Virus genome (UHGV): UHGV-0122175
Length of the DNA: 35,613 nucleotides
Strand: one strand, 5' to 3'
Origin: a virus
Shown here: positions 1 through 35,613 of the stretch, one piece after another
Position numbering within the stretch: the first letter of the stretch is position 1
Layout of the letters: the number at the start of each line of letters is the position of its first letter
The notes under the pieces: generated by a model
What the model was told of the DNA's origin: nothing
The model's database searches: none
Seen by the model: only the letters and a program-made list of their open reading frames with translations
Made by a program: the position numbers and the translations under genes

Positions 1-49
1 TTTCAACGAATAAGCCAAAACAGGGGGAACAAATTAACACAAATTATAA

Positions 50-1042
50 CTAATCGATGGACAGTTTATGGACACTTTCAGCCAGCGGATTAAAGTTGAT
101 CGCGTCCTGTAAGAAGTCCGGCGAAAAATGAGCGTACGTCATTGTTTGCTGAATCGTTGCGTGCCCCAGGATTCGTTGCAACGTAACAATATTTCCGCCA
201 TTCATCATAAAGTGTGTGGCAAATGTATGACGCATGACATGCGTAGCCTGCCCCTTCGGCAAATCCGGTTTCACCTCCTGAAGAATCTCCCGGAACTTCA
301 GATAATCAACCTGATACAATAACCCCGTTCGACGGGTTTTAATCAGAGGCACGACCGAATCCGCCACAGGAACCGAACGGGATTTTCCGTTTTTGGTGTT
401 AAAGAACGTCACCCGGTTGCCAACGATATGCTCTCCACGTAGTTCCGATGCTTCACTCCATCGGGCACCAGTAGAAAGACACAGAATGGCAACACGACGC
501 GCATCACCCTCCAGTCGCTCAAGAAGCCGTTCAATCTCATCATCAGAAAGAAAGGCCATCTCTGTGTTCTGAACTTTCAGTTTTCGTATACCGCGTACAG
601 GGTTCGCGTTGTGAAAGACCTCAGCTTCAATCAGCACCGTGAACATGGTAGACAGTACGCATAAGTCACGATTAATACTGGACGGCATTAATCCGGCCTG
701 TAATTTCTCTGACCGATATTCAAGCATAAATTTTCGCGTCATCTGACTGGCGCGAGGATCTCCCATTTCACGAACAACCTTCCCTAGCCTAACCCTGTAG
801 CTATCCCCGTAAGCCTGATTACGCCCATCAAGCATCCACCACGCATCAAGCAGCTCTGATAATCGCCGCTGATCAGCTGGCTTAGCCTGCCATGGCTTGT
901 CATGAAAGTTCTGTAACACATACTTCTCAAACTCCTGAGCCTTTGATTTCAGGGCAAAGATTTTTCGAATCCGCTTTCCTTCCGCCCCCTGCGGTCTGAC
1001 ATCGACCTGATAACGTCCGTCTTTGAGTTGCTTAATCGACAT
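50..1042 (-). CDS. int: Phage integrase, tyrosine recombinase (P2 Int-like)
   Basis: 330-aa ORF at the left edge, immediately downstream of the repressor gene on the same strand as in P2 (C then int). C-terminal region (HVMRHTFATHFMMNGGNIVTLQRILGHATIQQTMTYAHF) fits the tyrosine-recombinase catalytic domain. Confidence 0.9.
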   Translation of the reverse strand: MSIKQLKDGRYQVDVRPQGAEGKRIRKIFALKSKAQEFEKYVLQNFHDKPWQAKPADQRRLSELLDAWWMLDGRNQAYGDSYRVRLGKVVREMGDPRASQMTRKFMLEYRSEKLQAGLMPSSINRDLCVLSTMFTVLIEAEVFHNANPVRGIRKLKVQNTEMAFLSDDEIERLLERLEGDARRVAILCLSTGARWSEASELRGEHIVGNRVTFFNTKNGKSRSVPVADSVVPLIKTRRTGLLYQVDYLKFREILQEVKPDLPKGQATHVMRHTFATHFMMNGGNIVTLQRILGHATIQQTMTYAHFSPDFLQDAINFNPLAESVHKLSID

Positions 1043-1111
1043 GATTAGCCCCTCTAACGGATAAATTAACTAAACACTCCTTGCGATATGTAATTCGCTC
1101 AATGTGTAGAG

Positions 1112-1453
1112 TCAGCCAACATTGCGGCCTGATCGGGGTGATTTTTGGGTAATACCGATTGAAACCTGATCGCCCTCCGACTGAATAGAGCCATCAAGAG
1201 AGAGAGCCGGAGCAACCTGCCCGGCAGCGGGAAATGTTTTGTCGTGAAGTATCCACATAGTGTATTTTTCGAATCGCTCGACTTGGATTACTTTTTCTAC
1301 AACCTCAATGCGCGCAGGTTTATATCCAGACTCATAATTTCCTATAGTCCCTACAGAAACCCCCGTTACTTGCGAAAACTGAGATTGTGTAAGTTTTTCC
1401 GCATTTCTGATCGCCTTTAGTTTTTTGGCGTAATCTCTTGACATGTTCACCAT
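1112..1453 (-). CDS. C: Immunity repressor, P2 C-type (HTH)
   Basis: 113-aa ORF with a helix-turn-helix (LTQSQFSQVTGVSVGTIGNYESG). The tail (FEKYTMWILHDK...GQVAPAL) resembles P2 C as I recall it. It is divergent from the Cox-like gene. The true start may be the internal Met at codon 4. Confidence 0.75.
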   Translation of the reverse strand: MVNMSRDYAKKLKAIRNAEKLTQSQFSQVTGVSVGTIGNYESGYKPARIEVVEKVIQVERFEKYTMWILHDKTFPAAGQVAPALSLDGSIQSEGDQVSIGITQKSPRSGRNVG

Positions 1454-1556
1454 ACGATGAGTATCCTCTTTTTACTCTTCACCACAGGGTGAAGAAAACA
1501 AACCAAAACAAACCATCACAAGGCGCAACAAGCGCACCAACGCAAGAGGATAACAA
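1454..1556. promoter_or_regulatory. Divergent early/immunity switch region (Pe/Pc-like) with operator-like repeats
   Basis: 103-bp gap between divergent C and cox-like genes. Contains an inverted repeat CTTCACC-acag-GGTGAAG (1477..1494) and a tandem direct repeat AAAACAAACC x2 (1495..1514). An AGAGGA ribosome-binding site precedes the ATG at 1557. Confidence 0.45.
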
Positions 1557-1862
1557 ATGCGGGACTTCATTGCCGATAAAGAGTTATCTGACCACCAACC
1601 ACTTCAGGAAAGTGACGCACTCAGCGGATCCATTGATGCCGCCAACGACGACGAACACGAAGAAAACAAGAAAAAGCGTTCCTACAAAAAAGGAGCGACT
1701 TTACGGCTGGATGGTCCGATCGCCGGGCTTTGCTCTCTGGAAAAAGGCGCGGCATATATTGGGCTAACAAAATCTGCACTGCGCGTAGCCATTCATCGCG
1801 GTCAAATGCCGGGACACAAGACGCGCACAAACCCGGAAGATGAAAACTCAGACGGAGTATAG
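1557..1862 (+). CDS. Cox/excisionase-like HTH protein ending at an in-frame amber codon
   Basis: ATG with good Shine-Dalgarno sequence. Acidic N-terminal region, then an HTH (GAAYIGLTKSALRVAIHRGQMPG) resembling the Cox/Apl family. The frame stops at TAG 1860..1862 but stays open in the same frame to 2078 (WFNAKEWDKLADELPEHEPPEWHNW...). Confidence 0.5.
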   Translation: MRDFIADKELSDHQPLQESDALSGSIDAANDDEHEENKKKRSYKKGATLRLDGPIAGLCSLEKGAAYIGLTKSALRVAIHRGQMPGHKTRTNPEDENSDGV

Positions 1863-2082
1863 TGGTTTAACGCCAAAGAGTGGGACAAGTTGGCTGATGA
1901 GCTACCAGAGCACGAGCCCCCAGAATGGCACAACTGGAAAAGTTACTGGACGTATGACCGCCAGAAAAGGAAGTTCTCTCCAGCTAATAAAGAAGACTGC
2001 CAGACCATTAACGGTAAGCGAGTTTATACAGGCAGAAGCTCAAAACTGAACCAACTCAGAAACAACAGAGGCAACTAATCGT

Positions 2083-2505
2083 ATGAAAACAAACACGTCA
2101 GATTTCACAATAACTATTTCAAAAAATGACCAAGCATTAATTGATAACCTGAAATACCTTGCGGAAAAACATAATAACGGACGAATTGCAATTAATTTAC
2201 GACACATCACAGGAGTAACAATTGTAACCAGTTACTGGCATCTATATCTAATCGCTAAATCAGTACTGGAAAACAAAGATTCTGTTGTCAATGGAAGAGA
2301 TGTAGATACTCTTCCTGCACAAATCAAACCGATAGCCTATCAATTGCGTAATCGTTTTAAAAATGAAGGTGGGATTATATTTGACTTTCCCGCAGCTGTA
2401 GCCGTGAGCTTCTCTCGGGAGGATATACTTCACTCATTTCGTTTTGCTCTATCAGGTGACGAGACATTATGGCAGCTAGAAGATGCCGGGAGCAGCCCGG
2501 CATAA
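2083..2505 (+). CDS. Hypothetical protein (AT-rich accessory gene)
   Basis: 140-aa ORF in a markedly AT-rich stretch, unlike the phage backbone. A long ORF in AT-rich DNA is unlikely by chance. No family recognised. Confidence 0.55.
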   Translation: MKTNTSDFTITISKNDQALIDNLKYLAEKHNNGRIAINLRHITGVTIVTSYWHLYLIAKSVLENKDSVVNGRDVDTLPAQIKPIAYQLRNRFKNEGGIIFDFPAAVAVSFSREDILHSFRFALSGDETLWQLEDAGSSPA

Positions 2506-2511
2506 ATCAAA

Positions 2512-2703
2512 TTAAAAATCAACCAGTTGTGTGACAGGTGGGTATTTACGCTGAATTTTGTCAGTTACTAACGCCAGTAATATATGAATCTCTGCGTTTA
2601 ATGCGTCTTTATCACCCGTCGTTTTTACCCTAGGAGGGTTAATGTTATCCAGAGCAGCACTAAGGTCACTCAACAAATTAACAACTTTTTTATCTTCTGA
2701 CAT
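2512..2703 (-). CDS. Hypothetical small protein, convergent with the preceding ORF
   Basis: 63-aa ORF, AT-rich. Its stop lies 6 bp from the stop of the 2083..2505 ORF, so the two transcripts would overlap tail to tail. Confidence 0.4.
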   Translation of the reverse strand: MSEDKKVVNLLSDLSAALDNINPPRVKTTGDKDALNAEIHILLALVTDKIQRKYPPVTQLVDF

Positions 2704-2838
2704 GAAAACCTCTAAACAATTTAATTAAACATAAGCCAGGACCTGAACCGGCCAGTCCAAGTCCTAGACACACAAAAAATACCACAAATCAATACAAGGT
2801 GACACGAGTACACCTTACCGAAGGTACAGAGTTTTAAT

Positions 2839-3189
2839 ATGAAACTACAGCGCAATTCTTCACAGCAGCGCTTCCGCAACGGTGCGGAACGCCATGCTAA
2901 CCGTTTCGCTACCAGTGCATCACGTAGCAACTCTCGCTACAGCCTGAGCGAAACACACGCAACGCCGGATGGCTACCCCGTAAAACAAATCGGCGAGCAT
3001 ACCTGGCTGATTGAGAAAGCCGGAATCGTGGTCCACAAATGCCCGCGAAATCCGTTTACCGAAAACCGCATTTTTGCGCTGAGCAGCGGAGACAATCAGT
3101 TCGGACAGGATTTCACATTGTACGAAGCACTACGCACGGTTGATCGCCTGCTGCGTGGACAGAGTTTTATTAAACAGGCTGATTTATAA
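2839..3189 (+). CDS. Hypothetical early-region protein
   Basis: 116-aa ORF, first gene of a co-directional early cluster. No family recognised. Confidence 0.55.
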   Translation: MKLQRNSSQQRFRNGAERHANRFATSASRSNSRYSLSETHATPDGYPVKQIGEHTWLIEKAGIVVHKCPRNPFTENRIFALSSGDNQFGQDFTLYEALRTVDRLLRGQSFIKQADL

Positions 3190-3199
3190 CAGGTGCTTT

Positions 3200-3487
3200 A
3201 TGACTAAAGAACATACTCAGGGTGTATTTATCCGCTTTATTGATTTTCGCGGTGAACTGTTATTACGCGCATCCGCTATTGATGGAGTGGCTCCGGCGGG
3301 GAGAAACGGAACCGCTGAAGCCACTTACGTTTATCTGAACGGCACTCGACTGCTTGTGGAACTTCCGTACCAGAGCGTACGAGAAATCATTAGCGAAGCT
3401 GAAAAGGCACGTCAGGTTAATGGCGATAAACCCTATATCGAAATTATTTGTATGGATTCAGAAGCAGAAATCCAGAAGGCAGATTAA
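3200..3487 (+). CDS. Hypothetical early-region protein
   Basis: ATG at 3200 preceded by AGGTG (MTKEHTQGVFIRF...). Follows the previous stop by 10 bp. Confidence 0.55.
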   Translation: MTKEHTQGVFIRFIDFRGELLLRASAIDGVAPAGRNGTAEATYVYLNGTRLLVELPYQSVREIISEAEKARQVNGDKPYIEIICMDSEAEIQKAD

Positions 3488-3497
3488 AGGGCGTGCG

Positions 3498-3740
3498 ATG
3501 GACAAAGAATATAAAGCTCTCGTCAATAAAGCACTTGAGCGTTTTCATTTTCGCTTAAACACATCAGGGCTTCACGCCGAACACGCAGCCCATGATTCAT
3601 TAGCAAGGGCAATCAGAAGCCTTTATGACGTGGCCTTTTACGCTGACGATTTGGATGCAATTAACGAACTTTCCGAACTCGTCTGCGCTGCAGAATGCGG
3701 GGATCGCATTGAACCATATAAACTGGGGAATATCGCATGA
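3498..3740 (+). CDS. Hypothetical early-region protein
   Basis: ATG at 3498 preceded by AAGGG (MDKEYKALVNKALERF...). 80 aa. Confidence 0.55.
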   Translation: MDKEYKALVNKALERFHFRLNTSGLHAEHAAHDSLARAIRSLYDVAFYADDLDAINELSELVCAAECGDRIEPYKLGNIA

Positions 3741-3850
3741 GTATATTTATGTCATGGATTGTTCTGATTATTTCGGTGGCCTGCGCAATCGGGATTATGC
3801 GAATTATTCATTCAGTGAAAAAGATTGAACGCTTTTTCACTGGCGAATAA
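3737..3850 (+). CDS. Small hydrophobic membrane peptide (37 aa)
   Basis: ATGA start/stop overlap with the upstream gene suggests translational coupling. GGGGAA lies 7 nt upstream. Sequence MSIFMSWIVLIISVACAIGIMRIIHSVKKIERFFTGE has one predicted TM helix. It is below the ORF-track size cut-off. Confidence 0.45.
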   Translation: MSIFMSWIVLIISVACAIGIMRIIHSVKKIERFFTGE

Positions 3851-3943
3851 CAGAGCAAATAAAACACCAGATTAAATAAGAAAACGTGAAAACCATCCGA
3901 ATTAGCGGAGGCATTCACACACGTAAATAATGGAGATACAAAA

Positions 3944-4354
3944 ATGAACGCAAAAGAAAAAGGCATTGTAACTGCGCTAAAAAATATATCGAAGACCGCA
4001 AACAAAGCCATTCAAGATGCAACAAATGCAGGAATGATTGGGCCTGCCACCACAGCCATGATGATAGCAAGAGTAACCGCCGAAGCAGCCGAAATTATCG
4101 AAAAACAGGATGCTGAACTAACGGTTCCCAGAACACAACCAGTCACCGGACTGGATTTGTCTAACACCGGACGCCTTATTTACACAATTGGCTCGGAGCC
4201 ACAGCAATACACCATTATCGCCGGATTACAGGATAAATACTTGATCACTCCTCACCCCATAAGGGAATCAGAAATTCTGACAAATCTCCGCCTGATAGAG
4301 CGCTCTCAAGTCGCATTCATTGATGGCGCGCAACGTGCCGTATTTAACGCATAG
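3944..4354 (+). CDS. Hypothetical early-region protein
   Basis: 136-aa ORF with GGAGA ribosome-binding site. Confidence 0.6.
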   Translation: MNAKEKGIVTALKNISKTANKAIQDATNAGMIGPATTAMMIARVTAEAAEIIEKQDAELTVPRTQPVTGLDLSNTGRLIYTIGSEPQQYTIIAGLQDKYLITPHPIRESEILTNLRLIERSQVAFIDGAQRAVFNA

Positions 4355-4377
4355 GGCTATTGGGCAAAGAGAGCGTA

Positions 4378-4581
4378 ATGGCAATTAAGCATTTTCCCGT
4401 CGTTCGCTTTACCTCCAGAGGACGCGAATACGAGGTCGACGAACGCCTGATTACCACTATCGACAAACACCGTTCAGAAAAGGATGCACATCACATCTAT
4501 CTCACTGACGGCACTTACTTCTGCGCCACGAATGTGGTGCGGGTGAACCTTATCCGACAGGCACAGGAGTCACGCAGATGA
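4378..4581 (+). CDS. Hypothetical early-region protein
   Basis: ATG at 4378 (MAIKHFPVVRF...) with AGAGAG upstream. Its stop overlaps the start of the next gene (ATGA). Confidence 0.5.
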   Translation: MAIKHFPVVRFTSRGREYEVDERLITTIDKHRSEKDAHHIYLTDGTYFCATNVVRVNLIRQAQESRR

Positions 4582-4823
4582 CCATTCTGGACTACATCGC
4601 TGCCAATCCGGGTTGTAGCGGTGGAGAAATCGCCGCAGCACTGAATACCCCAACCACAGCCATTAATGCGGAGTTACGCCGACTCTGGCGCGGCGGCTTA
4701 GTCATCAGAGAAGAACGCAAAACAGGCGGTCGGTTCTCTTACCAGGTAAACCCGATGCCGTTCGGGTGTGGCAACCCACTTACTCACATGTTTAACCAGC
4801 TACTGAAGGAAGCCAGAGCATGA
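4578..4823 (+). CDS. Putative winged-helix DNA-binding protein
   Basis: 81 aa, MTILDYIAANPGCSGGEIAAALNTPTTAINAELRRLWRGGLVIRE, a pattern typical of small winged-helix regulators. Translationally coupled to its neighbours. Confidence 0.5.
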   Translation: MTILDYIAANPGCSGGEIAAALNTPTTAINAELRRLWRGGLVIREERKTGGRFSYQVNPMPFGCGNPLTHMFNQLLKEARA

Positions 4824-5119
4824 GCACCATCAACCACCAGGAACTACGCGAACTGGCGACTGACCTGCAACGAATGGCAACGCATCAAAAATTACTGGCG
4901 TTTCGCGCAATGCTCTCGCCGTCTGCTGTGCTGGCACTGCTGGATGAGCTGGAGCACGCCAGAACCATGGCTCCAGCCATTCGCCTGACGCTCCATCATG
5001 AAATCGCTGATTTCTGCGCGACGTTGGAGGCGCCGGGCGAACCGGAAACGCCGGAAGCAATACAGCAAGAGCTGCTGCAACGCATTGACAAGGTTTTTGA
5101 TTTTTTTCTGAACCAGTAA
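4820..5119 (+). CDS. Hypothetical early-region protein
   Basis: 99-aa ORF, start overlaps the upstream stop. Predicted helical. Confidence 0.55.
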   Translation: MSTINHQELRELATDLQRMATHQKLLAFRAMLSPSAVLALLDELEHARTMAPAIRLTLHHEIADFCATLEAPGEPETPEAIQQELLQRIDKVFDFFLNQ

Positions 5120-5140
5120 GAAACCAGAACATGCACACAC

Positions 5141-5441
5141 AAAAAAACCGCTTGCCATGCCGCAATCAGTCAGGTTACATTTCCGCTGCACCTCATAAAA
5201 CGGGTGCCGGGATTCTCAACCCGATACAGAGCAAAGCGCATAACCGCGCAAGCGGTTTTTTTGTGCGTACCGTATTGCCACGTCTTTTTCGCGTCAGAAT
5301 TATGGCGGGGCGTACGGGGCCGACTTCGGTCGGGCCGGATTCTTTGCTCTCCGGTGTTGAGAACCCTGTACGTCTCGCCACCCCGAGATTCTCAACTCTG
5401 GATGGTGAGTTATTTCTATCACCGAGCAAAGAGGCCACACC
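5141..5441. other. Structured non-coding region (candidate ncRNA or regulatory element)
   Basis: About 300 bp without a convincing ORF. It holds a 15-bp long-range inverted repeat (5141..5155 vs 5248..5262), an imperfect 28-nt inverted repeat (5208..5236 vs 5342..5366), a CCGAC-TTCG-GTCGG hairpin and three copies of GATTCTCAAC. Confidence 0.35.
5242..5262 (+). terminator. Candidate intrinsic terminator
   Basis: AACCGC-gcaa-GCGGTT stem followed by a run of seven T. It lies downstream of the 4820..5119 gene. Confidence 0.4.
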
Positions 5442-5672
5442 ATGGCAAACCGCAAACAGCACCGCGCATACGCTGCGCGTCGTCACATCCAGACTGAAAT
5501 CAACCGCAGACTTTTCCGCGCATTCCGCGTCGCGCAAATCATGCACATCAATATGCTGCATGAGCGCAGTCACGCACTATCGAACAGCTATTCCGCCTCT
5601 GTTTTCAGCTATCTGGCGGATGATCTGCGCGAGCTTCAGCAGCTCATCCAGCAGCAAAACAAACTCCATTAA
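5442..5672 (+). CDS. Hypothetical basic protein
   Basis: 76 aa, AAAGAGG ribosome-binding site, Arg-rich N-terminus (MANRKQHRAYAARRHIQTEINRR). Confidence 0.5.
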   Translation: MANRKQHRAYAARRHIQTEINRRLFRAFRVAQIMHINMLHERSHALSNSYSASVFSYLADDLRELQQLIQQQNKLH

Positions 5673-5744
5673 TTACTGTTCCGGGCCTTTCCTGCACCTT
5701 GCGGCGGGAGGCCTTCGCACATCTGTAACAAGAGGATTGCCGCA

Positions 5745-6110
5745 ATGATTCTCGCCAACGACTTTCTTGAATACCTGCTCAACACAGAACGTGATCTTGC
5801 CGCTCGCGTGCGTGATCGTTATGACATGTACCTGAAATCCCTGCCTGTACCGCAGCTCGCTGACGGAAAGATTGTTATTGATGGTCGCTACATGATTGAC
5901 AGCCATGAGGGAAATTACAGGCTTTACCGCATTGAAGGTGGCACCCCGTACGTTATTGGCATTTACCAGCGCCCATCCTCTGCAATCGTCGATGTGATTG
6001 CCGACAGCATCCGCATCACACATCGCCATGCCGACACAGAAGACACCGTGCTGGAAATTCAGCGGCTGGCTACAGTCTGCCGCGACACCCTGAATGGCAT
6101 GACGAAGTAA
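5745..6110 (+). CDS. Hypothetical protein upstream of A
   Basis: 121-aa ORF with AAGAGGA ribosome-binding site, immediately upstream of the replication gene. Confidence 0.6.
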   Translation: MILANDFLEYLLNTERDLAARVRDRYDMYLKSLPVPQLADGKIVIDGRYMIDSHEGNYRLYRIEGGTPYVIGIYQRPSSAIVDVIADSIRITHRHADTEDTVLEIQRLATVCRDTLNGMTK

Positions 6111-6116
6111 ATCACT

Positions 6117-8939
6117 ATGACGGCAGAGTACATCAGGGACTGGCAGCAACCGCGCCACGCAGTGGGGCGTGAAGGAACGGGGATCCCCGCTCCTGAATCC
6201 GCGCTTTCCTCCTGGCTGGATGCCTACCGGGTAGAGAACGAACGCCGCCAGGAAATGGCTGATGCGGCGTTCTCCACCACGCCGCTGGGCAACCTGATTA
6301 ATAAAAGCCTGGACGCACAGGAAAAACAGGACAAAACCATCACACTGGCAGGAGACGCCAGAAAACAGGCACGCGGCGCGGTGGATGAAGCCATGGCCTC
6401 GCTGCGCCTGCTGCCGTCCTATCTACGCGATCCGCTTATTCGCCACCTCTCCTTCCTGCGCAAAAAACAGGAAGCCGATCGCCGGAAAGGCGAAAAGAGC
6501 TGGCAGGCGGAGCGCTATGCACGCGGAACCCTGCGCAAAATATTCGAACGTCTGGATCGCACTGACGGACGCTGGCTGACACCGGGGTATCGCTCCCTTG
6601 CCGGACGCGAACACCTGGACGATTTGCTGTACCTGCCGCAGCTCAACAAACACCAGATACAGACGCTGGCCACCATGACGGCGGCGATGTTCAGCAGCAC
6701 CTTCGAAAAACTCTGCGATGGCTTTGGCGCGACTGATGGCGAACTGACCATGGATGTAACGCTGAAGGCGTATCAGATGCTGGCCCGCATGGCGTTACAC
6801 CTGCACGCCATGCCTCCACATTATGACGCACTGACAACAGACAAAGACCGGAGGAACGAACCGGACACAGAGCTGCTGCCGGGCGCAATCCTTCGCCTGA
6901 CCTGTGCGGAATGGTGGAAACGCAAACTGTGGCTGTTACGTTGCGAGTGGAGAGAAGAACAACTCCGCGCCGCCTGTCTGGTTTCCAGAAAAACATCGCC
7001 CTATCTGAGCCAGGACGCGTTAAGCGAGTTTCGCGCACAGCGCGAGAAAACACGCGATTTCCTGAAAAGTTTCATGCTGGAAAATGAAGACGGGTTCACG
7101 ATTGATCTTGAGACAGTGTATTACGCGGGAGTAAGTAACCCGGTTCACCGTAAGGCAGAAATGATGGCCACCATGAAGGGGCTGGAACTTCTGGCCGAAG
7201 CCCGTGGCGACAAAGCGGTGTTTCTGACTGTCACCTGCCCGTCAAAATACCACGCCACAACAGAGAACGGTCATCCGAATCCCAAATGGAACGGGGCCAC
7301 CATGCGCGACTCCAGCGATTACCTGGTTAACACGTTTTTTGCGGCGGTCCGCAAGAAACTGAACCGCGACGGCCTGCGCTGGTATGGCATCCGCACGGTG
7401 GAGCCTCACCATGACGGCACCGTGCACTGGCATATGATGGTCTTTGCTCATCCGGAAGAAATCGACACCATTGTGTCCCACACCCGCGATATTGCCATTC
7501 AGGAAGATCGTCACGAGCTGGGCGATGATATTACTCCGCGCTTTAAGGCGGAGTATGTCGACGGCTCAAAAGGCACGCCAACCAGCTACATCGCCACCTA
7601 CATCGGAAAAAACCTGGACAGCCGCGCCGTGGATGGCATCGACCCGAAAACGGGCAAGCCACGCGTTGACCACGAAACCGGAAAATCAATGGCCGAGAGC
7701 GTGGAGCGCGCCATCGGCTGGGCGCGCCTTCACCGGGTCCGCCAGTTCCAGTTCTTTGGCATCCCCTCCCGTCAGGTGTGGCGTGAACTGCGCCGCCTTG
7801 CCAGCCAGATGGCACGCAACCCGGAAGGCCCGCAACGGCTGAAGGATGACGCAATGGATGCAGTGCTCGCTGCCGCTGATGCCGGGTGTTTTGCCTCCTA
7901 CATTGAAAAACAGGGCGGCGTACTTGTTCCACGCAAAGACTACCTGATTCGCACCGCCTACGACCTCGCAGATGAGCTGAACGATTACGGCGAACAGAGC
8001 GTACAGATTTACGGGATCTGGTCACCACTCATCGGGGAGTCTTCCCGTGTGTGCACACATCCGGATAACTGGAAGCTGGTAAGACGTAAACCGGAAGCGG
8101 AAGACAGCGCCCGCGAAAATGGTTTTGACCTTCAGGGCGGCCCTGCCGCCCCTTGGACTCGTGGCAATAACTGTCCCCGTGTACAGGAAACGGACAACAA
8201 CGGGACAGAACAGCCGGAAGAACGGCCAGCACCGTGGCCGCAGCTCCCTGACGGCGTTGAAGTGAACGAATGGATGCGCTCACTGAAACGGCACGAACGC
8301 CGGGCGCTGATGCGTTCGCTTCGTGACAAACAGGCAAAAAACAGCCGTGATGAAATGCAGAGCTGGACACAGAGCCGCAAACAGCAGCGGCCTTTGCCTG
8401 ATAACCACGAACTACTCGCTAAAGAATGGCGGGAGTCTGCTGAATCTCTCGGCCTGCATATCGGTGAACAGCAGATGCAGCACCTGTTACGGGGCGGCAG
8501 TCTGTACGTTGACGGCAGCAACATTGCACCGCAGGGATTTGAAATTGTACGCAAACCGGATACCCGACCGGACAGCCGGATCACGCAGCTCTGGCAGCGC
8601 CTGAGCCGTAACCACGGCGTAAGCAGTACGGAGATCCGCCATAACCCGGTCGCCAGCTATCTGGAACAGCTGGGGACATCAGACCCCGAAGCCGCCGCAC
8701 GCCTGGCATCCACACTTCAGCAAGACCAGAACACCATGAAAACACCCGTTACCGTGCTTTCTGACATGCTGCGCGCCATCCGCGACGCAGAGCACGCACA
8801 GAGAATCAGTGAAACCACTGAACGCGCCCGCCGCAAAGCAGACCTGCTGCGGGGTGGCCTGACCAGTGGAAACAAAAAACAGACAGAAACGGGATTCACA
8901 AATCCCGTAAATGAGCAAAAAACGCGCCGCGATATATGA
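6117..8939 (+). CDS. A: Replication initiation protein A (rolling-circle, HUH-type nickase)
   Basis: 940-aa ORF at the end of the early operon. Contains a His-hydrophobic-His motif (TVHWHMMVFAH) and a paired-tyrosine motif (YIATYIGKN) characteristic of phiX174/P2 A-type initiators. Confidence 0.85.
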   Translation: MTAEYIRDWQQPRHAVGREGTGIPAPESALSSWLDAYRVENERRQEMADAAFSTTPLGNLINKSLDAQEKQDKTITLAGDARKQARGAVDEAMASLRLLPSYLRDPLIRHLSFLRKKQEADRRKGEKSWQAERYARGTLRKIFERLDRTDGRWLTPGYRSLAGREHLDDLLYLPQLNKHQIQTLATMTAAMFSSTFEKLCDGFGATDGELTMDVTLKAYQMLARMALHLHAMPPHYDALTTDKDRRNEPDTELLPGAILRLTCAEWWKRKLWLLRCEWREEQLRAACLVSRKTSPYLSQDALSEFRAQREKTRDFLKSFMLENEDGFTIDLETVYYAGVSNPVHRKAEMMATMKGLELLAEARGDKAVFLTVTCPSKYHATTENGHPNPKWNGATMRDSSDYLVNTFFAAVRKKLNRDGLRWYGIRTVEPHHDGTVHWHMMVFAHPEEIDTIVSHTRDIAIQEDRHELGDDITPRFKAEYVDGSKGTPTSYIATYIGKNLDSRAVDGIDPKTGKPRVDHETGKSMAESVERAIGWARLHRVRQFQFFGIPSRQVWRELRRLASQMARNPEGPQRLKDDAMDAVLAAADAGCFASYIEKQGGVLVPRKDYLIRTAYDLADELNDYGEQSVQIYGIWSPLIGESSRVCTHPDNWKLVRRKPEAEDSARENGFDLQGGPAAPWTRGNNCPRVQETDNNGTEQPEERPAPWPQLPDGVEVNEWMRSLKRHERRALMRSLRDKQAKNSRDEMQSWTQSRKQQRPLPDNHELLAKEWRESAESLGLHIGEQQMQHLLRGGSLYVDGSNIAPQGFEIVRKPDTRPDSRITQLWQRLSRNHGVSSTEIRHNPVASYLEQLGTSDPEAAARLASTLQQDQNTMKTPVTVLSDMLRAIRDAEHAQRISETTERARRKADLLRGGLTSGNKKQTETGFTNPVNEQKTRRDI
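8889..8908. repeat. 20-bp palindrome ACGGGATT-n4-AATCCCGT (copy 1, inside the 3' end of A)
   Basis: Perfect 8-bp inverted arms, read directly from the sequence. Confidence 0.6.
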
Positions 8940-8961
8940 AGCGCGCATAAAACAGGCAAAA

Positions 8962-8981
8962 ACGGGATTTCAGAATCCCGT
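8962..8981. repeat. 20-bp palindrome ACGGGATT-n4-AATCCCGT (copy 2, upstream of parM-like gene)
   Basis: Same arms as copy 1. Centres are 73 bp apart, about seven helical turns. Confidence 0.6.
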
Positions 8982-9015
8982 AAACGATTAATTAATCAAC
9001 ATAAGGAAAAGCGAC

Positions 9016-9975
9016 ATGAAAATTTGTATCGATGACGGCTCCACCAACATCAAGCTGGCATGGACTGAGAACGGCGAACGCCGCAACGCCATCAGCCCAA
9101 ACAGCTTCAAGTCGGAATGGTCTGCGCCGTTCGGTGGCACGCAGCCCGCGAACTACATGCTTGATGGCGTGCGCTATGGTTTTGATCCGGTCAGCGATCG
9201 CTTTGTCCAGACGACCGACACGCAATACCAGTACAGCGATGTGAATGTCATTGCCATTCATCACGCGCTGGTCAAATCAGGCATCACACCACAGGAAGTG
9301 GATGTGGTTGTCACCCTGCCACTGAGCGAATATTTCGACACAAACGCACAGCCGGACATGGCCAACATCAACCGCAAAAAAGCGAACGTTATGCGCCCGG
9401 TGGAGTACCAGAACGGCGAAGCATTCACTATCCGTAACGTGCGGGTTATGCCTGAATCCATTCCGGCTGGCTTTAAGGCACTGGCTGACATGAGTCCGTT
9501 TGAATCCCTGCTGATTGTGGATTTGGGCGGAACCACGCTGGATGTGGCAAAGGTTCAGGGGCAACTGGCAGGTATCAGCCAGGTGTTTTGCGATCCACAC
9601 GTAGGCGTTTCTCTGATGGCCGATGCCGTACTGTCGGTGATGGCCACTAACGGTATGCGCACCAGTCACCACATCGCCAATACCATTATCGAACATCGCC
9701 ATGATGAAGCCTGGTTGCGCCAGCACATCCACAATGACGCGCATTACGCCAGCCTGATGGCGGTTATTCGTGAAAAGGAAGAAACACTGAAACAACGAGT
9801 GATCCGCGCGCTGGCGGGGTTTTCGGGTTACGGGCGGGTGATGGTTGTCGGTGGCGGGGCGGAGATTGTGGCACCCGCTATCCGCGAAGCCTGCGGAGTT
9901 AATGCGACTTTCATCGCGGACGGGGTGCCACAGTTTGCTCTGGTTAATGGGCTGTACGCAATGGACAAGGAGTAA
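9016..9975 (+). CDS. parM: Actin-like segregation ATPase, ParM/StbA family
   Basis: 319 aa. N-terminus MKICIDDGSTNIKLAW closely matches the plasmid R1 ParM N-terminus as I recall it (MLVFIDDGSTNIKLQW). Also has the actin-fold phosphate motif IVDLGGTTLD and C-terminal VMVVGGGAE. Strong AAGGAA ribosome-binding site. Confidence 0.8.
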   Translation: MKICIDDGSTNIKLAWTENGERRNAISPNSFKSEWSAPFGGTQPANYMLDGVRYGFDPVSDRFVQTTDTQYQYSDVNVIAIHHALVKSGITPQEVDVVVTLPLSEYFDTNAQPDMANINRKKANVMRPVEYQNGEAFTIRNVRVMPESIPAGFKALADMSPFESLLIVDLGGTTLDVAKVQGQLAGISQVFCDPHVGVSLMADAVLSVMATNGMRTSHHIANTIIEHRHDEAWLRQHIHNDAHYASLMAVIREKEETLKQRVIRALAGFSGYGRVMVVGGGAEIVAPAIREACGVNATFIADGVPQFALVNGLYAMDKE

Positions 9976-9979
9976 ACCA

Positions 9980-10294
9980 ATGACGACTCCAACCAGACGG
10001 ATAAGTTTCTATCTGAAGCCAGCAGCCGTCAAGAGTGAACGAGAAGCGTGTAATTATCTCGACAGCCTGCCAGCCTCCGAACGCAGCCGCGCGCAACGCG
10101 CGGCATTTCTGGCTGGACTGGCGCTTATTAAAAGCGATCCCGCCTTTGCTTACTGGCTGGCTGAATGGCAGGAAGAGGAAGCAATACCACCAAGAAATAA
10201 CATCCGAAACAAGCATACTGGCACATCTGCAACAGAAAACAGTCACAGTAAGAGCCAGTTAAAAAGGAACATTCAGGAGTTTTTCCCAGAATAA
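9980..10294 (+). CDS. parR: ParR-like centromere-binding adaptor
   Basis: 105 aa from ATG 9980, with AAGGAG upstream, directly after parM. The segment YLDSLPASERSRAQRAAFLAGLAL resembles R1 ParR (LDSIPQGERSRLNRAALTAGLAL, from memory). Confidence 0.65.
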   Translation: MTTPTRRISFYLKPAAVKSEREACNYLDSLPASERSRAQRAAFLAGLALIKSDPAFAYWLAEWQEEEAIPPRNNIRNKHTGTSATENSHSKSQLKRNIQEFFPE

Positions 10295-10300
10295 CCTACA

Positions 10301-10325
10301 AACACCCTTCACGGGTGTTTTTTCA
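10301..10325 (+). terminator. Intrinsic terminator after the parMR-like operon
   Basis: AACACCC-ttcac-GGGTGTT stem followed by TTTTTT. Confidence 0.6.
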
Positions 10326-10339
10326 TGTTTACCCTAATA

Positions 10340-10381
10340 ATCGATCTGTTAAACAGATAGATATTGATTTATCTATCGATT
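10340..10381. promoter_or_regulatory. Operator-like cluster of palindromes upstream of the orphan genes
   Basis: ATCTGTT-A-AACAGAT and ATAGATA-n6-TATCTAT inverted repeats, bracketed by ATCGAT. A TTGACA -35-like hexamer follows at 10398..10403. Confidence 0.3.
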
Positions 10382-10470
10382 AAAACGATCAATACCCTTG
10401 ACAGTTGTATGGGATTTTGTAGGATCGATCACGATATGACCACTTTGTTTGTGTGTCATGCATAGGAAAA

Positions 10471-10498
10471 CGCCCCAATAGCGGTAACTATTGGGGCG
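10471..10498. other. Perfect 11-bp stem-loop
   Basis: CGCCCCAATAG-cggtaa-CTATTGGGGCG. On the minus strand it is followed by TTTTCC, which looks like a terminator. On the plus strand it would sit in the 5' UTR of the 10604 gene. Confidence 0.35.
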
Positions 10499-10603
10499 CC
10501 AAAGAAATCGAGGTGTCATCTACCTCTTGAGCTCGCCGGAATCGTATTTTCTGCGTGTGCCCATGTAAAGGTGAACACCTCATTTTATTGAGGTAAATCA
10601 AAT

Positions 10604-10882
10604 ATGGGTATAAAGATTTGTAAAAACTCCCACCGATACAACCCCCAATACTCACACCTTCCCGATAACCAGGGACAGACAGGCCGCCACCGCTGCGCTG
10701 CCTGCGCATACGAGCTTGGTGTACTTCACGCAATGATCGGTATTCCTAAAGCTAAAGATGATTCCTTCCTGGCAAATATTCCATATAGCCAGGCTGGCAC
10801 AGTCAGACATAAAGACGCCTTTGAGGCATACATGCTTGGGTACGACTATGCAATGAGCAGCGCACTGCTCAAAGCTGCATAA
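10604..10882 (+). CDS. Hypothetical protein (orphan gene 1 in the A-Q hotspot)
   Basis: 92 aa, GAGGT ribosome-binding site, lower GC than the backbone. Contains a Cys/His cluster (CKNSH...HRCAAC). No family recognised. Confidence 0.5.
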   Translation: MGIKICKNSHRYNPQYSHLPDNQGQTGRHRCAACAYELGVLHAMIGIPKAKDDSFLANIPYSQAGTVRHKDAFEAYMLGYDYAMSSALLKAA

Positions 10883-10948
10883 CGATTTCTGCTTTTTCAC
10901 CACCTCAACAATAGTTGGAGAGGTGGTTCTTCTGAAAAGGATAATCAA

Positions 10949-11236
10949 ATGACCGATATTAAAAGAAGCGATTTATTTTATGACGATTACAGTTGGACTG
11001 CTTTGCCAGGAGATGATCCCACGAAAACCGCTGCTGACCGCCATCGGTTTAGCCGCAAAGAGGGTTATGAAGTACTAAATATGCTTAATTCCTTTAAGGC
11101 ATACTCCCTGAAAGAGAAACTCATTGTCGAATGGATGATTCACGAACACTTACCATCAGGTATTCAGGGAAGGGAAAATGTTAAAGACTGGATTAAACAA
11201 AACTTCCTCAAATTCAAGTTAATTTATCCACGCTGA
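10949..11236 (+). CDS. Hypothetical protein (orphan gene 2 in the A-Q hotspot)
   Basis: 95 aa, AAAGGA ribosome-binding site, AT-rich. Separated from gene 1 by an 8-bp stem hairpin (10899..10927). No family recognised. Confidence 0.5.
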   Translation: MTDIKRSDLFYDDYSWTALPGDDPTKTAADRHRFSRKEGYEVLNMLNSFKAYSLKEKLIVEWMIHEHLPSGIQGRENVKDWIKQNFLKFKLIYPR

Positions 11237-11532
11237 CTGAATATCAGAGAATGAAACCCTGAACGGGCGCACAAACGAAACGAGCGTGCCATGCCCGACG
11301 CACATACAAAGGCGGAGATGCACTCTCCGCCTCATAGTGGTTAACGCATTTAGAAAACATCAAATTTGTCAAACAATCTTTCATATTAACCCCTCCAGAT
11401 TCAAACACACTCTGGGATTGTTGTTAGCTAGTCACTGGGATTTTGCGTTTATAGTTTCACCTCGCCCAATCCACTGAAATTTTTAGTCAACTCAAGCTAA
11501 CGCGCGTGTTAAATATATGCTCATTTTCAAAC

Positions 11533-11560
11533 TGCACAATAGTGCACAAATTTGCACAAT
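11533..11560. repeat. Three phased direct repeats of TGCACAA
   Basis: Copies at 11533, 11543 and 11554, about one helical turn apart, in the non-coding region beside the portal gene where cos is expected. Confidence 0.5.
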
Positions 11561-11934
11561 TTTTTTGAACGACTTTTTGCCCTTCCGGCCCGCATGGCGG
11601 CTGGATCCGTCAGGGATCCGTGCGTGCACAAAAAAACGCGCTTTTTCTGCGCGCAGGTGACGGGGGAACAGCCCGCGTTTCAGGGGGTAAATAGCATTCC
11701 CTGAACGATGTCGCAGAGATACAACAGAATGGCTGTCTTTCTCACGCTGAGCGTGAAAAAGACGTGAGGGCTTTTGATTTGATGGGGTGGCAGATAAGGC
11801 CGTCAAAATCGCACTGAGGCGGCGAGAACATGCAGTCAGCGCGATGGGATTGCGTAAGAGCCTGACCGCCGATGATGGCAATAAGCTGGAAGGCGTCGTG
11901 AAATTATCTGATTGATACAGGAGCTGGAGAGTCG

Positions 11935-11957
11935 GGGCATAAATTTTTTATGCCCCG
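11935..11957. other. Stem-loop downstream of the portal gene
   Basis: GGGGCAT-aaatttttt-ATGCCCC, just 3' of the Q stop on the minus strand. It has no clear U-tail, so terminator status is uncertain. Confidence 0.35.
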
Positions 11958-11983
11958 GCGAAGCAGCAGACAAGCGAAGCGCG

Positions 11984-13030
11984 TCAGGATGTGGGCGGGG
12001 TGTCCAGCAGTGCGTAAGGGTTAAAGCGGATCACCTCTTCGCCAAGCCAGTCATTGATGTGCTTCATGGCCTCCATAACGGGCATCAGTTCGTTAATTGC
12101 GTAAACCCGCGCGGCCTTCTCCACATCACCAAACGCACTTTTTTCACCCGGCATCGCCCCCATCAGTTGCGGCGGAACGCGGTGCGCAGCCAGCACATCA
12201 TCACGGGATGCCACCTTAACATTCATGAACTCATCTTTTGCGGTGATCTGCTGGAACGGCAAAATTTGCACCCCCTCTTTGCCCCCATTGGGCGCATGAA
12301 TGAGCACGTTTTTAAATGCACCACCACCACGTGCACCCTGTAGCGTTTCCTTCAGGGAGTCCATGCTTTCGCGGTTTACCTGCGCTGCACCGATGTAGAT
12401 GATGCACCCGGCGTGGGATCCATTGTCGTAGTACAGTTTTCTGAACATGTCCGCCGAATGAGACAGGCTGGCCGAGAGTAATGCGCCGAGATATTCCGGC
12501 ATGCCGTAGATTTCCTGGTTAATGTCAGGATTCATCAGGTGGCACACTTTGCCAGGGCGAAACTGAAACGCATCCTTACCATCCTGCACATACCACCATG
12601 ATTCAAGATCGCTTCCGCGTCGCATGTATTTCGCCAGGGCGTGCCGTAATTTAAGCGGTTCGCCGAGCATATTGCTCCGAAGCTCAAGGAATGCGTTACC
12701 GAACACAAACCAGTCCAGCGCCAGCGCCGAGAAATCCTGCCGGGAAAGCAGCGGGTGCGGGATGTAGCAACCGAGCAATACATTACGCTTAAAGTAAAGC
12801 GCAGACTGATGCCAGGACGTTTGCCGGGCAGCTCTTGCCAGACCGTACCAGTCCACCGGGGTTTCATACCACCGCCCGTTATCAGCACAGTACATATTGT
12901 CCAGCAAATCATGCCCGGTCAGGCGATAAGGACCATCAAATGTGAATGCACTGAGCGACGATTCTTTCCTGAGCGCATCAGCGAGATCAATGCGTGAACT
13001 CATGCGCACTTTTTTATTTTTTCTGCTCAT
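11984..13030 (-). CDS. Q: Portal protein (P2 Q-like)
   Basis: 348 aa, close to P2 Q in size. Divergent from the O-N-M-L operon and adjacent to the large terminase, as in P2. Confidence 0.9.
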   Translation of the reverse strand: MSRKNKKVRMSSRIDLADALRKESSLSAFTFDGPYRLTGHDLLDNMYCADNGRWYETPVDWYGLARAARQTSWHQSALYFKRNVLLGCYIPHPLLSRQDFSALALDWFVFGNAFLELRSNMLGEPLKLRHALAKYMRRGSDLESWWYVQDGKDAFQFRPGKVCHLMNPDINQEIYGMPEYLGALLSASLSHSADMFRKLYYDNGSHAGCIIYIGAAQVNRESMDSLKETLQGARGGGAFKNVLIHAPNGGKEGVQILPFQQITAKDEFMNVKVASRDDVLAAHRVPPQLMGAMPGEKSAFGDVEKAARVYAINELMPVMEAMKHINDWLGEEVIRFNPYALLDTPPTS

Positions 13031-14781
13031 CAGAACTCCATAACCGTAAAACGCTCGTTTTCTCCTTCGCCGCCAATCGGTTCGTTAATGACAGCAAGCA
13101 TGGTTGCCCACGCAAGGTCGCCGTGGCTGATCCCCCTCGCACGGTCCGTTTCGTAAGTGATAAAGCCGCCCGGTGTTTTCACCTTACGCACGGCGTTAAA
13201 GGCTGCGACCAGCTCGCGTTCGGCGCGATCATATTCCCACCGCCCGGCACGCATTATTTGCAGCATTTTCAGTACCAGCGACCGTTTTGATGACAGCGTG
13301 AAGGTGTACGGAATAGCAGCAGGGAAAAACCGTTTCACTATCTGATAAACAGCCTCCCCGTTCCCGCCCGTCACATCAATGCCGATGTGTTCCACGTTGT
13401 AGCGACACGTGAACTCTTCAATGACTCTGGCCTGTTCTTCAAACTCCAGCCCCTGAACGCGTCGCGTCTCCACCGTTCGAAAACGGCCTCCAGGAACAGC
13501 CGGAGGAACCACCACGGACACAGCGCCGCTGTCGCCGTTTCCACTGCTGCCGTTTGCGTCATACCCAATCCATACCGGACGATTCCCCATCGGGCGGGGA
13601 GCAAAAGGTTTCCAGTCTTTCCAGTCGTCGTATCCGTCAACACCGCAGCCAATCAGGATATTCAGGTTAAATGCCGATTCCCCTTCGCGGACAAACTCAC
13701 ACATATAGAGATTGCGGAACTCGTCTTCGGTGTTTTCATCACGAATTTCGTCAATATCGGTGTGTTTCCAGCCGTGATTAACCACATCTTCCAGCGTGAC
13801 AATTTGCCGCCACGTCCGGTCAGGGCAGATAAGCCCGTTATGCAGCGTTTTCCAGTCCACAGAAAAACGCTGGCGTTTATGCGTGGCCTTTTTCTCGTTC
13901 CAGCGGTCGCCGTTCCAGTAGGCGTATGCCTCGTGCGTTTCGGTGGATGGCGTGGAGAAGTAGGTGCGCCGCAGTCCGCTGAGGGTTGCCATAGCGCCAG
14001 CCACCTTGCGCAGTTCAGCAAAGCGACTGACCCAGAAAAATTCATCAAAATAAAAATTGCCCGTGTAGGACTGTGCCGTCGCAGCAGAAGTACCAAGAAA
14101 ATGCAGCTCTGCGCCGTTGGAGAGGATGATTTTATCGCCCCCTTTCAGCTCCACATCAACTTCAGATGCAGCCTTCTGAATAATGCTTTTAAACTGGAAC
14201 ACCTGACGACGCGACGCAGACAAAAAAATCTGGTTACGCTGGTAAGGTTGCGCCACATCGTCACGCAGCGCCATCAGCAGTGCTTCCTGTGCAAAATACC
14301 ATGTCGCTCCAATCTGTCGGGATTTCAGGATCATCCTGTTACGTATCCCGGCTTCCCTGCAAAGGGTCAGGGAGTCAAACCAGCCCCGCTGATGCCACTC
14401 CAGCCTGCTGATGATTTTTTCCCGCAGCGCGGCAATCTGTTCCGGCGTGAAATGATTTTTGAGTTTTTTCGCCCGGCCTTTCTTTCCTGTGGCCATCACA
14501 TCCGGCTGGCCATCATGCAGCTTTTTAAGCTGCCGGGTCAGCAGGTCTATTTCCTTAAAGTCACCGCCTGTTTTATTCTGTTTTTCAGTAAGCTGGATGA
14601 GGCGCGCATCGATGGACTGCGTGACACGCTGCACGGGTGGCGTTTCATCCCACTGGTCACGTTTTTTCCACGCATAAATCGTGTTCGGGTTTATTCCCAT
14701 CAGACGTGATATTTCTGCGGGCGGATAACCCTGCCAGTAAAGTTGCCGCGCACGCTGGCGCACAAAAGCGTCCTGAATCAT
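13030..14781 (-). CDS. P: Terminase large (ATPase) subunit (P2 P-like)
   Basis: 583 aa, size and position match P2 P. Stop/start overlap with the portal gene. Confidence 0.9.
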   Translation of the reverse strand: MIQDAFVRQRARQLYWQGYPPAEISRLMGINPNTIYAWKKRDQWDETPPVQRVTQSIDARLIQLTEKQNKTGGDFKEIDLLTRQLKKLHDGQPDVMATGKKGRAKKLKNHFTPEQIAALREKIISRLEWHQRGWFDSLTLCREAGIRNRMILKSRQIGATWYFAQEALLMALRDDVAQPYQRNQIFLSASRRQVFQFKSIIQKAASEVDVELKGGDKIILSNGAELHFLGTSAATAQSYTGNFYFDEFFWVSRFAELRKVAGAMATLSGLRRTYFSTPSTETHEAYAYWNGDRWNEKKATHKRQRFSVDWKTLHNGLICPDRTWRQIVTLEDVVNHGWKHTDIDEIRDENTEDEFRNLYMCEFVREGESAFNLNILIGCGVDGYDDWKDWKPFAPRPMGNRPVWIGYDANGSSGNGDSGAVSVVVPPAVPGGRFRTVETRRVQGLEFEEQARVIEEFTCRYNVEHIGIDVTGGNGEAVYQIVKRFFPAAIPYTFTLSSKRSLVLKMLQIMRAGRWEYDRAERELVAAFNAVRKVKTPGGFITYETDRARGISHGDLAWATMLAVINEPIGGEGENERFTVMEF

Positions 14782-14936
14782 TGCTCCCCCTGAGTAATTA
14801 CAGGAAGATTACCCGCGCGCGAAACCGTTCTCCTTAACCCCCTGTTCTGGCCGTTTTCTTACAACAAAAGCCCTTTGTATCAGCCTGTTACGCTTTGCCA
14901 TCATGACTGAAGAACCAGTCAGAGGGGCAAAAAACT
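14782..14936. promoter_or_regulatory. Divergent late promoter region (P-Q leftward, O-N-M-L rightward)
   Basis: 155-bp gap between divergent late operons. In P2 this holds Ogr-dependent promoters. No exact TGT-N12-ACA site was confirmed by eye. Confidence 0.4.
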
Positions 14937-15773
14937 ATGGCTAATGAAAAAAAGACATCCCGCAAAAAGTTTCGCGTGGCTGTCTCCGGATCAACTGTTG
15001 ATGGCCGTGAAATCAGTCCGGTGCATCTGCGTGAAGCCGCCGAGAACTTCAACCCGGATGTTTACGCTGCCCGCGTGAACGTTGAGCACTATCTCTCGCC
15101 ATGCCCGTCAAGCGAATTTTCCGCAATGGGCGATGTCACCGCACTGAGTACGGAAGACATTACGGAAGGTCCGCTGGCCGGACGTACTGCGCTGTATGCA
15201 GAAATCGAACCGACCGAGCGCATGAAGCAGCTTGTCGCGGACGGCAAGAAAATCTATTCCAGTATCGAACTGCACCCGCAGTTCTCCGTTAACGGGCGCG
15301 CCTATCTGGTCGGGCTGGCGATGACCGACACCCCGGCAAGCCTGGGCACTGAGCGCCTGAAATTCACGGCACAGCAACGTCAGGCGGTGATGACGTTCAA
15401 CAGTATCCAGGGTGAAGCGCCGCTTATCTCCGAAGCCATCGAGTCTGAAATCATCGAAATGGCAGAACAACGCCAGGAAGAAGGCACCCAGTGGTTTAAC
15501 CGCGTAATGGGGATTATTGGCCGTGGCCGCAAAGCAGATGACGCCAGTTTTTCCCGTATTCAGGAAGCGGTGGAAGGCGTCGCAACGTCACAGGCCGACA
15601 TTATCGACCGTTTTAATGTGCTGGAAACCCGCCATCAGCAGGACCGCCAGAAAATTACGTCACTGACCACAGAGCTGGCAGCACTGAAGGAAAAACTGCG
15701 CACGCAGGACGGCGATCCGCAGAACCGGTTCACCGCAACAGGTGCAGCCTCCGACCAGCTGGCTGACTTCTGA
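14937..15773 (+). CDS. O: Capsid scaffolding protein (P2 O-like)
   Basis: 278 aa, first gene of the rightward head operon, with a coiled-coil-like C-terminus. Confidence 0.85.
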   Translation: MANEKKTSRKKFRVAVSGSTVDGREISPVHLREAAENFNPDVYAARVNVEHYLSPCPSSEFSAMGDVTALSTEDITEGPLAGRTALYAEIEPTERMKQLVADGKKIYSSIELHPQFSVNGRAYLVGLAMTDTPASLGTERLKFTAQQRQAVMTFNSIQGEAPLISEAIESEIIEMAEQRQEEGTQWFNRVMGIIGRGRKADDASFSRIQEAVEGVATSQADIIDRFNVLETRHQQDRQKITSLTTELAALKEKLRTQDGDPQNRFTATGAASDQLADF

Positions 15774-15796
15774 TAAGACAAAGGAGCAAATTTTTT

Positions 15797-16849
15797 ATGA
15801 ATCTGGTGATGTCAGATATTACCCGCAACAAGCTGGGTTGCTATATGGCGCAGCAGGCGTCGCTTAATAATATTCCGGTTTCCGCACTGGTATCGCGATT
15901 TACCGTGGAACCCTCGGTGCAGCAGCGTTTTGAAAACGCCTCAAAGGAAAGCACCGAATTTACAAAAAGAATTAACGTGATCGGCGTGACCGACCAGAAA
16001 GGCGAAAAAATCCTCCTGGACACCACCGGGCCAATTGCACGCACGAATACCAGTTATGACGGCACAAAACGCCGTAACCCGAATAACGTGGTTGATCTGA
16101 AAAACCGCAAATACCAGTGCGAACAGGTGAACTACGACACGTTTATTTCATATCCGCAGCTTGATGCCTGGGCGGCACATCCTGATTTTCAGTCCCGCAT
16201 CAGCGCACAGATTGCCCGACAGGTGGCGCTTGACCGCATCATGATCGGTTTCAACGGCACGTCTCACGCGGATGAGTCCAACTTCAGCACCAACAAGCTG
16301 CTTCAGGACGTTAACGTGGGATGGCTGAAGCACATCAGAACCAACGCCAGCGAACGCGTTATGAATGACGTGACGCTGACCTCCCGCAACATGGACAACA
16401 CCGTGGCGCACGCGGGTAAGTATGCGAACGCTGATGCACTGGTACAGGACGCGCGTTCATCCCTGCTGGATGAATGGCACAAGGAAGCTGACGACCTTGT
16501 GGTGATTATGGGGCGCAACCTGTTTAACTCGCTGCGTCTGCCCGTGCTGAACAGCATCAGCGGCCAGAATCCCAATGCGGAATTACTTGCCGGGCAGCTC
16601 ATCCTGTCATCGCGCACCATTGGCGGGCTGGGCGTGTTCCTTGCGCCGTTCTTCCCGGATGCAACGATGCTGATCACCTCGTTCAACAACCTGTCGATTT
16701 ACTGGCAGAAAGGTTCAATGCGTCGCCTGATGAAAGACGAGCCGGAATACAACCGCATCGCCACCTACCAGTCCATCAATGACGCTTATGTCGTTGAAGA
16801 CTATGGCAAGTGCGCGATGGTCACTGGCCTGAAGTTCGCCGACAGCTAA
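15797..16849 (+). CDS. N: Major capsid protein (P2 N-like)
   Basis: 350 aa, immediately after the scaffold gene. Confidence 0.9.
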   Translation: MNLVMSDITRNKLGCYMAQQASLNNIPVSALVSRFTVEPSVQQRFENASKESTEFTKRINVIGVTDQKGEKILLDTTGPIARTNTSYDGTKRRNPNNVVDLKNRKYQCEQVNYDTFISYPQLDAWAAHPDFQSRISAQIARQVALDRIMIGFNGTSHADESNFSTNKLLQDVNVGWLKHIRTNASERVMNDVTLTSRNMDNTVAHAGKYANADALVQDARSSLLDEWHKEADDLVVIMGRNLFNSLRLPVLNSISGQNPNAELLAGQLILSSRTIGGLGVFLAPFFPDATMLITSFNNLSIYWQKGSMRRLMKDEPEYNRIATYQSINDAYVVEDYGKCAMVTGLKFADS

Positions 16850-16894
16850 TCAACTCACGGCGGGCATCATGCCCGCCAGTAACGGAGAGAACAA

Positions 16895-17695
16895 ATGATT
16901 ACTCCTGCACAGCAACACTGGCAGAACGTGATGGCACAGCGCGCAGGCCGGGCGAATGAAGGCGTGGACCACGCCGCGCGTACCGCGCATGAAGAGGTGC
17001 TGTATCGTCTGCGTCTGGCACAGGCCCGGCTTAAGGGCGTACAGGCCAGAAGCGCGAAAGCCGCCATCAAAAAAGAGTTGTTGCCGGATTTTTCCGGCTG
17101 GATTGAGGGAACGCTGGAGGCTGACGGCGGGCAGCAGGATGAAGTGATTGCCACGCTGATGGTGTGGGCGATTGACTGTGGCGATCTCCCGCTTGCGCTG
17201 CGTATCGGCGCGTATGTGGTCCGTCACAACCTCATCATGCCGGATAACTTTGGCCGTACTGCTGCCACGGTACTGACCGAAGAAATCTGCAACCCGGTAC
17301 TGACGCAGGCCGGGACGGATGCCGACGCGGATTTGTCCGCCTTTATCGAACCACTGGACACCCTCCGGGAGATTGTCACCGACCAGGACATGCCGGACGA
17401 AGTGCGCGCCAAATTATGCAAAGCGTGCGCCTTTGTCCGCCGTGGCCTGAGTGATGCGGACAGCATGGCCCTGTCACTAAAGCTGCTGCGCGAAGCAATG
17501 CACCTGAACCCGAACGCAGGTGTGAAACGCGAGATTGCAACCCTTTCCCGCGCCCTGAAAAAAGCCGATTCCGCAGCCGAACCAGAAGACGCCAGCGCAC
17601 CGCAGGCGCAGGACGAAAGCAGCAAAAGTAAAAAGACAACGCGGAAGCCTGCAACACGAAAAACCACCGCGACGCAGAAGGCGAAGCGCGGTTAA
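16895..17695 (+). CDS. M: Terminase small/endonuclease subunit (P2 M-like)
   Basis: 266 aa with a basic Lys/Arg-rich C-terminal tail, in the P2 M position. Confidence 0.8.
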   Translation: MITPAQQHWQNVMAQRAGRANEGVDHAARTAHEEVLYRLRLAQARLKGVQARSAKAAIKKELLPDFSGWIEGTLEADGGQQDEVIATLMVWAIDCGDLPLALRIGAYVVRHNLIMPDNFGRTAATVLTEEICNPVLTQAGTDADADLSAFIEPLDTLREIVTDQDMPDEVRAKLCKACAFVRRGLSDADSMALSLKLLREAMHLNPNAGVKREIATLSRALKKADSAAEPEDASAPQAQDESSKSKKTTRKPATRKTTATQKAKRG

Positions 17696-17798
17696 CGACT
17701 GACCCCGTCAGCGGGCGGCGTGCGCGGTGTTCCGGTTTGACTCCGTGACCGTTTACACCGCGCACCCACCGCCCGATTTTTTTCAGGAGTGAACCCCC

Positions 17799-18293
17799 AT
17801 GAGTATGGTTGCCAGAACCAACCCCGGCCCCGCAGAGGACGACATCACCGATACCGATGATGGTGATACCCGTATTTCAGCAGGTGCATTCTGGCCGGAT
17901 ATTGTGCTGCGTGAACTGCGTCTGGCGGTACGACTGCCGGGCCGTGTGACCACCTCCCGCCTGCTGCATACCGCCACCGGGGCCGTGGCACACGTTACCC
18001 GCGAGCTGGAAGCGTGGCAGCAGGAACAGCAGGCGGCTGGCCATCAGACGCTGGCCGATGTTCCGGCACCCGTAATTAACGGAGAAAGCGTCAATCTCTG
18101 GCACTGGCGCAATGCGGTTTACACCGCCACACGCGCCCTGATTCTGGAGCGTTACCGCGATGCGGACACAACGGACAAGGGCGACCGCCGGGCGGACGCA
18201 CTGGATATACAGACATCGGATTTGTGGCGCGATGTGAGCTGGGCCATCTCTGACATTCTGTGCCGCCCGCGAATCTTTGCGGAGTTGTGCTGA
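17799..18293 (+). CDS. L: Head completion/stabilisation protein (P2 L-like)
   Basis: 164 aa, position after M. Confidence 0.8.
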   Translation: MSMVARTNPGPAEDDITDTDDGDTRISAGAFWPDIVLRELRLAVRLPGRVTTSRLLHTATGAVAHVTRELEAWQQEQQAAGHQTLADVPAPVINGESVNLWHWRNAVYTATRALILERYRDADTTDKGDRRADALDIQTSDLWRDVSWAISDILCRPRIFAELC

Positions 18294-18493
18294 TGAAAGT
18301 GAAGGCACTGGAAGGCGACACCGTGGATTCGCTCTGTTTCCGGTACTACGGCACGACGCAGGGCGTCACCGAAAAGGTGCTGGATGCCAACCCCGGACTC
18401 TGTCAGCAGGTATTTCTGGACGCCGGGCAGGAAGTGGAGATGCCGGAGCCGGAAAAGAAGAAACGAGAAATGATTCAGTTGTGGGGGGAGTAG
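18293..18493 (+). CDS. X: Tail protein X
   Basis: ATG at 18293 gives a 66-aa protein (MKVKALEGDTVDSLCFRYYGTTQGVTEKVLDANPGL...). This matches the P2 gpX pattern (..GDT.D..C.RYYG.T.GV.E.VL.ANPGL) from memory. Confidence 0.75.
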   Translation: MKVKALEGDTVDSLCFRYYGTTQGVTEKVLDANPGLCQQVFLDAGQEVEMPEPEKKKREMIQLWGE

Positions 18494-18495
18494 CA

Positions 18496-18819
18496 GTGAG
18501 CACCATTCAAACAGGGATCACAGAGCAGGTTATTGCGTGGCTCTTTGACCACCTGCCAACGGTGTATGCAGTAGGCGCGGCGGTCAGCATTTCCGCGCTG
18601 ATGAGTCTTTATGACGGACGAACACTGATTCAGACCGTAACGGGATCGCTGGCGTGCGGCGTTCTTGCCATGGCCGTGGCCGGGTCATTGCGCTTCTTCG
18701 GTTTTCCTGAAGATGCCGTGACGTTTATCGGCGCATCAATCGGTTTTATGGGCGCAGAGAAAGCACGCGACAAGGTTATTGCAGCCTTTAATCGCAGGGT
18801 GAAGGAGAAGGACGAATGA
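18496..18819 (+). CDS. Holin (class I-like, three predicted TM segments)
   Basis: GTG start directly after the X stop. Three hydrophobic segments and a charged C-terminus. Immediately upstream of the endolysin. Confidence 0.6.
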   Translation: MSTIQTGITEQVIAWLFDHLPTVYAVGAAVSISALMSLYDGRTLIQTVTGSLACGVLAMAVAGSLRFFGFPEDAVTFIGASIGFMGAEKARDKVIAAFNRRVKEKDE

Positions 18820-19208
18820 GCAACACATTTAAATTCAGCAGCCGGAGCGAAAAGAATTTGCAGGGCGTAAATCCTGATCTGGTGAAAGTGACCCGACGGG
18901 CACTGGAAATTTCGGAAGTGGATTTTGGTATCACCGAAGGGTTGCGCAGCCGTTACCGCCAGAAGCAACTTGTGGCCACAGGTAAGAGCCAGACCATGAA
19001 CAGCCGCCACCTCACGGGACATGCCGTGGATGTTGTGGCTTATATCGGCAGCCAGGTGTCATGGGAATGGCCGCTGTACGAAAAAATCGCAGCAGCATTC
19101 AGACAGGCCAGCCGGGAACTGAATATTCCGGTGGAATGGGGCGGCGACTGGAAGACCCTGAAAGACGGACCGCATTTTCAGTTACCACACGGAGCCTATC
19201 CGGCATGA
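18816..19208 (+). CDS. Endolysin, peptidase M15-type (zinc D-Ala-D-Ala carboxypeptidase fold)
   Basis: 130 aa with an SRHLTGHAVDV motif typical of the VanY/M15 peptidase family. This is not a P2 K lysozyme homologue. Confidence 0.7.
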   Translation: MSNTFKFSSRSEKNLQGVNPDLVKVTRRALEISEVDFGITEGLRSRYRQKQLVATGKSQTMNSRHLTGHAVDVVAYIGSQVSWEWPLYEKIAAAFRQASRELNIPVEWGGDWKTLKDGPHFQLPHGAYPA

Positions 19209-19612
19209 AGCTCTGGTCCACGCTTGGCGTCGCTTTCCTTCTGATTGCCGGATGGGGAACATCCATGCGTCTGTCGTGGTCGCTGGGCCGGGAGAACGCC
19301 AGAAACGAAGCGCAGGCCAGCACCCTGAAAAGTACCGCCGACACCCTGAATATCATCAGCGCCGGGGTACAGGATATGCAGCAGGTGCTGGCGCAACTCC
19401 GCGTGGAAAATCAGCAACGCAATCAGGACGGAGAGGTAAGACGTGAACAGCTACGCAACGATATTGCAAAAGATGAATGCGCCCACGCTTTGCCTGACGC
19501 TCGTTTTACTGACAGGCTGCGCAGGCACGCAGAACGCGCCACTGCCAGCGCCGTCAGTCCGGCTTATACCGCAGACGCTGACCATACCGGTAACGCCTCC
19601 CCCCTTCCCTGA
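19205..19612 (+). CDS. lysB: i-spanin (Rz/LysB-like)
   Basis: ATGA overlap with the endolysin stop. N-terminal TM segment (MKLWSTLGVAFLLIAGW) then a coiled-coil-like periplasmic domain. Confidence 0.65.
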   Translation: MKLWSTLGVAFLLIAGWGTSMRLSWSLGRENARNEAQASTLKSTADTLNIISAGVQDMQQVLAQLRVENQQRNQDGEVRREQLRNDIAKDECAHALPDARFTDRLRRHAERATASAVSPAYTADADHTGNASPLP

Positions 19613-19763
19613 TACTCCCACATGGGGAAATCTCGGTATATGGGGCGACCGCCTTCTGGATGCACTGGAAACCTGTAACGCGGATAAACGGGCCATTGAA
19701 TTACTGGAACAGCGCAGGCTGCAACGACTGAACAACGAGGATAACAACCATGCTGAAAACTGA
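19443..19763 (+). CDS. lysC: o-spanin lipoprotein (Rz1/LysC-like), overlapping the i-spanin in another frame
   Basis: Lipobox LLTGC after a short signal sequence and a Pro-rich mature region. The start is probably the internal Met at 19473. Confidence 0.6.
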   Translation: MNSYATILQKMNAPTLCLTLVLLTGCAGTQNAPLPAPSVRLIPQTLTIPVTPPPFPDTPTWGNLGIWGDRLLDALETCNADKRAIELLEQRRLQRLNNEDNNHAEN

Positions 19764-20217
19764 TTCCCTGCGTGAAGCCATGACCCGTTCATGCCGATGG
19801 TGTCAGGCTAACCCGGAAAAATTCACCATTTTCGTGGAGAGCGGCAACATTGAAACGACCGGAGAAACGCCCTCGTTTGTTTACCGCTATCAGATGGTGA
19901 TGTTTGTCATGGATTACGCCGGAGAGCTGGACGACCTCACGCTGCCGCTGCTGGCGTGGTTATCCGAAAATCAGCCACAGTTGTTGCTCAATCCGGAGCG
20001 TAATCAGGACATCAAATTTTCCGCCGTTATCAATGACGATGACAGCGCCGATCTCCTGTTTACGCTCCCCCTGCGGGAACGCGTTCGCATCACGCGCAGC
20101 AGTCAGGGCACACCGCAGGCAGAACACCTGCCGGAGCCAAAACCCCGCCTGCCATCTTCCGAAGGCGACTGGTCGCATGTATTCCAGGATGTGACGTGGG
20201 GTGAAAGCGATGGATAA
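19750..20217 (+). CDS. R: Tail completion protein (P2 R-like)
   Basis: 155 aa, the same length as P2 R, in conserved position. Confidence 0.8.
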   Translation: MLKTDSLREAMTRSCRWCQANPEKFTIFVESGNIETTGETPSFVYRYQMVMFVMDYAGELDDLTLPLLAWLSENQPQLLLNPERNQDIKFSAVINDDDSADLLFTLPLRERVRITRSSQGTPQAEHLPEPKPRLPSSEGDWSHVFQDVTWGESDG

Positions 20218-20845
20218 GGCATTCACCCGCGTGGATGAAACCTTTGAGGCCATCCGCGACAGCCTGAATCAGCAGGCCATCAATAACATCGCCAGAAAGC
20301 TGGCACAGGATTTACGTCGCGCCCAGCAGGCACGTATCCGGTCACAGAAAGCGCCGGACGGGACCGCATGGACACCACGCAAACGCCGTGTAACCCGGAT
20401 ACAGGAACGCATTCGCTTTATCTGGAATAACGAAGCACGCACGCTGAAAAACTGGCATCACGACACGGGGAAATACGGGCGAACCATTACCGGGTGGGAT
20501 GAGGATAAAAACAATATCCGCACGTTTTACCGGGATGACATCGACCGTTTTCTGGAAATACGCACCCGGCGCATCAACCAGGACAGCACAAAGCGCGTCC
20601 CCATGTTCGTAAAACTGCGCACCGCCCGCTACCTGAAAGCCCGTGCAGATGCTTCCGGTGTGACGGTGGGTTACAGCGGCGTGGCCGCACGTATTGCCCG
20701 CGTTCATCAGTTCGGTGAGCGCGATCAGGTTGCGCCGGGCATTTTCACCGATTACCCGGTACGTGAGCTGTTGGGCATCAGTCAGGCAGATGAACGCCTG
20801 ATTTATAACACGGTGCTGGGCCGGATTGCGGAGGCTGTACGGTGA
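20210..20845 (+). CDS. S: Tail completion / virion morphogenesis protein (P2 S-like)
   Basis: ATG at 20210 overlapping the R stop. Position conserved. Longer than P2 S. Confidence 0.75.
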   Translation: MDKAFTRVDETFEAIRDSLNQQAINNIARKLAQDLRRAQQARIRSQKAPDGTAWTPRKRRVTRIQERIRFIWNNEARTLKNWHHDTGKYGRTITGWDEDKNNIRTFYRDDIDRFLEIRTRRINQDSTKRVPMFVKLRTARYLKARADASGVTVGYSGVAARIARVHQFGERDQVAPGIFTDYPVRELLGISQADERLIYNTVLGRIAEAVR

Positions 20846-21423
20846 GCGCAGAACTCATGCGACTGCTGAGCAATATCATCCGCACCGGGATCATCTCTGA
20901 AGTTGATGAGAAGTCCTGGCGCGTGCGCATTCGCAGCGGCGAACTGGAAACAGGCTGGCTGCGCTGGAACACCACGCGCGCGGGAGCCTTCAATGTGTGG
21001 CTGCCGCCATCACCAGGCGAACAGGTGGTAATTGCCTGCATTGGCGGCAACCCGGAAACCGCCATGATAATTGGCAGCCTGTGGAGTGATGCCAGTCCGG
21101 CCCCCGGCAAAAGCCTGAAAGAAATCGTGATCAGCGCGCCGGACGGCGCGGTGTTCCGCTACGACGCGGACGCAGGCGCACTGAGCGCCAGCGGCATGAA
21201 AACGGCCACTTTACAGGCATCCGTCAGCGTGAAACTGGACACGCCCGTCGTGGAATGCACAAACCTTCTGAGAACGGCGACGCTTGACGTCACAAAAGGA
21301 GGAAAGATGAGCGGCAATATCACGCACAGCGGCGGCAACTTCACCTCAAACGGCATTACCGTGCATACGCATAAACACGGTGGCGTGAAAGGCGGCAGCG
21401 ATTCGACAGGAGGCCCGCAGTGA
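20842..21423 (+). CDS. V: Baseplate spike/assembly protein (P2 V-like)
   Basis: 193 aa. NIIRTGII near the N-terminus and HTHKHGG near the C-terminus match P2 gpV as I recall it. Confidence 0.85.
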   Translation: MSAELMRLLSNIIRTGIISEVDEKSWRVRIRSGELETGWLRWNTTRAGAFNVWLPPSPGEQVVIACIGGNPETAMIIGSLWSDASPAPGKSLKEIVISAPDGAVFRYDADAGALSASGMKTATLQASVSVKLDTPVVECTNLLRTATLDVTKGGKMSGNITHSGGNFTSNGITVHTHKHGGVKGGSDSTGGPQ

Positions 21424-21770
21424 CAACCCGCTACACAGGAATGAACCCGGACGGGACGGGAAACCTGAACGATATGGAGCACCTGAAACAGTCAGTCAGG
21501 GATATCCTGACCACCCCGCTGGCAAGCCGGGTTATGCGACGGGAATATGGCAGCCTTGTGCCTGATTTGATTGACGAACCCATGAATAACACCACGCGTC
21601 TGCAATGCATGAGTGCTGCCGTGATTGCGCTGACACGATGGGAACCCCGCATTGCCCTGGATGCCATCGACGTTGTCTGGAAAGCGGGAGGCCGCGCCGG
21701 GGTGACGCTGTCGGGCACTGTCATGCAGACCATGCAGAATGTTGAATTAACCATCACGCTGAGGGAGTAA
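21420..21770 (+). CDS. W: Baseplate wedge protein (P2 W-like, gp25 family)
   Basis: 116 aa, size and position match P2 W. Confidence 0.85.
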   Translation: MTTRYTGMNPDGTGNLNDMEHLKQSVRDILTTPLASRVMRREYGSLVPDLIDEPMNNTTRLQCMSAAVIALTRWEPRIALDAIDVVWKAGGRAGVTLSGTVMQTMQNVELTITLRE

Positions 21771-21772
21771 TC

Positions 21773-22669
21773 ATGCCCGCCGTTGACCTTTCACAGTTAC
21801 CGGACCCCGCCATCATCGCGGAGCCTGACTTTGAGGCAATTCTGGCTGACACAAAGGCCATGATGATTGCGGCTTATCCCGCCGAACAGCGTGAAGCCGT
21901 TTCCGCCGCGCTGGAGCTGGAATCGGAACCCCTTAACGTTATCGCTCAAACCATGTCGTTTCGTGAAATGCTGTTACGCCAGCGGGTTAACGAGGGGGCA
22001 CGCGCCTGCATGTTAAGCCACAGCGCCGGGACAGACCTGGACAACCTCGCGGGCAATATGAACACAAAGCGCCTGGTTATCACTCCGGCAACGGATACCA
22101 CCGACGCGGTGATGGAGAGCGACACCTCGCTGAGACTGCGGGCGCAGCGGGCGTACGACGGCCTGAGTGTTGCTGGCCCGTCAGGTGCATACGAGTATTT
22201 TGCCCGCAGCGCCAGCGGTCTGGTGCGTGATGCGCGGGCTATCAGTCCGTCTCCGGCAAATGTGACGGTTTCCATCCTGTCCACTGAAGGCGACGGCACG
22301 GCAACGGAGGCGTTGCTTAATACCGTTCGCGCCGTTCTGAATGCAGAGGATACCCGCCCGGTGGCCGACCGCCTGACCGTACAGAGCGCCAGCATCGTGA
22401 CATGGCGGCTGAATGCAAAACTGTACTTTTACCCCGGTCCGGAATCCGAACCTATTCTGGCCGCGGCAGAATCGTCATTCAGGAAGTGGCTGGCTGAACA
22501 GGGGCTTATCGGTCAGGACGTGGCGTTGTCCGCCATTGCTGCCGCACTTCATGTACACGGCGTGCAACGCGTGGAGATAATCGAACCCACACAGAATATG
22601 GCCATCAGTGACATACAGGCGGCGCGCTGTGAGTCATTCACCATCAGCGAAGGTGGGCGTAATGAGTAA
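21773..22669 (+). CDS. J: Baseplate protein (P2 J-like)
   Basis: 298 aa, position after W. Confidence 0.85.
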   Translation: MPAVDLSQLPDPAIIAEPDFEAILADTKAMMIAAYPAEQREAVSAALELESEPLNVIAQTMSFREMLLRQRVNEGARACMLSHSAGTDLDNLAGNMNTKRLVITPATDTTDAVMESDTSLRLRAQRAYDGLSVAGPSGAYEYFARSASGLVRDARAISPSPANVTVSILSTEGDGTATEALLNTVRAVLNAEDTRPVADRLTVQSASIVTWRLNAKLYFYPGPESEPILAAAESSFRKWLAEQGLIGQDVALSAIAAALHVHGVQRVEIIEPTQNMAISDIQAARCESFTISEGGRNE

Positions 22670-23192
22670 TTCACTGTTACCGCCATCAGCCAGCAATTTC
22701 ATGCGTTATGCCGAAGCTGTCGGAACGCGCATTACAGACATCCCGGTAGACCTCAACACACTGTGGTCGCCGGATACCTGCCCGGTGCATCTGCTGCCTT
22801 ATCTCGCCTGGGCATTTTCCGTTGACCGCTGGGATCGCAACTGGCCGGAAGAGACAAAGCGACAGGTTATTCGTGATGCATGGCTGATACACCGACACAA
22901 AGGGACCATCAGCGCACTGCGCAGGGCCATTGAACCACTGGGATACCTCATTCGCGTGTCTGAGTGGTGGGAGTTCGGAGGAAAACCGGGAACATTTACC
23001 GTTGAAGTCGGCACACTGGACAGTGGTGTGACGGAGGAAATGTATCTGGAAATGGAGCGGTTGATTACTGATGCCCGTCCGGTCAGCCGCCACATGACAG
23101 GGCTGAATATCATTCAGGAAATTCCGGGGGATATTTTCGCAGCGGCGGCAACTTATGACGGTGAAGTTATTACCATTTATCCAGGCGATTAA
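22662..23192 (+). CDS. I: Baseplate protein (P2 I-like)
   Basis: ATG at 22662 gives 176 aa, the length of P2 I. Overlaps the J stop. Confidence 0.8.
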   Translation: MSNSLLPPSASNFMRYAEAVGTRITDIPVDLNTLWSPDTCPVHLLPYLAWAFSVDRWDRNWPEETKRQVIRDAWLIHRHKGTISALRRAIEPLGYLIRVSEWWEFGGKPGTFTVEVGTLDSGVTEEMYLEMERLITDARPVSRHMTGLNIIQEIPGDIFAAAATYDGEVITIYPGD

Positions 23193-23194
23193 GT

Positions 23195-25336
23195 ATGAGT
23201 ACCACAACACGAAAATTTAAAACCGTTATCACCGATACGGGTGCAAAAAAATTAGCTCAGGCAGCCGCGCCAGATGGTAAGCCTGTCCGCCTGACTCATA
23301 TGGCCGTGGGCGACGGTGGCGGCACGTTGCCCACACCAGACAGTAAGCAGACCCGTCTGGTGCATGAGGTGTGGCGACACACTGTTAATCGCGTCATCCT
23401 GGACGCAACACATCAGAACCGCATTATTGCGGAGCTGGTTATTCCTCCTGAAACGGGCGGATTCTGGATCCGGGAAATTGGTGTATTTGATGAGCACGGC
23501 GATTTAATCGCGGTGGGCAATACTGCCGAAAGTTACAAACCAACCGTTGCCGAAGGGTCCGGACGTGCACAAACATTTCGCACCATTCTGACCGTATCCA
23601 GCACTGCCACCGTGGCGCTTACCGTGGATAACACCATGGTGATGGCCACAGTGGATTACGTGGATGACAAACTGAAAGAGCATGAACAGTCACGACGTCA
23701 CCCGGATGCCTCGCTGACCGCAAAAGGCTTTGTTCAACTCAGTAGCGCCACTAACAGCGATTCTGAAACGCTGGCTGCAACGCCGAAAGCGGTTAAGGCC
23801 GCGTATGACCTGGCTAACGGAAAATATACCGCTCAGGACGCCACGACGGCACGAAAAGGGATAGTCCAGCTCAGCAGTGCAACCAACAGCACGTCTGAAA
23901 CGCTGGCAGCGACACCAAAAGCTGTTAAGGCGGTAATGGATGAAACGAACAAGAAAGCGCCCTTAAACAGTCCTGCGCTGACCGGAACACCAACAACACC
24001 AACTGCGCCAAAAGGTACTAACAATACTCAGATCGCAAGCACGGCTTATGTTATGGCTGCGATCGCTGCCCTCGTGGACTCGTCGCCTGACGCACTGAAT
24101 ACGCTGAACGAGCTGGCTGCGGCGTTGGGCAACGACCCGAATTTTGCGACCACCATGACTAACGCGCTTGCGGGTAAGCAACCGAAAGATGCCACCCTGA
24201 CGGCGCTGGCCGGGCTTGCTACTGCGGCAGACAAGTTTCCGTATTTTACGGGGAATGATGTCGCCAGCCTGGCAACCCTGACAAAAGTCGGGCGGGATAT
24301 TCTTGCGAAATCGACCGTTGCTGCCGTTATCGAATACCTCGGTTTACAGGAAACGGTAAACAGGGCTGGTAACGCCGTGCAAAAAAATGGCGATACTTTG
24401 TCCGGTGGGCTTACTTTTGAAAATGACTCAATCCTTGCCTGGATTCGAAATACTGACTGGGCGAAGATTGGATTTAAAAATGATGCCGATGGTGACACTG
24501 ATTCATACATGTGGTTTGAGACAGGCGACAACGGCAATGAATATTTCAAATGGAGAAGCAAACAAAGTACCACAACAAAAGACCTGATGAATCTTAAATG
24601 GGATGCTTTGTATGTTCTTGTCAATGCCATTGTAAATGGCGAAGTCATATCAAAATCAGCAAACGGCCTACGTATTGCTTATGGTAATTACGGATTCTTT
24701 ATTCGTAATGATGGTTCAAATACATACTTCATGTTGACAAACTCCGGTGACAACATGGGGACTTATAACGGATTAAGGCCATTATGGATTAATAACGCTA
24801 CTGGCGCTGTTTCGATGGGGCGTGGCCTTAATGTTTCAGGGGAGACACTTTCAGACCGTTTTGCTATTAACAGCAGTAATGGTATGTGGATTCAGATGCG
24901 CGATAACAACGCTATCTTTGGGAAAAATATAGTTAACACTGATAGCGCTCAGGCGTTACTTCGCCAGAATCACGCCGACCGAAAGTTCATGATAGGTGGA
25001 CTGGGGAACAAGCAATTTGGCATCTACATGATTAATAACTCAAGGACAGCCAATGGCACCGATGGTCAGGCGTACATGGACAATAACGGTAACTGGCTTT
25101 GCGGTGCGCAAATTATTCCCGGAAATTATGGCAATTTTGACTCACGCTATGTGAGAGATGTCCGACTTGGCACACGTGTTGTTCAATTGATGGCGCGTGG
25201 AGGGCGTTATGAAATAGCCGGACACGCACTTACCGGATTAAGGATTATTGGTGAAGTTGATGGCGATGATGAAGCTATCTTCAGGCCGATACAAAAATAC
25301 ATCAATGGCATATGGTATAACGTCGCACAGGTGTAA
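23195..25336 (+). CDS. H: Tail fibre protein H (constant N-terminal part plus variable C-terminal part Hv)
   Basis: 713 aa. The N-terminus matches the P2/Mu fibre constant domain. Duplicated STNS.SETLAATPKAVKA motifs. A gix-like crossover site lies inside the gene at 24327..24352. Confidence 0.85.
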   Translation: MSTTTRKFKTVITDTGAKKLAQAAAPDGKPVRLTHMAVGDGGGTLPTPDSKQTRLVHEVWRHTVNRVILDATHQNRIIAELVIPPETGGFWIREIGVFDEHGDLIAVGNTAESYKPTVAEGSGRAQTFRTILTVSSTATVALTVDNTMVMATVDYVDDKLKEHEQSRRHPDASLTAKGFVQLSSATNSDSETLAATPKAVKAAYDLANGKYTAQDATTARKGIVQLSSATNSTSETLAATPKAVKAVMDETNKKAPLNSPALTGTPTTPTAPKGTNNTQIASTAYVMAAIAALVDSSPDALNTLNELAAALGNDPNFATTMTNALAGKQPKDATLTALAGLATAADKFPYFTGNDVASLATLTKVGRDILAKSTVAAVIEYLGLQETVNRAGNAVQKNGDTLSGGLTFENDSILAWIRNTDWAKIGFKNDADGDTDSYMWFETGDNGNEYFKWRSKQSTTTKDLMNLKWDALYVLVNAIVNGEVISKSANGLRIAYGNYGFFIRNDGSNTYFMLTNSGDNMGTYNGLRPLWINNATGAVSMGRGLNVSGETLSDRFAINSSNGMWIQMRDNNAIFGKNIVNTDSAQALLRQNHADRKFMIGGLGNKQFGIYMINNSRTANGTDGQAYMDNNGNWLCGAQIIPGNYGNFDSRYVRDVRLGTRVVQLMARGGRYEIAGHALTGLRIIGEVDGDDEAIFRPIQKYINGIWYNVAQV
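24327..24352. repeat. gix/hix-like invertase crossover site (left, inside H)
   Basis: TTATCGAATACCTCGGTTTACAGGAA. Its extended 34-bp form (24327..24360) is an inverted repeat of 27369..27402 with two mismatches. Confidence 0.75.
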
Positions 25337-25339
25337 ATT

Positions 25340-25867
25340 ATGCAGCACTAAAAAAATATCAGGTCAGGAAACCCAAAGACAAAAGAGCAATACCAATTAA
25401 CAAAGAATTTTGACGTAATCTGGTTGTGGTCTGAAGACGGAAAAAACTGGTATGAGGAAGTGAAAAACTTTCAACCAGACACAATAAAGATTGTTTACGA
25501 TGAAAATAATATTATTGTCGCCATCACCAAAGATGCATCCACGCTTAACCCTGAAGGTTTTAGCGTCGTTGAGGTTCCCGATATTACAGCCAACCGCCGC
25601 GCTGATGATTCAGGAAAGTGGATGTTTAAGGATGGAGCTGTAGTTAAACGGATTTATACGGCAGACGAACAGCAACAACAAGCTGAATCACAAAAGGCCG
25701 CATTGCTTTCCGAAGCTGAATCAGTCATCCAGCCGCTGGAACGCGCTGTCAGGCTGAATATGGCAACAGACGAGGAACGCACACGACTGGAAGCATGGGA
25801 ACGCTACAGTGTTCTGGTCAGCCGTGTGGATACGGCAAATCCTGAATGGCCACAAAAGCCTGAATAA
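25340..25867 (+). CDS. G: Tail fibre assembly chaperone G (expressed orientation), with in-frame TAA at codon 4
   Basis: ATG 25340, CAG, CAC, then TAA (25349..25351). The frame reopens and matches G' residue for residue ([36 protein letters not shown]). The ORF track restarts at TTG 25424. Confidence 0.6.
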
Positions 25868-25895
25868 AAATTAAGGCCCGATAGCGGGCCTTGTC

Positions 25896-26429
25896 TCATT
25901 CAGGTTGTTCGGGAAACGTTACTGGCAGGCTGGAAGTGTCTGTAGATTCGACTTTCTGCGCAAAGAGCATCCACTCTGTTAATTTTTGTTTATTCTCGTC
26001 GGAAATGATGCCCAGCCGTAGCTGTGAGTCCCATAGCTGGGTTTTATCCCTGACGAGCTGTAGCAGGCTTTGCTTTTCATTTTCCGCCAGCTGCCTCTGC
26101 TCTTCCTCGGTATAAGTTCGCTTTACCACTACGCCATCTTTGAACATCCACTTACCCGAAATGTCAGCACGGCGATTTGCTGTAATATCAGGTAATTCAA
26201 CGACGCTTGCGCCTTCCGGATTAATTGCTGAAACATCCTTTTCAATACAAATAATAACGCCGTTATGGTCATAGACCATTTTCAAAGTGTCTGGCTGGAA
26301 ATTCTTTTGTTCCTCATACCAGTTTTTCCCATCCTCTGTATAAAGCCATTTGATGTTAAATTGTTTCGTTAGCTGGTATTGCTCTTTTGTTTTAGGGTTG
26401 CCAGCAGTAATATTTTTTAAGTGCATCAT
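25896..26429 (-). CDS. Alternative tail fibre assembly chaperone G'
   Basis: 177 aa, intact. N-terminus [40 protein letters not shown] parallels G. Confidence 0.8.
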   Translation of the reverse strand: MMHLKNITAGNPKTKEQYQLTKQFNIKWLYTEDGKNWYEEQKNFQPDTLKMVYDHNGVIICIEKDVSAINPEGASVVELPDITANRRADISGKWMFKDGVVVKRTYTEEEQRQLAENEKQSLLQLVRDKTQLWDSQLRLGIISDENKQKLTEWMLFAQKVESTDTSSLPVTFPEQPE

Positions 26430-26431
26430 AA

Positions 26432-27376
26432 TTAAATACTCCCCGCGTTATACCACGTTCCATTAATGCAATACTGAATTGGCCTTGCCTGAGTTGTATC
26501 AATTAATTCATCACGGTTTCCGTTAACTGAACCCGTAACGACATAACCTGACCTGTCAGACCAGCCGGGGCCATTCCATGTCTGAACAGATGACAGACCG
26601 CCAAGGCGAATACCTGTAATAAACCTTGAGTTACATTCTGCCTGCGTGTATGCACCAACATCTCCCGCAGAGGGTTTGCGGGTCGTGGTGTAAAACTCTG
26701 ACCAGTCAGCCTCAAATCCATAACCATCACGCGCTGAACGATAAAAAATACCGCCGTTCCTGTAATTCACGCGGAACTGTACAGCAGGGCAGCTCCCCGT
26801 ATTCATATTGAAGTGGAGGATTAATGTCGATGTGCCACCAATGTTTGCGTTATAGACCCCGCTATTCCAGTTCCAGCCAACAGCTTTATCATTTCCGACA
26901 GTGCTTCCTGTTTGTCCTAAAGCAAATGCAGGTTGTTGATTTTTCGTGTTGTAGTCTCGTCGCCAGCCAGGAGCATAAGCATCACCATGATTAATATAAG
27001 TGAATTGAGCGTTAGTAATTCCGCCACCGCTGGACGTGCTCGGCGTGGTAACGCGTATGGTCATTGCGCTGCGAGTGCCAATAACTTCCACCACAGCACC
27101 TGCAAGACAAATATTTCCGCAACCTGTATCTGTAATGACCTTATTATTTGCATAAGCCCATGAGCCTTTGCACATCCAGTAAGGATGGTTAAATGCTCCC
27201 TGACTCTCCAGCCACGAAATAAATTGCGCGGTTGTCCAGACCTGACTATCGCCACCAATATTCAGCCATGCGCTATATGCGCGGCAGGCCCCAATATTTT
27301 TGGTGAAGGTATCTTTTCCCGGAATATCTGCGCCGTTCTGGTTTTTCTGTAATGCGCCAGAAGCCTGATTTACCGT
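26432..27376 (-). CDS. Alternative tail-fibre C-terminal segment H'v (no promoter or start of its own in this orientation)
   Basis: The minus-strand frame is open from the right gix site down to 26432. It begins LGLQETVNQASGALQKN..., parallel to H residues EYLGLQETVNRAGNAVQKN. Confidence 0.7.
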   Translation of the reverse strand, partial: TVNQASGALQKNQNGADIPGKDTFTKNIGACRAYSAWLNIGGDSQVWTTAQFISWLESQGAFNHPYWMCKGSWAYANNKVITDTGCGNICLAGAVVEVIGTRSAMTIRVTTPSTSSGGGITNAQFTYINHGDAYAPGWRRDYNTKNQQPAFALGQTGSTVGNDKAVGWNWNSGVYNANIGGTSTLILHFNMNTGSCPAVQFRVNYRNGGIFYRSARDGYGFEADWSEFYTTTRKPSAGDVGAYTQAECNSRFITGIRLGGLSSVQTWNGPGWSDRSGYVVTGSVNGNRDELIDTTQARPIQYCINGTWYNAGSI

Positions 27377-27402
27377 TTCCTGTAAACCGAGGTTTTAGAT
27401 AA
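27377..27402. repeat. gix/hix-like invertase crossover site (right)
   Basis: TTCCTGTAAACCGAGGTTTTAGATAA. Near-identical to the Mu gixL sequence as I recall it (TTCCTGTAAACCGAGGTTTTGGATAA). Confidence 0.75.
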
Positions 27403-27456
27403 TGGCCGTTTCCGGCCTGCATGGCATGATTTGCGCTTTTGGACGGGAGATTCAGC

Positions 27457-28047
27457 GTGCTGATTGGCTATGTAAGGGTATCAACAAATGACCAGAATAC
27501 AGACCTGCAACGAAACGCTCTTGTTTGTGCCGGATGTGAACAAATATTTGAAGATAAATTAAGCGGGACAAAGACAGACCGACCGGGATTAAAACGCGCT
27601 TTAAAGCGCCTTCAAAAAGGTGACACGCTGGTTGTCTGGAAACTGGATCGCCTCGGGCGAAGCATGAAACATCTGATTTCTCTCGTCGGGGAACTACGGG
27701 AGCGAGGGATTAATTTTCGCAGTCTGACCGATAGCATAGATACATCTTCTCCAATGGGGCGTTTTTTCTTCCACGTGATGGGTGCCCTGGCTGAAATGGA
27801 ACGTGAATTAATTGTTGAACGTACACTGGCCGGACTGGCGGCAGCGCGCGCACGGGGGCGCACAGGCGGACGTCGACCGAAGCTGACAAAAGAACAGCAT
27901 GAGCAAATAGCAAGGCTGATTAAAAACGGTCACGACAGAAAACAACTGGCAATAATTTACAGCATTGGTATATCGACAATTTATCGTTACCACCCCGCAG
28001 GAGAATCAAGTGGAACAATTGAGAAGAGTAAACAAAATAACCGCTAA
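27457..28047 (+). CDS. Serine DNA invertase (Gin/Pin/Cin/Hin family)
   Basis: GTG start with GGGAGA ribosome-binding site. N-terminus LIGYVRVSTNDQNTDLQRNAL with the catalytic Ser, and a C-terminal HTH. Sits just outside the invertible segment. Confidence 0.9.
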   Translation: MLIGYVRVSTNDQNTDLQRNALVCAGCEQIFEDKLSGTKTDRPGLKRALKRLQKGDTLVVWKLDRLGRSMKHLISLVGELRERGINFRSLTDSIDTSSPMGRFFFHVMGALAEMERELIVERTLAGLAAARARGRTGGRRPKLTKEQHEQIARLIKNGHDRKQLAIIYSIGISTIYRYHPAGESSGTIEKSKQNNR

Positions 28048-28068
28048 TCTGGCCATTAGCGGTTTTTG
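28040..28068. terminator. Bidirectional intrinsic terminator between the convergent invertase and U genes
   Basis: ACCGCTAAT-ctggcc-ATTAGCGGT stem followed by TTTTT. The invertase stop codon lies inside the stem. Confidence 0.6.
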
Positions 28069-28075
28069 TGTTAAA

Positions 28076-28570
28076 TCAGAACAGCCCTTTAACGGAGCTG
28101 GCCGCGCTGTTAAGGGATGATGTGACCTTATCTTTGAAGCCGGACAGCATATCGCTGAACGATGAGGATTGCAGGCGCTCCCGCAAATCCTCATCACAGC
28201 GTTCAAGGGTCAGTGAAAATTCTATTTTTTTCGCCTTACCGTAGCGATCAAATTCAGAGCGGGTCGTATTCGTTCCGGTCAGGACATACATGCCGTAAAT
28301 CTGCCCGACACCATCAATCAGAGGCCAGGGGCGTCCTGTATATGCCTGCGTGGTCAGCAGCGACAGCGACACTTCGCCACCTGTAATTTCAGGATAAAGC
28401 ACACCGGAAAGCACGATGCGATCATCACCTGCACCGATATACTGCCAGCTTGCTGAACGGTTAACGCGTTCATTTTTCACATGCCGCCAGCTTTTGTTTT
28501 GCTGTAACTGCTGATGCGGCAGCGTGCGCAGCTCAAAAACAAACATGCCGTAGATCATCATCATGACCAT
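28076..28570 (-). CDS. U: Tail protein U-like
   Basis: 164 aa, close to P2 U in size, immediately downstream of the tape measure gene on the minus strand. Confidence 0.7.
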   Translation of the reverse strand: MVMMMIYGMFVFELRTLPHQQLQQNKSWRHVKNERVNRSASWQYIGAGDDRIVLSGVLYPEITGGEVSLSLLTTQAYTGRPWPLIDGVGQIYGMYVLTGTNTTRSEFDRYGKAKKIEFSLTLERCDEDLRERLQSSSFSDMLSGFKDKVTSSLNSAASSVKGLF

Positions 28571-28576
28571 GACTCC

Positions 28577-31420
28577 TCAATCTTTATCGTAAAAACTGCC
28601 ACGTCCGGCACGGGCGCGCCGTTCCATTTCTGCCCTGACCATTTCACCGACCAGTTTCGCCAGTTCGCGGGGATTCTGTGTAACGACGTTATGCAGATGA
28701 ACATGAATTTCACCGCCAAATCCTGAGGCAACAGGCTCCCGGTTACGGGAAGTTACAGGAACTGATGCCACTGGAGATCGTATGGCCTCCGCCACCGGGC
28801 GGGAGCTGGCCGCAACAACAGGGACCAGCGCCGGAGGCAGCGGAGCCGGGACCACGGGTGTGATATTAATTGCGGGGGCAGGCTTACTGACCTGCGCAAT
28901 CTTCCGCTCCTGCCACTCCCCACGAACAGCAAGTGCGCGGGGCAGGTTCTTAAAGACAATATCGCCGGGGCCAATGCGTTTTTTCGTCTCATCAACCAGC
29001 TTACCTGTGTTATCAGCAATTTTGCTGAGTCTGCGCAGCGTACCAGTATTGCTGTCTGTGAGCGGTTTATTGTCTTTGGGGTTATCACCTCCGGTGCCAT
29101 TGCCATTTTCTACAGGCTTCGGCGGATTGATTTTCGCCAGGTCCCCCTGAAGCAAGGCAACCTTGTCCTGAAGAATGGCCGCACGCTGTGCGTCTTCGAT
29201 TTTCTTTCTCGCCCTTTCCGCTTCATCCGGAAGAACACCGAGTTTTTCAAGTATCCACGCCAGCGTATCCAGCAACATTTTTGCAGGCGTCAGAACAAGC
29301 TGTAACGCGCCACCAAGAACGTTACCGAATATCTCGCCAGCACTGGTACATTTATCCAGCGTTTCCTTGCTGGACTCCATCGGTGACAGCAGCGATTTAA
29401 ACCAGTTAAACACCTGGCTGATCCCGCTTCCGATTGCGTCAAAAACAGGGCCAAACCGTTCAAAGGTTTCACGCAACGGGTTCAGCCTTTCCATAATCCC
29501 GTTGAACACCCCGGCATAAAACGCCTTAATGGGTTCCCAGTATTTCCAGATGAGAACCGCCGCAGCCACAAACGCAGCGGCAATCAATCCGACCGGACTG
29601 AACAGCGCCCCGATAGCGCCTCCCAGTAAAGAAACGGAACCCGTCACCATTCCCCATAGTGCTGGCAGGACCCTGACAGCATTCATTGATCCGGTCAGGA
29701 GAGAAAAACCAAGACGCAGTTTTGCCAGCGGGCCAGCAAGCACACCAATAGCCAGCGACAACGAGCCAACCGTTGCAGTCATTGCCAGCAACGCACCGCC
29801 TGCTATCAGTAGCTGGCGCGTCAGTGCCGGATGGGCCTGCGCCAGCGCCGTCACCCTTGATACCACCCGCGTGAGCCACTGCGTGACAGAACGCAGCGGA
29901 CCGTCAATCAGATCTGCAATGCGGATGCGCAACCCTTCCCATGCACTGCCGAGTGATTTCAGATCGCCGTCAAGGTTGTTGGCCATAACCTTTGCTGTGC
30001 GTTCAGCCTCACCGCGCGCGCCTTCAAGTTCTTTTCTCAGTTTGGGTAAGGAACCGTCACCCGCTGCATCAACGAGCGCCATAAACGATGTGAAAGCCTC
30101 TTCTCCGGCAATGTCCTTAAAGAACGATACCCGGTCAACTTCCCCGTATTTGCGGGTGGCTTTATAAAGGTCGGCCAGCACATCCTCCATCGGGCGCATT
30201 TTGCCGTTCGCGTCAGAGACTGCCACACCAAGCTCTTTCAGAGCTTCTGCCGCCGCCTTTGGCGGTGATGCCAGACGAGCCAGGCTGGCACGCATTGCCG
30301 TCCCGGCATCACTCCCTCTGATACCCATATTCGCCAGCACGCCCGCCATCGCTGCGGCCTGCTCCAGCGATATCCCCAGCTTGCCCGCCACCGGACCTGC
30401 ATATTTCATGGTTTCGCCCAGTGCGCGAAGGTCAGTGTTGGTACGGGTAAACGCTGCGGTGAGCGTGTCGCCAACCCGGTCCATCTGGTCAGCAGAAAGG
30501 CCGAACTGCGTCAGGATATTTGAGCCAATATCCGCCGTCTCGCCGAGATCCATGCCGCCAGCCGTTGCCATGCTCAGCACGCCCGGAAGCGCAGCCTGAA
30601 TGGCCTGCGGTGTGAAGCCAGCCATTGCAAGAAATGCCTGCCCACTGGCGGCATCGCCTGCGGTGAACTGCGTTTCAGAGCCAAGTTTTAACGCCTGCTC
30701 ACGCAGCGCCTTAAACTGCGGGCTGTTTTTGTCGATTCGCGTCAGTGCCTGAACGCGGGACATCTCTTTCCCGAACCCGATCGCAGGCTGCAAAAAACGC
30801 CCGGCAGCATAGCCGCCAGCCGCTGCCGCACCAATTGCCAGCGCACCACCTGTTTTCAGTTTTCCCGCTGTTTCCTGCGCGCGCGAATACCGCTCACGCG
30901 CCCGCGTTACACGCGCAAGCGCCTGCCGTTCGCGTTCAAGCTGGTTGTTGTACTGTTCGGTGCGTCTGATGGCCTGCTGGATGGTGTTATCGCTGCCTGT
31001 CAGGGAAATGCCGTGGCGTTTCAGCTCTCCGCCAAGCTCCCGCATTTTCTGAATTTCCCGTGTACGCGATTCATTCAGGCGTTCAAGCCGGGTGCTTAAC
31101 TGCTGCATCAGCTTTTGTTGTTTTTCGCTGAGCACTGTACCCGTGCGTTGTAACTGATTAAGGGCGTTAAGCTGGCGTCGTGCTTTCACGATGCCCGCAT
31201 CCGCTTTACTGACAGCGTCGCGGGCGCGCTCAAATGATCGCGCCTGACGCTCGAGATTTTTGATCGCCCCCTGCGTTCGCTGGATGGAGTCACCAAACTG
31301 CCCCATCAGGCGGCGGGCGTTTTCGGCAGGTCGGGTCAGCCTGTCAACGGCGCTGAAAGCGACCCGGATATCAAGAGTCTTCATTGTCTGCATTCCCGCT
31401 GCGAAGTGCCGCCCGCTCAC
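28577..31420 (-). CDS. T: Tail tape measure protein (P2 T-like)
   Basis: 947 aa with a coiled-coil N-terminal third and a Gly/Ala-rich hydrophobic core. Located after the E/E' chaperone pair. Confidence 0.85.
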   Translation of the reverse strand: MSGRHFAAGMQTMKTLDIRVAFSAVDRLTRPAENARRLMGQFGDSIQRTQGAIKNLERQARSFERARDAVSKADAGIVKARRQLNALNQLQRTGTVLSEKQQKLMQQLSTRLERLNESRTREIQKMRELGGELKRHGISLTGSDNTIQQAIRRTEQYNNQLERERQALARVTRARERYSRAQETAGKLKTGGALAIGAAAAGGYAAGRFLQPAIGFGKEMSRVQALTRIDKNSPQFKALREQALKLGSETQFTAGDAASGQAFLAMAGFTPQAIQAALPGVLSMATAGGMDLGETADIGSNILTQFGLSADQMDRVGDTLTAAFTRTNTDLRALGETMKYAGPVAGKLGISLEQAAAMAGVLANMGIRGSDAGTAMRASLARLASPPKAAAEALKELGVAVSDANGKMRPMEDVLADLYKATRKYGEVDRVSFFKDIAGEEAFTSFMALVDAAGDGSLPKLRKELEGARGEAERTAKVMANNLDGDLKSLGSAWEGLRIRIADLIDGPLRSVTQWLTRVVSRVTALAQAHPALTRQLLIAGGALLAMTATVGSLSLAIGVLAGPLAKLRLGFSLLTGSMNAVRVLPALWGMVTGSVSLLGGAIGALFSPVGLIAAAFVAAAVLIWKYWEPIKAFYAGVFNGIMERLNPLRETFERFGPVFDAIGSGISQVFNWFKSLLSPMESSKETLDKCTSAGEIFGNVLGGALQLVLTPAKMLLDTLAWILEKLGVLPDEAERARKKIEDAQRAAILQDKVALLQGDLAKINPPKPVENGNGTGGDNPKDNKPLTDSNTGTLRRLSKIADNTGKLVDETKKRIGPGDIVFKNLPRALAVRGEWQERKIAQVSKPAPAINITPVVPAPLPPALVPVVAASSRPVAEAIRSPVASVPVTSRNREPVASGFGGEIHVHLHNVVTQNPRELAKLVGEMVRAEMERRARAGRGSFYDKD

Positions 31421-31640
31421 GCCAGCTAACCACTTCGCCGGGCGTCATCATGAAGATTTCGGCGGGCGACCAGTTAAAAATGGCGGCGATATCTGCCACC
31501 AGATCTTCGATGTGATCAAAGCACACCAGGGTGATTACGCTGCCGTCTCCTGCACGCTCTTCGCGCCAGAGTCTGGCTCGCTCATAAAATTTACAGCCAC
31601 AGCGCACAACTGAATAAAATCGCGTGACGACATTTTTTTA
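31371..31640 (-). CDS. E' extension, -1 frame relative to E (frameshift product E+E')
   Basis: The -1 frame is open from just downstream of the A7 run (plus strand T7 at 31633..31639) to 31371. This overlaps the 3' end of E, as in the P2 E/E' and lambda G/GT arrangement. Confidence 0.5.
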
Positions 31641-31909
31641 ATCATCACTTCATCCAGTCGTGGCGAGGTCACGCGAGGCAACAGCGTGAACATGGTATCC
31701 GCTTTCAGATTCAGCACATCAGACAGCGACAGACCACGCAGGGATCCAGCCTGTTCAATAGCCCCGGTGATCTCCACATACGTGATTTTTTCGCCACCAC
31801 GCTCAATTGGTCGGGTCAGTTTTACGCCACGTTCGACAGCCATATCCTCGCCTGCCGTCACATCATCCGCCACGGTGTTATTCCGGGTTTCAGTATCGAT
31901 GTCTTTCAT
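31535..31909 (-). CDS. E: Tail assembly chaperone E-like
   Basis: 124 aa between the tube and tape measure genes. Contains an ATT-AAA-AAA-ATG run near its 3' end. Confidence 0.7.
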   Translation of the reverse strand: MKDIDTETRNNTVADDVTAGEDMAVERGVKLTRPIERGGEKITYVEITGAIEQAGSLRGLSLSDVLNLKADTMFTLLPRVTSPRLDEVMIKKMSSRDFIQLCAVAVNFMSEPDSGAKSVQETAA

Positions 31910-31964
31910 CAGTTGTCTCCTTTTCAGTCAGAGGCGACGCACTGCGCCGCCTGCATATTACTTA

Positions 31965-32477
31965 TCAGCCAAGCCCAAGCGCGGAACGGATACGGTCAGG
32001 CACAATGTCCTTGCCGTCCTTCCGGTAGATGTGGTTCAACAGGTCGATTTCCCACAGCGGGCGATCGTTAACGCTCAGCTTGTAGTAGGTGTTTTTGACA
32101 GCGTAAGTGTGTGATGTGGCTTCGCCCTGTTTGGCTTCCCCCATATCAATTTCCGTCACACGCCCGCGCATCTCGATTTCATACAGATCGCTTTCTGCAT
32201 CGGTGTAGTATTCACCCGCAAAACGCAGCAGCGTGCCGTCAATCGTACCGCCATATTTAAGGAACAGCGCACGAACAGCTCCCCCCATGACAAAACTCGC
32301 ATCAAGCGCGGAGTCGTCCAGACCGAGATCAATACTTACCGCCCCCATCATGCCACCACCACGATAGCTGTCGGTTTTGCGCGTCAGTTTGGGCGGCGTG
32401 ACGGATGTCACTTTACCCACTTCGTTTTCACCATCCACAAACAACGTAAAAAAGCGAAGATGTTTTGGTACAGCCAT
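31965..32477 (-). CDS. FII: Tail tube protein (P2 FII-like)
   Basis: 170 aa, close to P2 FII in size, immediately downstream of the sheath gene. Confidence 0.85.
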   Translation of the reverse strand: MAVPKHLRFFTLFVDGENEVGKVTSVTPPKLTRKTDSYRGGGMMGAVSIDLGLDDSALDASFVMGGAVRALFLKYGGTIDGTLLRFAGEYYTDAESDLYEIEMRGRVTEIDMGEAKQGEATSHTYAVKNTYYKLSVNDRPLWEIDLLNHIYRKDGKDIVPDRIRSALGLG

Positions 32478-33661
32478 CAGGCACCTCCCAGCACCGCAAA
32501 TGCGGGACCAAAGAATTCATCAGTAAACGTCTGGTAAAGCTCCATGTCTTCCAGCGGGGGAACAGGCGTATATTTGTAGCGAATACGCACACGTCCCTGA
32601 CGTAAATTCGTGGTGCCGTTATCCACCACGTCATACCAGCACTCCGCACCAATCAGTTTCCCGGCAGTAACCAGCGAATCCAGTTTTGCCCTGATGGCAC
32701 TGATAACATCCTTCACGTTCGCAGGCGTCAGTGGACTGTCGATGGTTTCAAACTGCGCTTCCGCAATTGAATCAGCCAGCACCTGTGCGGTTCGGGTATA
32801 CACCTCAAAGATGTAGGCGTTCGTTTCCGGTGTGCGGTTGCCCCAGAAGCGGAACCCGTTGCGACGAATAATGGTCGTGATTTCTTTGTTGTTGAGGCTG
32901 TTGGCATCGCTGTCTTCGGCCTGCAATGACCAGAACACATGCCTGGACATTCCCAGCACATTTTTAACCGGAACGTTGGACAGCGATTTGTGCCAGCCCT
33001 GCTCATGGTCAATGTACGCACGAAGGCCGCACGCATAAGCAGGCGCGGGGAACGTTTCGTTTTTGCCACTTTTCGGGTTGTAGGCGATGAAGTCCGGCCA
33101 TAAGAGCATCACCTCACGTTCGTTGAATTTCTGGCGGTAGGTAATCGCCTCAGCCATCGTGTTACAGCCGTGACATGAGGCATACACAAACGCGCGCAGT
33201 TTACCTGCAATCACGCACAGGGATTTTGTTACAGCCTCCGTGTCCAGCTCCGGCGCGGCCAGAATACGCGGACGGTATCCGATGCTTTCATCCTGCTCTG
33301 CAACAAGCAGCGCATACATCCCCGTATAGCTGCCGTCAGATTCAGAACCACCGATAACCAGTTGATCCTGCGTTTTTCCGTCTTCTTCTTTGTGTTCAGC
33401 CACGCGAACGACGATCACCTTTGTGCTCACCTGGTCTGCGATGGCCTTAAGCGCACGGTAAAGCGTCCCCGTTGTTCCGCATTTTCCCAGCACGTCATTG
33501 ACGCGGGTCAGCAGTGTGGGCTTGTTCAGCGGGAACAGCTCCGCGTCCGCATCATCCGCCGTTGCCACGATACCGATAACACTGGAATCAACATCATTAA
33601 TCGCTGTTACCAGGTCGGTACTTTCCGTAACACGGGCACCATGAAAACGAGTTTCACTCAT
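32477..33661 (-). CDS. FI: Contractile tail sheath protein (P2 FI-like)
   Basis: 394 aa, close to P2 FI in size, first gene of the minus-strand tail operon. Confidence 0.9.
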   Translation of the reverse strand: MSETRFHGARVTESTDLVTAINDVDSSVIGIVATADDADAELFPLNKPTLLTRVNDVLGKCGTTGTLYRALKAIADQVSTKVIVVRVAEHKEEDGKTQDQLVIGGSESDGSYTGMYALLVAEQDESIGYRPRILAAPELDTEAVTKSLCVIAGKLRAFVYASCHGCNTMAEAITYRQKFNEREVMLLWPDFIAYNPKSGKNETFPAPAYACGLRAYIDHEQGWHKSLSNVPVKNVLGMSRHVFWSLQAEDSDANSLNNKEITTIIRRNGFRFWGNRTPETNAYIFEVYTRTAQVLADSIAEAQFETIDSPLTPANVKDVISAIRAKLDSLVTAGKLIGAECWYDVVDNGTTNLRQGRVRIRYKYTPVPPLEDMELYQTFTDEFFGPAFAVLGGA

Positions 33662-33818
33662 AGCTTCAGCCCCTTGTATCCGTTAAATGATTCGGCAACA
33701 ATCATCACCCACCACGCGCGTAATCTCACCCCTGCGCCGTTCTCCCGCCACGGCGACAACAAAAAGCAGTAACCCCCTCCGCACGCACATGCGACCATGC
33801 CGCACAGGGAGGGAACAG
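33662..33818. promoter_or_regulatory. Divergent promoter region between the sheath operon and D
   Basis: 157-bp gap between divergently transcribed late genes. Promoter elements not resolved by eye. Confidence 0.35.
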
Positions 33819-34928
33819 ATGACCGACACCACCATGCAATTGCTCAGTCAGGGCACAGACCCAGTAAAAATGCCGGATTTTGATATTCTCGCGGAGGGTA
33901 AAACGCTGTCAGGCGTGGCAGAGCGCCTGATGAGCCTGTCACTGACCGACAACCGGGGATTTGAGGCGGACCAGCTCACCATCACGCTGGATGATGCCGA
34001 TGGCCAGTTGCAGCTACCGCCACGGGGCGCGCGTCTGACGGTTCTCATTGGCTGGAAAGGAGAGCCGCTGACAGAAAAAGGCACTTACATTGTTGATGAA
34101 ATCGCTCACGAAGGACCGCCGGACAGGCTGACTGTTTCAGCCAGAAGCGCAGATTTTCGGGATGAATTTAACGTTAAACGTGAGGTGTCCTGGCATGATG
34201 TGACCGTTGAGCGTGTGGTATCCGCCATCGCTCATCGGTATGGTCTGAAACCGCAAATCAGCGAAATGCTGATGGATATCGAAATCGACCACGCCGACCA
34301 GACCGAAGAAAGCGACATGTCCTTCCTTACGCGCATGGCGGAAATGCTGGGCGCAATCACCACGGTAAAAAGCGGCAATCTGTTATTCATCATGCCAGGT
34401 GGTGGCGTGAACGCACAGGGCCAGCCGTTGCCCTCGTTCGCCATTACACGCAGCAGCGGCGATCGCCATCAGTTCCGCATTGCTGACCGCGAGGCGTATA
34501 CGGGGGTACGCGCCTACTGGCTTGATCTTAATTACGGGAAAAAGAAAAAAGTCAGCGTGAAACGCCGTAAACCGCCAAAACCCAAAAAGGAGAAAAGCAG
34601 CAGCCGTGAAGGTGATTATATGGAAGGCGCGGAAGGCAATGTGTTTGTGTTACGCAAGACTTATCAGAACGAGCAGGCAGCAAGACGCGCAGCGGCGGCA
34701 AAGTGGCAGCAACTACAACGCGGAGCCGCATCATTCTCCATCACGCTGGCGCGTGGACGTGCAGAACTCTACCCCGAAATGCATGGCACGGTAACAGGAT
34801 TTAAAAGCGAGATTGATAATCAGGACTGGATCATTGCAAAAGCCGAGCACACCATTGATAACAGCGGCTTTACCACGCAGCTTGAGCTTGAGGCAAAAAT
34901 CCCGGAATGGATAGCGGAAACAGAGTGA
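33819..34928 (+). CDS. D: Late control gene D protein (tail/baseplate hub, gpD family)
   Basis: ATG at 33819 with GGGAGGG ribosome-binding site gives 369 aa. Size and position next to ogr match P2 D. Confidence 0.8.
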   Translation: MTDTTMQLLSQGTDPVKMPDFDILAEGKTLSGVAERLMSLSLTDNRGFEADQLTITLDDADGQLQLPPRGARLTVLIGWKGEPLTEKGTYIVDEIAHEGPPDRLTVSARSADFRDEFNVKREVSWHDVTVERVVSAIAHRYGLKPQISEMLMDIEIDHADQTEESDMSFLTRMAEMLGAITTVKSGNLLFIMPGGGVNAQGQPLPSFAITRSSGDRHQFRIADREAYTGVRAYWLDLNYGKKKKVSVKRRKPPKPKKEKSSSREGDYMEGAEGNVFVLRKTYQNEQAARRAAAAKWQQLQRGAASFSITLARGRAELYPEMHGTVTGFKSEIDNQDWIIAKAEHTIDNSGFTTQLELEAKIPEWIAETE

Positions 34929-34970
34929 GCAACTTAGAATAGCGGCAGCACCACGTTAAGGGAGGTCGCT

Positions 34971-35231
34971 ATGTTCCGTTGTCCGCTTTGTGGCGCATCT
35001 GCCCGTATCCGCACCAGTCGTCCGGAAAATGATTCAAACACCGTGCGGCAAAAGTATTACCAGTGTAACAATCTGGAATGCGGCGTATGCTTCTCAACAC
35101 TGGAAGCTTTCCATAAATTCACATCGAAACACGCCTCCGGCGTTCACTCATCAGAAGGTATCCCGTGGCATGAGCTGCCAGCTTCACACAGGGGAAACAA
35201 TCAGATGAGTTTGCCTTTACCTCAGAATTAA
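34971..35231 (+). CDS. ogr: Late gene transcriptional activator Ogr (zinc finger, Ogr/Delta family)
   Basis: 86 aa with the C4 zinc motif CPLCG...(n22)...CNNLECG. Sits at the end of the late region as in P2. Confidence 0.85.
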   Translation: MFRCPLCGASARIRTSRPENDSNTVRQKYYQCNNLECGVCFSTLEAFHKFTSKHASGVHSSEGIPWHELPASHRGNNQMSLPLPQN

Positions 35232-35422
35232 CAGGCAGAATTGCCGGAGTAACAAAAAAGCGATAGATTACGCGCGGGTGCCTTTCGGCTGATGGTCGGA
35301 GGGAATACCCGAAGGCCAGATGTGGAAAGGCCCCGGAAAACATTTCTGTTTAACCGAGGCCCTAACATATCTACCTTAAGCAAGTGATAGGTTAGCGCCT
35401 CTCCAACAAAGGAGCAAGCGCT

Positions 35423-35563
35423 ATGTCGCAAAAATCGCTTATGGCCATCACGTTCTGCGTGACGGTAATCCTCATCATCTGGATGCTGCACGGTTCGCTG
35501 TGTGAAATACGGATGAGCTTCTGGGGAGCGGAGTTTGCGGCGTTCTTACAGTGTAAGCAGTAA
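35423..35563 (+). CDS. hok: Hok/Gef-family type I toxin (small membrane peptide)
   Basis: 46-aa ORF MSQKSLMAITFCVTVILIIWMLHGSLCEIRMSFWGAEFAAFLQCKQ. One TM helix followed by the SLCEI...AAFL.C signature shared with HokA/Hok (from memory). GGAG ribosome-binding site. A perfect 8-bp hairpin lies just 3' at 35571..35592. Confidence 0.65.
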   Translation: MSQKSLMAITFCVTVILIIWMLHGSLCEIRMSFWGAEFAAFLQCKQ

Positions 35564-35613
35564 GGAAACCGCGACGGGGGAGCAATCCCCCGTCAATCGG
35601 TTGCCAGGGTAAA

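Follow-up and report, generated by a model that had tools for sequence, protein, structure and literature searches.

Two independent accessory genes, one behind the other, at the gpA-gpQ hotspot of a P2-like prophage, the first with a predicted antisense RNA in its leader

The window, a stretch of 35,613 nucleotides from the virus genome UHGV-0122175, belongs to a P2-like prophage. Two small co-directional genes, ORF1 and ORF2, are found in it between the replication gene A and the portal gene, a slot that the initial annotation had correctly recognised as a known P2 hotspot, published as the gpA-gpQ hotspot (Table 1). The limits of both genes were confirmed, as was the presence of a separate ribosome-binding site for each of them, with SD sequences GAGG (10590-10593) for ORF1 and AAGGA (around 10936-10940) for ORF2. 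They are placed downstream of a parMR operon, made of ParM, a ParR-like gene and a hairpin with a T run that directly follows the parR-like stop codon on its 3′ side. Partition systems occupy this hotspot in about one quarter of P2-like phages (PMC9122126). The low GC content reported for the region was also recovered, with values of 0.42-0.47 between positions 10250 and 11450, compared to 0.52-0.60 for the flanking phage genes. Ratios of dN/dS between 0.02 and 0.09 for ORF1, and between 0.06 and 0.11 for ORF2, indicate that both are real genes under strong purifying selection. With the locus as query, megablast found nothing similar in 50,697 phage records. Between the partition operon and the ORF1 promoter, an inverted repeat rich in ATCGAT is kept in the P2-like loci L004 and L015, and missing from the copies of the ORF1 cassette present in P22-like and lambdoid phages. 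This repeat may be the ParR centromere (parC) or an operator, and could belong to parMR.

Table 1. Position of the genes, signals and predicted RNA elements of the hotspot region in the window.
Feature	Position	Strand	Description or basis
Replication gene A	6117-8939		Left boundary of hotspot
ParM	9016-9975		PF06406/PF21523, E 1e-82
ParR-like Plasmid_stab_B protein	9980-10294		Stop codon at 10294
Intrinsic terminator closing the parM-parR operon	10300-10320	+	8-bp stem, then TTTCATGTTT
ATCGAT-rich inverted repeat, just upstream of ORF1 promoter	10340-10393		24-nt arms, 75% complementary
Sigma-70-like promoter of ORF1 cassette, TTGACA-16-TAGGAT	10398-10425	+	10/12 consensus positions
Predicted 172-nt 5′ leader of ORF1 mRNA	10432-10603	+	From promoter position
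Predicted ~70-nt cis-antisense RNA, two hairpins	10464-10534	-	Promoter, fold, covariation
Terminal GC hairpin of predicted antisense RNA	10471-10498	-	Followed by UUUUCC
Promoter of predicted antisense RNA, TTTACA-17-TACGAT	10541-10569	-	TTTACA at 10564-10569
Hairpin sequestering ORF1 SD, ACCUCA/UGAGGU	10577-10594	+	Fold prediction
ORF1, zinc-finger-like protein, 92 aa	10604-10882	+	C6-x3-H10 ... H29-x-C31-x2-C34
Terminator hairpin of ORF1 cassette	10899-10927	+	13-nt arms, weak T run
ORF2, 95 aa, large unnamed family	10949-11236	+	Alignment, AF2 model
Portal gene	11984-13030	-	Right boundary of hotspot

The initial annotation had proposed that ORF1 and ORF2 form a compact two-gene system, possibly a toxin-antitoxin pair. 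Several observations are in line with a single system of two proteins, be it a type II toxin-antitoxin or a two-component defence: the two genes are adjacent and point in the same direction, a spacing of 66-69 nt is kept in every locus of the lineage carrying the two, and the hotspot often hosts short defence systems (PMC9122126). In addition, the hairpin that had been noticed between the two genes is followed by a weak T run, so that co-transcription is likely. The gene content of the loci that were fetched tells otherwise. ORF1 was found without ORF2 in 78 loci, ORF2 without ORF1 in 8, and the two together in 12 entries, all from one narrow E. coli lineage in which the terminator separates them. 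Relatives of ORF2, at least 1001 in number, are solo genes in unrelated contexts, never next to a relative of ORF1 outside this lineage. The histories of the two genes differ as well: between the window and L002, synonymous divergence amounts to 0.17 in ORF1 and 1.59 in ORF2, a ten-fold difference within the same two genomes, and identity falls from about position 11005 onwards. Lastly, ORF1 has a promoter, a predicted antisense RNA and a terminator of its own. Neither the co-occurrence nor the co-evolution that characterise a two-gene pair is observed, and a joint system appears very improbable. We conclude that ORF1 and ORF2 are two independent add-on genes in tandem, not a pair; the hotspot does hold accessory genes, as had been proposed, but not a compact system made of the two.

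The hairpin that follows ORF1 covaries with that of the diverged locus L015 (CACCACCTC/GAGGTGGT versus CAACATCTC/GAGATGTT), and a T-rich run comes after it. Judging from its sequence, this terminator is probably leaky; strong terminators are present at the same position in L003, L004 and L005. ORF2 matches phrog_33929 (9e-43), a PHROGs family of unknown function, and its AF2 model (pLDDT 86.4) has a three-helix C-terminal part. No match was obtained for it in Pfam, NCBIfam or PADLOC, nor by tblastn in the phage records. Its fold had no counterpart in PDB or BFVD, Foldseek against viral structures returned nothing below E = 1, and sequence-profile searches of PDB gave chance-level matches only (best E 0.08). 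Solo relatives were located in the P2-like hotspot of Pectobacterium, in islands of Pseudomonas, in a defence island of Cupriavidus and in a Tn7-like element. A relationship with the gop-beta-cII genes of P4 was considered, as a Beta_protein fragment adjoins a Variovorax homologue, but was discarded for want of a sequence link to the phage records. ORF2 is an independent hitchhiker gene, probably expressed by transcripts that read through the weak terminator of ORF1.

The ORF1 gene belongs to a cassette of some 600 bp, which in the window spans about 10398-10935 and has the organisation of a moron: a promoter in front of the gene, a hairpin and T-run behind it, and a GC content of 0.42-0.47 against about 0.55. 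P2-like, P22-like and lambdoid phages share the same promoter-leader-ORF1-terminator unit, which occupies four kinds of slot. P2-like phages have it behind ParMR (L004 and 36 IMG/VR loci), and P22-like phages on the downstream side of their cI/c2 repressor (L005, L032, L035); in other loci it stands between Q and the lysis genes (L003, L020, L080) or at the tail-fibre/gtrABC/umuDC end (L024, L027, L037). About 3% of the complete genomes of E. coli contain sequence of a related cassette, of the 520873 type.

The promoter of the cassette is surrounded by GATC sites, at positions 10387, 10423 and 10427. Most leader groups have an equivalent promoter, TTGAnn-16/18-TAnnnT, whose -35 box is preceded by a GATC at a distance of some 10 nt, and GATC is enriched about 4-fold across the phage leaders. 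We considered that the ORF1 protein itself might recognise GATC operators. Upstream of homologues embedded in restriction-modification (R-M) operons, however, there was no enrichment (18 sites observed, 24.5 expected), so that a direct connection of the protein with GATC sites lacks support. From the position of the promoter, the ORF1 mRNA is expected to start with a leader of 172 nt. Among 17 sequence groups, the leader varies in length from 153 to 202 nt and the order of its elements is constant. The three leader sub-types can be aligned in the terminal hairpin only. Leader and cargo are linked, an ORF1 homologue being found behind 69 of the 70 exact-probe matches (three leader types). In the L109 locus, the same leader drives a Bro-N protein (PF02498, E 6e-25), downstream of a LexA-like cI gene; the leader is the mark of a tightly controlled gene, and not specifically of a toxin.

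At its 3′ end, the leader is predicted to fold into a hairpin that sequesters the ORF1 SD. The 37-nt stretch containing it has a folding energy of -8.9 kcal/mol (z -3.0), and in the fold of the full leader the start codon is paired too, GCCCAU at 10560-10565 with AUGGGU at 10604-10609. The SD hairpin is predicted at the same place in 16 of the 17 leader groups (z between -2 and -4.7), with stems that vary from group to group (CACCUUA/UAAGGUG, CCUGU/ACAGG, CCCUG/CAGGG, CUUUCU/AGAAGG), and several groups also have the start codon paired; four distant homologues that have no leader do not have the hairpin either. On the basis of these predicted folds, the ORF1 leader has the structured ribosome-binding site typical of type I toxin mRNAs. 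The minimum-energy fold of the window leader retains the SD hairpin with or without the region covered by the predicted antisense RNA, and gives no sign, for this lineage, of a simple structural switch. An inverted repeat (10502-10516/10575-10589) had suggested a three-element switch with an anti-anti-SD; it was dropped, as the SD hairpin persists in the window fold. A switch of this type was seen in leaders of the Providencia/Proteus type only.

On the opposite strand of the leader, the sequence predicts a small RNA of about 70 nt. Its putative promoter is conserved in all 17 groups, with an invariant TTTACA separated by exactly 17 nt from a TAnnnT box, spacers of different sequence, and a fixed distance of 34-47 nt to the ORF1 start. 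The predicted RNA folds into two hairpins in 17 groups out of 17, the second one always lying between promoter and terminator. For the terminal hairpin, pairing is kept in 86% of the cells, compared to 64% in shuffles, compensatory changes are found in 8 of the 10 pairs, and the covariation score reaches 0.67, compared to at most 0.25 for slid controls. The U-tract is short (UUUUCC in the window) and weaker still in the Providencia/Proteus-type group. The 3′ flank of the hairpin is T/C-rich on the minus strand, whereas both flanks are A-rich on the plus strand. No Rfam family reached its threshold in the window, where sub-threshold matches to the hairpin were NsiR1 (29.6 bits) and sar (23.5 bits, for a gathering score of 43), and nothing was found at the gathering score in 10 related loci. 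If ORF1 has a partner, it would be this predicted antisense RNA, overlooked in the initial annotation.

Concerning the ORF1 protein, the initial annotation had pointed to a Cys/His cluster that could bind a metal. Residues C6, H10, H29, C31 and C34 proved to be invariant in 11 homologues, and constitute a conserved candidate metal site. In the AF2 model (pLDDT 79.8), C31-x2-C34 opens a helix (32-45). The protein would be a small module that binds zinc, combining a treble-clef-like C-x3-H knuckle with a CxxC at a helix N-terminus. The protein is polar, rich in Cys and His and predicted to be helical, without any hydrophobic segment or membrane helix, and an LPxSQ(G/A)Gxx-RHK....AYxxG pattern is repeated twice within it. 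It matches phrog_3941 (1e-38), again a PHROGs family of unknown function, and no family in Pfam, NCBIfam or PADLOC; no helix-turn-helix (HTH) family of Pfam or NCBIfam was detected even with E values up to 1, nor any PDB relative by sequence-profile search. Literature searches with accession numbers or the peptide motif returned nothing relevant.

Both proteins had been described as orphans. It is correct that neither belongs to a named family or has been characterised, but the ORF1 domain is widespread. An exhaustive profile search of a library clustered at 50% gave 502 matches, in many bacterial phyla, all in an unnamed family. Stand-alone homologues are encoded inside type II R-M operons with an adenine methyltransferase. 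With one genome retained per species, 50 of 80 loci had a methyltransferase (D12 or N6_N4 adenine methyltransferase) and/or a nuclease (DpnII, PDDEXK_11, DUF6996/6997/7226) within 1.5 kb, and 36 had both. The domain is also fused to WYL (P0071), to DGQHR, a DndB/DpdB-like domain (P0072, P0090, P0094), to an HNH restriction-enzyme-like protein (P0115), and to NOV_C, an arrangement that corresponds to the PADLOC candidate PDC-S36 (P0130, P0133). No R-M gene is found near ORF1 in the window, which makes it an orphan copy in that sense. As to the function of ORF1, a conflict-related role (defence, exclusion or toxin) is still the class that seems most plausible.

Taken together, these results lead us to favour, tentatively and with slightly less than an even chance of its being right, an explanation in which two morons stand in tandem, ORF1 being an antisense-controlled, DNA-binding or controller-like conflict protein, and ORF2 an unrelated small gene. 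Transcription from the sigma-70-like promoter flanked by Dam (GATC) sites would produce an mRNA with its 172-nt leader, and the opposite-strand promoter within this leader would produce an antisense RNA of about 70 nt, fully complementary to nucleotides ~+33 to +103. Because of this antisense RNA, and of the hairpin that would lock the SD and the start codon, expression of ORF1 is expected to be very low. The antisense RNA might occupy the upstream standby region on which ribosomes need to land at a structured start site, or it might create a substrate for RNase III, which are the ways in which type I toxin-antitoxins of the tisB/istR-1 kind operate. As for the protein, the distribution of its family, in R-M operons and nuclease fusions, is that of DNA-recognition or controller modules, which is why we read ORF1 as an orphan protein of this kind, captured by temperate phages. 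Its overproduction would be harmful, and a lysogen might deploy it against incoming DNA, by exclusion, by an abortive response, or by interfering with incoming restriction systems.

A broader reading, which we regard as doubtful but worth stating, would make of the whole ORF1 family an unrecognised class of zinc-finger, non-HTH controllers, responsible for DNA recognition or control in R-M systems based on adenine methylation. Defence nucleases of the HNH and NOV_C types would have reused the module for targeting. An orphan copy would have been captured by temperate phages of enterobacteria and placed under a new switch resembling type I toxin-antitoxin systems, with Dam-sensitive promoters, an antisense RNA and a locked ribosome-binding site. 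It would then be a device poised in the lysogen and released upon infection or DNA entry, to exclude phages or R-M-bearing elements, or to abort the cell.

Other explanations were weighed for the function of ORF1. It could be an antirepressor, or another regulator of the prophage switch, silenced by antisense RNA in the lysogen as P22 ant is by sar, and directed at the repressor of its own or of a competing prophage. The L109 leader is identical and drives, downstream of a LexA-like cI, a member of the Bro-N family, commonly annotated as antirepressors; several copies of the ORF1 cassette adjoin immunity genes, the antirepressor Tum of phage 186 is encoded in the corresponding genome region, and the sub-threshold Rfam match to sar goes in the same direction. 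This match is to a hairpin only, however, and the phages in which the cassette works have repressors that are unrelated to one another (P2 C-type, P22 c2-type and lambdoid). The antirepressor explanation is moreover a poor fit because the relatives of ORF1 outside phages are mostly inside R-M operons or fused to nucleases, and we consider it unlikely. These same associations, with nuclease fusions (including PDC-S36) and with R-M operons, are in keeping with ORF1 being a counter-defence protein, a free recognition module that would protect the phage genome by occupying the targets of HNH/NOV_C nucleases and R-M systems or by mis-regulating their genes, and stand-alone defence domains serving as decoys are a known phage strategy. 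ORF1 has nevertheless its own promoter of a constitutive type, its slots (after cI, or in the P2 hotspot) are typically expressed from the prophage rather than in early lytic operons, and the predicted tight silencing of its translation does not sit well with a quick, stoichiometric action on infection. A role in counter-defence is to our eyes just as unlikely.

The last alternative bears on the regulation rather than on the protein. The antisense promoter and the hairpins might be conserved as mRNA stability elements or as protein-binding sites, ORF1 then being a weakly translated accessory gene. Such a role is compatible with the short minus-strand U-tract of several groups, and with the fact that the GC hairpin would form in the mRNA leader too. 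It would not account for promoter-like hexamers kept at their exact 17-nt spacing in 17 groups around a variable spacer, for a second hairpin always placed between promoter and terminator, or for the strand asymmetry of the sequences flanking the terminal hairpin. We hold it to be distinctly unlikely, and retain antisense control of a conflict protein as the preferred explanation.

If this explanation is correct, a widespread family that has no Pfam, NCBIfam or PADLOC model gains a context, that of R-M operons and defence nucleases, and R-M systems would have a second class of accessory or controller proteins, built on a zinc finger, alongside the HTH C proteins. The leader would be a new antisense-RNA control unit outside Rfam, in which Dam sites at the promoter are combined with a 70-nt antisense RNA and a locked start; it moves together with its cargo among the slots classically used by morons in P2-, P22- and lambda-like phages. 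The locus is also a reminder that small genes lying next to each other in the gpA-gpQ hotspot do not necessarily form one system, a point that matters for cloning-based defence screens.

Among known systems, type I toxin-antitoxins resemble the ORF1 cassette in several respects. A gene for a small protein, carried by a mobile element, is preceded by a long structured leader with a sequestered SD, and a two-stem-loop RNA is predicted on the opposite strand, complementary to a region about 70-140 nt upstream of the ORF1 start. In tisB/istR-1, zorO/orzO and dinQ/agrB, likewise, the antitoxin RNA acts far upstream of a structured ribosome-binding site. The predicted ORF1 antisense RNA differs from IstR-1 and OrzO in being fully overlapping (cis). 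The usual type I toxin is a hydrophobic membrane peptide of less than 60 aa, whereas ORF1 is a soluble zinc-finger-like protein of 92 aa; rare soluble toxins exist, namely SymE and RalR of the non-membrane systems symE/symR and ralR/ralA. The cassette has no sequence or Rfam relationship to known type I systems. In the immI region of P22, an antisense RNA of about 70 nt, sar, starts in the leader of ant, ends in a GC hairpin and silences this gene in the lysogen, and one relative of the ORF1 leader, at L109, drives a Bro-N gene. The sar RNA however overlaps the ribosome-binding site of ant, while the predicted ORF1 antisense RNA lies upstream of that site; similarity at the level of sequence or covariance model is not significant, and ORF1 is unrelated to Ant.

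With PDC-S36, which combines zinc repeats and a NOV_C/DUF3883 nuclease, ORF1 shares the zinc repeat only. P0130 and P0133 match the PDC-S36 model (E 3e-42 and 7e-50), and the N-terminal half of the ORF1 domain (LPxSQAGxxRHKCxxCAY) occurs twice in them, whereas ORF1, which stops at residue 92, lacks a nuclease domain and gives no match to that model; we found no published validation of PDC-S36 in the literature. The controller (C) proteins of R-M systems are, like members of the ORF1 family, small (80-100 aa) products of stand-alone genes in R-M operons, some of them fused to nucleases. Fusions of C proteins to restriction enzymes are documented beside the stand-alone operon genes, and C proteins that are orphan or expressed in advance can keep out incoming R-M systems, cognate ones failing to become established, or can be lethal (PMC12707154). 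Antisense RNA and promoter methylation are further means by which R-M systems are controlled (PMC12707154). C proteins are nevertheless Xre-type helix-turn-helix dimers, where ORF1 has a Cys/His motif; no C-box-like operator was identified for ORF1, whose promoter is preceded by the inverted repeat 10340-10393, and location in an R-M operon is a property of its homologues, not of the window copy. The morons of temperate phages, such as rexAB, bor and lom of lambda, are like the ORF1 cassette autonomous promoter-gene-terminator units inserted between conserved phage genes. Here there is no difference in kind, the moron label describing genome organisation and not function.

The window is a P2-like prophage in which four genes, parM, a parR-like gene, ORF1 and ORF2, lie between the replication endonuclease and portal genes (see table). 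This gpA-gpQ interval is a published hotspot of P2-like phages, about one quarter of which carry a partition system there (PMC9122126). ORF1 and ORF2 were found exactly where the initial annotation had placed them in the hotspot, after the parMR terminator and separated by a hairpin, and their low GC content was verified (0.40-0.47 across 10100-11600 vs 0.52-0.60 on both flanks). Both genes are under strong purifying selection (dN/dS 0.02-0.11), and window-type DNA is rare, being present in 7 of 5426 complete E. coli genomes. What had been observed was confirmed in full; its interpretation was supported in part.

Features of the hotspot in window coordinates
Feature	Position	Strand	Detail
Replication endonuclease gene	6117-8939		flanks the four genes
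parM	9016-9975		Pfam E 1e-82
parR-like gene	9980-10294		Pfam E 4e-26
Terminator 3' of parR	10300-10320
Plus-strand ORF1 promoter	10398-10425	+	TTGACA-16-TAGGAT
Leader GC-rich hairpin	10471-10498		stem CGCCCCAATAG/CTATTGGGGCG
Minus-strand promoter	10569-10541	-	TTTACA-17-TAnnnT
SD-sequestering hairpin	10577-10594
ORF1	10604-10882	+	92 aa
Hairpin between ORF1 and ORF2	10899-10927		13 bp
ORF2	10949-11236	+	95 aa
Portal gene	11984-13030	-	flanks the four genes

Three further elements were noted in the interval. An ATCGAT-rich inverted repeat with 24-nt arms (10340-10393), which follows the parR terminator and precedes the ORF1 promoter, is kept in the P2-like loci L004 and L015 and missing from P22-like and lambdoid cassette copies; it possibly serves ParMR as a parC centromere placed 3' of the operon and would then not belong to the ORF1 unit. 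A 260-bp spacer, possessed by only 2 of the 5426 E. coli genomes, separates ORF2 from the cos-proximal region and contains a minus-strand ORF of 46 codons (11244-11384) with a strong GGAGG ribosome-binding site and an internal perfect 9-bp hairpin (11310-11332); its peptide gave only a weak, partial tblastn match, to Citrobacter phage Shae_phiSM (E 2e-4). Just left of the portal gene, a block of TGCACAA repeats and GC-rich palindromes (11500-11700; 4290-4480 in L004), common to the window and Escherichia phage 520873, is presumably the cos-proximal region bordering the hotspot.

The proposal that ORF1 and ORF2 form a compact defence, exclusion or toxin-antitoxin pair did not survive comparison with other loci. 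By tblastn, ORF1 relatives in phage records stand alone: in phage 520873 the lone homologue occupies the same post-ParMR slot, in the P22-like Salmonella phage BIS08P22 it lies directly 3' of the c2/cI repressor, and in Providencia phage PSTCR7lys it is flanked by Q and the lysis genes. ORF2 had no match in phage records; its homologues were found in Pectobacterium, Pseudomonas, Janthinobacterium, Roseateles and others. Of the loci fetched, 78 carried an ORF1 relative only and 8 an ORF2 relative only, and the survey for the pair elsewhere returned the two together in the window's own lineage only. Within this lineage identity is 93-100% for ORF1 and 68-100% for ORF2, and synonymous divergence between the window and its relative L002 is 0.17 for ORF1 vs 1.59 for ORF2. 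Because ORF2 is so much the more divergent, we conclude that its alleles have been exchanged independently. The solo loci and this discordance rule against a pair, and a true partnership of the two proteins is highly improbable. Compared with a diverged relative, the hairpin between the genes covaries; a T-rich run comes after it, and it is the ORF1 terminator. A strong terminator stands at the equivalent position in ORF1-only loci. ORF2 is probably expressed in the window by read-through. Intact ORF1 genes, 99% identical to the window ORF1, are unannotated in some RefSeq genomes (L002, 6281-6559; H16, NZ_CP128926.1), so that annotation-based hotspot surveys undercount ORF1.

The ORF2 family comprises at least 1001 beta- and gammaproteobacterial proteins, nearly all of about 100 aa, and has a highly conserved core (DYSW..GDDP.K...D..RFSRKEGYEV ... 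EWMIHE.LP...QGR). The ORF2 model is confident (pLDDT 86.4), and no relative was found in Pfam, PDB or viral folds. A Pectobacterium prophage has a homologue, and no ORF1, in its P2-like hotspot. In Pseudomonas, one homologue lies at a prophage edge and another immediately follows the integrase of an island that adjoins a type I restriction-modification (R-M) system; on a Cupriavidus plasmid, a homologue stands between Gabija and a Lactamase_B/trypsin-AAA_16 gene pair. Homologues also lie beside DUF6361 genes, among the cargo of a Tn7-like element and beside a P4 Beta_protein fragment. No recurrent partner was found among the neighbourhoods examined, and we conclude that mobile elements and defence islands carry ORF2 as an accessory gene in its own right. 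The Cupriavidus neighbourhood (L099, 895-10303) itself resembles a defence island, with a Gabija-like pair (AAA/OLD-TOPRIM and UvrD helicase), the ORF2 homologue, Lactamase_B and a 1938-aa trypsin/AAA_16 protein. In Variovorax (L260-L262, 4529-5303), the homologue lies directly 3' of a 119-aa fragment that matches Pfam Beta_protein (PF14350), the family of the satellite phage P4 beta protein.

The regions upstream of ORF1 relatives, fetched from 80 viral loci, fell into 21 sequence groups, and 17 of these, all of enterobacterial type, have one architecture in common despite widely differing sequences. The plus-strand promoter has in most groups the form TTGAnn-16/18-TAnnnT, and the leader of 153-202 nt contains a GC-rich hairpin whose stem differs completely between groups (GGCCCAGAAGG, CCCCTAAGTAG or GGCCCGATAT outside the window). 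An SD-sequestering hairpin, again with differing stems, is present in 16 of the 17 groups (z -2 to -4.7), with the start codon also paired in several, including the window; it is missing in four distant homologues without leader. Exact probes for three leader sub-types matched 70 viral contigs, and an ORF1 relative follows in 69. The sole exception, L109, is a cargo swap with its breakpoint at the SD-sequestering hairpin: promoter, leader, antisense promoter and hairpins (2330-3285) are as in P22-like ORF1 cassettes, the leader being identical, and the gene driven, directly downstream of a LexA-like cI repressor gene, encodes a Bro-N protein (PF02498, E 6e-25). Copies of the cassette turn up in at least four of the slots that morons classically use: the P2 hotspot, the position 3' of cI, the Q-lysis region and the tail-fibre/gtrABC/umuDC end. 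A 163-bp promoter and hairpin stretch of the version found in phage 520873 matched 166 further genomes, bringing the cassette-matching complete E. coli genomes to 173 of 5426. With its conserved leader, ORF1 forms a mobile cassette that is complete in itself. Near one copy, in a lambdoid prophage fragment (L080, 2804-2893, minus strand), sRNA-Xcc1 of Rfam matched above its gathering score (59.9 bits).

The minus-strand promoter, 34-47 nt away from the start codon in every group, does not vary in sequence class or spacing; the spacer itself is variable. In all groups, the sequence from this promoter through the GC hairpin folds as an RNA of about 70-100 nt with two hairpins. The 3' flank of the GC hairpin is rich in pyrimidines/T when read on the minus strand, and in A on the plus strand. 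In an alignment of 18 sequences, 86% of the terminal hairpin cells were paired vs 64% in shuffles, 8 of 10 pairs showed compensatory changes, and the covariation score was 0.67 vs 0.27 when shuffled and at most 0.25 with a slid partner. That no RNA regulator exists at the leader is quite improbable. No Rfam family covers the predicted antisense RNA.

GATC was found about four-fold enriched in the leaders of the 17 groups (63 observed vs 15.3 expected), with conserved offsets, a figure that is only indicative because the groups are related by descent. In the plus-strand promoter, sites adjoin the -35 box and overlap the -10 box, a placement which suggests methylation-dependent control as in IS10 or Mu mom. 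GATC stands at 10387, 10423 and 10427 in the window; the leaders of L003-L080 are likewise enriched, and in most other groups the antisense promoter also has GATC in its spacer and start region. Reading of GATC by the ORF1-family protein was not supported: the site is not enriched upstream of R-M-embedded homologues, so Dam control of the promoters is the more likely role.

The initial annotation had noticed a Cys/His cluster in ORF1, and this motif (C6-x3-H10 ... H29-x-C31-x2-C34) proved invariant; an internal duplication, LPxSQ(G/A)Gxx-RHK....AYxxG, is also present. The AF2 model (pLDDT 79.8) places CxxC at a helix N-terminus, as in treble-clef zinc fingers. No relative was found in PDB. A word-indexed search returned only 7 relatives and an exhaustive profile search 502, so ORF1 is no orphan, and its family, unnamed and pan-bacterial, is tied to R-M systems and defence nucleases. 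At one genome per species it covers Proteobacteria, Bacteroidota, Clostridia, Treponema, Campylobacter, Dehalococcoidia, Actinobacteria and Myxococcota. Most members stand alone (80-100 aa). Others are fused to a WYL protein (P0071), to DGQHR/DndB/DpdB-like proteins (P0072, P0090, P0094), N-terminally to an HNH restriction-enzyme-like nuclease (P0115) or, as two half-repeats, to a NOV_C/DUF3883 nuclease matching the PADLOC candidate PDC-S36 (P0130, P0133). In P0049 (182 aa) the whole domain is tandemly duplicated, and in the full-length fusion partners P0105 (890 aa) and P0119 (282 aa) no second domain was recognisable.

When neighbours within 1.5 kb were clustered at 80 loci (one genome per species), 45 had a D12-class or N6_N4 adenine methyltransferase, 41 a DpnII (PF04556), PDDEXK_11 or DUF6996/6997/7226 protein, 36 both and 50 at least one. 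From these counts we conclude that the ORF1 family has an accessory place in type II R-M systems whose methyltransferases act on adenine, and that the phage copies are orphans of it. A 426-aa DUF6996, DUF6997 and DUF7226 protein (L231, 197-1477, and 11 similar loci), adjoining D12 methyltransferases and an ORF1-family gene, probably represents an uncharacterised restriction endonuclease family. Helix-turn-helix controller proteins likewise occur alone in R-M operons or fused to restriction nucleases, and their orphan expression prevents establishment of the cognate system and can be lethal (PMC12707154). ORF1, in contrast, has no helix-turn-helix and thus falls outside that family; the comparison may guide thinking on its mode of action, not its classification.

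From the observed anatomy, conservation and mobility of the cassette, the constraint on its protein and the family's link to R-M systems and nucleases, we derive a tentative model, which we consider a serious possibility. The predicted antisense RNA would be made and keep ORF1 expression close to nil: with a hairpin closing off the ribosome-binding site, ribosomes would have to load upstream, in the region that the RNA covers; alternatively, RNase III would cut the antisense-leader duplex. The protein would bind zinc and nucleic acid, tight control would imply harm from its excess, and the lysogen would gain in conflicts with incoming DNA. That ORF1 is instead an antirepressor-like regulator is unlikely, and a role as counter-defence decoy equally so.

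There is more structure and more connection at this locus than the label 'two orphan genes' would suggest, yet it is no compact two-protein system. The predicted antisense-RNA control unit, which is conserved, is undescribed, and the ORF1 family is unnamed. On the sequence evidence, the cassette would be an antisense-controlled moron or type-I-TA-like unit. Blocking of upstream loading and RNase III cleavage are both established in type I toxin-antitoxin systems, e.g. tisB/istR-1; the predicted layout of the cassette is comparable to theirs, and its cargo is unusual.

Follow-up and report, generated by a model that had tools for sequence, protein, structure and literature searches.

In phage Mu (and D108) the G segment consists of an Sv-U / U'-Sv' tail-fibre cassette bounded by inverted 26-bp gix sites, with the crossover inside the fibre open reading frame and the invertase gene at the right, and Mu genetics has established that its two orientations differ in host range. 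The C segment of phages P1 and P7 (Cin/cix) is a homologous invertible fibre cassette; their cin gene is found beyond the opposite end of the segment and has its own enhancer. Other Din-family invertases flip alternative fibre C-termini in prophages, namely Fin in Fels-2, Pin at the P segment of e14 and those at P2-like loci of EPEC E2348/69, although the e14 and EPEC-type loci differ from the locus considered here in having pix-type repeats (AAACCTTGGTTTGGGAGAA) and segments of 1.9-2.0 kb, without gix sites or the G cassette. Salmonella Hin belongs to the same recombinase subfamily and follows the same Fis/enhancer logic, its enhancer lying within the 5' part of the invertase gene, but it flips a promoter rather than a coding-sequence fusion, and the central dinucleotide of its hix sites differs.

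Both orientations of such loci have been found experimentally to coexist at read level in P2-like prophages, and a four-state inversion is described in a P2-like prophage of EPEC (PMC4272514). Invertases and fibre swaps have also been reported in the Z/fun hotspot of P2-like phages (preprint 10.1101/2024.10.15.618418). Escherichia phage P88 (Xuanwuvirus P88, KP063541/NC_026014) is inducible and plaque-forming and has been used for tip mutagenesis, in a paper that makes no mention of inversion (PMC5285337); its GenBank record annotates two tail-fibre genes, two fibre-assembly genes and a DNA invertase.

Here we have analysed a stretch of viral DNA of 35,613 nucleotides (the window), which comes from a common P88-like (Xuanwuvirus, Peduoviridae; P2-family) E. 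coli prophage. We consider, with a probability of about 0.9, that the whole region described below is a switch working by site-specific inversion, of the Gin/gix type (Din family), and in essence the G segment of phage Mu set on a P2 H-type tail-fibre gene. Such a switch is already known, as it is a near-copy of the textbook Mu G segment and is annotated in the P88 record; nothing about it is conceptually new, and invertases in the same region of P2-like phages have been described previously.

We propose that the fibre promoter and codons 1-381 would stay outside the inverting DNA. Invertase dimers, made from the gene just outside the right site, would bind both 26-bp gix sites and, assisted by host Fis on an enhancer in the 5' end of that gene, would cut both at the central TC, after which rotation of one half-site pair by 180 degrees would invert 3.05 kb. 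The constant part would thereby be fused either to Sv followed by chaperone U, as at present, or to Sv' followed by chaperone U'. With two alternative fusions available, a lysogen population would release virions bearing one or the other receptor-binding tip, and the presence of both types in the population may hedge host range.

The segment, its sites and its invertase

The invertible segment is 3.05 kb long and holds two alternative pairs of fibre tip and chaperone between its gix sites. The constant part of the fibre gene and its promoter lie outside, while the two C-termini inside are promoterless and in opposite orientation, each with its own chaperone. The features, in order along the window, are as follows.

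23195-25336, + strand: fibre gene H, an open reading frame of 713 aa
23195-24338, + strand: constant part of the fibre (P2 H-like, residues 1-381), outside the segment; the promoter-proximal 5' end for both tips
24327-24352, + strand: gixL, the left 26-bp site, TTATCGAATACCTCGGTTTACAGGAA; central TC at 24339-24340, inside codon Leu382 of H
24339-25336, + strand: Sv, the fibre C-terminus expressed in the present orientation; Mu S type, Pfam Gp34_trimer
25340-25867, + strand: U (P2 G equivalent), the fibre assembly chaperone of the present orientation; Pfam Caudo_TAP, E=1e-37
25873-25892: GC-rich terminator-like hairpin between the convergent chaperone genes, at the segment centre; 8-bp stem with 6 GC pairs, then a T run
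25896-26429, - strand: U', the alternative chaperone, predicted to be expressed only after inversion; open reading frame of 177 aa, Caudo_TAP, E=2e-35
26432-27390, - strand: Sv', the alternative fibre C-terminus, promoterless and with no start codon of its own, predicted to join the constant part after inversion
27377-27402 (read 27402-27377), - strand: gixR, the right 26-bp site, TTATCTAAAACCTCGGTTTACAGGAA; central dinucleotide at 27389-27390
27457-28047, + strand: Gin-type serine DNA invertase, 196 aa, GTG start, with a GGGAG ribosome-binding site upstream
27490-27552: putative sis, a recombinational enhancer that Fis would bind, within the 5' end of the invertase gene

gixL and gixR are imperfect palindromes in inverted orientation with the same central dinucleotide, TC, and both lie within a 65-nt inverted repeat (78% complementary) with arms at 24323-24387 and 27342-27406. 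They are the only gix-like matches in the 35.6-kb window at <=3 mismatches (expected number 0.00, from 100 shuffles). Compared with the Mu gixL/gixR reference, TTATCCAAAACCTCGGTTTACAGGAA, the window gixL is 2 nt off and gixR 1 nt off, with the differences confined to the outer half-site and with the central TC and the inner half-sites the same as in Mu. The same gixL is also found in P88, KSC9, HNSQ2209 and NU14. No excess of promoter-like sites was found inside the segment.

An earlier note on this DNA, made from its letters, had proposed inverted 26-bp sites closely resembling gix, a crossover inside coding sequence and a Gin-like invertase just outside the segment, and our results support each of these proposals. 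The sites align with Mu gix with 1-2 nt differences, LGLQETVN is encoded at both of them, and an intact Gin-type gene stands just outside the right one. With the crossover placed within codon 382, the P2 H-like fibre gene is open either way (713 or 700 aa).

Nucleotide identity with Mu is 92% over 3.5 kb, starting with the first base of gixL (24327) and ending at 27845, so that the Mu-like stretch takes in the whole segment and runs 389 nt into the invertase gene. Upstream of 24327 there is no similarity to Mu apart from the fibre repeats; the constant part is a 381-aa P2 H-type shaft in the window, whereas in Mu it is Sc, of about 170 aa, and the two are not alike upstream of gixL. Downstream, Mu has com/mom, whereas the window lacks them and has instead gpU of an inverted tail operon. 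The P1/P7 C segment shows 94% nucleotide identity over 24345-27360, a similarity limited to the invertible segment and stopping short of the invertase gene; P1, P7 and D6 match this same segment.

The invertase open reading frame is intact, with R7, Ser9 and D64-R65-L-G-R68 (the DRLGR motif) all present. Its N-terminal domain matches Pfam Resolvase (PF00239, E=1.3e-50) and its C-terminal domain HTH_7 (PF02796, E=5e-13), while the protein matches the sequences of crystallised Gin (chains 4m6f_A and 3uj3_X, E=1e-100) and its DNA-binding domain that of Hin (chain 1hcr_A, E=1e-11). Overall it is 80.6% identical to Mu Gin and 96.4% identical to the P88 invertase. Residues 1-113 are those of Gin except for K39/R39, divergence from Mu Gin begins past codon ~130, and the DNA-binding domain is ~57% identical to that of Gin by a hand count from the alignment. 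The recognition helix, STIYRY, resembles that of Hin, which we take to be STLYRY. The invertase-specific Fis/enhancer contacts have been described as Hin Q151, R154 and L155 together with basic residues 47, 48 and 51 (PMC3798978). As in Hin, these are kept in the window, where EQIARL carries the Q, R and L of the first helix of the DNA-binding domain and LKRALK the KR..K of basic helix B. On its domains, catalytic residues and Fis-contact residues, the predicted product is a Din-family (Gin/Cin/Hin/Pin) serine DNA invertase.

Over its first 170 nt the invertase gene is nearly that of Mu gin (167/170 the same). This stretch contains a candidate pair of Fis-like 15-mers with a spacing of 48 bp, of which the proximal one is 107.5 bp away from the centre of gixR, the scanned motif being degenerate. 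By its identity to Mu the stretch is a putative enhancer, and inversion may depend on it and on Fis.

Alternative tips and inversion in related prophages

The constant part contains the tail-collar fibre N-terminal domain (Pfam PF12571) and PF03406 fibre repeats, and lacks one 44-aa repeat present in P88 H. Sv is 91-99% identical to Mu up to ~25126 and 56-59% identical over 25127-25326, where it is the same as P88, so its last ~70 aa are a P88-type tip in place of that of Mu. The frame of Sv' is open from the right site through to its stop, and the protein is 98.7% identical to Mu Sv'. When the segment is flipped in silico, H becomes an uninterrupted fibre of 700 aa, exactly as long as the one annotated in the KSC9 prophage. 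The second chaperone, U', is 97.2% identical to Mu U'. The earlier note had described an inverted second copy of the fibre C-terminus and chaperone, and such a second pair is indeed there, although its members are alternatives and not duplicates: Sv and Sv' share 25% identity at the tips, and U' shows 57% to its U homologue. The swap of tips by inversion, which it had also proposed, agrees with the open 700-aa fibre and with the occurrence of inversion between gix sites in the same prophage family.

The evidence for inversion in that family comes from comparison of genomes. Among complete E. coli genomes, contiguous junctions of the window state were found in 355 cases and those of the in-silico flipped state in 126. 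The KSC9 prophage aligns collinearly with the window once this is flipped (97% over 7.4 kb), and the breakpoints fall within the repeats. Near-isogenic UTI89 and NU14 differ at this locus only by the inversion, which covers 2712 nt internally, their flanks being 100% identical, and a polymorphic inner half-site (ACAGGAA versus ACGAGAA) has swapped partners reciprocally between them. Because crossover at the central TC dinucleotide predicts exactly such an exchange of half-sites, this pair is a clean natural illustration of it. These comparisons indicate that in this prophage family the segment inverts by crossover at the site centres, and the segment of the window presumably flips in the same way.

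The 25% identity of the tips, together with Mu genetics and the mutagenesis of the P88 tip, suggests that each orientation would confer a different host range. As the orientation in any single assembly is arbitrary, a prediction of host range from the annotated fibre alone is incomplete. For the promoterless Sv', annotation as an independent 247-aa gene is inappropriate.

A stop codon in chaperone U

The 5' end of U is a P88-type replacement of Mu sequence and carries a feature absent from the earlier note, a TAA at codon 4 (25349-25351; L4*) produced by T->A at 25350. The change from TTA to TAA is private to the window when compared with P88, Mu and E. coli WEM25, and the nearest U alleles are otherwise identical over 91 nt. 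Neither 5426 E. coli genomes nor the GTDB species representatives contained an exact match to the stop-bearing allele. The stop lies next to an A-run and might be an error of sequencing, worth checking against reads. Alternatively, translation may start beyond it, at the TTG of codon 29, from which the entire Pfam Caudo_TAP domain would still be encoded.

Because of this early stop, the fibres made in one of the two orientations may be defective in this genome. It is conceivable, though we think it doubtful, that the switch is one-armed here and acts as an on/off toggle of infectivity, and not as a choice between two host ranges. If so, the fibres of virions released by lysogens in the present orientation would be unassembled or defective, and infectious phage would come only from cells flipped to Sv'/U'.

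Another reading is that the window holds a frozen relic, in which a Mu-type switch no longer inverts, or inverts with only one productive state, the prophage being effectively locked or decaying. The private TAA, the 2 positions at which gixL departs from Mu gix and the fibre repeat missing relative to P88 would all be compatible with decay. However, the invertase open reading frame is intact with all its catalytic residues, the gix sites are the same as in relatives found in both orientations, and the frames of Sv, Sv' and U' are uninterrupted, with 87-99% identity to Mu, while the stop has the two possible explanations given above, of which the TTG start would spare Caudo_TAP. Decay of the switch is therefore improbable, and a switch of the Mu type that can still invert is much the better reading.

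Genomic setting

The closest whole module is that of P88, a phage of the same genome type in which the module occupies the corresponding position (~95% identity across 95% of its length; gix sites identical). The two differ in the middle of Sv, which is Mu-like in the window and different in P88, and at the integrase and immunity end (window 1-2830), which is of another type. The architecture of the window is also found in Citrobacter phage phiSM and in hundreds of E. coli prophages, including UTI89, NU14 and KSC9.

The abrupt start of Mu similarity at 24327, its end at 27845 and the matching of the same segment by P1, P7 and D6 might suggest that a fragment of a Mu-like or P1-like prophage was inserted, or mis-assembled, beside a P2-like fibre gene, with a fortuitous fusion. 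We give this almost no credence, since the frame is continuous across gixL in both orientations, the same architecture occurs in the plaque-forming P88 (PMC5285337), in phiSM and in those hundreds of prophages, and the flanks carry no other Mu or P1 genes. A multi-site shufflon (Min/p15B-like, of the R64 kind, or four-state as in the P2-like prophage of EPEC; PMC4272514) would involve at least three crossover sites and more than two arrangements, and despite the three reverse-strand tip fragments at the same position in the sister prophage JNE082640 it is scarcely tenable here, as the whole window has two gix-like sites (<=3 mismatches) and two pairs of tip and chaperone.

Placement of the two-state switch in a P2-like tail-fibre module, as the earlier note had it, agrees with the P2-type fibre N-terminus and flanking genes. 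Its further claim, that the cassette and invertase fill the P2 Z/fun hotspot, fits upstream, directly after the H and G homologues, but not downstream. That position is defined by variable cargo separating the fibre-assembly gene G from the sheath gene FI, and here the downstream neighbour is gpU and not FI. The features on this side are as follows.

28039-28064: bidirectional terminator-like hairpin (inverted repeat) between the invertase gene and the convergent gpU gene
28076-28570, - strand: gpU, downstream neighbour of the invertase, at the end of the inverted FI-FII-E-T-U tail operon
32477-33661: FI, the sheath gene

As in P88, the opposite strand encodes the FI-FII-E-T-U tail operon, which places the 3' end of gpU next to the invertase.

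A probable invertible cassette and its recombination sites

We conclude that the region is very probably, at roughly nine chances in ten, an invertible host-range cassette of the Gin/gix type. All tested defining features of such a system are present, with the enhancer putative and the host-range phenotype predicted. The earlier note had placed 26-bp inverted sites at the ends of the segment, and both are indeed there, lying within a 65-nt inverted repeat that is 78% complementary (arms 24323-24387 and 27342-27406).

Components of the cassette
23195-25336: H, tail-fibre gene (713 aa), a P2-type tail-collar fibre domain at the N-terminus followed by fibre repeats
24327-24352, plus strand: gixL, left recombination site, TTATCGAATACCTCGGTTTACAGGAA
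gixL to 25336: Sv, fibre tip in the present orientation, downstream of gixL
25340-25867: U, Caudo_TAP chaperone gene, downstream of Sv
25873-25892: GC-rich hairpin after U
25896-26429, opposite strand to H: U', second chaperone
27390 (frame open from here) to a stop at 26432, opposite strand to H: Sv', second fibre C-terminus
27402-27377, minus strand: gixR, right recombination site, TTATCTAAAACCTCGGTTTACAGGAA
27457-28047: invertase gene, GTG start preceded by GGGAG and aligned with the start of Mu gin

In the Mu genome record gixL and gixR share one sequence, TTATCCAAAACCTCGGTTTACAGGAA, from which gixL of the window (the variant TTATCGAATACC) departs by 2 nt and gixR by 1 nt, in keeping with the close resemblance to gix that had been proposed. 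All of these differences fall in outer half-sites, leaving no change in the central TC or in either inner half-site. Allowing up to 3 mismatches, a pattern search of the 35.6-kb window picked out only these two sites, where shuffled sequences would give 0.00. A shufflon is rejected, as the window has only two sites at this mismatch limit.

Codon Leu382 of H contains the central dinucleotide of gixL (24339-24340) and, as claimed, LGLQETVN is encoded at both junctions; inversion in silico yields a fibre reading frame of 700 aa without interruption, with the second chaperone downstream. The distal genes had been described as an inverted second copy of the fibre C-terminus and chaperone. A second tip and chaperone pair is present, but its members are alternatives rather than copies, with the tips being 25% identical and the chaperones 57%. 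Promoter-like sites within the segment show no excess over chance, in agreement with read-through expression from the fixed 5' end of the fibre gene.

Outside the segment, in the repeat region of H (23830-23840, with repeats at 23704-23799 and 23836-23931), the 44-aa "phage tail fibre repeat" occurs twice, compared with three times in P88 and HNSQ2209, leaving the fibre shaft 44 aa shorter.

Inversion in related prophages

The prediction of inversion was tested at the population level with junction queries against 5426 complete E. coli genomes, using 700 nt across gixL and the same query with the right half flipped in silico, and counting a match as contiguous at 80% coverage or more. The junction as found was contiguous in 355 of the 5426 genomes and the flipped junction in 126. 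One prophage, KSC9, has the architecture of the window and is collinear with its flipped form, at 97% identity over 7.4 kb; against the unflipped window, the alignment breaks at 24323-24364 and 27362-27406.

Clearest of all is the pair E. coli UTI89 and NU14, which carry the same prophage: the flanks (3690 and 2649 nt) agree at 100% identity, and the internal 2712 nt are inverted between them at 99.7% identity. Between the two, an inner half-site polymorphism (GGTTTACAGGAA versus GGTTTACGAGAA) has changed partners and the outer half-sites have stayed in place, as expected of a crossover at the central dinucleotide. Between their invertase and that of the window, 184 of 200 aligned positions agree (92%). 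The 9-kb locus compared is byte-identical to the reference in three other UTI89 records, which are not independent samples of orientation, so that among these assemblies only the comparison of UTI89 with NU14 is informative. At 2625-5336 in this comparison, there are 8 mismatches within the inverted 2.7 kb and none in the 6.3 kb of flanking sequence, pointing either to gene conversion with a further fibre cassette in the genome or to assembly noise from a population of mixed orientation.

Inversion has been demonstrated at the read level in P2-like prophages of EPEC (PMC4272514). These loci carry different cassettes from that of the window, with pix-type repeats and segments of 1.9-2 kb, which rules out that they are the same element.

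A mosaic invertase and kinship with Mu, P1 and P88

The invertase contains Resolvase and HTH_7 domains and matches the sequences of two crystallised Gin proteins (E ~1e-100). Its residues 1-113 are those of Gin except for K39R, with Ser9 present, and it diverges from about codon 115, so that the DNA-binding domain is only ~57% identical to that of Gin by a hand count on the alignment. Nucleotide similarity to Mu and D108 stops within the gene, at 27812-27845 (about codons 119-130), the similarity to Mu ending at 27845. The invertase is thus a mosaic of a Gin-identical catalytic domain and a diverged HTH domain; the stop lies near the junction of the two.

The Mu enhancer lies within the first 170 nt of gin. 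Over that length the gene of the window has 3 differences from Mu, and from this identity to Mu we infer that a recombinational enhancer may be present, at 27490-27552. A scored scan for Fis motifs across 27403-27760 gave many weak matches, with several pairs 44-52 bp apart, the motif being degenerate; given the same degeneracy, one plausible Fis-like pair is spaced by 48 bp, its proximal site 107.5 bp from the centre of gixR. The diverged domain retains the helix 1 Q/R/L residues and the catalytic domain the basic helix-B residues, both sets being described as invertase-specific contacts to Fis and the enhancer (PMC3798978).

By megablast against phage records, the whole module (23195-28050) shares 95% identity with Escherichia phage P88 (Peduoviridae, Xuanwuvirus) across 95% of its length, and the P88 record has annotations for two fibre genes, two assembly genes and a DNA invertase, arranged as in the window. 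Mu and D108 match at 94-95% (megablast), and the C segments of P1, P7 and D6 at 92-94%. By blastn, the Mu match (92% over 3535 nt) begins precisely where gixL does, at 24327, and stops within the invertase gene; identity to the Mu counterparts is 98.7% for Sv' and 97.2% for U'. A mis-assembly or an inserted Mu fragment is rejected, since the reading frame is continuous and the arrangement recurs in P88 and in hundreds of prophages. A 100-nt identity profile marks a replaced block at 25127-25430, which takes in the C-terminal ~70 aa of Sv and the 5' part of U, and in which the window follows P88 and not Mu. Mutagenesis has shown that the tip region sets the host range of P88 (PMC5285337), and the block overlaps the region concerned.

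The finding is correct but already known, the system and its annotation both being long established, although the inversion switch is not discussed in the P88 paper (PMC5285337) or in the searchable Xuanwuvirus literature. What is individual to the window is limited to mosaic details and a premature stop in U.

The chaperone stop codon and the genomic setting

This stop, which the earlier note missed, is a TAA at codon 4 of the chaperone in the expressed orientation (25349-25351; T to A at 25350). Codon 4 is TTA in P88, in Mu and in otherwise identical E. coli alleles, the closest of which match over 91 nt except for TTA in place of TAA. A 38-mer with the TAA allele had no exact match in a scan of one genome per species, nor did the 91-nt query by megablast in 5426 E. 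coli genomes, where the best match departed from it by a single mismatch, located in the stop codon. The TAA is thus either private to this genome, as a true nonsense mutation, or a sequencing error next to an A-run. Initiation at a TTG in codon 29 would keep the whole Pfam domain, but no ribosome-binding site is obvious there.

The cassette had also been assigned to the Z/fun hotspot of P2, which is only loosely right. Invertases and fibre swaps have been reported in this hotspot of P2-like phages (preprint 10.1101/2024.10.15.618418), but here the invertase adjoins the end of gpU and not FI, because in this phage type it is the minus strand that carries the FI-FII-E-T-U operon. The entire tail operon (FI, FII, E/E', tape measure and gpU; 28076-33661) is inverted relative to the P2 order, as in P88.

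Genes beyond the invertase
28076-28570, minus strand: gpU
28577-31420, minus strand: tape measure
31965-32477, minus strand: FII (tube)
32477-33661, minus strand: FI (sheath)
33687-34928, plus strand: gpD, after the inverted tail operon

Beyond the cassette, the sequence amounts to a complete P88-like prophage, extending from the integrase (50-1042) as far as gpD, and its ends are 99% identical to E. coli prophages. The sister prophage of E. coli JNE082640, 99.5% identical to the integrase end of the window, has another kind of cassette in this position (4509-9303, approximately 23195-28047 of the window), with a shorter fibre gene, extra tail-protein genes, three reverse-strand tail-protein fragments and a recombinase, which looks like a multi-tip inversion system.

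Positions 1-2830 (integrase, cox, immunity) have no match to P88 or phiSM and match vB_EcoM-705R2, JNE082640 and other E. coli prophages and phages at 96-99.5%; the window is thus a mosaic of P88-like structural genes and a different lysogeny module. Rfam matches above the gathering score on the plus strand, to the isrK Hfq-binding RNA (5188-5262, 63 bits) and C4 antisense RNA (5298-5385, 78.5 bits), suggest that the early region of this P2-like prophage contains an antisense immunity element of the P1/P7 type. At the right end of the element, 34928-35613 corresponds to ogr/Delta-like zinc-finger and Hok/Gef family toxin genes annotated in matching E. coli prophages.

Follow-up and report, generated by a model that had tools for sequence, protein, structure and literature searches.

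The G locus and its invertible fibre cassette

We analysed a viral DNA stretch of 35,613 nucleotides (UHGV virus genome UHGV-0122175; hereafter referred to as the window) around the start of a gene named G. Direct reading of the sequence gives ATG-CAG-CAC-TAA at 25340–25351 (ATG at 25340–42, then CAG and CAC, and TAA at 25349–51); from 25331, the letters run GTG TAA ATT ATG CAG CAC TAA AAA AAT ATC AGG. Translation from ATG 25340 yields MQH*, and past the TAA the frame is open to the terminal stop at 25865–67. The elements of the gene are as follows.

25340–25867, plus strand: G, orthologue of Mu U and P1 U (tail fibre assembly chaperone, Caudo_TAP), judged a pseudogene of 3 sense codons, an ochre codon and 172 in-frame codons (translation, profile and homology matches)
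25349–25351, plus strand: ochre TAA at codon 4; mutated base 25350, ancestral T (reading, orthologue comparison and sister phage; reproduced in L247 and L248)
25329–25333, plus strand: Shine-Dalgarno (SD) sequence of G, AGGTG, placed 6 nt before the ATG and overlapping the final codons of the fibre gene H (anti-SD duplex of -3.8 kcal/mol at spacing 6)

The ATG of G lies 3 nt past the stop codon of H and is preceded by this SD of its own. H and G share one reading frame with TAA ATT alone between them (25331–25342), and the overlap of the SD with the last H codons suggests translational coupling of the two genes. The first-pass annotation had reported the ochre codon at the fourth position, the in-frame continuation beyond it and a TTA (Leu) at the matching codon of the paralogue G′; its coordinates and its description agreed with our reading and translation throughout. 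It had also called G "currently expressed". The orientation is indeed an expression-competent one, but the expression itself is better worded as "in expression-competent orientation".

G is part of an invertible cassette composed of the elements listed below.

23195–25336, plus strand: H, encoding the 713-aa tail fibre, whose constant N-terminal part is of P2/P88 type and is joined at the left crossover to a variable Mu-S/P1-S-type tip, Sv (ORF and Pfam)
24327–24360, no strand: left crossover site (gix/cix-type) inside H, TTATCGAATACCTCGGTTTACAGGAAACGGTAAA; core 24336–24354, found also at the Mu G-segment boundaries (inverted repeat)
25873–25892, no strand: GC-rich hairpin between the convergent G and G′, resembling an intrinsic terminator
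25896–26429, minus strand: G′, Mu U′ orthologue and chaperone of the silent cassette, intact at 177 aa (PF02413; 97.2% identical to Mu U′)
26432–27393, minus strand: silent variable fibre end H′v, equivalent to Mu S′v, open from the right crossover to its stop
27369–27402, no strand: right crossover site, inverted relative to the left one; core 27375–27393 (inverted repeat and site alignment)
27457–28047, plus strand: serine DNA invertase of the Gin/Cin/Pin family, 196 aa, GTG start, Ser9 (Pfam Resolvase and HTH_7)

The H protein matched the Pfam families Phage_tail_fib, Phage_fiber_2 and Gp34_trimer and shared 83% amino acid identity with the P88 fibre, with no stops. Its variable part was 98.8% identical to the Sv of P1-like and Mu-like elements and 87% identical to the Sv of Mu itself. 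The invertase matched Resolvase and HTH_7 with E values of 1.3e-50 and 5.4e-13, respectively, and was 97% identical to the P88 enzyme and 79% to Gin; its N-terminus, VLIGYVRVSTNDQ, is that of Gin, including Ser9 of the serine invertases (PMC3575834). Both crossover sites share the core ACCTCGGTTTACAGGAAACGGTAAA, as at the Mu boundaries. When we inverted the segment in silico, an in-frame 700-aa fibre followed by G′ was obtained, and this fibre was within 2 aa of the one actually encoded by a sister phage. That sister, 99.9% identical, carries the segment in the flipped state, and both orientations therefore occur in this lineage. The segment thus has the attributes of the Gin/Cin/Pin/Hin type: a serine recombinase, inverted sites with an identical core, an inversion that keeps the frame, and both orientations in nature. 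The earlier statement that the alternative orientation is intact was upheld, as the 177-aa G′ is complete, no stop interrupts the silent fibre end, the invertase is intact and the inversion is in frame.

Just outside the right crossover, the minus reading contains an in-frame stop (AII*NLGLQETVN... at 27394–27402), which is left behind on inversion and is harmless; because of it, ORF finders report the silent tip from an internal ATG alone (26432–27175). G and G′ had been described as parallel sequences. This parallel reflects homology and not chance, because the two are about 58% identical over 175 aa and 77.5% identical over the first 40 aa, as against 51.8% for the remainder.

Identity of G and of the phage that carries it

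To identify the product, we used G with TTA restored at codon 4 (hereafter referred to as repaired G). Repaired G matched the Pfam family PF02413 (Caudo_TAP) over residues 40–175 with an E value of 1.1e-37 and 129.6 bits, compared with a cut-off of 22.1, and aligned over its full length with Mu U (5YVQ chain B; E value of 1.1e-109), to which G is about 95% identical. Its sequence is that of phage P1 protein U, with 100% identity, and was found on 72 contigs. An AlphaFold model of full-length G (pLDDT 82) superposed on 5YVQ_B at a TM score of 0.78; it has a strand at residues 8–10 and a helix, alpha1, at residues 15–24, and its N-terminal domain superposed on the fibre-bound TfaMu chain. G thus combines a profile match to Caudo_TAP, orthology to a characterised member and a position directly downstream of a fibre gene, and it lacks the intact 175-aa frame owing to the TAA at codon 4. 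On these grounds, we judge that G is a pseudogene of the Caudo_TAP family and not a working member of it.

PMC8174754 and PMC10579305 report that TfaMu must be co-expressed to obtain the Mu fibre, and that it stays on the fibre tip and aids LPS binding. In the Tfa N-terminal domain, helices alpha1, alpha3 and alpha4 contribute to fibre binding, according to PMC9608196.

The cassette has the layout of the Mu G segment (S, U, U′, S′, gin): the same gene order, a constant fibre part outside the segment, two tips each with a convergent chaperone, inverted crossover sites of 34 bp with an identical core, and a serine invertase next to the segment. Nucleotide identity to Mu was about 94% over window positions 24327–27836 (94–95% for Mu and D108), a match that reaches about 380 bp into the invertase gene. 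The orientation in the window corresponds to the deposited Mu G(+), which expresses S and U (PMC4406740). It differs from Mu in that the segment resides in a P2-like (P88-type) phage, the fibre has a P2-type N-terminus, the invertase shares only 79% identity with Gin, and U has an ochre codon at position 4. The P1 C segment (S, U, U′, S′, cin) is similarly close, repaired G being P1 U; a P1-like plasmid carries the 98.8% identical tip and gave the closest nucleotide match to the G region (99.0%). In that case the backbone is another one, the invertase is 68% identical to the Cin-type enzyme of the plasmid, and the P1 gene is intact. The fibre cassette is therefore common to unrelated phage backbones, and the identity to P1 U, the tip values (98.8% for the Mu-like and P1-like tips, 87% for Mu) and the invertase values (79% and 68%) together point to the cassette having been exchanged horizontally as a unit and to a separate evolution of the invertase.

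By its gene content, the window is a complete temperate P88-like phage (Xuanwuvirus, Peduoviridae) residing in E. coli as a prophage. It spans from an integrase gene at the left end to a mokW-like gene at the right end. P88 and its relatives showed about 96% nucleotide identity over 74–99% of the two halves of the window, which places it in Xuanwuvirus, and they have the same cassette, followed by tail genes on the opposite strand. In a gene-by-gene comparison with P88, all of the head, tail, baseplate and lysis genes were of full length and without stops, G excepted; the P88 chaperone is an intact 175-aa protein. The other differences lie in the integrase/immunity region and in some of the early-region cargo: window positions 50–2505, 3850–4360 and 10290–11620 are not common with P88. 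The integrase and the repressor were 50% and 33% identical to those of P88, respectively. The P88 genes gp11, gp12 (a lipoprotein), gp19 and gp20 are absent and are replaced by ORFs without a Pfam match (3944–4354, 10604–10882 and 10949–11236). These divergent regions may be cargo or defence hotspots of the kind found in P2-like phages. At 9016–10294, a ParM gene (100% identical to that of P88) and a gene with a Plasmid_stab_B domain are present, so this integrase-bearing P2-like phage also has functions of plasmid partition. A stop in a 47-aa ORF resembling P88 gp21 (11624–11764) was considered as a second lesion and set aside; the stretch is GC-rich, looks intergenic and probably contains no genuine gene in P88 or in the window.

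Ancestral state of codon 4 and the restart options

To establish the ancestral state of codon 4, we surveyed the best 120 cluster representatives of 829 homologues. Among these, 101 were exactly 175 aa in length; each of these begins with Met, Leu occupies position 4 in 100 of them, and residues 1–40 are almost invariant throughout. The five orthologues inspected individually (from a P1-like plasmid, a Mu-like prophage, an IMG/VR contig, P88 and Mu) all carry Leu at codon 4 and, where annotated, begin at the same ATG as G and comprise 175 aa. Relatives that begin G at a downstream codon, which would have made the stop irrelevant, were thus not the rule among these best 120 representatives.

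At the DNA level, we scanned public viral and metagenomic contigs with a gapped pattern and kept the matches that passed a filter for downstream homology, since a looser pattern gave many chance matches. TTA AAA AAT was present at 121 of the 122 homologous sites among the matches listed. TAA at codon 4 was found at none of these 122 sites and in none of the 101 full-length representatives, and all 48 genome-contig loci hit by the gapped-pattern scan came from unrelated taxa. An exact 24-mer, with W at the mutated base, had no match in the species-representative genomes and one in an IMG/VR contig, of wild type. The exact 69-mer around the stop was absent from 5,426 complete E. coli genomes; the best seven matches differed by one base, which in the two that were aligned was the T/A of codon 4.

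The closest relative is a sister prophage.

Equivalent to window 21800–29333: L251 (Logan ERR1789779_11), 99.9% identical; segment inverted relative to the window, fibre of 700 aa, G intact at 175 aa

After re-inversion in silico, this prophage (Logan ERR1789779) differed from the window at 7 positions in 7,534 nt, and within G at 25350 only. This is the single T-to-A change that the first-pass annotation had proposed; it converts TT(A)6T into T(A)7T. The nearest P1-like allele differs from G by 5 synonymous changes plus the nonsense change. Since the sister G differs only at 25350 and the P1-like allele has only synonymous changes besides, the codon-4 change is derived, private to the lineage and very recent, and G has no sign of further decay. 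An old, decaying pseudogene was ruled out by the lack of other non-synonymous changes in G.

The stop could nevertheless be bypassed, by reinitiation at a downstream codon or by readthrough of the ochre codon, which would keep the orientation in the window infective. Early nonsense mutations in lacI are a classical setting for restarts, and termination after 3 codons would leave ribosomes near in-frame TTG and GTG codons. The available start codons are as follows.

25424–25426, plus strand: TTG, codon 29; the start picked by gene callers (147 aa); no SD, -0.9 kcal/mol
25460–25462, plus strand: GTG, codon 41; GAGGAA abuts the start, a spacing too short for normal initiation (SD scan)
25622–25624, plus strand: first in-frame ATG, codon 95; AGGA at usable spacing; C-terminal 81 aa only; the gene call in Logan SRR413694 starts here

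TTG 25424, which is annotated as the start in a JGI contig, had been put forward as the proviso under which a chaperone might still be made. Its anti-SD duplex energy is -0.9 kcal/mol, compared with -3.8 kcal/mol for the native ATG, and its product would be without the conserved strand and helix alpha1; the proviso is thus poorly supported. The Pfam model of Caudo_TAP spans residues 40–175 only, and in one natural homologue, P0119, of 166 aa, the N-terminus is shorter and unlike that of the others, in view of which the N-terminal segment may tolerate some change. Against this, residues 1–40 hardly vary across the 101 representatives and make up the stretch over which G and G′ agree best, and they form the strand and the alpha1 helix of the fibre-bound domain (PMC9608196). 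Given the reported role of alpha1 in fibre binding, the model and this conservation, the product initiated at TTG-29 is predicted to lose structure that is both conserved and functionally implicated. Programmed recoding at the codon was ruled out, as a stop occurred at 0 of the 122 sites among the matches listed and in 0 of the 101 full-length representatives; slippage on the (A)7 run, whether in translation (frameshifting) or in transcription, was likewise discarded as a bypass, since past the stop the reading continues in the ATG frame, which a single shift cannot restore. Taking the SD-less TTG-29 and the abutting GAGGAA of GTG-41 together with these points, we consider it improbable that bypass keeps the orientation infective.

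The 81-aa C-terminal fragment from Met95 (P0122) is labelled "tail fiber assembly protein" on 14 contigs, complete E. coli genomes included. Many shorter partial entries of the U type exist besides, so that truncated U-type genes are common in public annotation.

Authenticity, consequence and meaning of the TAA allele

We then considered whether the TAA is a sequencing or assembly artefact, that is, whether the true base is T and the TT(A)6 boundary was miscalled as T(A)7. The change borders an A-run, where some platforms tend to miscall bases, and the TAA allele was present in no complete E. coli genome. In other assemblies, too, this run is of aberrant length, through error or variation: L006 (positions 1078–1105; Logan ERR14686257_1345) reads CAC TTA AAA ATA, with A5 in place of A6 and hence a frameshift, and the N-termini of P0078 and P0105 (MVQRVTGVIYAAFKNI...) fit a loss of 1 nt in the A-run together with an upstream out-of-frame start. 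These lesions could be real variants or homopolymer sequencing errors. On the other side, a look-up of the exact 713-aa H protein, which was found in three sources, retrieved a Logan assembly of SRR413694 (51.6 kb) and a separate contig of JGI 3300055680 (171.5 kb). Both were 100% identical to window positions 19695–28836 (9,142 nt), the TAA included, which comes near to the raw-read confirmation proposed in the first-pass annotation; the TAA-bearing assemblies may represent one strain sequenced repeatedly. The other morphogenesis genes have no frameshifts or stops, so the assembly is not a noisy one. Because the SRR413694 assembly and the JGI contig reproduce the TAA, an assembly artefact is an unlikely source of it, to which we assign very little weight. 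The TAA allele is genuine.

These results support the notion that G carries a real, very recent and lineage-private null mutation of a P1-U/Mu-U-type chaperone, in a complete P88-like phage with an invertible cassette; we put the probability of this reading at roughly 0.78. Ribosomes would load at the good SD and ATG 25340, make Met-Gln-His and terminate, leaving essentially no full-length chaperone. Fibres of this type are expected to need Tfa to fold and trimerise, with Tfa staying on the fibre tip, and because of this need, particles made in the orientation of the window would lack functional fibres and fail to adsorb. A flip by the invertase would fuse H to the other tip and bring the intact G′ to expression, so that infective particles of the alternative host range would result. 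The orientation in the window thus probably gives non-infective particles and the flipped one normal particles, and on balance the phage would be infective from only one of its two orientations. In induced lysates of Mu, both orientations are present in roughly equal amounts (PMC4406740); by this measure, a sizeable share of the burst would be wasted. Two points count against so complete a loss: slight reinitiation after the 3-codon ORF is possible and a small dose of chaperone might suffice, and a co-resident P1-like or Mu-like prophage could provide an identical U in trans.

The second of these points can be developed into an explanation of its own, in which the lesion is real but masked, U from a co-resident P1-like plasmid or Mu-like prophage assembling the fibre in trans. 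Repaired G is exactly P1 U, the fibre tip is 98.8% identical to the tips of such elements, and U-type genes are widespread in E. coli, with matches in 1,418 of the 5,426 complete genomes. Masking would nevertheless need a second element in the same cell, with its late genes turned on concurrently and its own segment in the matching orientation, and no such element was seen in the window or in the retrieved contigs. We regard general masking as a slim prospect, on a par with an artefact.

A further proposal is that the A-tract at codons 4–6 of U-type genes (T TAA AAA AT) is repeatedly hit by lesions that silence one orientation's chaperone. If true, such a hotspot would supplement DNA inversion with another, mutational level of host-range control. 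The unbiased survey was not supportive, as 121 of the 122 sites among the matches listed were wild type and the sole exception, L006, had been reached via its truncated product; the proposal is hardly tenable. Least credible of all is an adaptive loss, in which selection, for instance against an unavailable or abortive host, knocked out one chaperone: the G(+) chaperone is the only damaged part, the rest including the switch being intact, but there is one allele in one lineage with no recurrence in the unbiased survey, a null in one orientation wastes rather than saves the particles made then, and a neutral or mildly deleterious recent prophage mutation is simpler.

The recent null allele of G can be set beside two known situations. 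Fibres of this kind are classically lost through loss of their chaperone, as with the U mutants of Mu and the TfaMu requirement; the Mu genes S and U were reportedly defined by amber mutants, in work said to be that of Grundy and Howe in 1984. Here, in contrast, the ochre allele arose naturally in a lineage of prophages rather than in the laboratory, and its phenotype is deduced from the DNA. Short U-type products are also already annotated among the truncated tail-fibre assembly genes of E. coli prophages, where decay is commonplace; the present case differs in that the lesion is a single clean point mutation and the phage is otherwise intact and probably works. Gene and system are both well known, the allele is a loss of function of an ordinary kind, and all parts of the cassette are known and annotated in relatives. 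Its general weight is small, Mu/P1-type cassettes, Tfa chaperones and loss-of-function alleles of prophages already being textbook matter. For prophage annotation, G should be marked as a pseudogene and not as a 147-aa or 81-aa "tail fiber assembly protein", and for host-range predictions of this phage the flipped orientation alone should count. Being one base away from an intact sister, the lineage offers a natural control for the need of a U-type chaperone in a P2-like background and for the dispensability of its N-terminal 28 residues.

Follow-up and report, generated by a model that had tools for sequence, protein, structure and literature searches.

In the P2-family prophage analysed here, the tail genes FI to U run opposite to their orientation in phage P2. 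This layout very probably goes back to a single ancient inversion that is shared across a whole clade, that took place without involvement of the neighbouring Gin invertase, and that left between FI and D a gap resembling the pP/pO region of P2.

Gene layout of the window

The window, by which we mean the whole 35,613-nucleotide stretch of UHGV virus genome UHGV-0122175 that was analysed, holds a complete P2-family prophage, whose late genes were read from the list of open reading frames together with Pfam matches (Table 1). The P2-like tail module is present in full, with Pfam matches to sheath, tube, E-type chaperone, tape measure, GpU, GpD and Ogr/Delta proteins. According to its annotation, the P2 record has FI, FII, E/E', T, U, D and ogr co-directional with V-W-J-I-H-G, and D is the final gene of the F operon, with a start that overlaps the stop of U. 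In the window, FI-FII-E-T-U lie opposite to J/H and to D, and a gap of the ~153-bp type separates the divergent genes FI and D. The open reading frames, the Pfam matches and the P2 record all confirm what the earlier note had described, namely that FI to U are inverted relative to P2 while D and ogr keep the P2 orientation.

Two assignments within the block call for comment. The Pfam match of E lies under the curated cut-off, and the call is backed by the position of the gene, the annotation of phage P88 and 34.8% identity to P2 E. The putative E' frame overlaps E at its 3' end and also the beginning of T; in the P88 annotation it appears as a separate small "tail protein".

Table 1. Coordinates of genes and predicted signals in the window (positions are those of the whole stretch).
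Feature	Coordinates	Strand	Basis
Integrase	50-1042	minus	
Q and P	11984-14781	minus	ORF list and Pfam
O through H	14937-25336	plus	ORF list and Pfam
Baseplate/fibre genes V, W, J, I, H	20842-25336	plus	ORF list
Fibre region with oppositely oriented fibre and chaperone genes	25896-27175	minus	
Gin-type serine DNA invertase	27439-28047	plus	Pfam Resolvase 1.5e-50 and HTH_7
Hairpin shaped like a bidirectional intrinsic terminator	28039-28064	both	Terminator scan and folding
Tail protein U (GpU)	28076-28570	minus	Pfam Phage_P2_GpU 1.5e-38; P88 gp44 collinear
Tape measure protein T	28577-31420	minus	Pfam PhageMin_Tail 2.3e-58; P88 gp45
Putative E' frame, frameshift extension of the chaperone	31371-31607	minus	ORF list
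Tail assembly chaperone E	31535-31909	minus	Pfam Phage_TAC_7 4.7e-4 (weak); P88 gp47
Tail tube FII	31965-32477	minus	Pfam Phage_tube 2.1e-45
Tail sheath FI	32477-33661	minus	Pfam Phage_sheath_1, Gp18_domIII_N, sheath_1C
Divergent FI/D control region, 157 bp	33662-33818	none	Sequence; length conserved in relatives
Predicted -10 hexamer of the FI promoter, GATGAT	33701-33706	minus	Exactly 32 nt beyond half-site
Predicted P2-type late activator (Ogr) site	33739-33760	both	GTTCT-N12-ACAAC on plus; GTTGT-N12-AGAAC on minus
Predicted -10 hexamer of the D promoter, GACCAT	33793-33798	plus	Exactly 32 nt beyond other half-site
Tail/baseplate hub protein D, 369 aa	33819-34928	plus	Pfam Phage_GPD
Ogr/Delta-type zinc-finger late activator	34971-35231	plus	Pfam Ogr_Delta 5.1e-14

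Within the P2 family, the prophage in the window is of the P88-like (Xuanwuvirus) type. Positions 25300-35613 of the window align with Escherichia phage P88 (Peduoviridae, Xuanwuvirus) as one collinear piece, 100% covered at 95.7%, and positions 1-25000 are 80% covered at 96.3%; the genome-wide similarity estimated from these two segments is ~82%, above the >70% used as the genus criterion. Citrobacter phage phiSM and Xuanwuvirus P884B11 match the tail region of the window at ~96%.

Distribution of the inverted layout in the P2 family

Loci of the P2 family were fetched with D-protein profiles, 80 of them from species-representative genomes and 240 from IMG/VR, and tblastn was used to place J, gin, U, T, E, FII, FI and ogr with respect to D. 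The resulting survey is a sample and not the whole family (best 80 matches per scan, 329 loci in all). Across the 299 informative P2-family loci, orientation splits perfectly by the identity of D to the D protein of the window. Where D is 61.4-100% identical, FI to U lie opposite to D and the start of FI is upstream of D (147/147 loci); related copies were searched for both orientations, and every one of these clade loci presented the same one. Where D is at most 53.9% identical, all 152 informative loci have the P2 order (14 in the first batch and 138 in the second). In the second batch, U immediately precedes D on the same strand (163/163 loci). J had the orientation of D whenever it was detected.

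Beyond Xuanwuvirus, the inverted layout extends to more distant ICTV genera, with Salmonella phage SEN5 (Senquatrovirus) and with Klebsiella phages, among which are Kp4871-3 and Kp4847-1 and the genera Reginaelenavirus and Reipivirus. The clade with the inverted order has hosts throughout the Enterobacterales, and these include Escherichia, Salmonella, Klebsiella, Enterobacter, Citrobacter, Pantoea and Erwinia, as well as Serratia, Yersinia, Xenorhabdus, Photorhabdus, Providencia, Morganella and Edwardsiella. Within E. coli, the 901-bp FI-D junction was found in 1380 of 5426 complete genomes, nearly always at 95-99% identity. The length of the FI-D gap is also conserved, ranging from 140 to 161 bp with a median of 153 bp in the 125 inverted loci measured. 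Together with the uniform orientation of the clade loci, this conservation bears out the suggestion in the earlier note that we are dealing with a settled arrangement of a lineage rather than a recent accident.

The P2 order was found in the annotated outgroups Dobby, PhiBP82.2, a Mannheimia phage and Vibrio MAR, which belong to Pseudomonas (Citexvirus), Burkholderia (Tigrvirus), Mannheimia (Baylorvirus) and Vibrio (Vhmlvirus), respectively. This makes the P2 order the ancestral state and the inverted order a derived one. Since each clade has one orientation and no second inversion appears among the 299 loci, the evidence fits a single ancient event, and it does not bear out the earlier view of the tail operon as a block that can move within the family. 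As the survey is a sample, rare independent inversions may exist elsewhere in the P2 family.

Borders of the inverted block

At the left border, the stops of the invertase gene (28047) and of U (28076) face each other across a hairpin with a perfect 10-bp stem, which overlaps the final codons of the invertase gene. Its folding energy is -15.7 kcal/mol on the plus strand (z = -3.7) and -16.1 kcal/mol on the minus strand (z = -4.4) relative to shuffled controls, and a U-rich run is found on both strands, in agreement with the bidirectional terminator previously proposed for this position.

At the right border, the reading frame of D is open from 33687, and the real start is the ATG at 33819. Three lines of evidence place it there: a strong AGGGAGGG ribosome-binding site in front of this ATG, the start given in the P88 annotation, and alignment with D from P2, from SEN5 and from a pair of Klebsiella phages. 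With D starting there, the divergent FI/D gap comprises the full 157 bp of the control region and not 25 bp; the end at 33818 given in the earlier note was correct. In annotations, D should begin at the position equivalent to 33819, and the small open reading frame over the control region should be left out.

The left border of the block lies right beside the invertase gene, and serine invertases can act on secondary sites. One could therefore imagine that the inversion is recent or still ongoing, with Gin acting on cryptic gix-like sites at the borders, or that it reflects an accident of assembly or rearrangement peculiar to this sequence. A scan of the window with a position weight matrix (PWM) built from gix/hix half-sites retrieved exactly two gix sites, at 24327-24352 and 27377-27402, with scores of ~31. 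At the borders of the FI-U block the best scores were -1.6 and 0.1, so that the cryptic gix sites suggested earlier are not found there. As for recombination scars, a search for inverted repeats bracketing the block returned only the repeats of the fibre segment and the terminator palindrome; the sole long inverted repeat in the region (24323-24387 / 27342-27406) brackets the fibre segment. In addition, gin adjoins U in only 22 of 133 inverted loci, with the remaining 111 having no gin beside U, and SEN5 has the inverted layout with no invertase. These observations, the single orientation of the clade loci and the spread of the junction through E. coli genomes make a recent or Gin-driven inversion, or an accident, extremely unlikely.

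The invertase is part of a Mu-like invertible fibre cassette and not of the inverted tail block. The cassette, which is 92-96% identical to Mu, D108, P1 and P7, is a later import. Gin flips just the Mu-type fibre segment between the two gix sites and is unconnected with the tail block.

The divergent FI/D region

No canonical promoter emerged when the FI/D gap was scanned for sigma-70 signals. P2 late promoters have no -35 element, and a negative scan is therefore expected for activator-dependent late promoters of this kind. The annotated activator sites of P2 are GTTGT-N12-CCAAC at pF, GTTGT-N12-CCATC at pP/pO and GTTGT-N12-CAAAT at pV. Searching the late regions of the window with the strict P2 consensus TGT-N12-ACA gave no match; the left half-site of the window reads TCT and not the canonical TGT, a deviation shared by 59 of 108 relatives. 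Sites came to light once the search was relaxed and made position-aware: a predicted activator site lies near the middle of the FI/D gap (Table 1), and the same GTTCT-N12-ACAAC is present at 14844-14865, in the P/O gap of the window (14782-14936).

This element is a general property of the clade. T[G/C]T-N12-ACAA[C/T] occurs at a fixed position in 108 of the 109 unique FI-D gaps, and the remaining gap has the close variant GTTGT-N12-ACAGT. Measured over the unique gaps, the median distance from the centre of the site is 84 bp to the FI ATG (range 78-88) and 69 bp to the D ATG (range 67-79); the former compares with ~82 bp in P2.

In the mapped late promoters of P2 a -10 hexamer lies 32 nt from the activator site, and transcription is annotated to start 7-8 nt past the hexamer, at a distance of 55.5-56.5 nt from the centre of the site. 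Both sides of the FI/D site in the window have a candidate hexamer at exactly this distance, from which we predict transcription starts near 33694 (minus strand) for FI and near 33805 (plus strand) for D. The spacing is strongly conserved: on the FI side, NANNNT is found at +32 nt in 93% of the unique relatives and at other offsets in at most 29%; on the D side the corresponding figures are 96% and at most 8%. The region thus has, in sequence form, the features of an Ogr/Delta-dependent late promoter, namely a dyad ~55 nt upstream, a -10 hexamer and no -35 element.

The composite pattern of site and hexamer is also specific. It has four matches in the window, where 0.4 are expected from shuffling, and three of the four fall at the two divergent late regions. 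In SEN5, the pattern marks the expected positions of pP, pO, pV, pFI and pD, with one extra match (32749-32770) outside any expected late promoter.

These results suggest that the FI/D gap contains two outward-facing promoters. We infer from the conserved geometry that both fire and that both depend on Ogr. An alternative is that the ancient inversion is real and that the gap holds only the FI promoter, with D read from some other signal, for instance a constitutive promoter, one that does not need Ogr, or a start within the gap that has no relation to the site. The predicted D leader is indeed very short (~14 nt), and the absence of a canonical sigma-70 promoter from the gap can be cited in the same direction, even if such a scan is expected to miss P2 late promoters. 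D could be transcribed from another promoter, or only weakly, and the conservation of the gap could derive in part from pFI alone and from the ribosome-binding site of D. Set against this, the D-side hexamer is placed exactly 32 nt away in nearly all unique relatives and almost never at nearby offsets, and the D-side geometry mirrors both the FI side and the mapped pP/pO pair of P2. We consider an FI-only promoter region unlikely, and D has probably gained its late promoter by sharing the activator site of pF.

Discussion

The tail block could in principle be foreign, that is, a sheath-tube-tape measure module from another contractile-tail phage that was inserted in the opposite orientation. 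Phage genomes are mosaic, and the neighbouring fibre cassette clearly comes from Mu/P1-like phages. Identity to P2 is 46% for FI, 42% for FII and 47% for U within the block, and 49% for D, 46% for V, 45% for W, 44% for P and 47% for Q outside it. As divergence from P2 is alike inside and outside the block, these values point to descent and not to foreign import. Across relatives, the identities of FI and D to the window fall in parallel, and a pF-type activator site with near-P2 spacing to the FI ATG accompanies FI. The import of a foreign module is thus very unlikely, and it was rejected on the uniform divergence.

We therefore return to an ancient inversion within the lineage. The segment from pF through FI-FII-E/E'-T-U would have been inverted once, in place, in the ancestor of a large Enterobacterales Peduoviridae clade that includes Xuanwuvirus, Senquatrovirus, Reginaelenavirus and Reipivirus. 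Such an event would have split the F operon of P2 (FI...U-D) into two units. FI to U would now be read on the minus strand, with transcription ending at the terminator that faces the fibre/cargo region, while D would have remained on the plus strand, cut off from pF. Because pF and its Ogr-type activator site would have moved with the block, they would have ended up back to back with D, an arrangement that appears to have been stable since.

In this configuration the ~153-bp gap would work in the same way as the pP/pO region of P2, with a central activator site at about -55 from each of two outward late promoters, pFI leftward and pD rightward. The promoter pF would have kept its own site, and D would be read from its mirror image, a promoter served by the same bound activator. 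On balance we favour the reading that the inversion created a second bidirectional Ogr-dependent region, pFI/pD, in which D captured an existing site and none was newly evolved, with somewhat less confidence than we place in the inversion itself. If true, this would be a natural, clade-wide case of operon splitting mended by promoter sharing. The FI/D gap also offers a simple test case, in which one Ogr-type site would serve two divergent late promoters.

The layout as such is already known de facto, through deposited annotations: it is present in the deposited or published genomes of P88, SEN4/5 and phiSM and in many Klebsiella prophage records. We found no explicit description of the inversion in the papers searched on P88, SEN4/5 and Citrobacter rodentium phiSM, where P88-like phages are called P2-like without comment on it, nor did we find one in those searched on the diversity of P2-like viruses and on P2/P4 hotspots. 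The reading of the FI/D gap as a shared-activator region, of which we likewise found no description in the literature searched, may be new, but it extends the pP/pO model of P2 in a straightforward way. The discovery value of the layout is accordingly small. The inverted orientation is the norm in P88/Xuanwuvirus, in SEN4/5 and in the Klebsiella Reginaelenavirus and Reipivirus, so that an arrangement once flagged as notable is in fact routine, being standard for P88-like prophages, which occur throughout the Enterobacterales and in roughly one in four complete E. coli genomes. Its use may be taxonomic, as the inverted block is a clean synapomorphy that sets the lineage of P88, SEN4, Reginaelenavirus and Reipivirus apart from the sampled Peduoviridae with P2 order.

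The closest known system is P88, in which gene order and orientation are the same as in the window over 10.3 kb (G-segment, gin, opposite-strand U-T-E-FII-FI, then D). The two differ in the early/immunity region (the first ~2.8 kb), in small indels and in the length of the tape measure protein (947 aa in the window, 935 aa in P88). In the P88 annotation ogr was missed and a small open reading frame was called inside the control region.

For the fibre cassette, the known counterparts are the G segment of Mu and the C segment of P1 with their invertases Gin and Cin, which correspond to positions 24327-28047 of the window with its two gix sites. A Mu-type segment inverts only a fibre part of ~3 kb, whereas the FI-U block of the window has no gix sites and one fixed orientation.

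The F operon of P2 shares its genes and their internal order with the window, at 33-49% protein identity. P2 has an E/E' -1 frameshift at the matching position of the gene order; in the window E' is an overlapping reading frame and a putative extension. The operon of P2, D included, is co-directional with V-G, whereas in the window the part from pF to U is inverted and D forms a separate unit. Finally, the pP/pO region of P2, in which one site serves both directions with transcription starts 55.5 nt from its centre on each side, provides the model for both the P/O gap and the FI/D gap of the window, which have the same layout of a central dyad and outward-facing hexamers at 32 nt. P2 itself has no FI/D pair; in the window that pair would be a product of the inversion, with a function predicted by its likeness to pP/pO.

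Late control region, S/V junction and tail block

The 44 codons 5' of the true start of D, the tail hub gene, are free of stops in the D frame (33687-33818), and in the collinear Escherichia phage P88 and in RefSeq E. coli records a small "hypothetical protein" has been called over them. This annotated ORF sits on top of the conserved late control region between FI and D, and is probably a spurious call.

The S and V genes overlap in the window (20201-21423), therefore leaving no room for a separate pV, the late promoter of V. P2 and Salmonella phage SEN5 differ from the window, where the S/V gap for pV is absent; in SEN5, a late activator site with a −10-like hexamer 32 nt beyond its half-site lies 5' of V (9261-9282, SEN5 coordinates). 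The baseplate and fibre genes of the window may be transcribed by read-through from the late promoter pO.

A D gene 98% identical to that of the window was found on a contig labelled as a Firmicute, "Vagococcus sp. WN89Y" (NZ_JBQPOM010000071.1), which shares the prophage layout of the window; the label probably reflects assembly contamination or mislabelling. In the P88-like prophages of E. coli 520873 (CP025923/NC_049344) and 503458 (CP025874/NC_049341), the window match is broken up because IS100, an IS21-family element, has inserted within the tail block.

RNAs, toxin-like ORF and fibre cassette

Features outside the tail block of the window
Feature	Position	Strand	Remarks
isrK	5188-5262	+	Early region; Rfam match, score above gathering
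C4 antisense RNA	5298-5385	+	Early region; Rfam match, score above gathering
Invertible tail-fibre cassette, Mu/D108/P1/P7-type	24323-28047		Alternative fibre C-termini, chaperones, invertase gene gin
gix site 1	24327-24352		Within fibre gene H
gix site 2	27377-27402		
Hydrophobic ORF	35423-35563	+	46 aa, MSQKSLMAITFCVTVILIIWMLHG...

Together, isrK and C4 (5188-5385) constitute an antisense immunity RNA pair of the P1/P7 type, here housed in a P2-family prophage. Where the hydrophobic ORF lies, beside the attachment end, P88 has an annotated MokW-like toxin of the hok/gef family; the ORF probably represents cargo, a gene of a type I toxin-antitoxin system.

The fibre cassette shows 92-96% nucleotide identity to its counterparts in Mu, D108, P1 and P7, phages that are otherwise unrelated; the P2-family backbone acquired it recently by horizontal transfer.

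Follow-up and report, generated by a model that had tools for sequence, protein, structure and literature searches.

A Hok-family toxin gene between ogr and the attachment site of a P88-like prophage: a probable hok/sok-type locus without mok

The closest described systems to the locus studied here are hok/sok (parB) of plasmid R1 and hokW-sokW of the Stx2 prophage Sp5 (VT2-Sakai). The mok start of R1 is located 59 nt ahead of the hok start, and Hok production is lost when the mok start is mutated or when stops are placed before the hok SD (PMC9841398). [quoted passage not shown] More broadly, 32,532 hok loci have been catalogued and hok was found to be enriched in prophages, while Mok, Sok and mRNA structure were explicitly left unanalysed (Escalera-Maurer et al. 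2026, bioRxiv 10.1101/2025.08.07.668861). Peptides of the type described below belong to Hok cluster 72 of this catalogue, for which the sources cover the coding sequence only; the cluster is represented by the clones 72_1621 and 72_1589, neither of which was among the 3 of 45 constructs that were non-toxic (bioRxiv 10.1101/2025.08.07.668861). Prophage hok genes are common and catalogued, and the locus presented here is of a known kind and already annotated: the near-identical protein WP_000078920.1 is named 'Hok/Gef family protein' by PGAP, and RefSeq names the gene of phage P88 'MokW-like host killing; hok/gef family protein'. Our literature search returned no paper that names P88 together with P2-like and hok.

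We analysed the 35,613 nucleotides of the UHGV virus genome UHGV-0122175 (hereafter the window), which by sequence comparison is a P88-like prophage (Xuanwuvirus, Peduoviridae; P2/186-type). Its left end is 99.9% identical to a prophage of E. coli PCN033 located between dmsA and serS, and the ogr-hok stretch near its right end shares 96-98.6% identity with phages P88, Chuche, PhiR44_2 and P884B11 and 97.9% with phage Shae_phiSM. The ogr-hok stretch was found at a coverage of at least 80% in 1179 of 5426 complete E. coli genomes. We consider it probable that a hok/sok-type type I toxin-antitoxin locus is carried here as accessory cargo of the prophage, between ogr and the attachment site. The features on which this reading builds are as follows.

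33687..34928: gene D (gpD), which passes its own Pfam model and adjoins ogr
34971..35231, plus strand: gene for an ogr/Delta-type zinc-finger late activator (Pfam Ogr_Delta, 52.4 bits; labelled ogr in UTI89, PCN033 and phage records)
35241..35269, plus strand: predicted hok promoter, with -35 TTGCCG (35241-35246), a 17-nt spacer and -10 TAGATT (35264-35269), placed by conservation
35276..35422, plus strand: hok mRNA leader (5' UTR), beginning GGGUGCC, aligned by Rfam RF01794 below its gathering score
35276..35290, plus strand: tac-like 5' element GGGUGCCUUUCGGCU, pairing with the 3' fbi or with the internal GGAAAGGCCCC (35324-35334)
~35382 to ~35325, minus strand: predicted Sok-like antisense RNA of ~58 nt, from promoter position and fold
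35356..35369, plus strand: candidate remnant of a mok initiation region, read from the sequence as SD-like GAGG (35356-35359), 7 nt and AUA (35367-35369)
35389..35417, minus strand: predicted sok promoter, with -35 TTGCTC (35417 to 35412), a 17-nt spacer and -10 TAACCT (35394 to 35389), from homology and conservation
35395..35421, plus strand: local hairpin sequestering the hok SD, anti-SD CCUCUCC (35398-35404) against AAAGGAG (35408-35414), from folds and conservation
35423..35563, plus strand: hok-family toxin ORF of 46 codons, ATG start, TAA stop, from Pfam, PHROG and conservation
35573..35594, plus strand: 3' stem-loop of 9 bp with a GCAA loop, from sequence and compensatory changes
35595..35613, plus strand: spacer toward fbi, from relatives
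35614-35629 (would-be position, past the window end), plus strand: fbi element GGUCGAAAAGGCACCC, from UTI89 (L003 4715-4730), PCN033 (L007) and phage records
about 35653-35687 (outside the window), plus strand: canonical intrinsic terminator AAGCCCGCAG-n8-CUGCGGGUUUUCUUUUU, from UTI89 (L003 4754-4788), PCN033 (L007) and phage records

Compared with R1 hok/sok, the locus shares a Hok/Gef peptide with LCE, a leader that aligns with the Rfam model below its gathering score, the tac-fbi fold-back and a 3' stem-loop before fbi. A cis-antisense RNA, tailed at its 5' end and folded into a hairpin, is predicted as well, and its candidate promoter would overlap the sequence immediately 5' of the hok SD. 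It differs from R1 in having no mok frame (AUA for AUG, and stops in all frames), in a peptide of 46 instead of 52 aa and in its carrier, an integrating phage instead of a plasmid. The likeness to hokW-sokW includes the prophage location, the leader layout, a similar 3' hairpin and an antisense TAACCT with TTGnnn 17 nt upstream. In contrast, hokW-sokW is a separate locus and cluster with a HokW of 51 aa and an in-frame upstream 'mokW' frame of 70 aa. In hokW, a small hairpin separates the ucb-like block from the hok SD; this hairpin is absent in the window, and the Rfam model aligns poorly there. HokW was considered as the Stx-phage homologue of the window gene and was rejected, as VT2-Sakai shows it to be a separate 51-aa locus. 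In addition to hokW/mokW at 57501..57713, the same phage (Sp5/VT2-Sakai) has a distinct hok homologue of 46 aa, which is unannotated and flanked by lom and orf66 (L023 ~702-842; VT2-Sakai 44,7xx); the corresponding 46-aa homologue of EDL933 lies at L013 1670-1810. In related Stx2a phages, the 46-aa homologue beside lom shares 84% DNA identity with the window.

The product of the 46-codon ORF, MSQKSLMAITFCVTVILIIWMLHGSLCEIRMSFWGAEFAAFLQCKQ, is a member of the Hok/Gef family. It matches Pfam HOK_GEF (PF01848) with 30.3 bits (cut-off 22, E 3e-7) over residues 7-44, corresponding to model positions 5-42 of 42, and PHROG 251 ('MokW-like host killing') with 82.5 bits end to end over residues 1-46. 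The NCBIfam models HokA and Hok matched only below their own cut-offs, so the peptide is best regarded as a divergent member and not as one of the named K-12 paralogues. Like other members of the family, this 46-aa peptide combines an N-terminal hydrophobic segment, a single stretch at residues ~6-22, with LCE, which occurs within the motif LCEIR and is followed by AAFL. S25-L-C27-E28 is present, and E37, A39-A40-F41-L42 and C44 are invariant in five lineages; the invariant residues agree with C31/E32/E41 of the family logo. The peptide differs by one residue from WP_000078920.1 (M7 for T7) and by two from 72_1621 (44/46 identical), which in turn is identical to the peptide of phage Chuche. 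These results bear out a preliminary description of the window, made from the letters alone, which had proposed a single-TM Hok/Gef peptide encoded next to ogr; the neighbouring gene, the last of the structural module ahead of the hok locus, indeed passes the Pfam Ogr_Delta model.

The 46-aa hok loci of cluster 72 occur in P88-like P2-type phages, in Stx lambdoid phages beside lom and, rarely, on plasmids. A tblastn search with the peptide (E <= 1e-3) matched 34 of 72,556 plasmids, and none of the PADLOC models matched the hok locus. Within a collection of one genome per species, queried with a five-sequence alignment, we obtained six loci, and apart from three probable contaminants the subtype was confined to Escherichia and Salmonella. 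The three exceptions, a Planococcaceae MAG (L016), a Vagococcus assembly (L017) and a Xanthomonas pisi contig (L020), match the E. coli phage peptide with 98%, 98% and 74%, respectively, and likely reflect assembly contamination.

To describe the control region, the locus was aligned with its relatives (16 sequences from at least six lineages), comprising P88-like phages and prophages, Stx2a phages, EDL933, E. albertii and S. diarizonae as well as one copy from a lambdoid tail region and one from the chromosome near ykgM; the Stx2a phage and EDL933 copies adjoin lom. In this alignment, conserved blocks alternate with variable ones. A generic sigma-70 scan of 34900-35613 called no promoter on either strand, and both promoters were therefore placed by homology and conservation. 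The predicted hok promoter agrees with the consensus at 8 of 12 positions (the scan threshold was 9); its TTGC and TAnAnT are invariant in a 7-locus alignment, in which the neighbouring bases diverge. Transcription is predicted to start at about 35276, where the Rfam leader model also begins: RF01794 'sok (CssrC)' aligns on the plus strand with 35276..35433 over model positions 1-157 (47.9 bits, E 9e-10). This match was seen with an E-value threshold only and stays under the gathering score of 59; at gathering thresholds, Rfam returned no hok/sok family over the window and reported C4 and isrK only. Given an E-value of 9e-10 with full model coverage at a score below gathering, we regard the leader as homologous but divergent. 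Two short ORFs in this region, one of 31 codons (35292..35387) and one of 19 codons (from 35320), were considered as leader peptides and discarded: both stop 36-44 nt short of the hok ATG and are disrupted by indels in other lineages.

The 5' end of the leader is also predicted to take part in a long-range interaction. Its GGGUGCCUUU has a perfect 10-nt complement, AAAGGCACCC, at 57-66 nt past the hok stop, i.e. 7-16 nt beyond the window end. For folding, the window RNA was extended by the identical UTI89 sequence, and the MFE structure of the resulting full-length RNA contains a 5'-3' tac-fbi stem of 15 bp with one bulge. Duplex energies of -23.5 to -31 kcal/mol were obtained for each of 12 loci, even though the 3' strand differs among them and S. 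diarizonae has changes on both strands; only 9 of 4744 background windows attain the observed energy. The long-range tac-fbi pairing of R1-type hok/sok loci is thus found here as well, with fbi itself outside the window. In the alifold consensus, the tac-like element pairs instead with 35324-35334.

The preliminary description had proposed to look for a sok-like antisense promoter on the minus strand of 35300..35430. A candidate promoter can be placed there by homology and conservation, with 6 of 12 consensus positions, while the generic scan gave no call in its favour. Its -10 falls within a 13-nt block, AGGTTAGCGCCTC, which is invariant in the 7-locus alignment; the block of sok -10 and anti-SD is the best-conserved part of the locus (95% identity over nine lineages). 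In hokW-sokW, an identical TAACCT occupies the homologous place, and TTGCCT lies 17 nt upstream of it. The RNA ends predicted from the promoter position and the hairpin would delimit a transcript with a 5' region of ~19 nt (the first ~10 nt unpaired in the MFE), a hairpin GGGCCUCGG...CCGGGGCC and a terminal UUU. The fold has -26 kcal/mol (z = -4.14), and none of 200 shuffles was equally stable. The leader stretch complementary to the Sok tail, 35363-35382, is among the most variable segments (66% identity), which fits a diversifying recognition determinant of Sok, as judged from the alignment.

Family membership, the position inside the att repeats and the co-travel with the phage were observed directly, and the RNA steps of the following scheme are modelled on the anatomy of the locus and on R1 and hokW. 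A hok mRNA of ~410 nt would start near 35276 and end at the terminator about 70 nt past the window. Pairing of the 5' tac with the 3' fbi would keep this full-length RNA inert, until slow 3' trimming to the GCAA-capped hairpin at 35573-35594 frees the 5' end. The antisense RNA (minus strand, ~35382 to ~35325), which would be short and unstable, would pair with the leader and lead to destruction of the mRNA. If transcription of the element stopped, be it because the element is lost, because a superinfecting phage shuts it off or because of induction, the antisense RNA would decay first; Hok could then be made and would depolarise the inner membrane. Initiation would have to occur at the SD of hok itself, which the conserved anti-SD hairpin is predicted to keep closed.

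This last step is where the locus departs from R1. The preliminary description had noted no overlapping mok-like frame, and this absence is confirmed: upstream of the hok ATG, all three frames are closed by stops 27-43 nt away, with no ATG, GTG or TTG in between. Mok-type loci have an AUG where the window has the AUA at 35367-35369, and the spacing to the SD-like GAGG is unchanged. Among six lineages, five (the window, Chuche, Stx2a, EDL933 and 7784) have no frame starting with ATG, GTG or TTG that reaches the hok start; the 7784 locus (the ykgM copy) has only a GTG at -5, which is too close for a leader frame. Only in the O178 lineage is there an upstream ATG, at -76, and its frame is open to +131, past hok. 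Since the lineage lacks a mok leader frame, Hok would be translated from its own SD, AAAGGAG at 35408-35414.

One explanation of this arrangement is that the locus is a silenced relic, in which without mok the SD stays locked in its hairpin, toxin is never made and no present function is left. In R1, translation of Mok up to the hok SD is mandatory (PMC9841398), and a locus that lacks mok and has its SD fully sequestered could, by this rule, be translationally silent. In agreement with this, the mok frame is missing in the five lineages named above, and folds of the full-length and truncated forms of the window RNA both give the hok SD a predicted unpaired probability of about 0. On the other hand, each of the 15 related loci has an unbroken ORF of 46 codons (47 in E. 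albertii), although these loci differ by up to 56/138 nt, and dN/dS between divergent lineages is 0.20-0.62. Furthermore, conservation across unrelated phages, P88-like and Stx lambdoid, extends to the two predicted promoters, the anti-SD block and the tac-fbi pairing, and some other type I toxin mRNAs are activated through processing instead of through a leader ORF. Peptide and control elements thus appear to be under purifying selection, which speaks against a dead relic, and we consider this reading unlikely. We lean, by a modest degree, towards a locus that is functional and independent of mok. Direct initiation, once processing opens the conserved anti-SD hairpin, may be such a route without Mok. 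That the 46-aa hok loci of cluster 72 in general form a functional hok/sok branch without mok, in which translation and Sok repression follow a route not coupled to Mok, is a tentative proposal to which we give somewhat less than even weight.

Compared with the literature consulted, the absence of mok in a phage-associated Hok cluster, as seen by computation, appears to be an only mildly new point. The cluster seems to retain every hallmark of hok mRNA control save mok, the one element that is indispensable according to R1 genetics. Should the mok-less loci be active, the standard account of how hok is regulated would not be general.

The hairpin that follows the hok ORF was already recognised in the preliminary description as perfect, and it is indeed present at 35573-35594: the arms GACGGGGG (35573-35580) and CCCCCGTC (35587-35594) are extended by an additional A-U pair to 9 bp. 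Four of the nine pairs show pairing-preserving changes on both sides among 14 related loci. As a strong GC-rich stem right after the hok stop codon, at which a scan also gives a terminator-like site on the minus strand, this hairpin might be taken for the transcription terminator, so that the unit would end within the window. Since no U-run follows on the plus strand, however, we do not regard it as the hok terminator. Moreover, homology between the phage lineages continues for 74 to 133 nt past the hok stop, over the 10-nt complement of the 5' end and the canonical terminator, before variable cargo begins, which leaves a terminator role of the hairpin very improbable. By analogy, it is probably a stop point or protective end of the 3'-processed, active mRNA; the role of the 3' stem-loop and the tac-fbi arrangement are taken from the R1 model (PMC9841398).

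The fbi element and the canonical terminator were read from near-identical relatives and not from the window itself. By this comparison, the window edge cuts the hok locus, with fbi and terminator 1-75 nt further on. As the terminator lies past the window end, the full transcript would be about 410 nt long, of which the last ~75 nt are cut off. This matters when the hok locus is to be delimited or cloned. The truncation before fbi and terminator is, together with the placement of the att sites, what is new with respect to the preliminary description.

That description had failed to find an attachment-site repeat and had left it unclear whether hok is phage cargo or host flank, proposing comparison with an empty integration site. 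Such a site is available in MG1655, which reads ...GACAAAAAAAGCGCCCGCAGGCGCTTTTTAGATTC... and contains neither ogr nor hok. Together with the prophage ends in PCN033, it defines a 20-bp att core, AAAGCGCCCGCAGGCGCTTT, which is the serS terminator. The core occurs once in MG1655, flanks the prophage on either side in E. coli PCN033 and is also borne by the right prophage end in UTI89 (repeats at L004 2947-2966 in PCN033 and L003 4925-4944 in UTI89). The window contains zero copies of the core, and a direct-repeat search inside the window likewise found no att repeat, because both cores fall outside: the attL core ends 35 bp ahead of window base 1, and the attR core begins 211 bp past base 35613, i.e. 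261 bp downstream of the hok stop. Judged from these alignments, the whole window lies within the att sites. As attR is situated 3' of hok and beyond the window, hok is phage cargo, which settles the question of the earlier description and assigns the toxin gene to the phage. An apparent resemblance over 22 nt between the 3' end of int (window ~55-80) and the right flank in UTI89 had been considered as a possible att core and was discarded when the true one became evident from the MG1655 empty site.

The converse arrangement that the preliminary description had envisaged, with attR between ogr and hok and hok a resident host locus abutting the prophage, has a negligible probability, for although the window stops 50 nt past hok without any att repeat and several resident hok loci exist in E. 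coli chromosomes, the empty-site comparison puts attR beyond hok, and ogr and hok are kept together in phage genome records, in a circular copy and in prophages at both serS and raiA.

With hok assigned to the phage, its neighbourhood in relatives can be compared. In phage Chuche and in the circular NZ_CP148288.1, com and a methyltransferase come after hok, with int next; prophages at the second integration site, raiA, also have ogr-hok, followed by different cargo. By these comparisons, hok is a fixed accessory module of the P88-like phage group, and the slot between it and attP is variable. Similar to the 'moron' genes of the P2 family, it is non-essential, has its own promoter and terminator, lies between the last late-region gene and attP and is adjoined in relatives by a slot for variable cargo (com and methyltransferase, TM2-domain protein, others).

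Between hok and attP/int, this slot holds com and a DNA methyltransferase, a TM2-domain protein with com and methyltransferase, or other hypothetical genes in different P88-like phages (L001 3890-4832; L024 3300-4737; L009, L010 and L011 3' of hok), and it is empty of cargo in the serS-site type represented by the window. An IS200C copy lies between dmsA and attL in PCN033 (L004 2342-2800), just outside the prophage.

The preliminary description had also pointed to a ParMR-like module in the same element, and profile searches support this assignment with ParM at 9016..9975 (plus strand, 275 and 230 bits) and a ParR/StbB-like gene at 9845..10294 (plus strand, 90 bits). Considering that the element also carries ParM/ParR and that one copy was deposited as a circular 34.5-kb 'plasmid', hok may serve a plasmid-like extrachromosomal stage of these phages, which we regard as a weaker reading.

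The deposited copy, NZ_CP148288.1 (1-34461), is a complete P88-like genome, entered for an E. coli isolate as a circular 'plasmid' of 34,461 bp, and may represent either a plasmid state or excised phage DNA. It contains int, cox and gene A, ParM/ParR, the structural genes, ogr and hok, and com with the methyltransferase. In the window, the profile-confirmed partition module resides within an integrating phage. Two 42-nt direct repeats, 8873-8914 and 8946-8987, precede ParM, and as each holds a hairpin, they are a candidate parC centromere. Further upstream, at the Rfam gathering level, an isrK match (5188..5262, plus strand, 63 bits) and a C4 antisense RNA (5298..5385, plus strand, 78.5 bits) represent a c4-ant immunity RNA pair of the P1/P7 type within this P2/186-like prophage, overlapped by an ORF at 5131..5748 with a weak Ash match. 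Finally, a resolvase/invertase gene (27439..28047, plus strand; Resolvase, 171 bits, and HTH_7) is located beside the tail-fibre region and is probably a Gin/Cin-type switch for host-range inversion.
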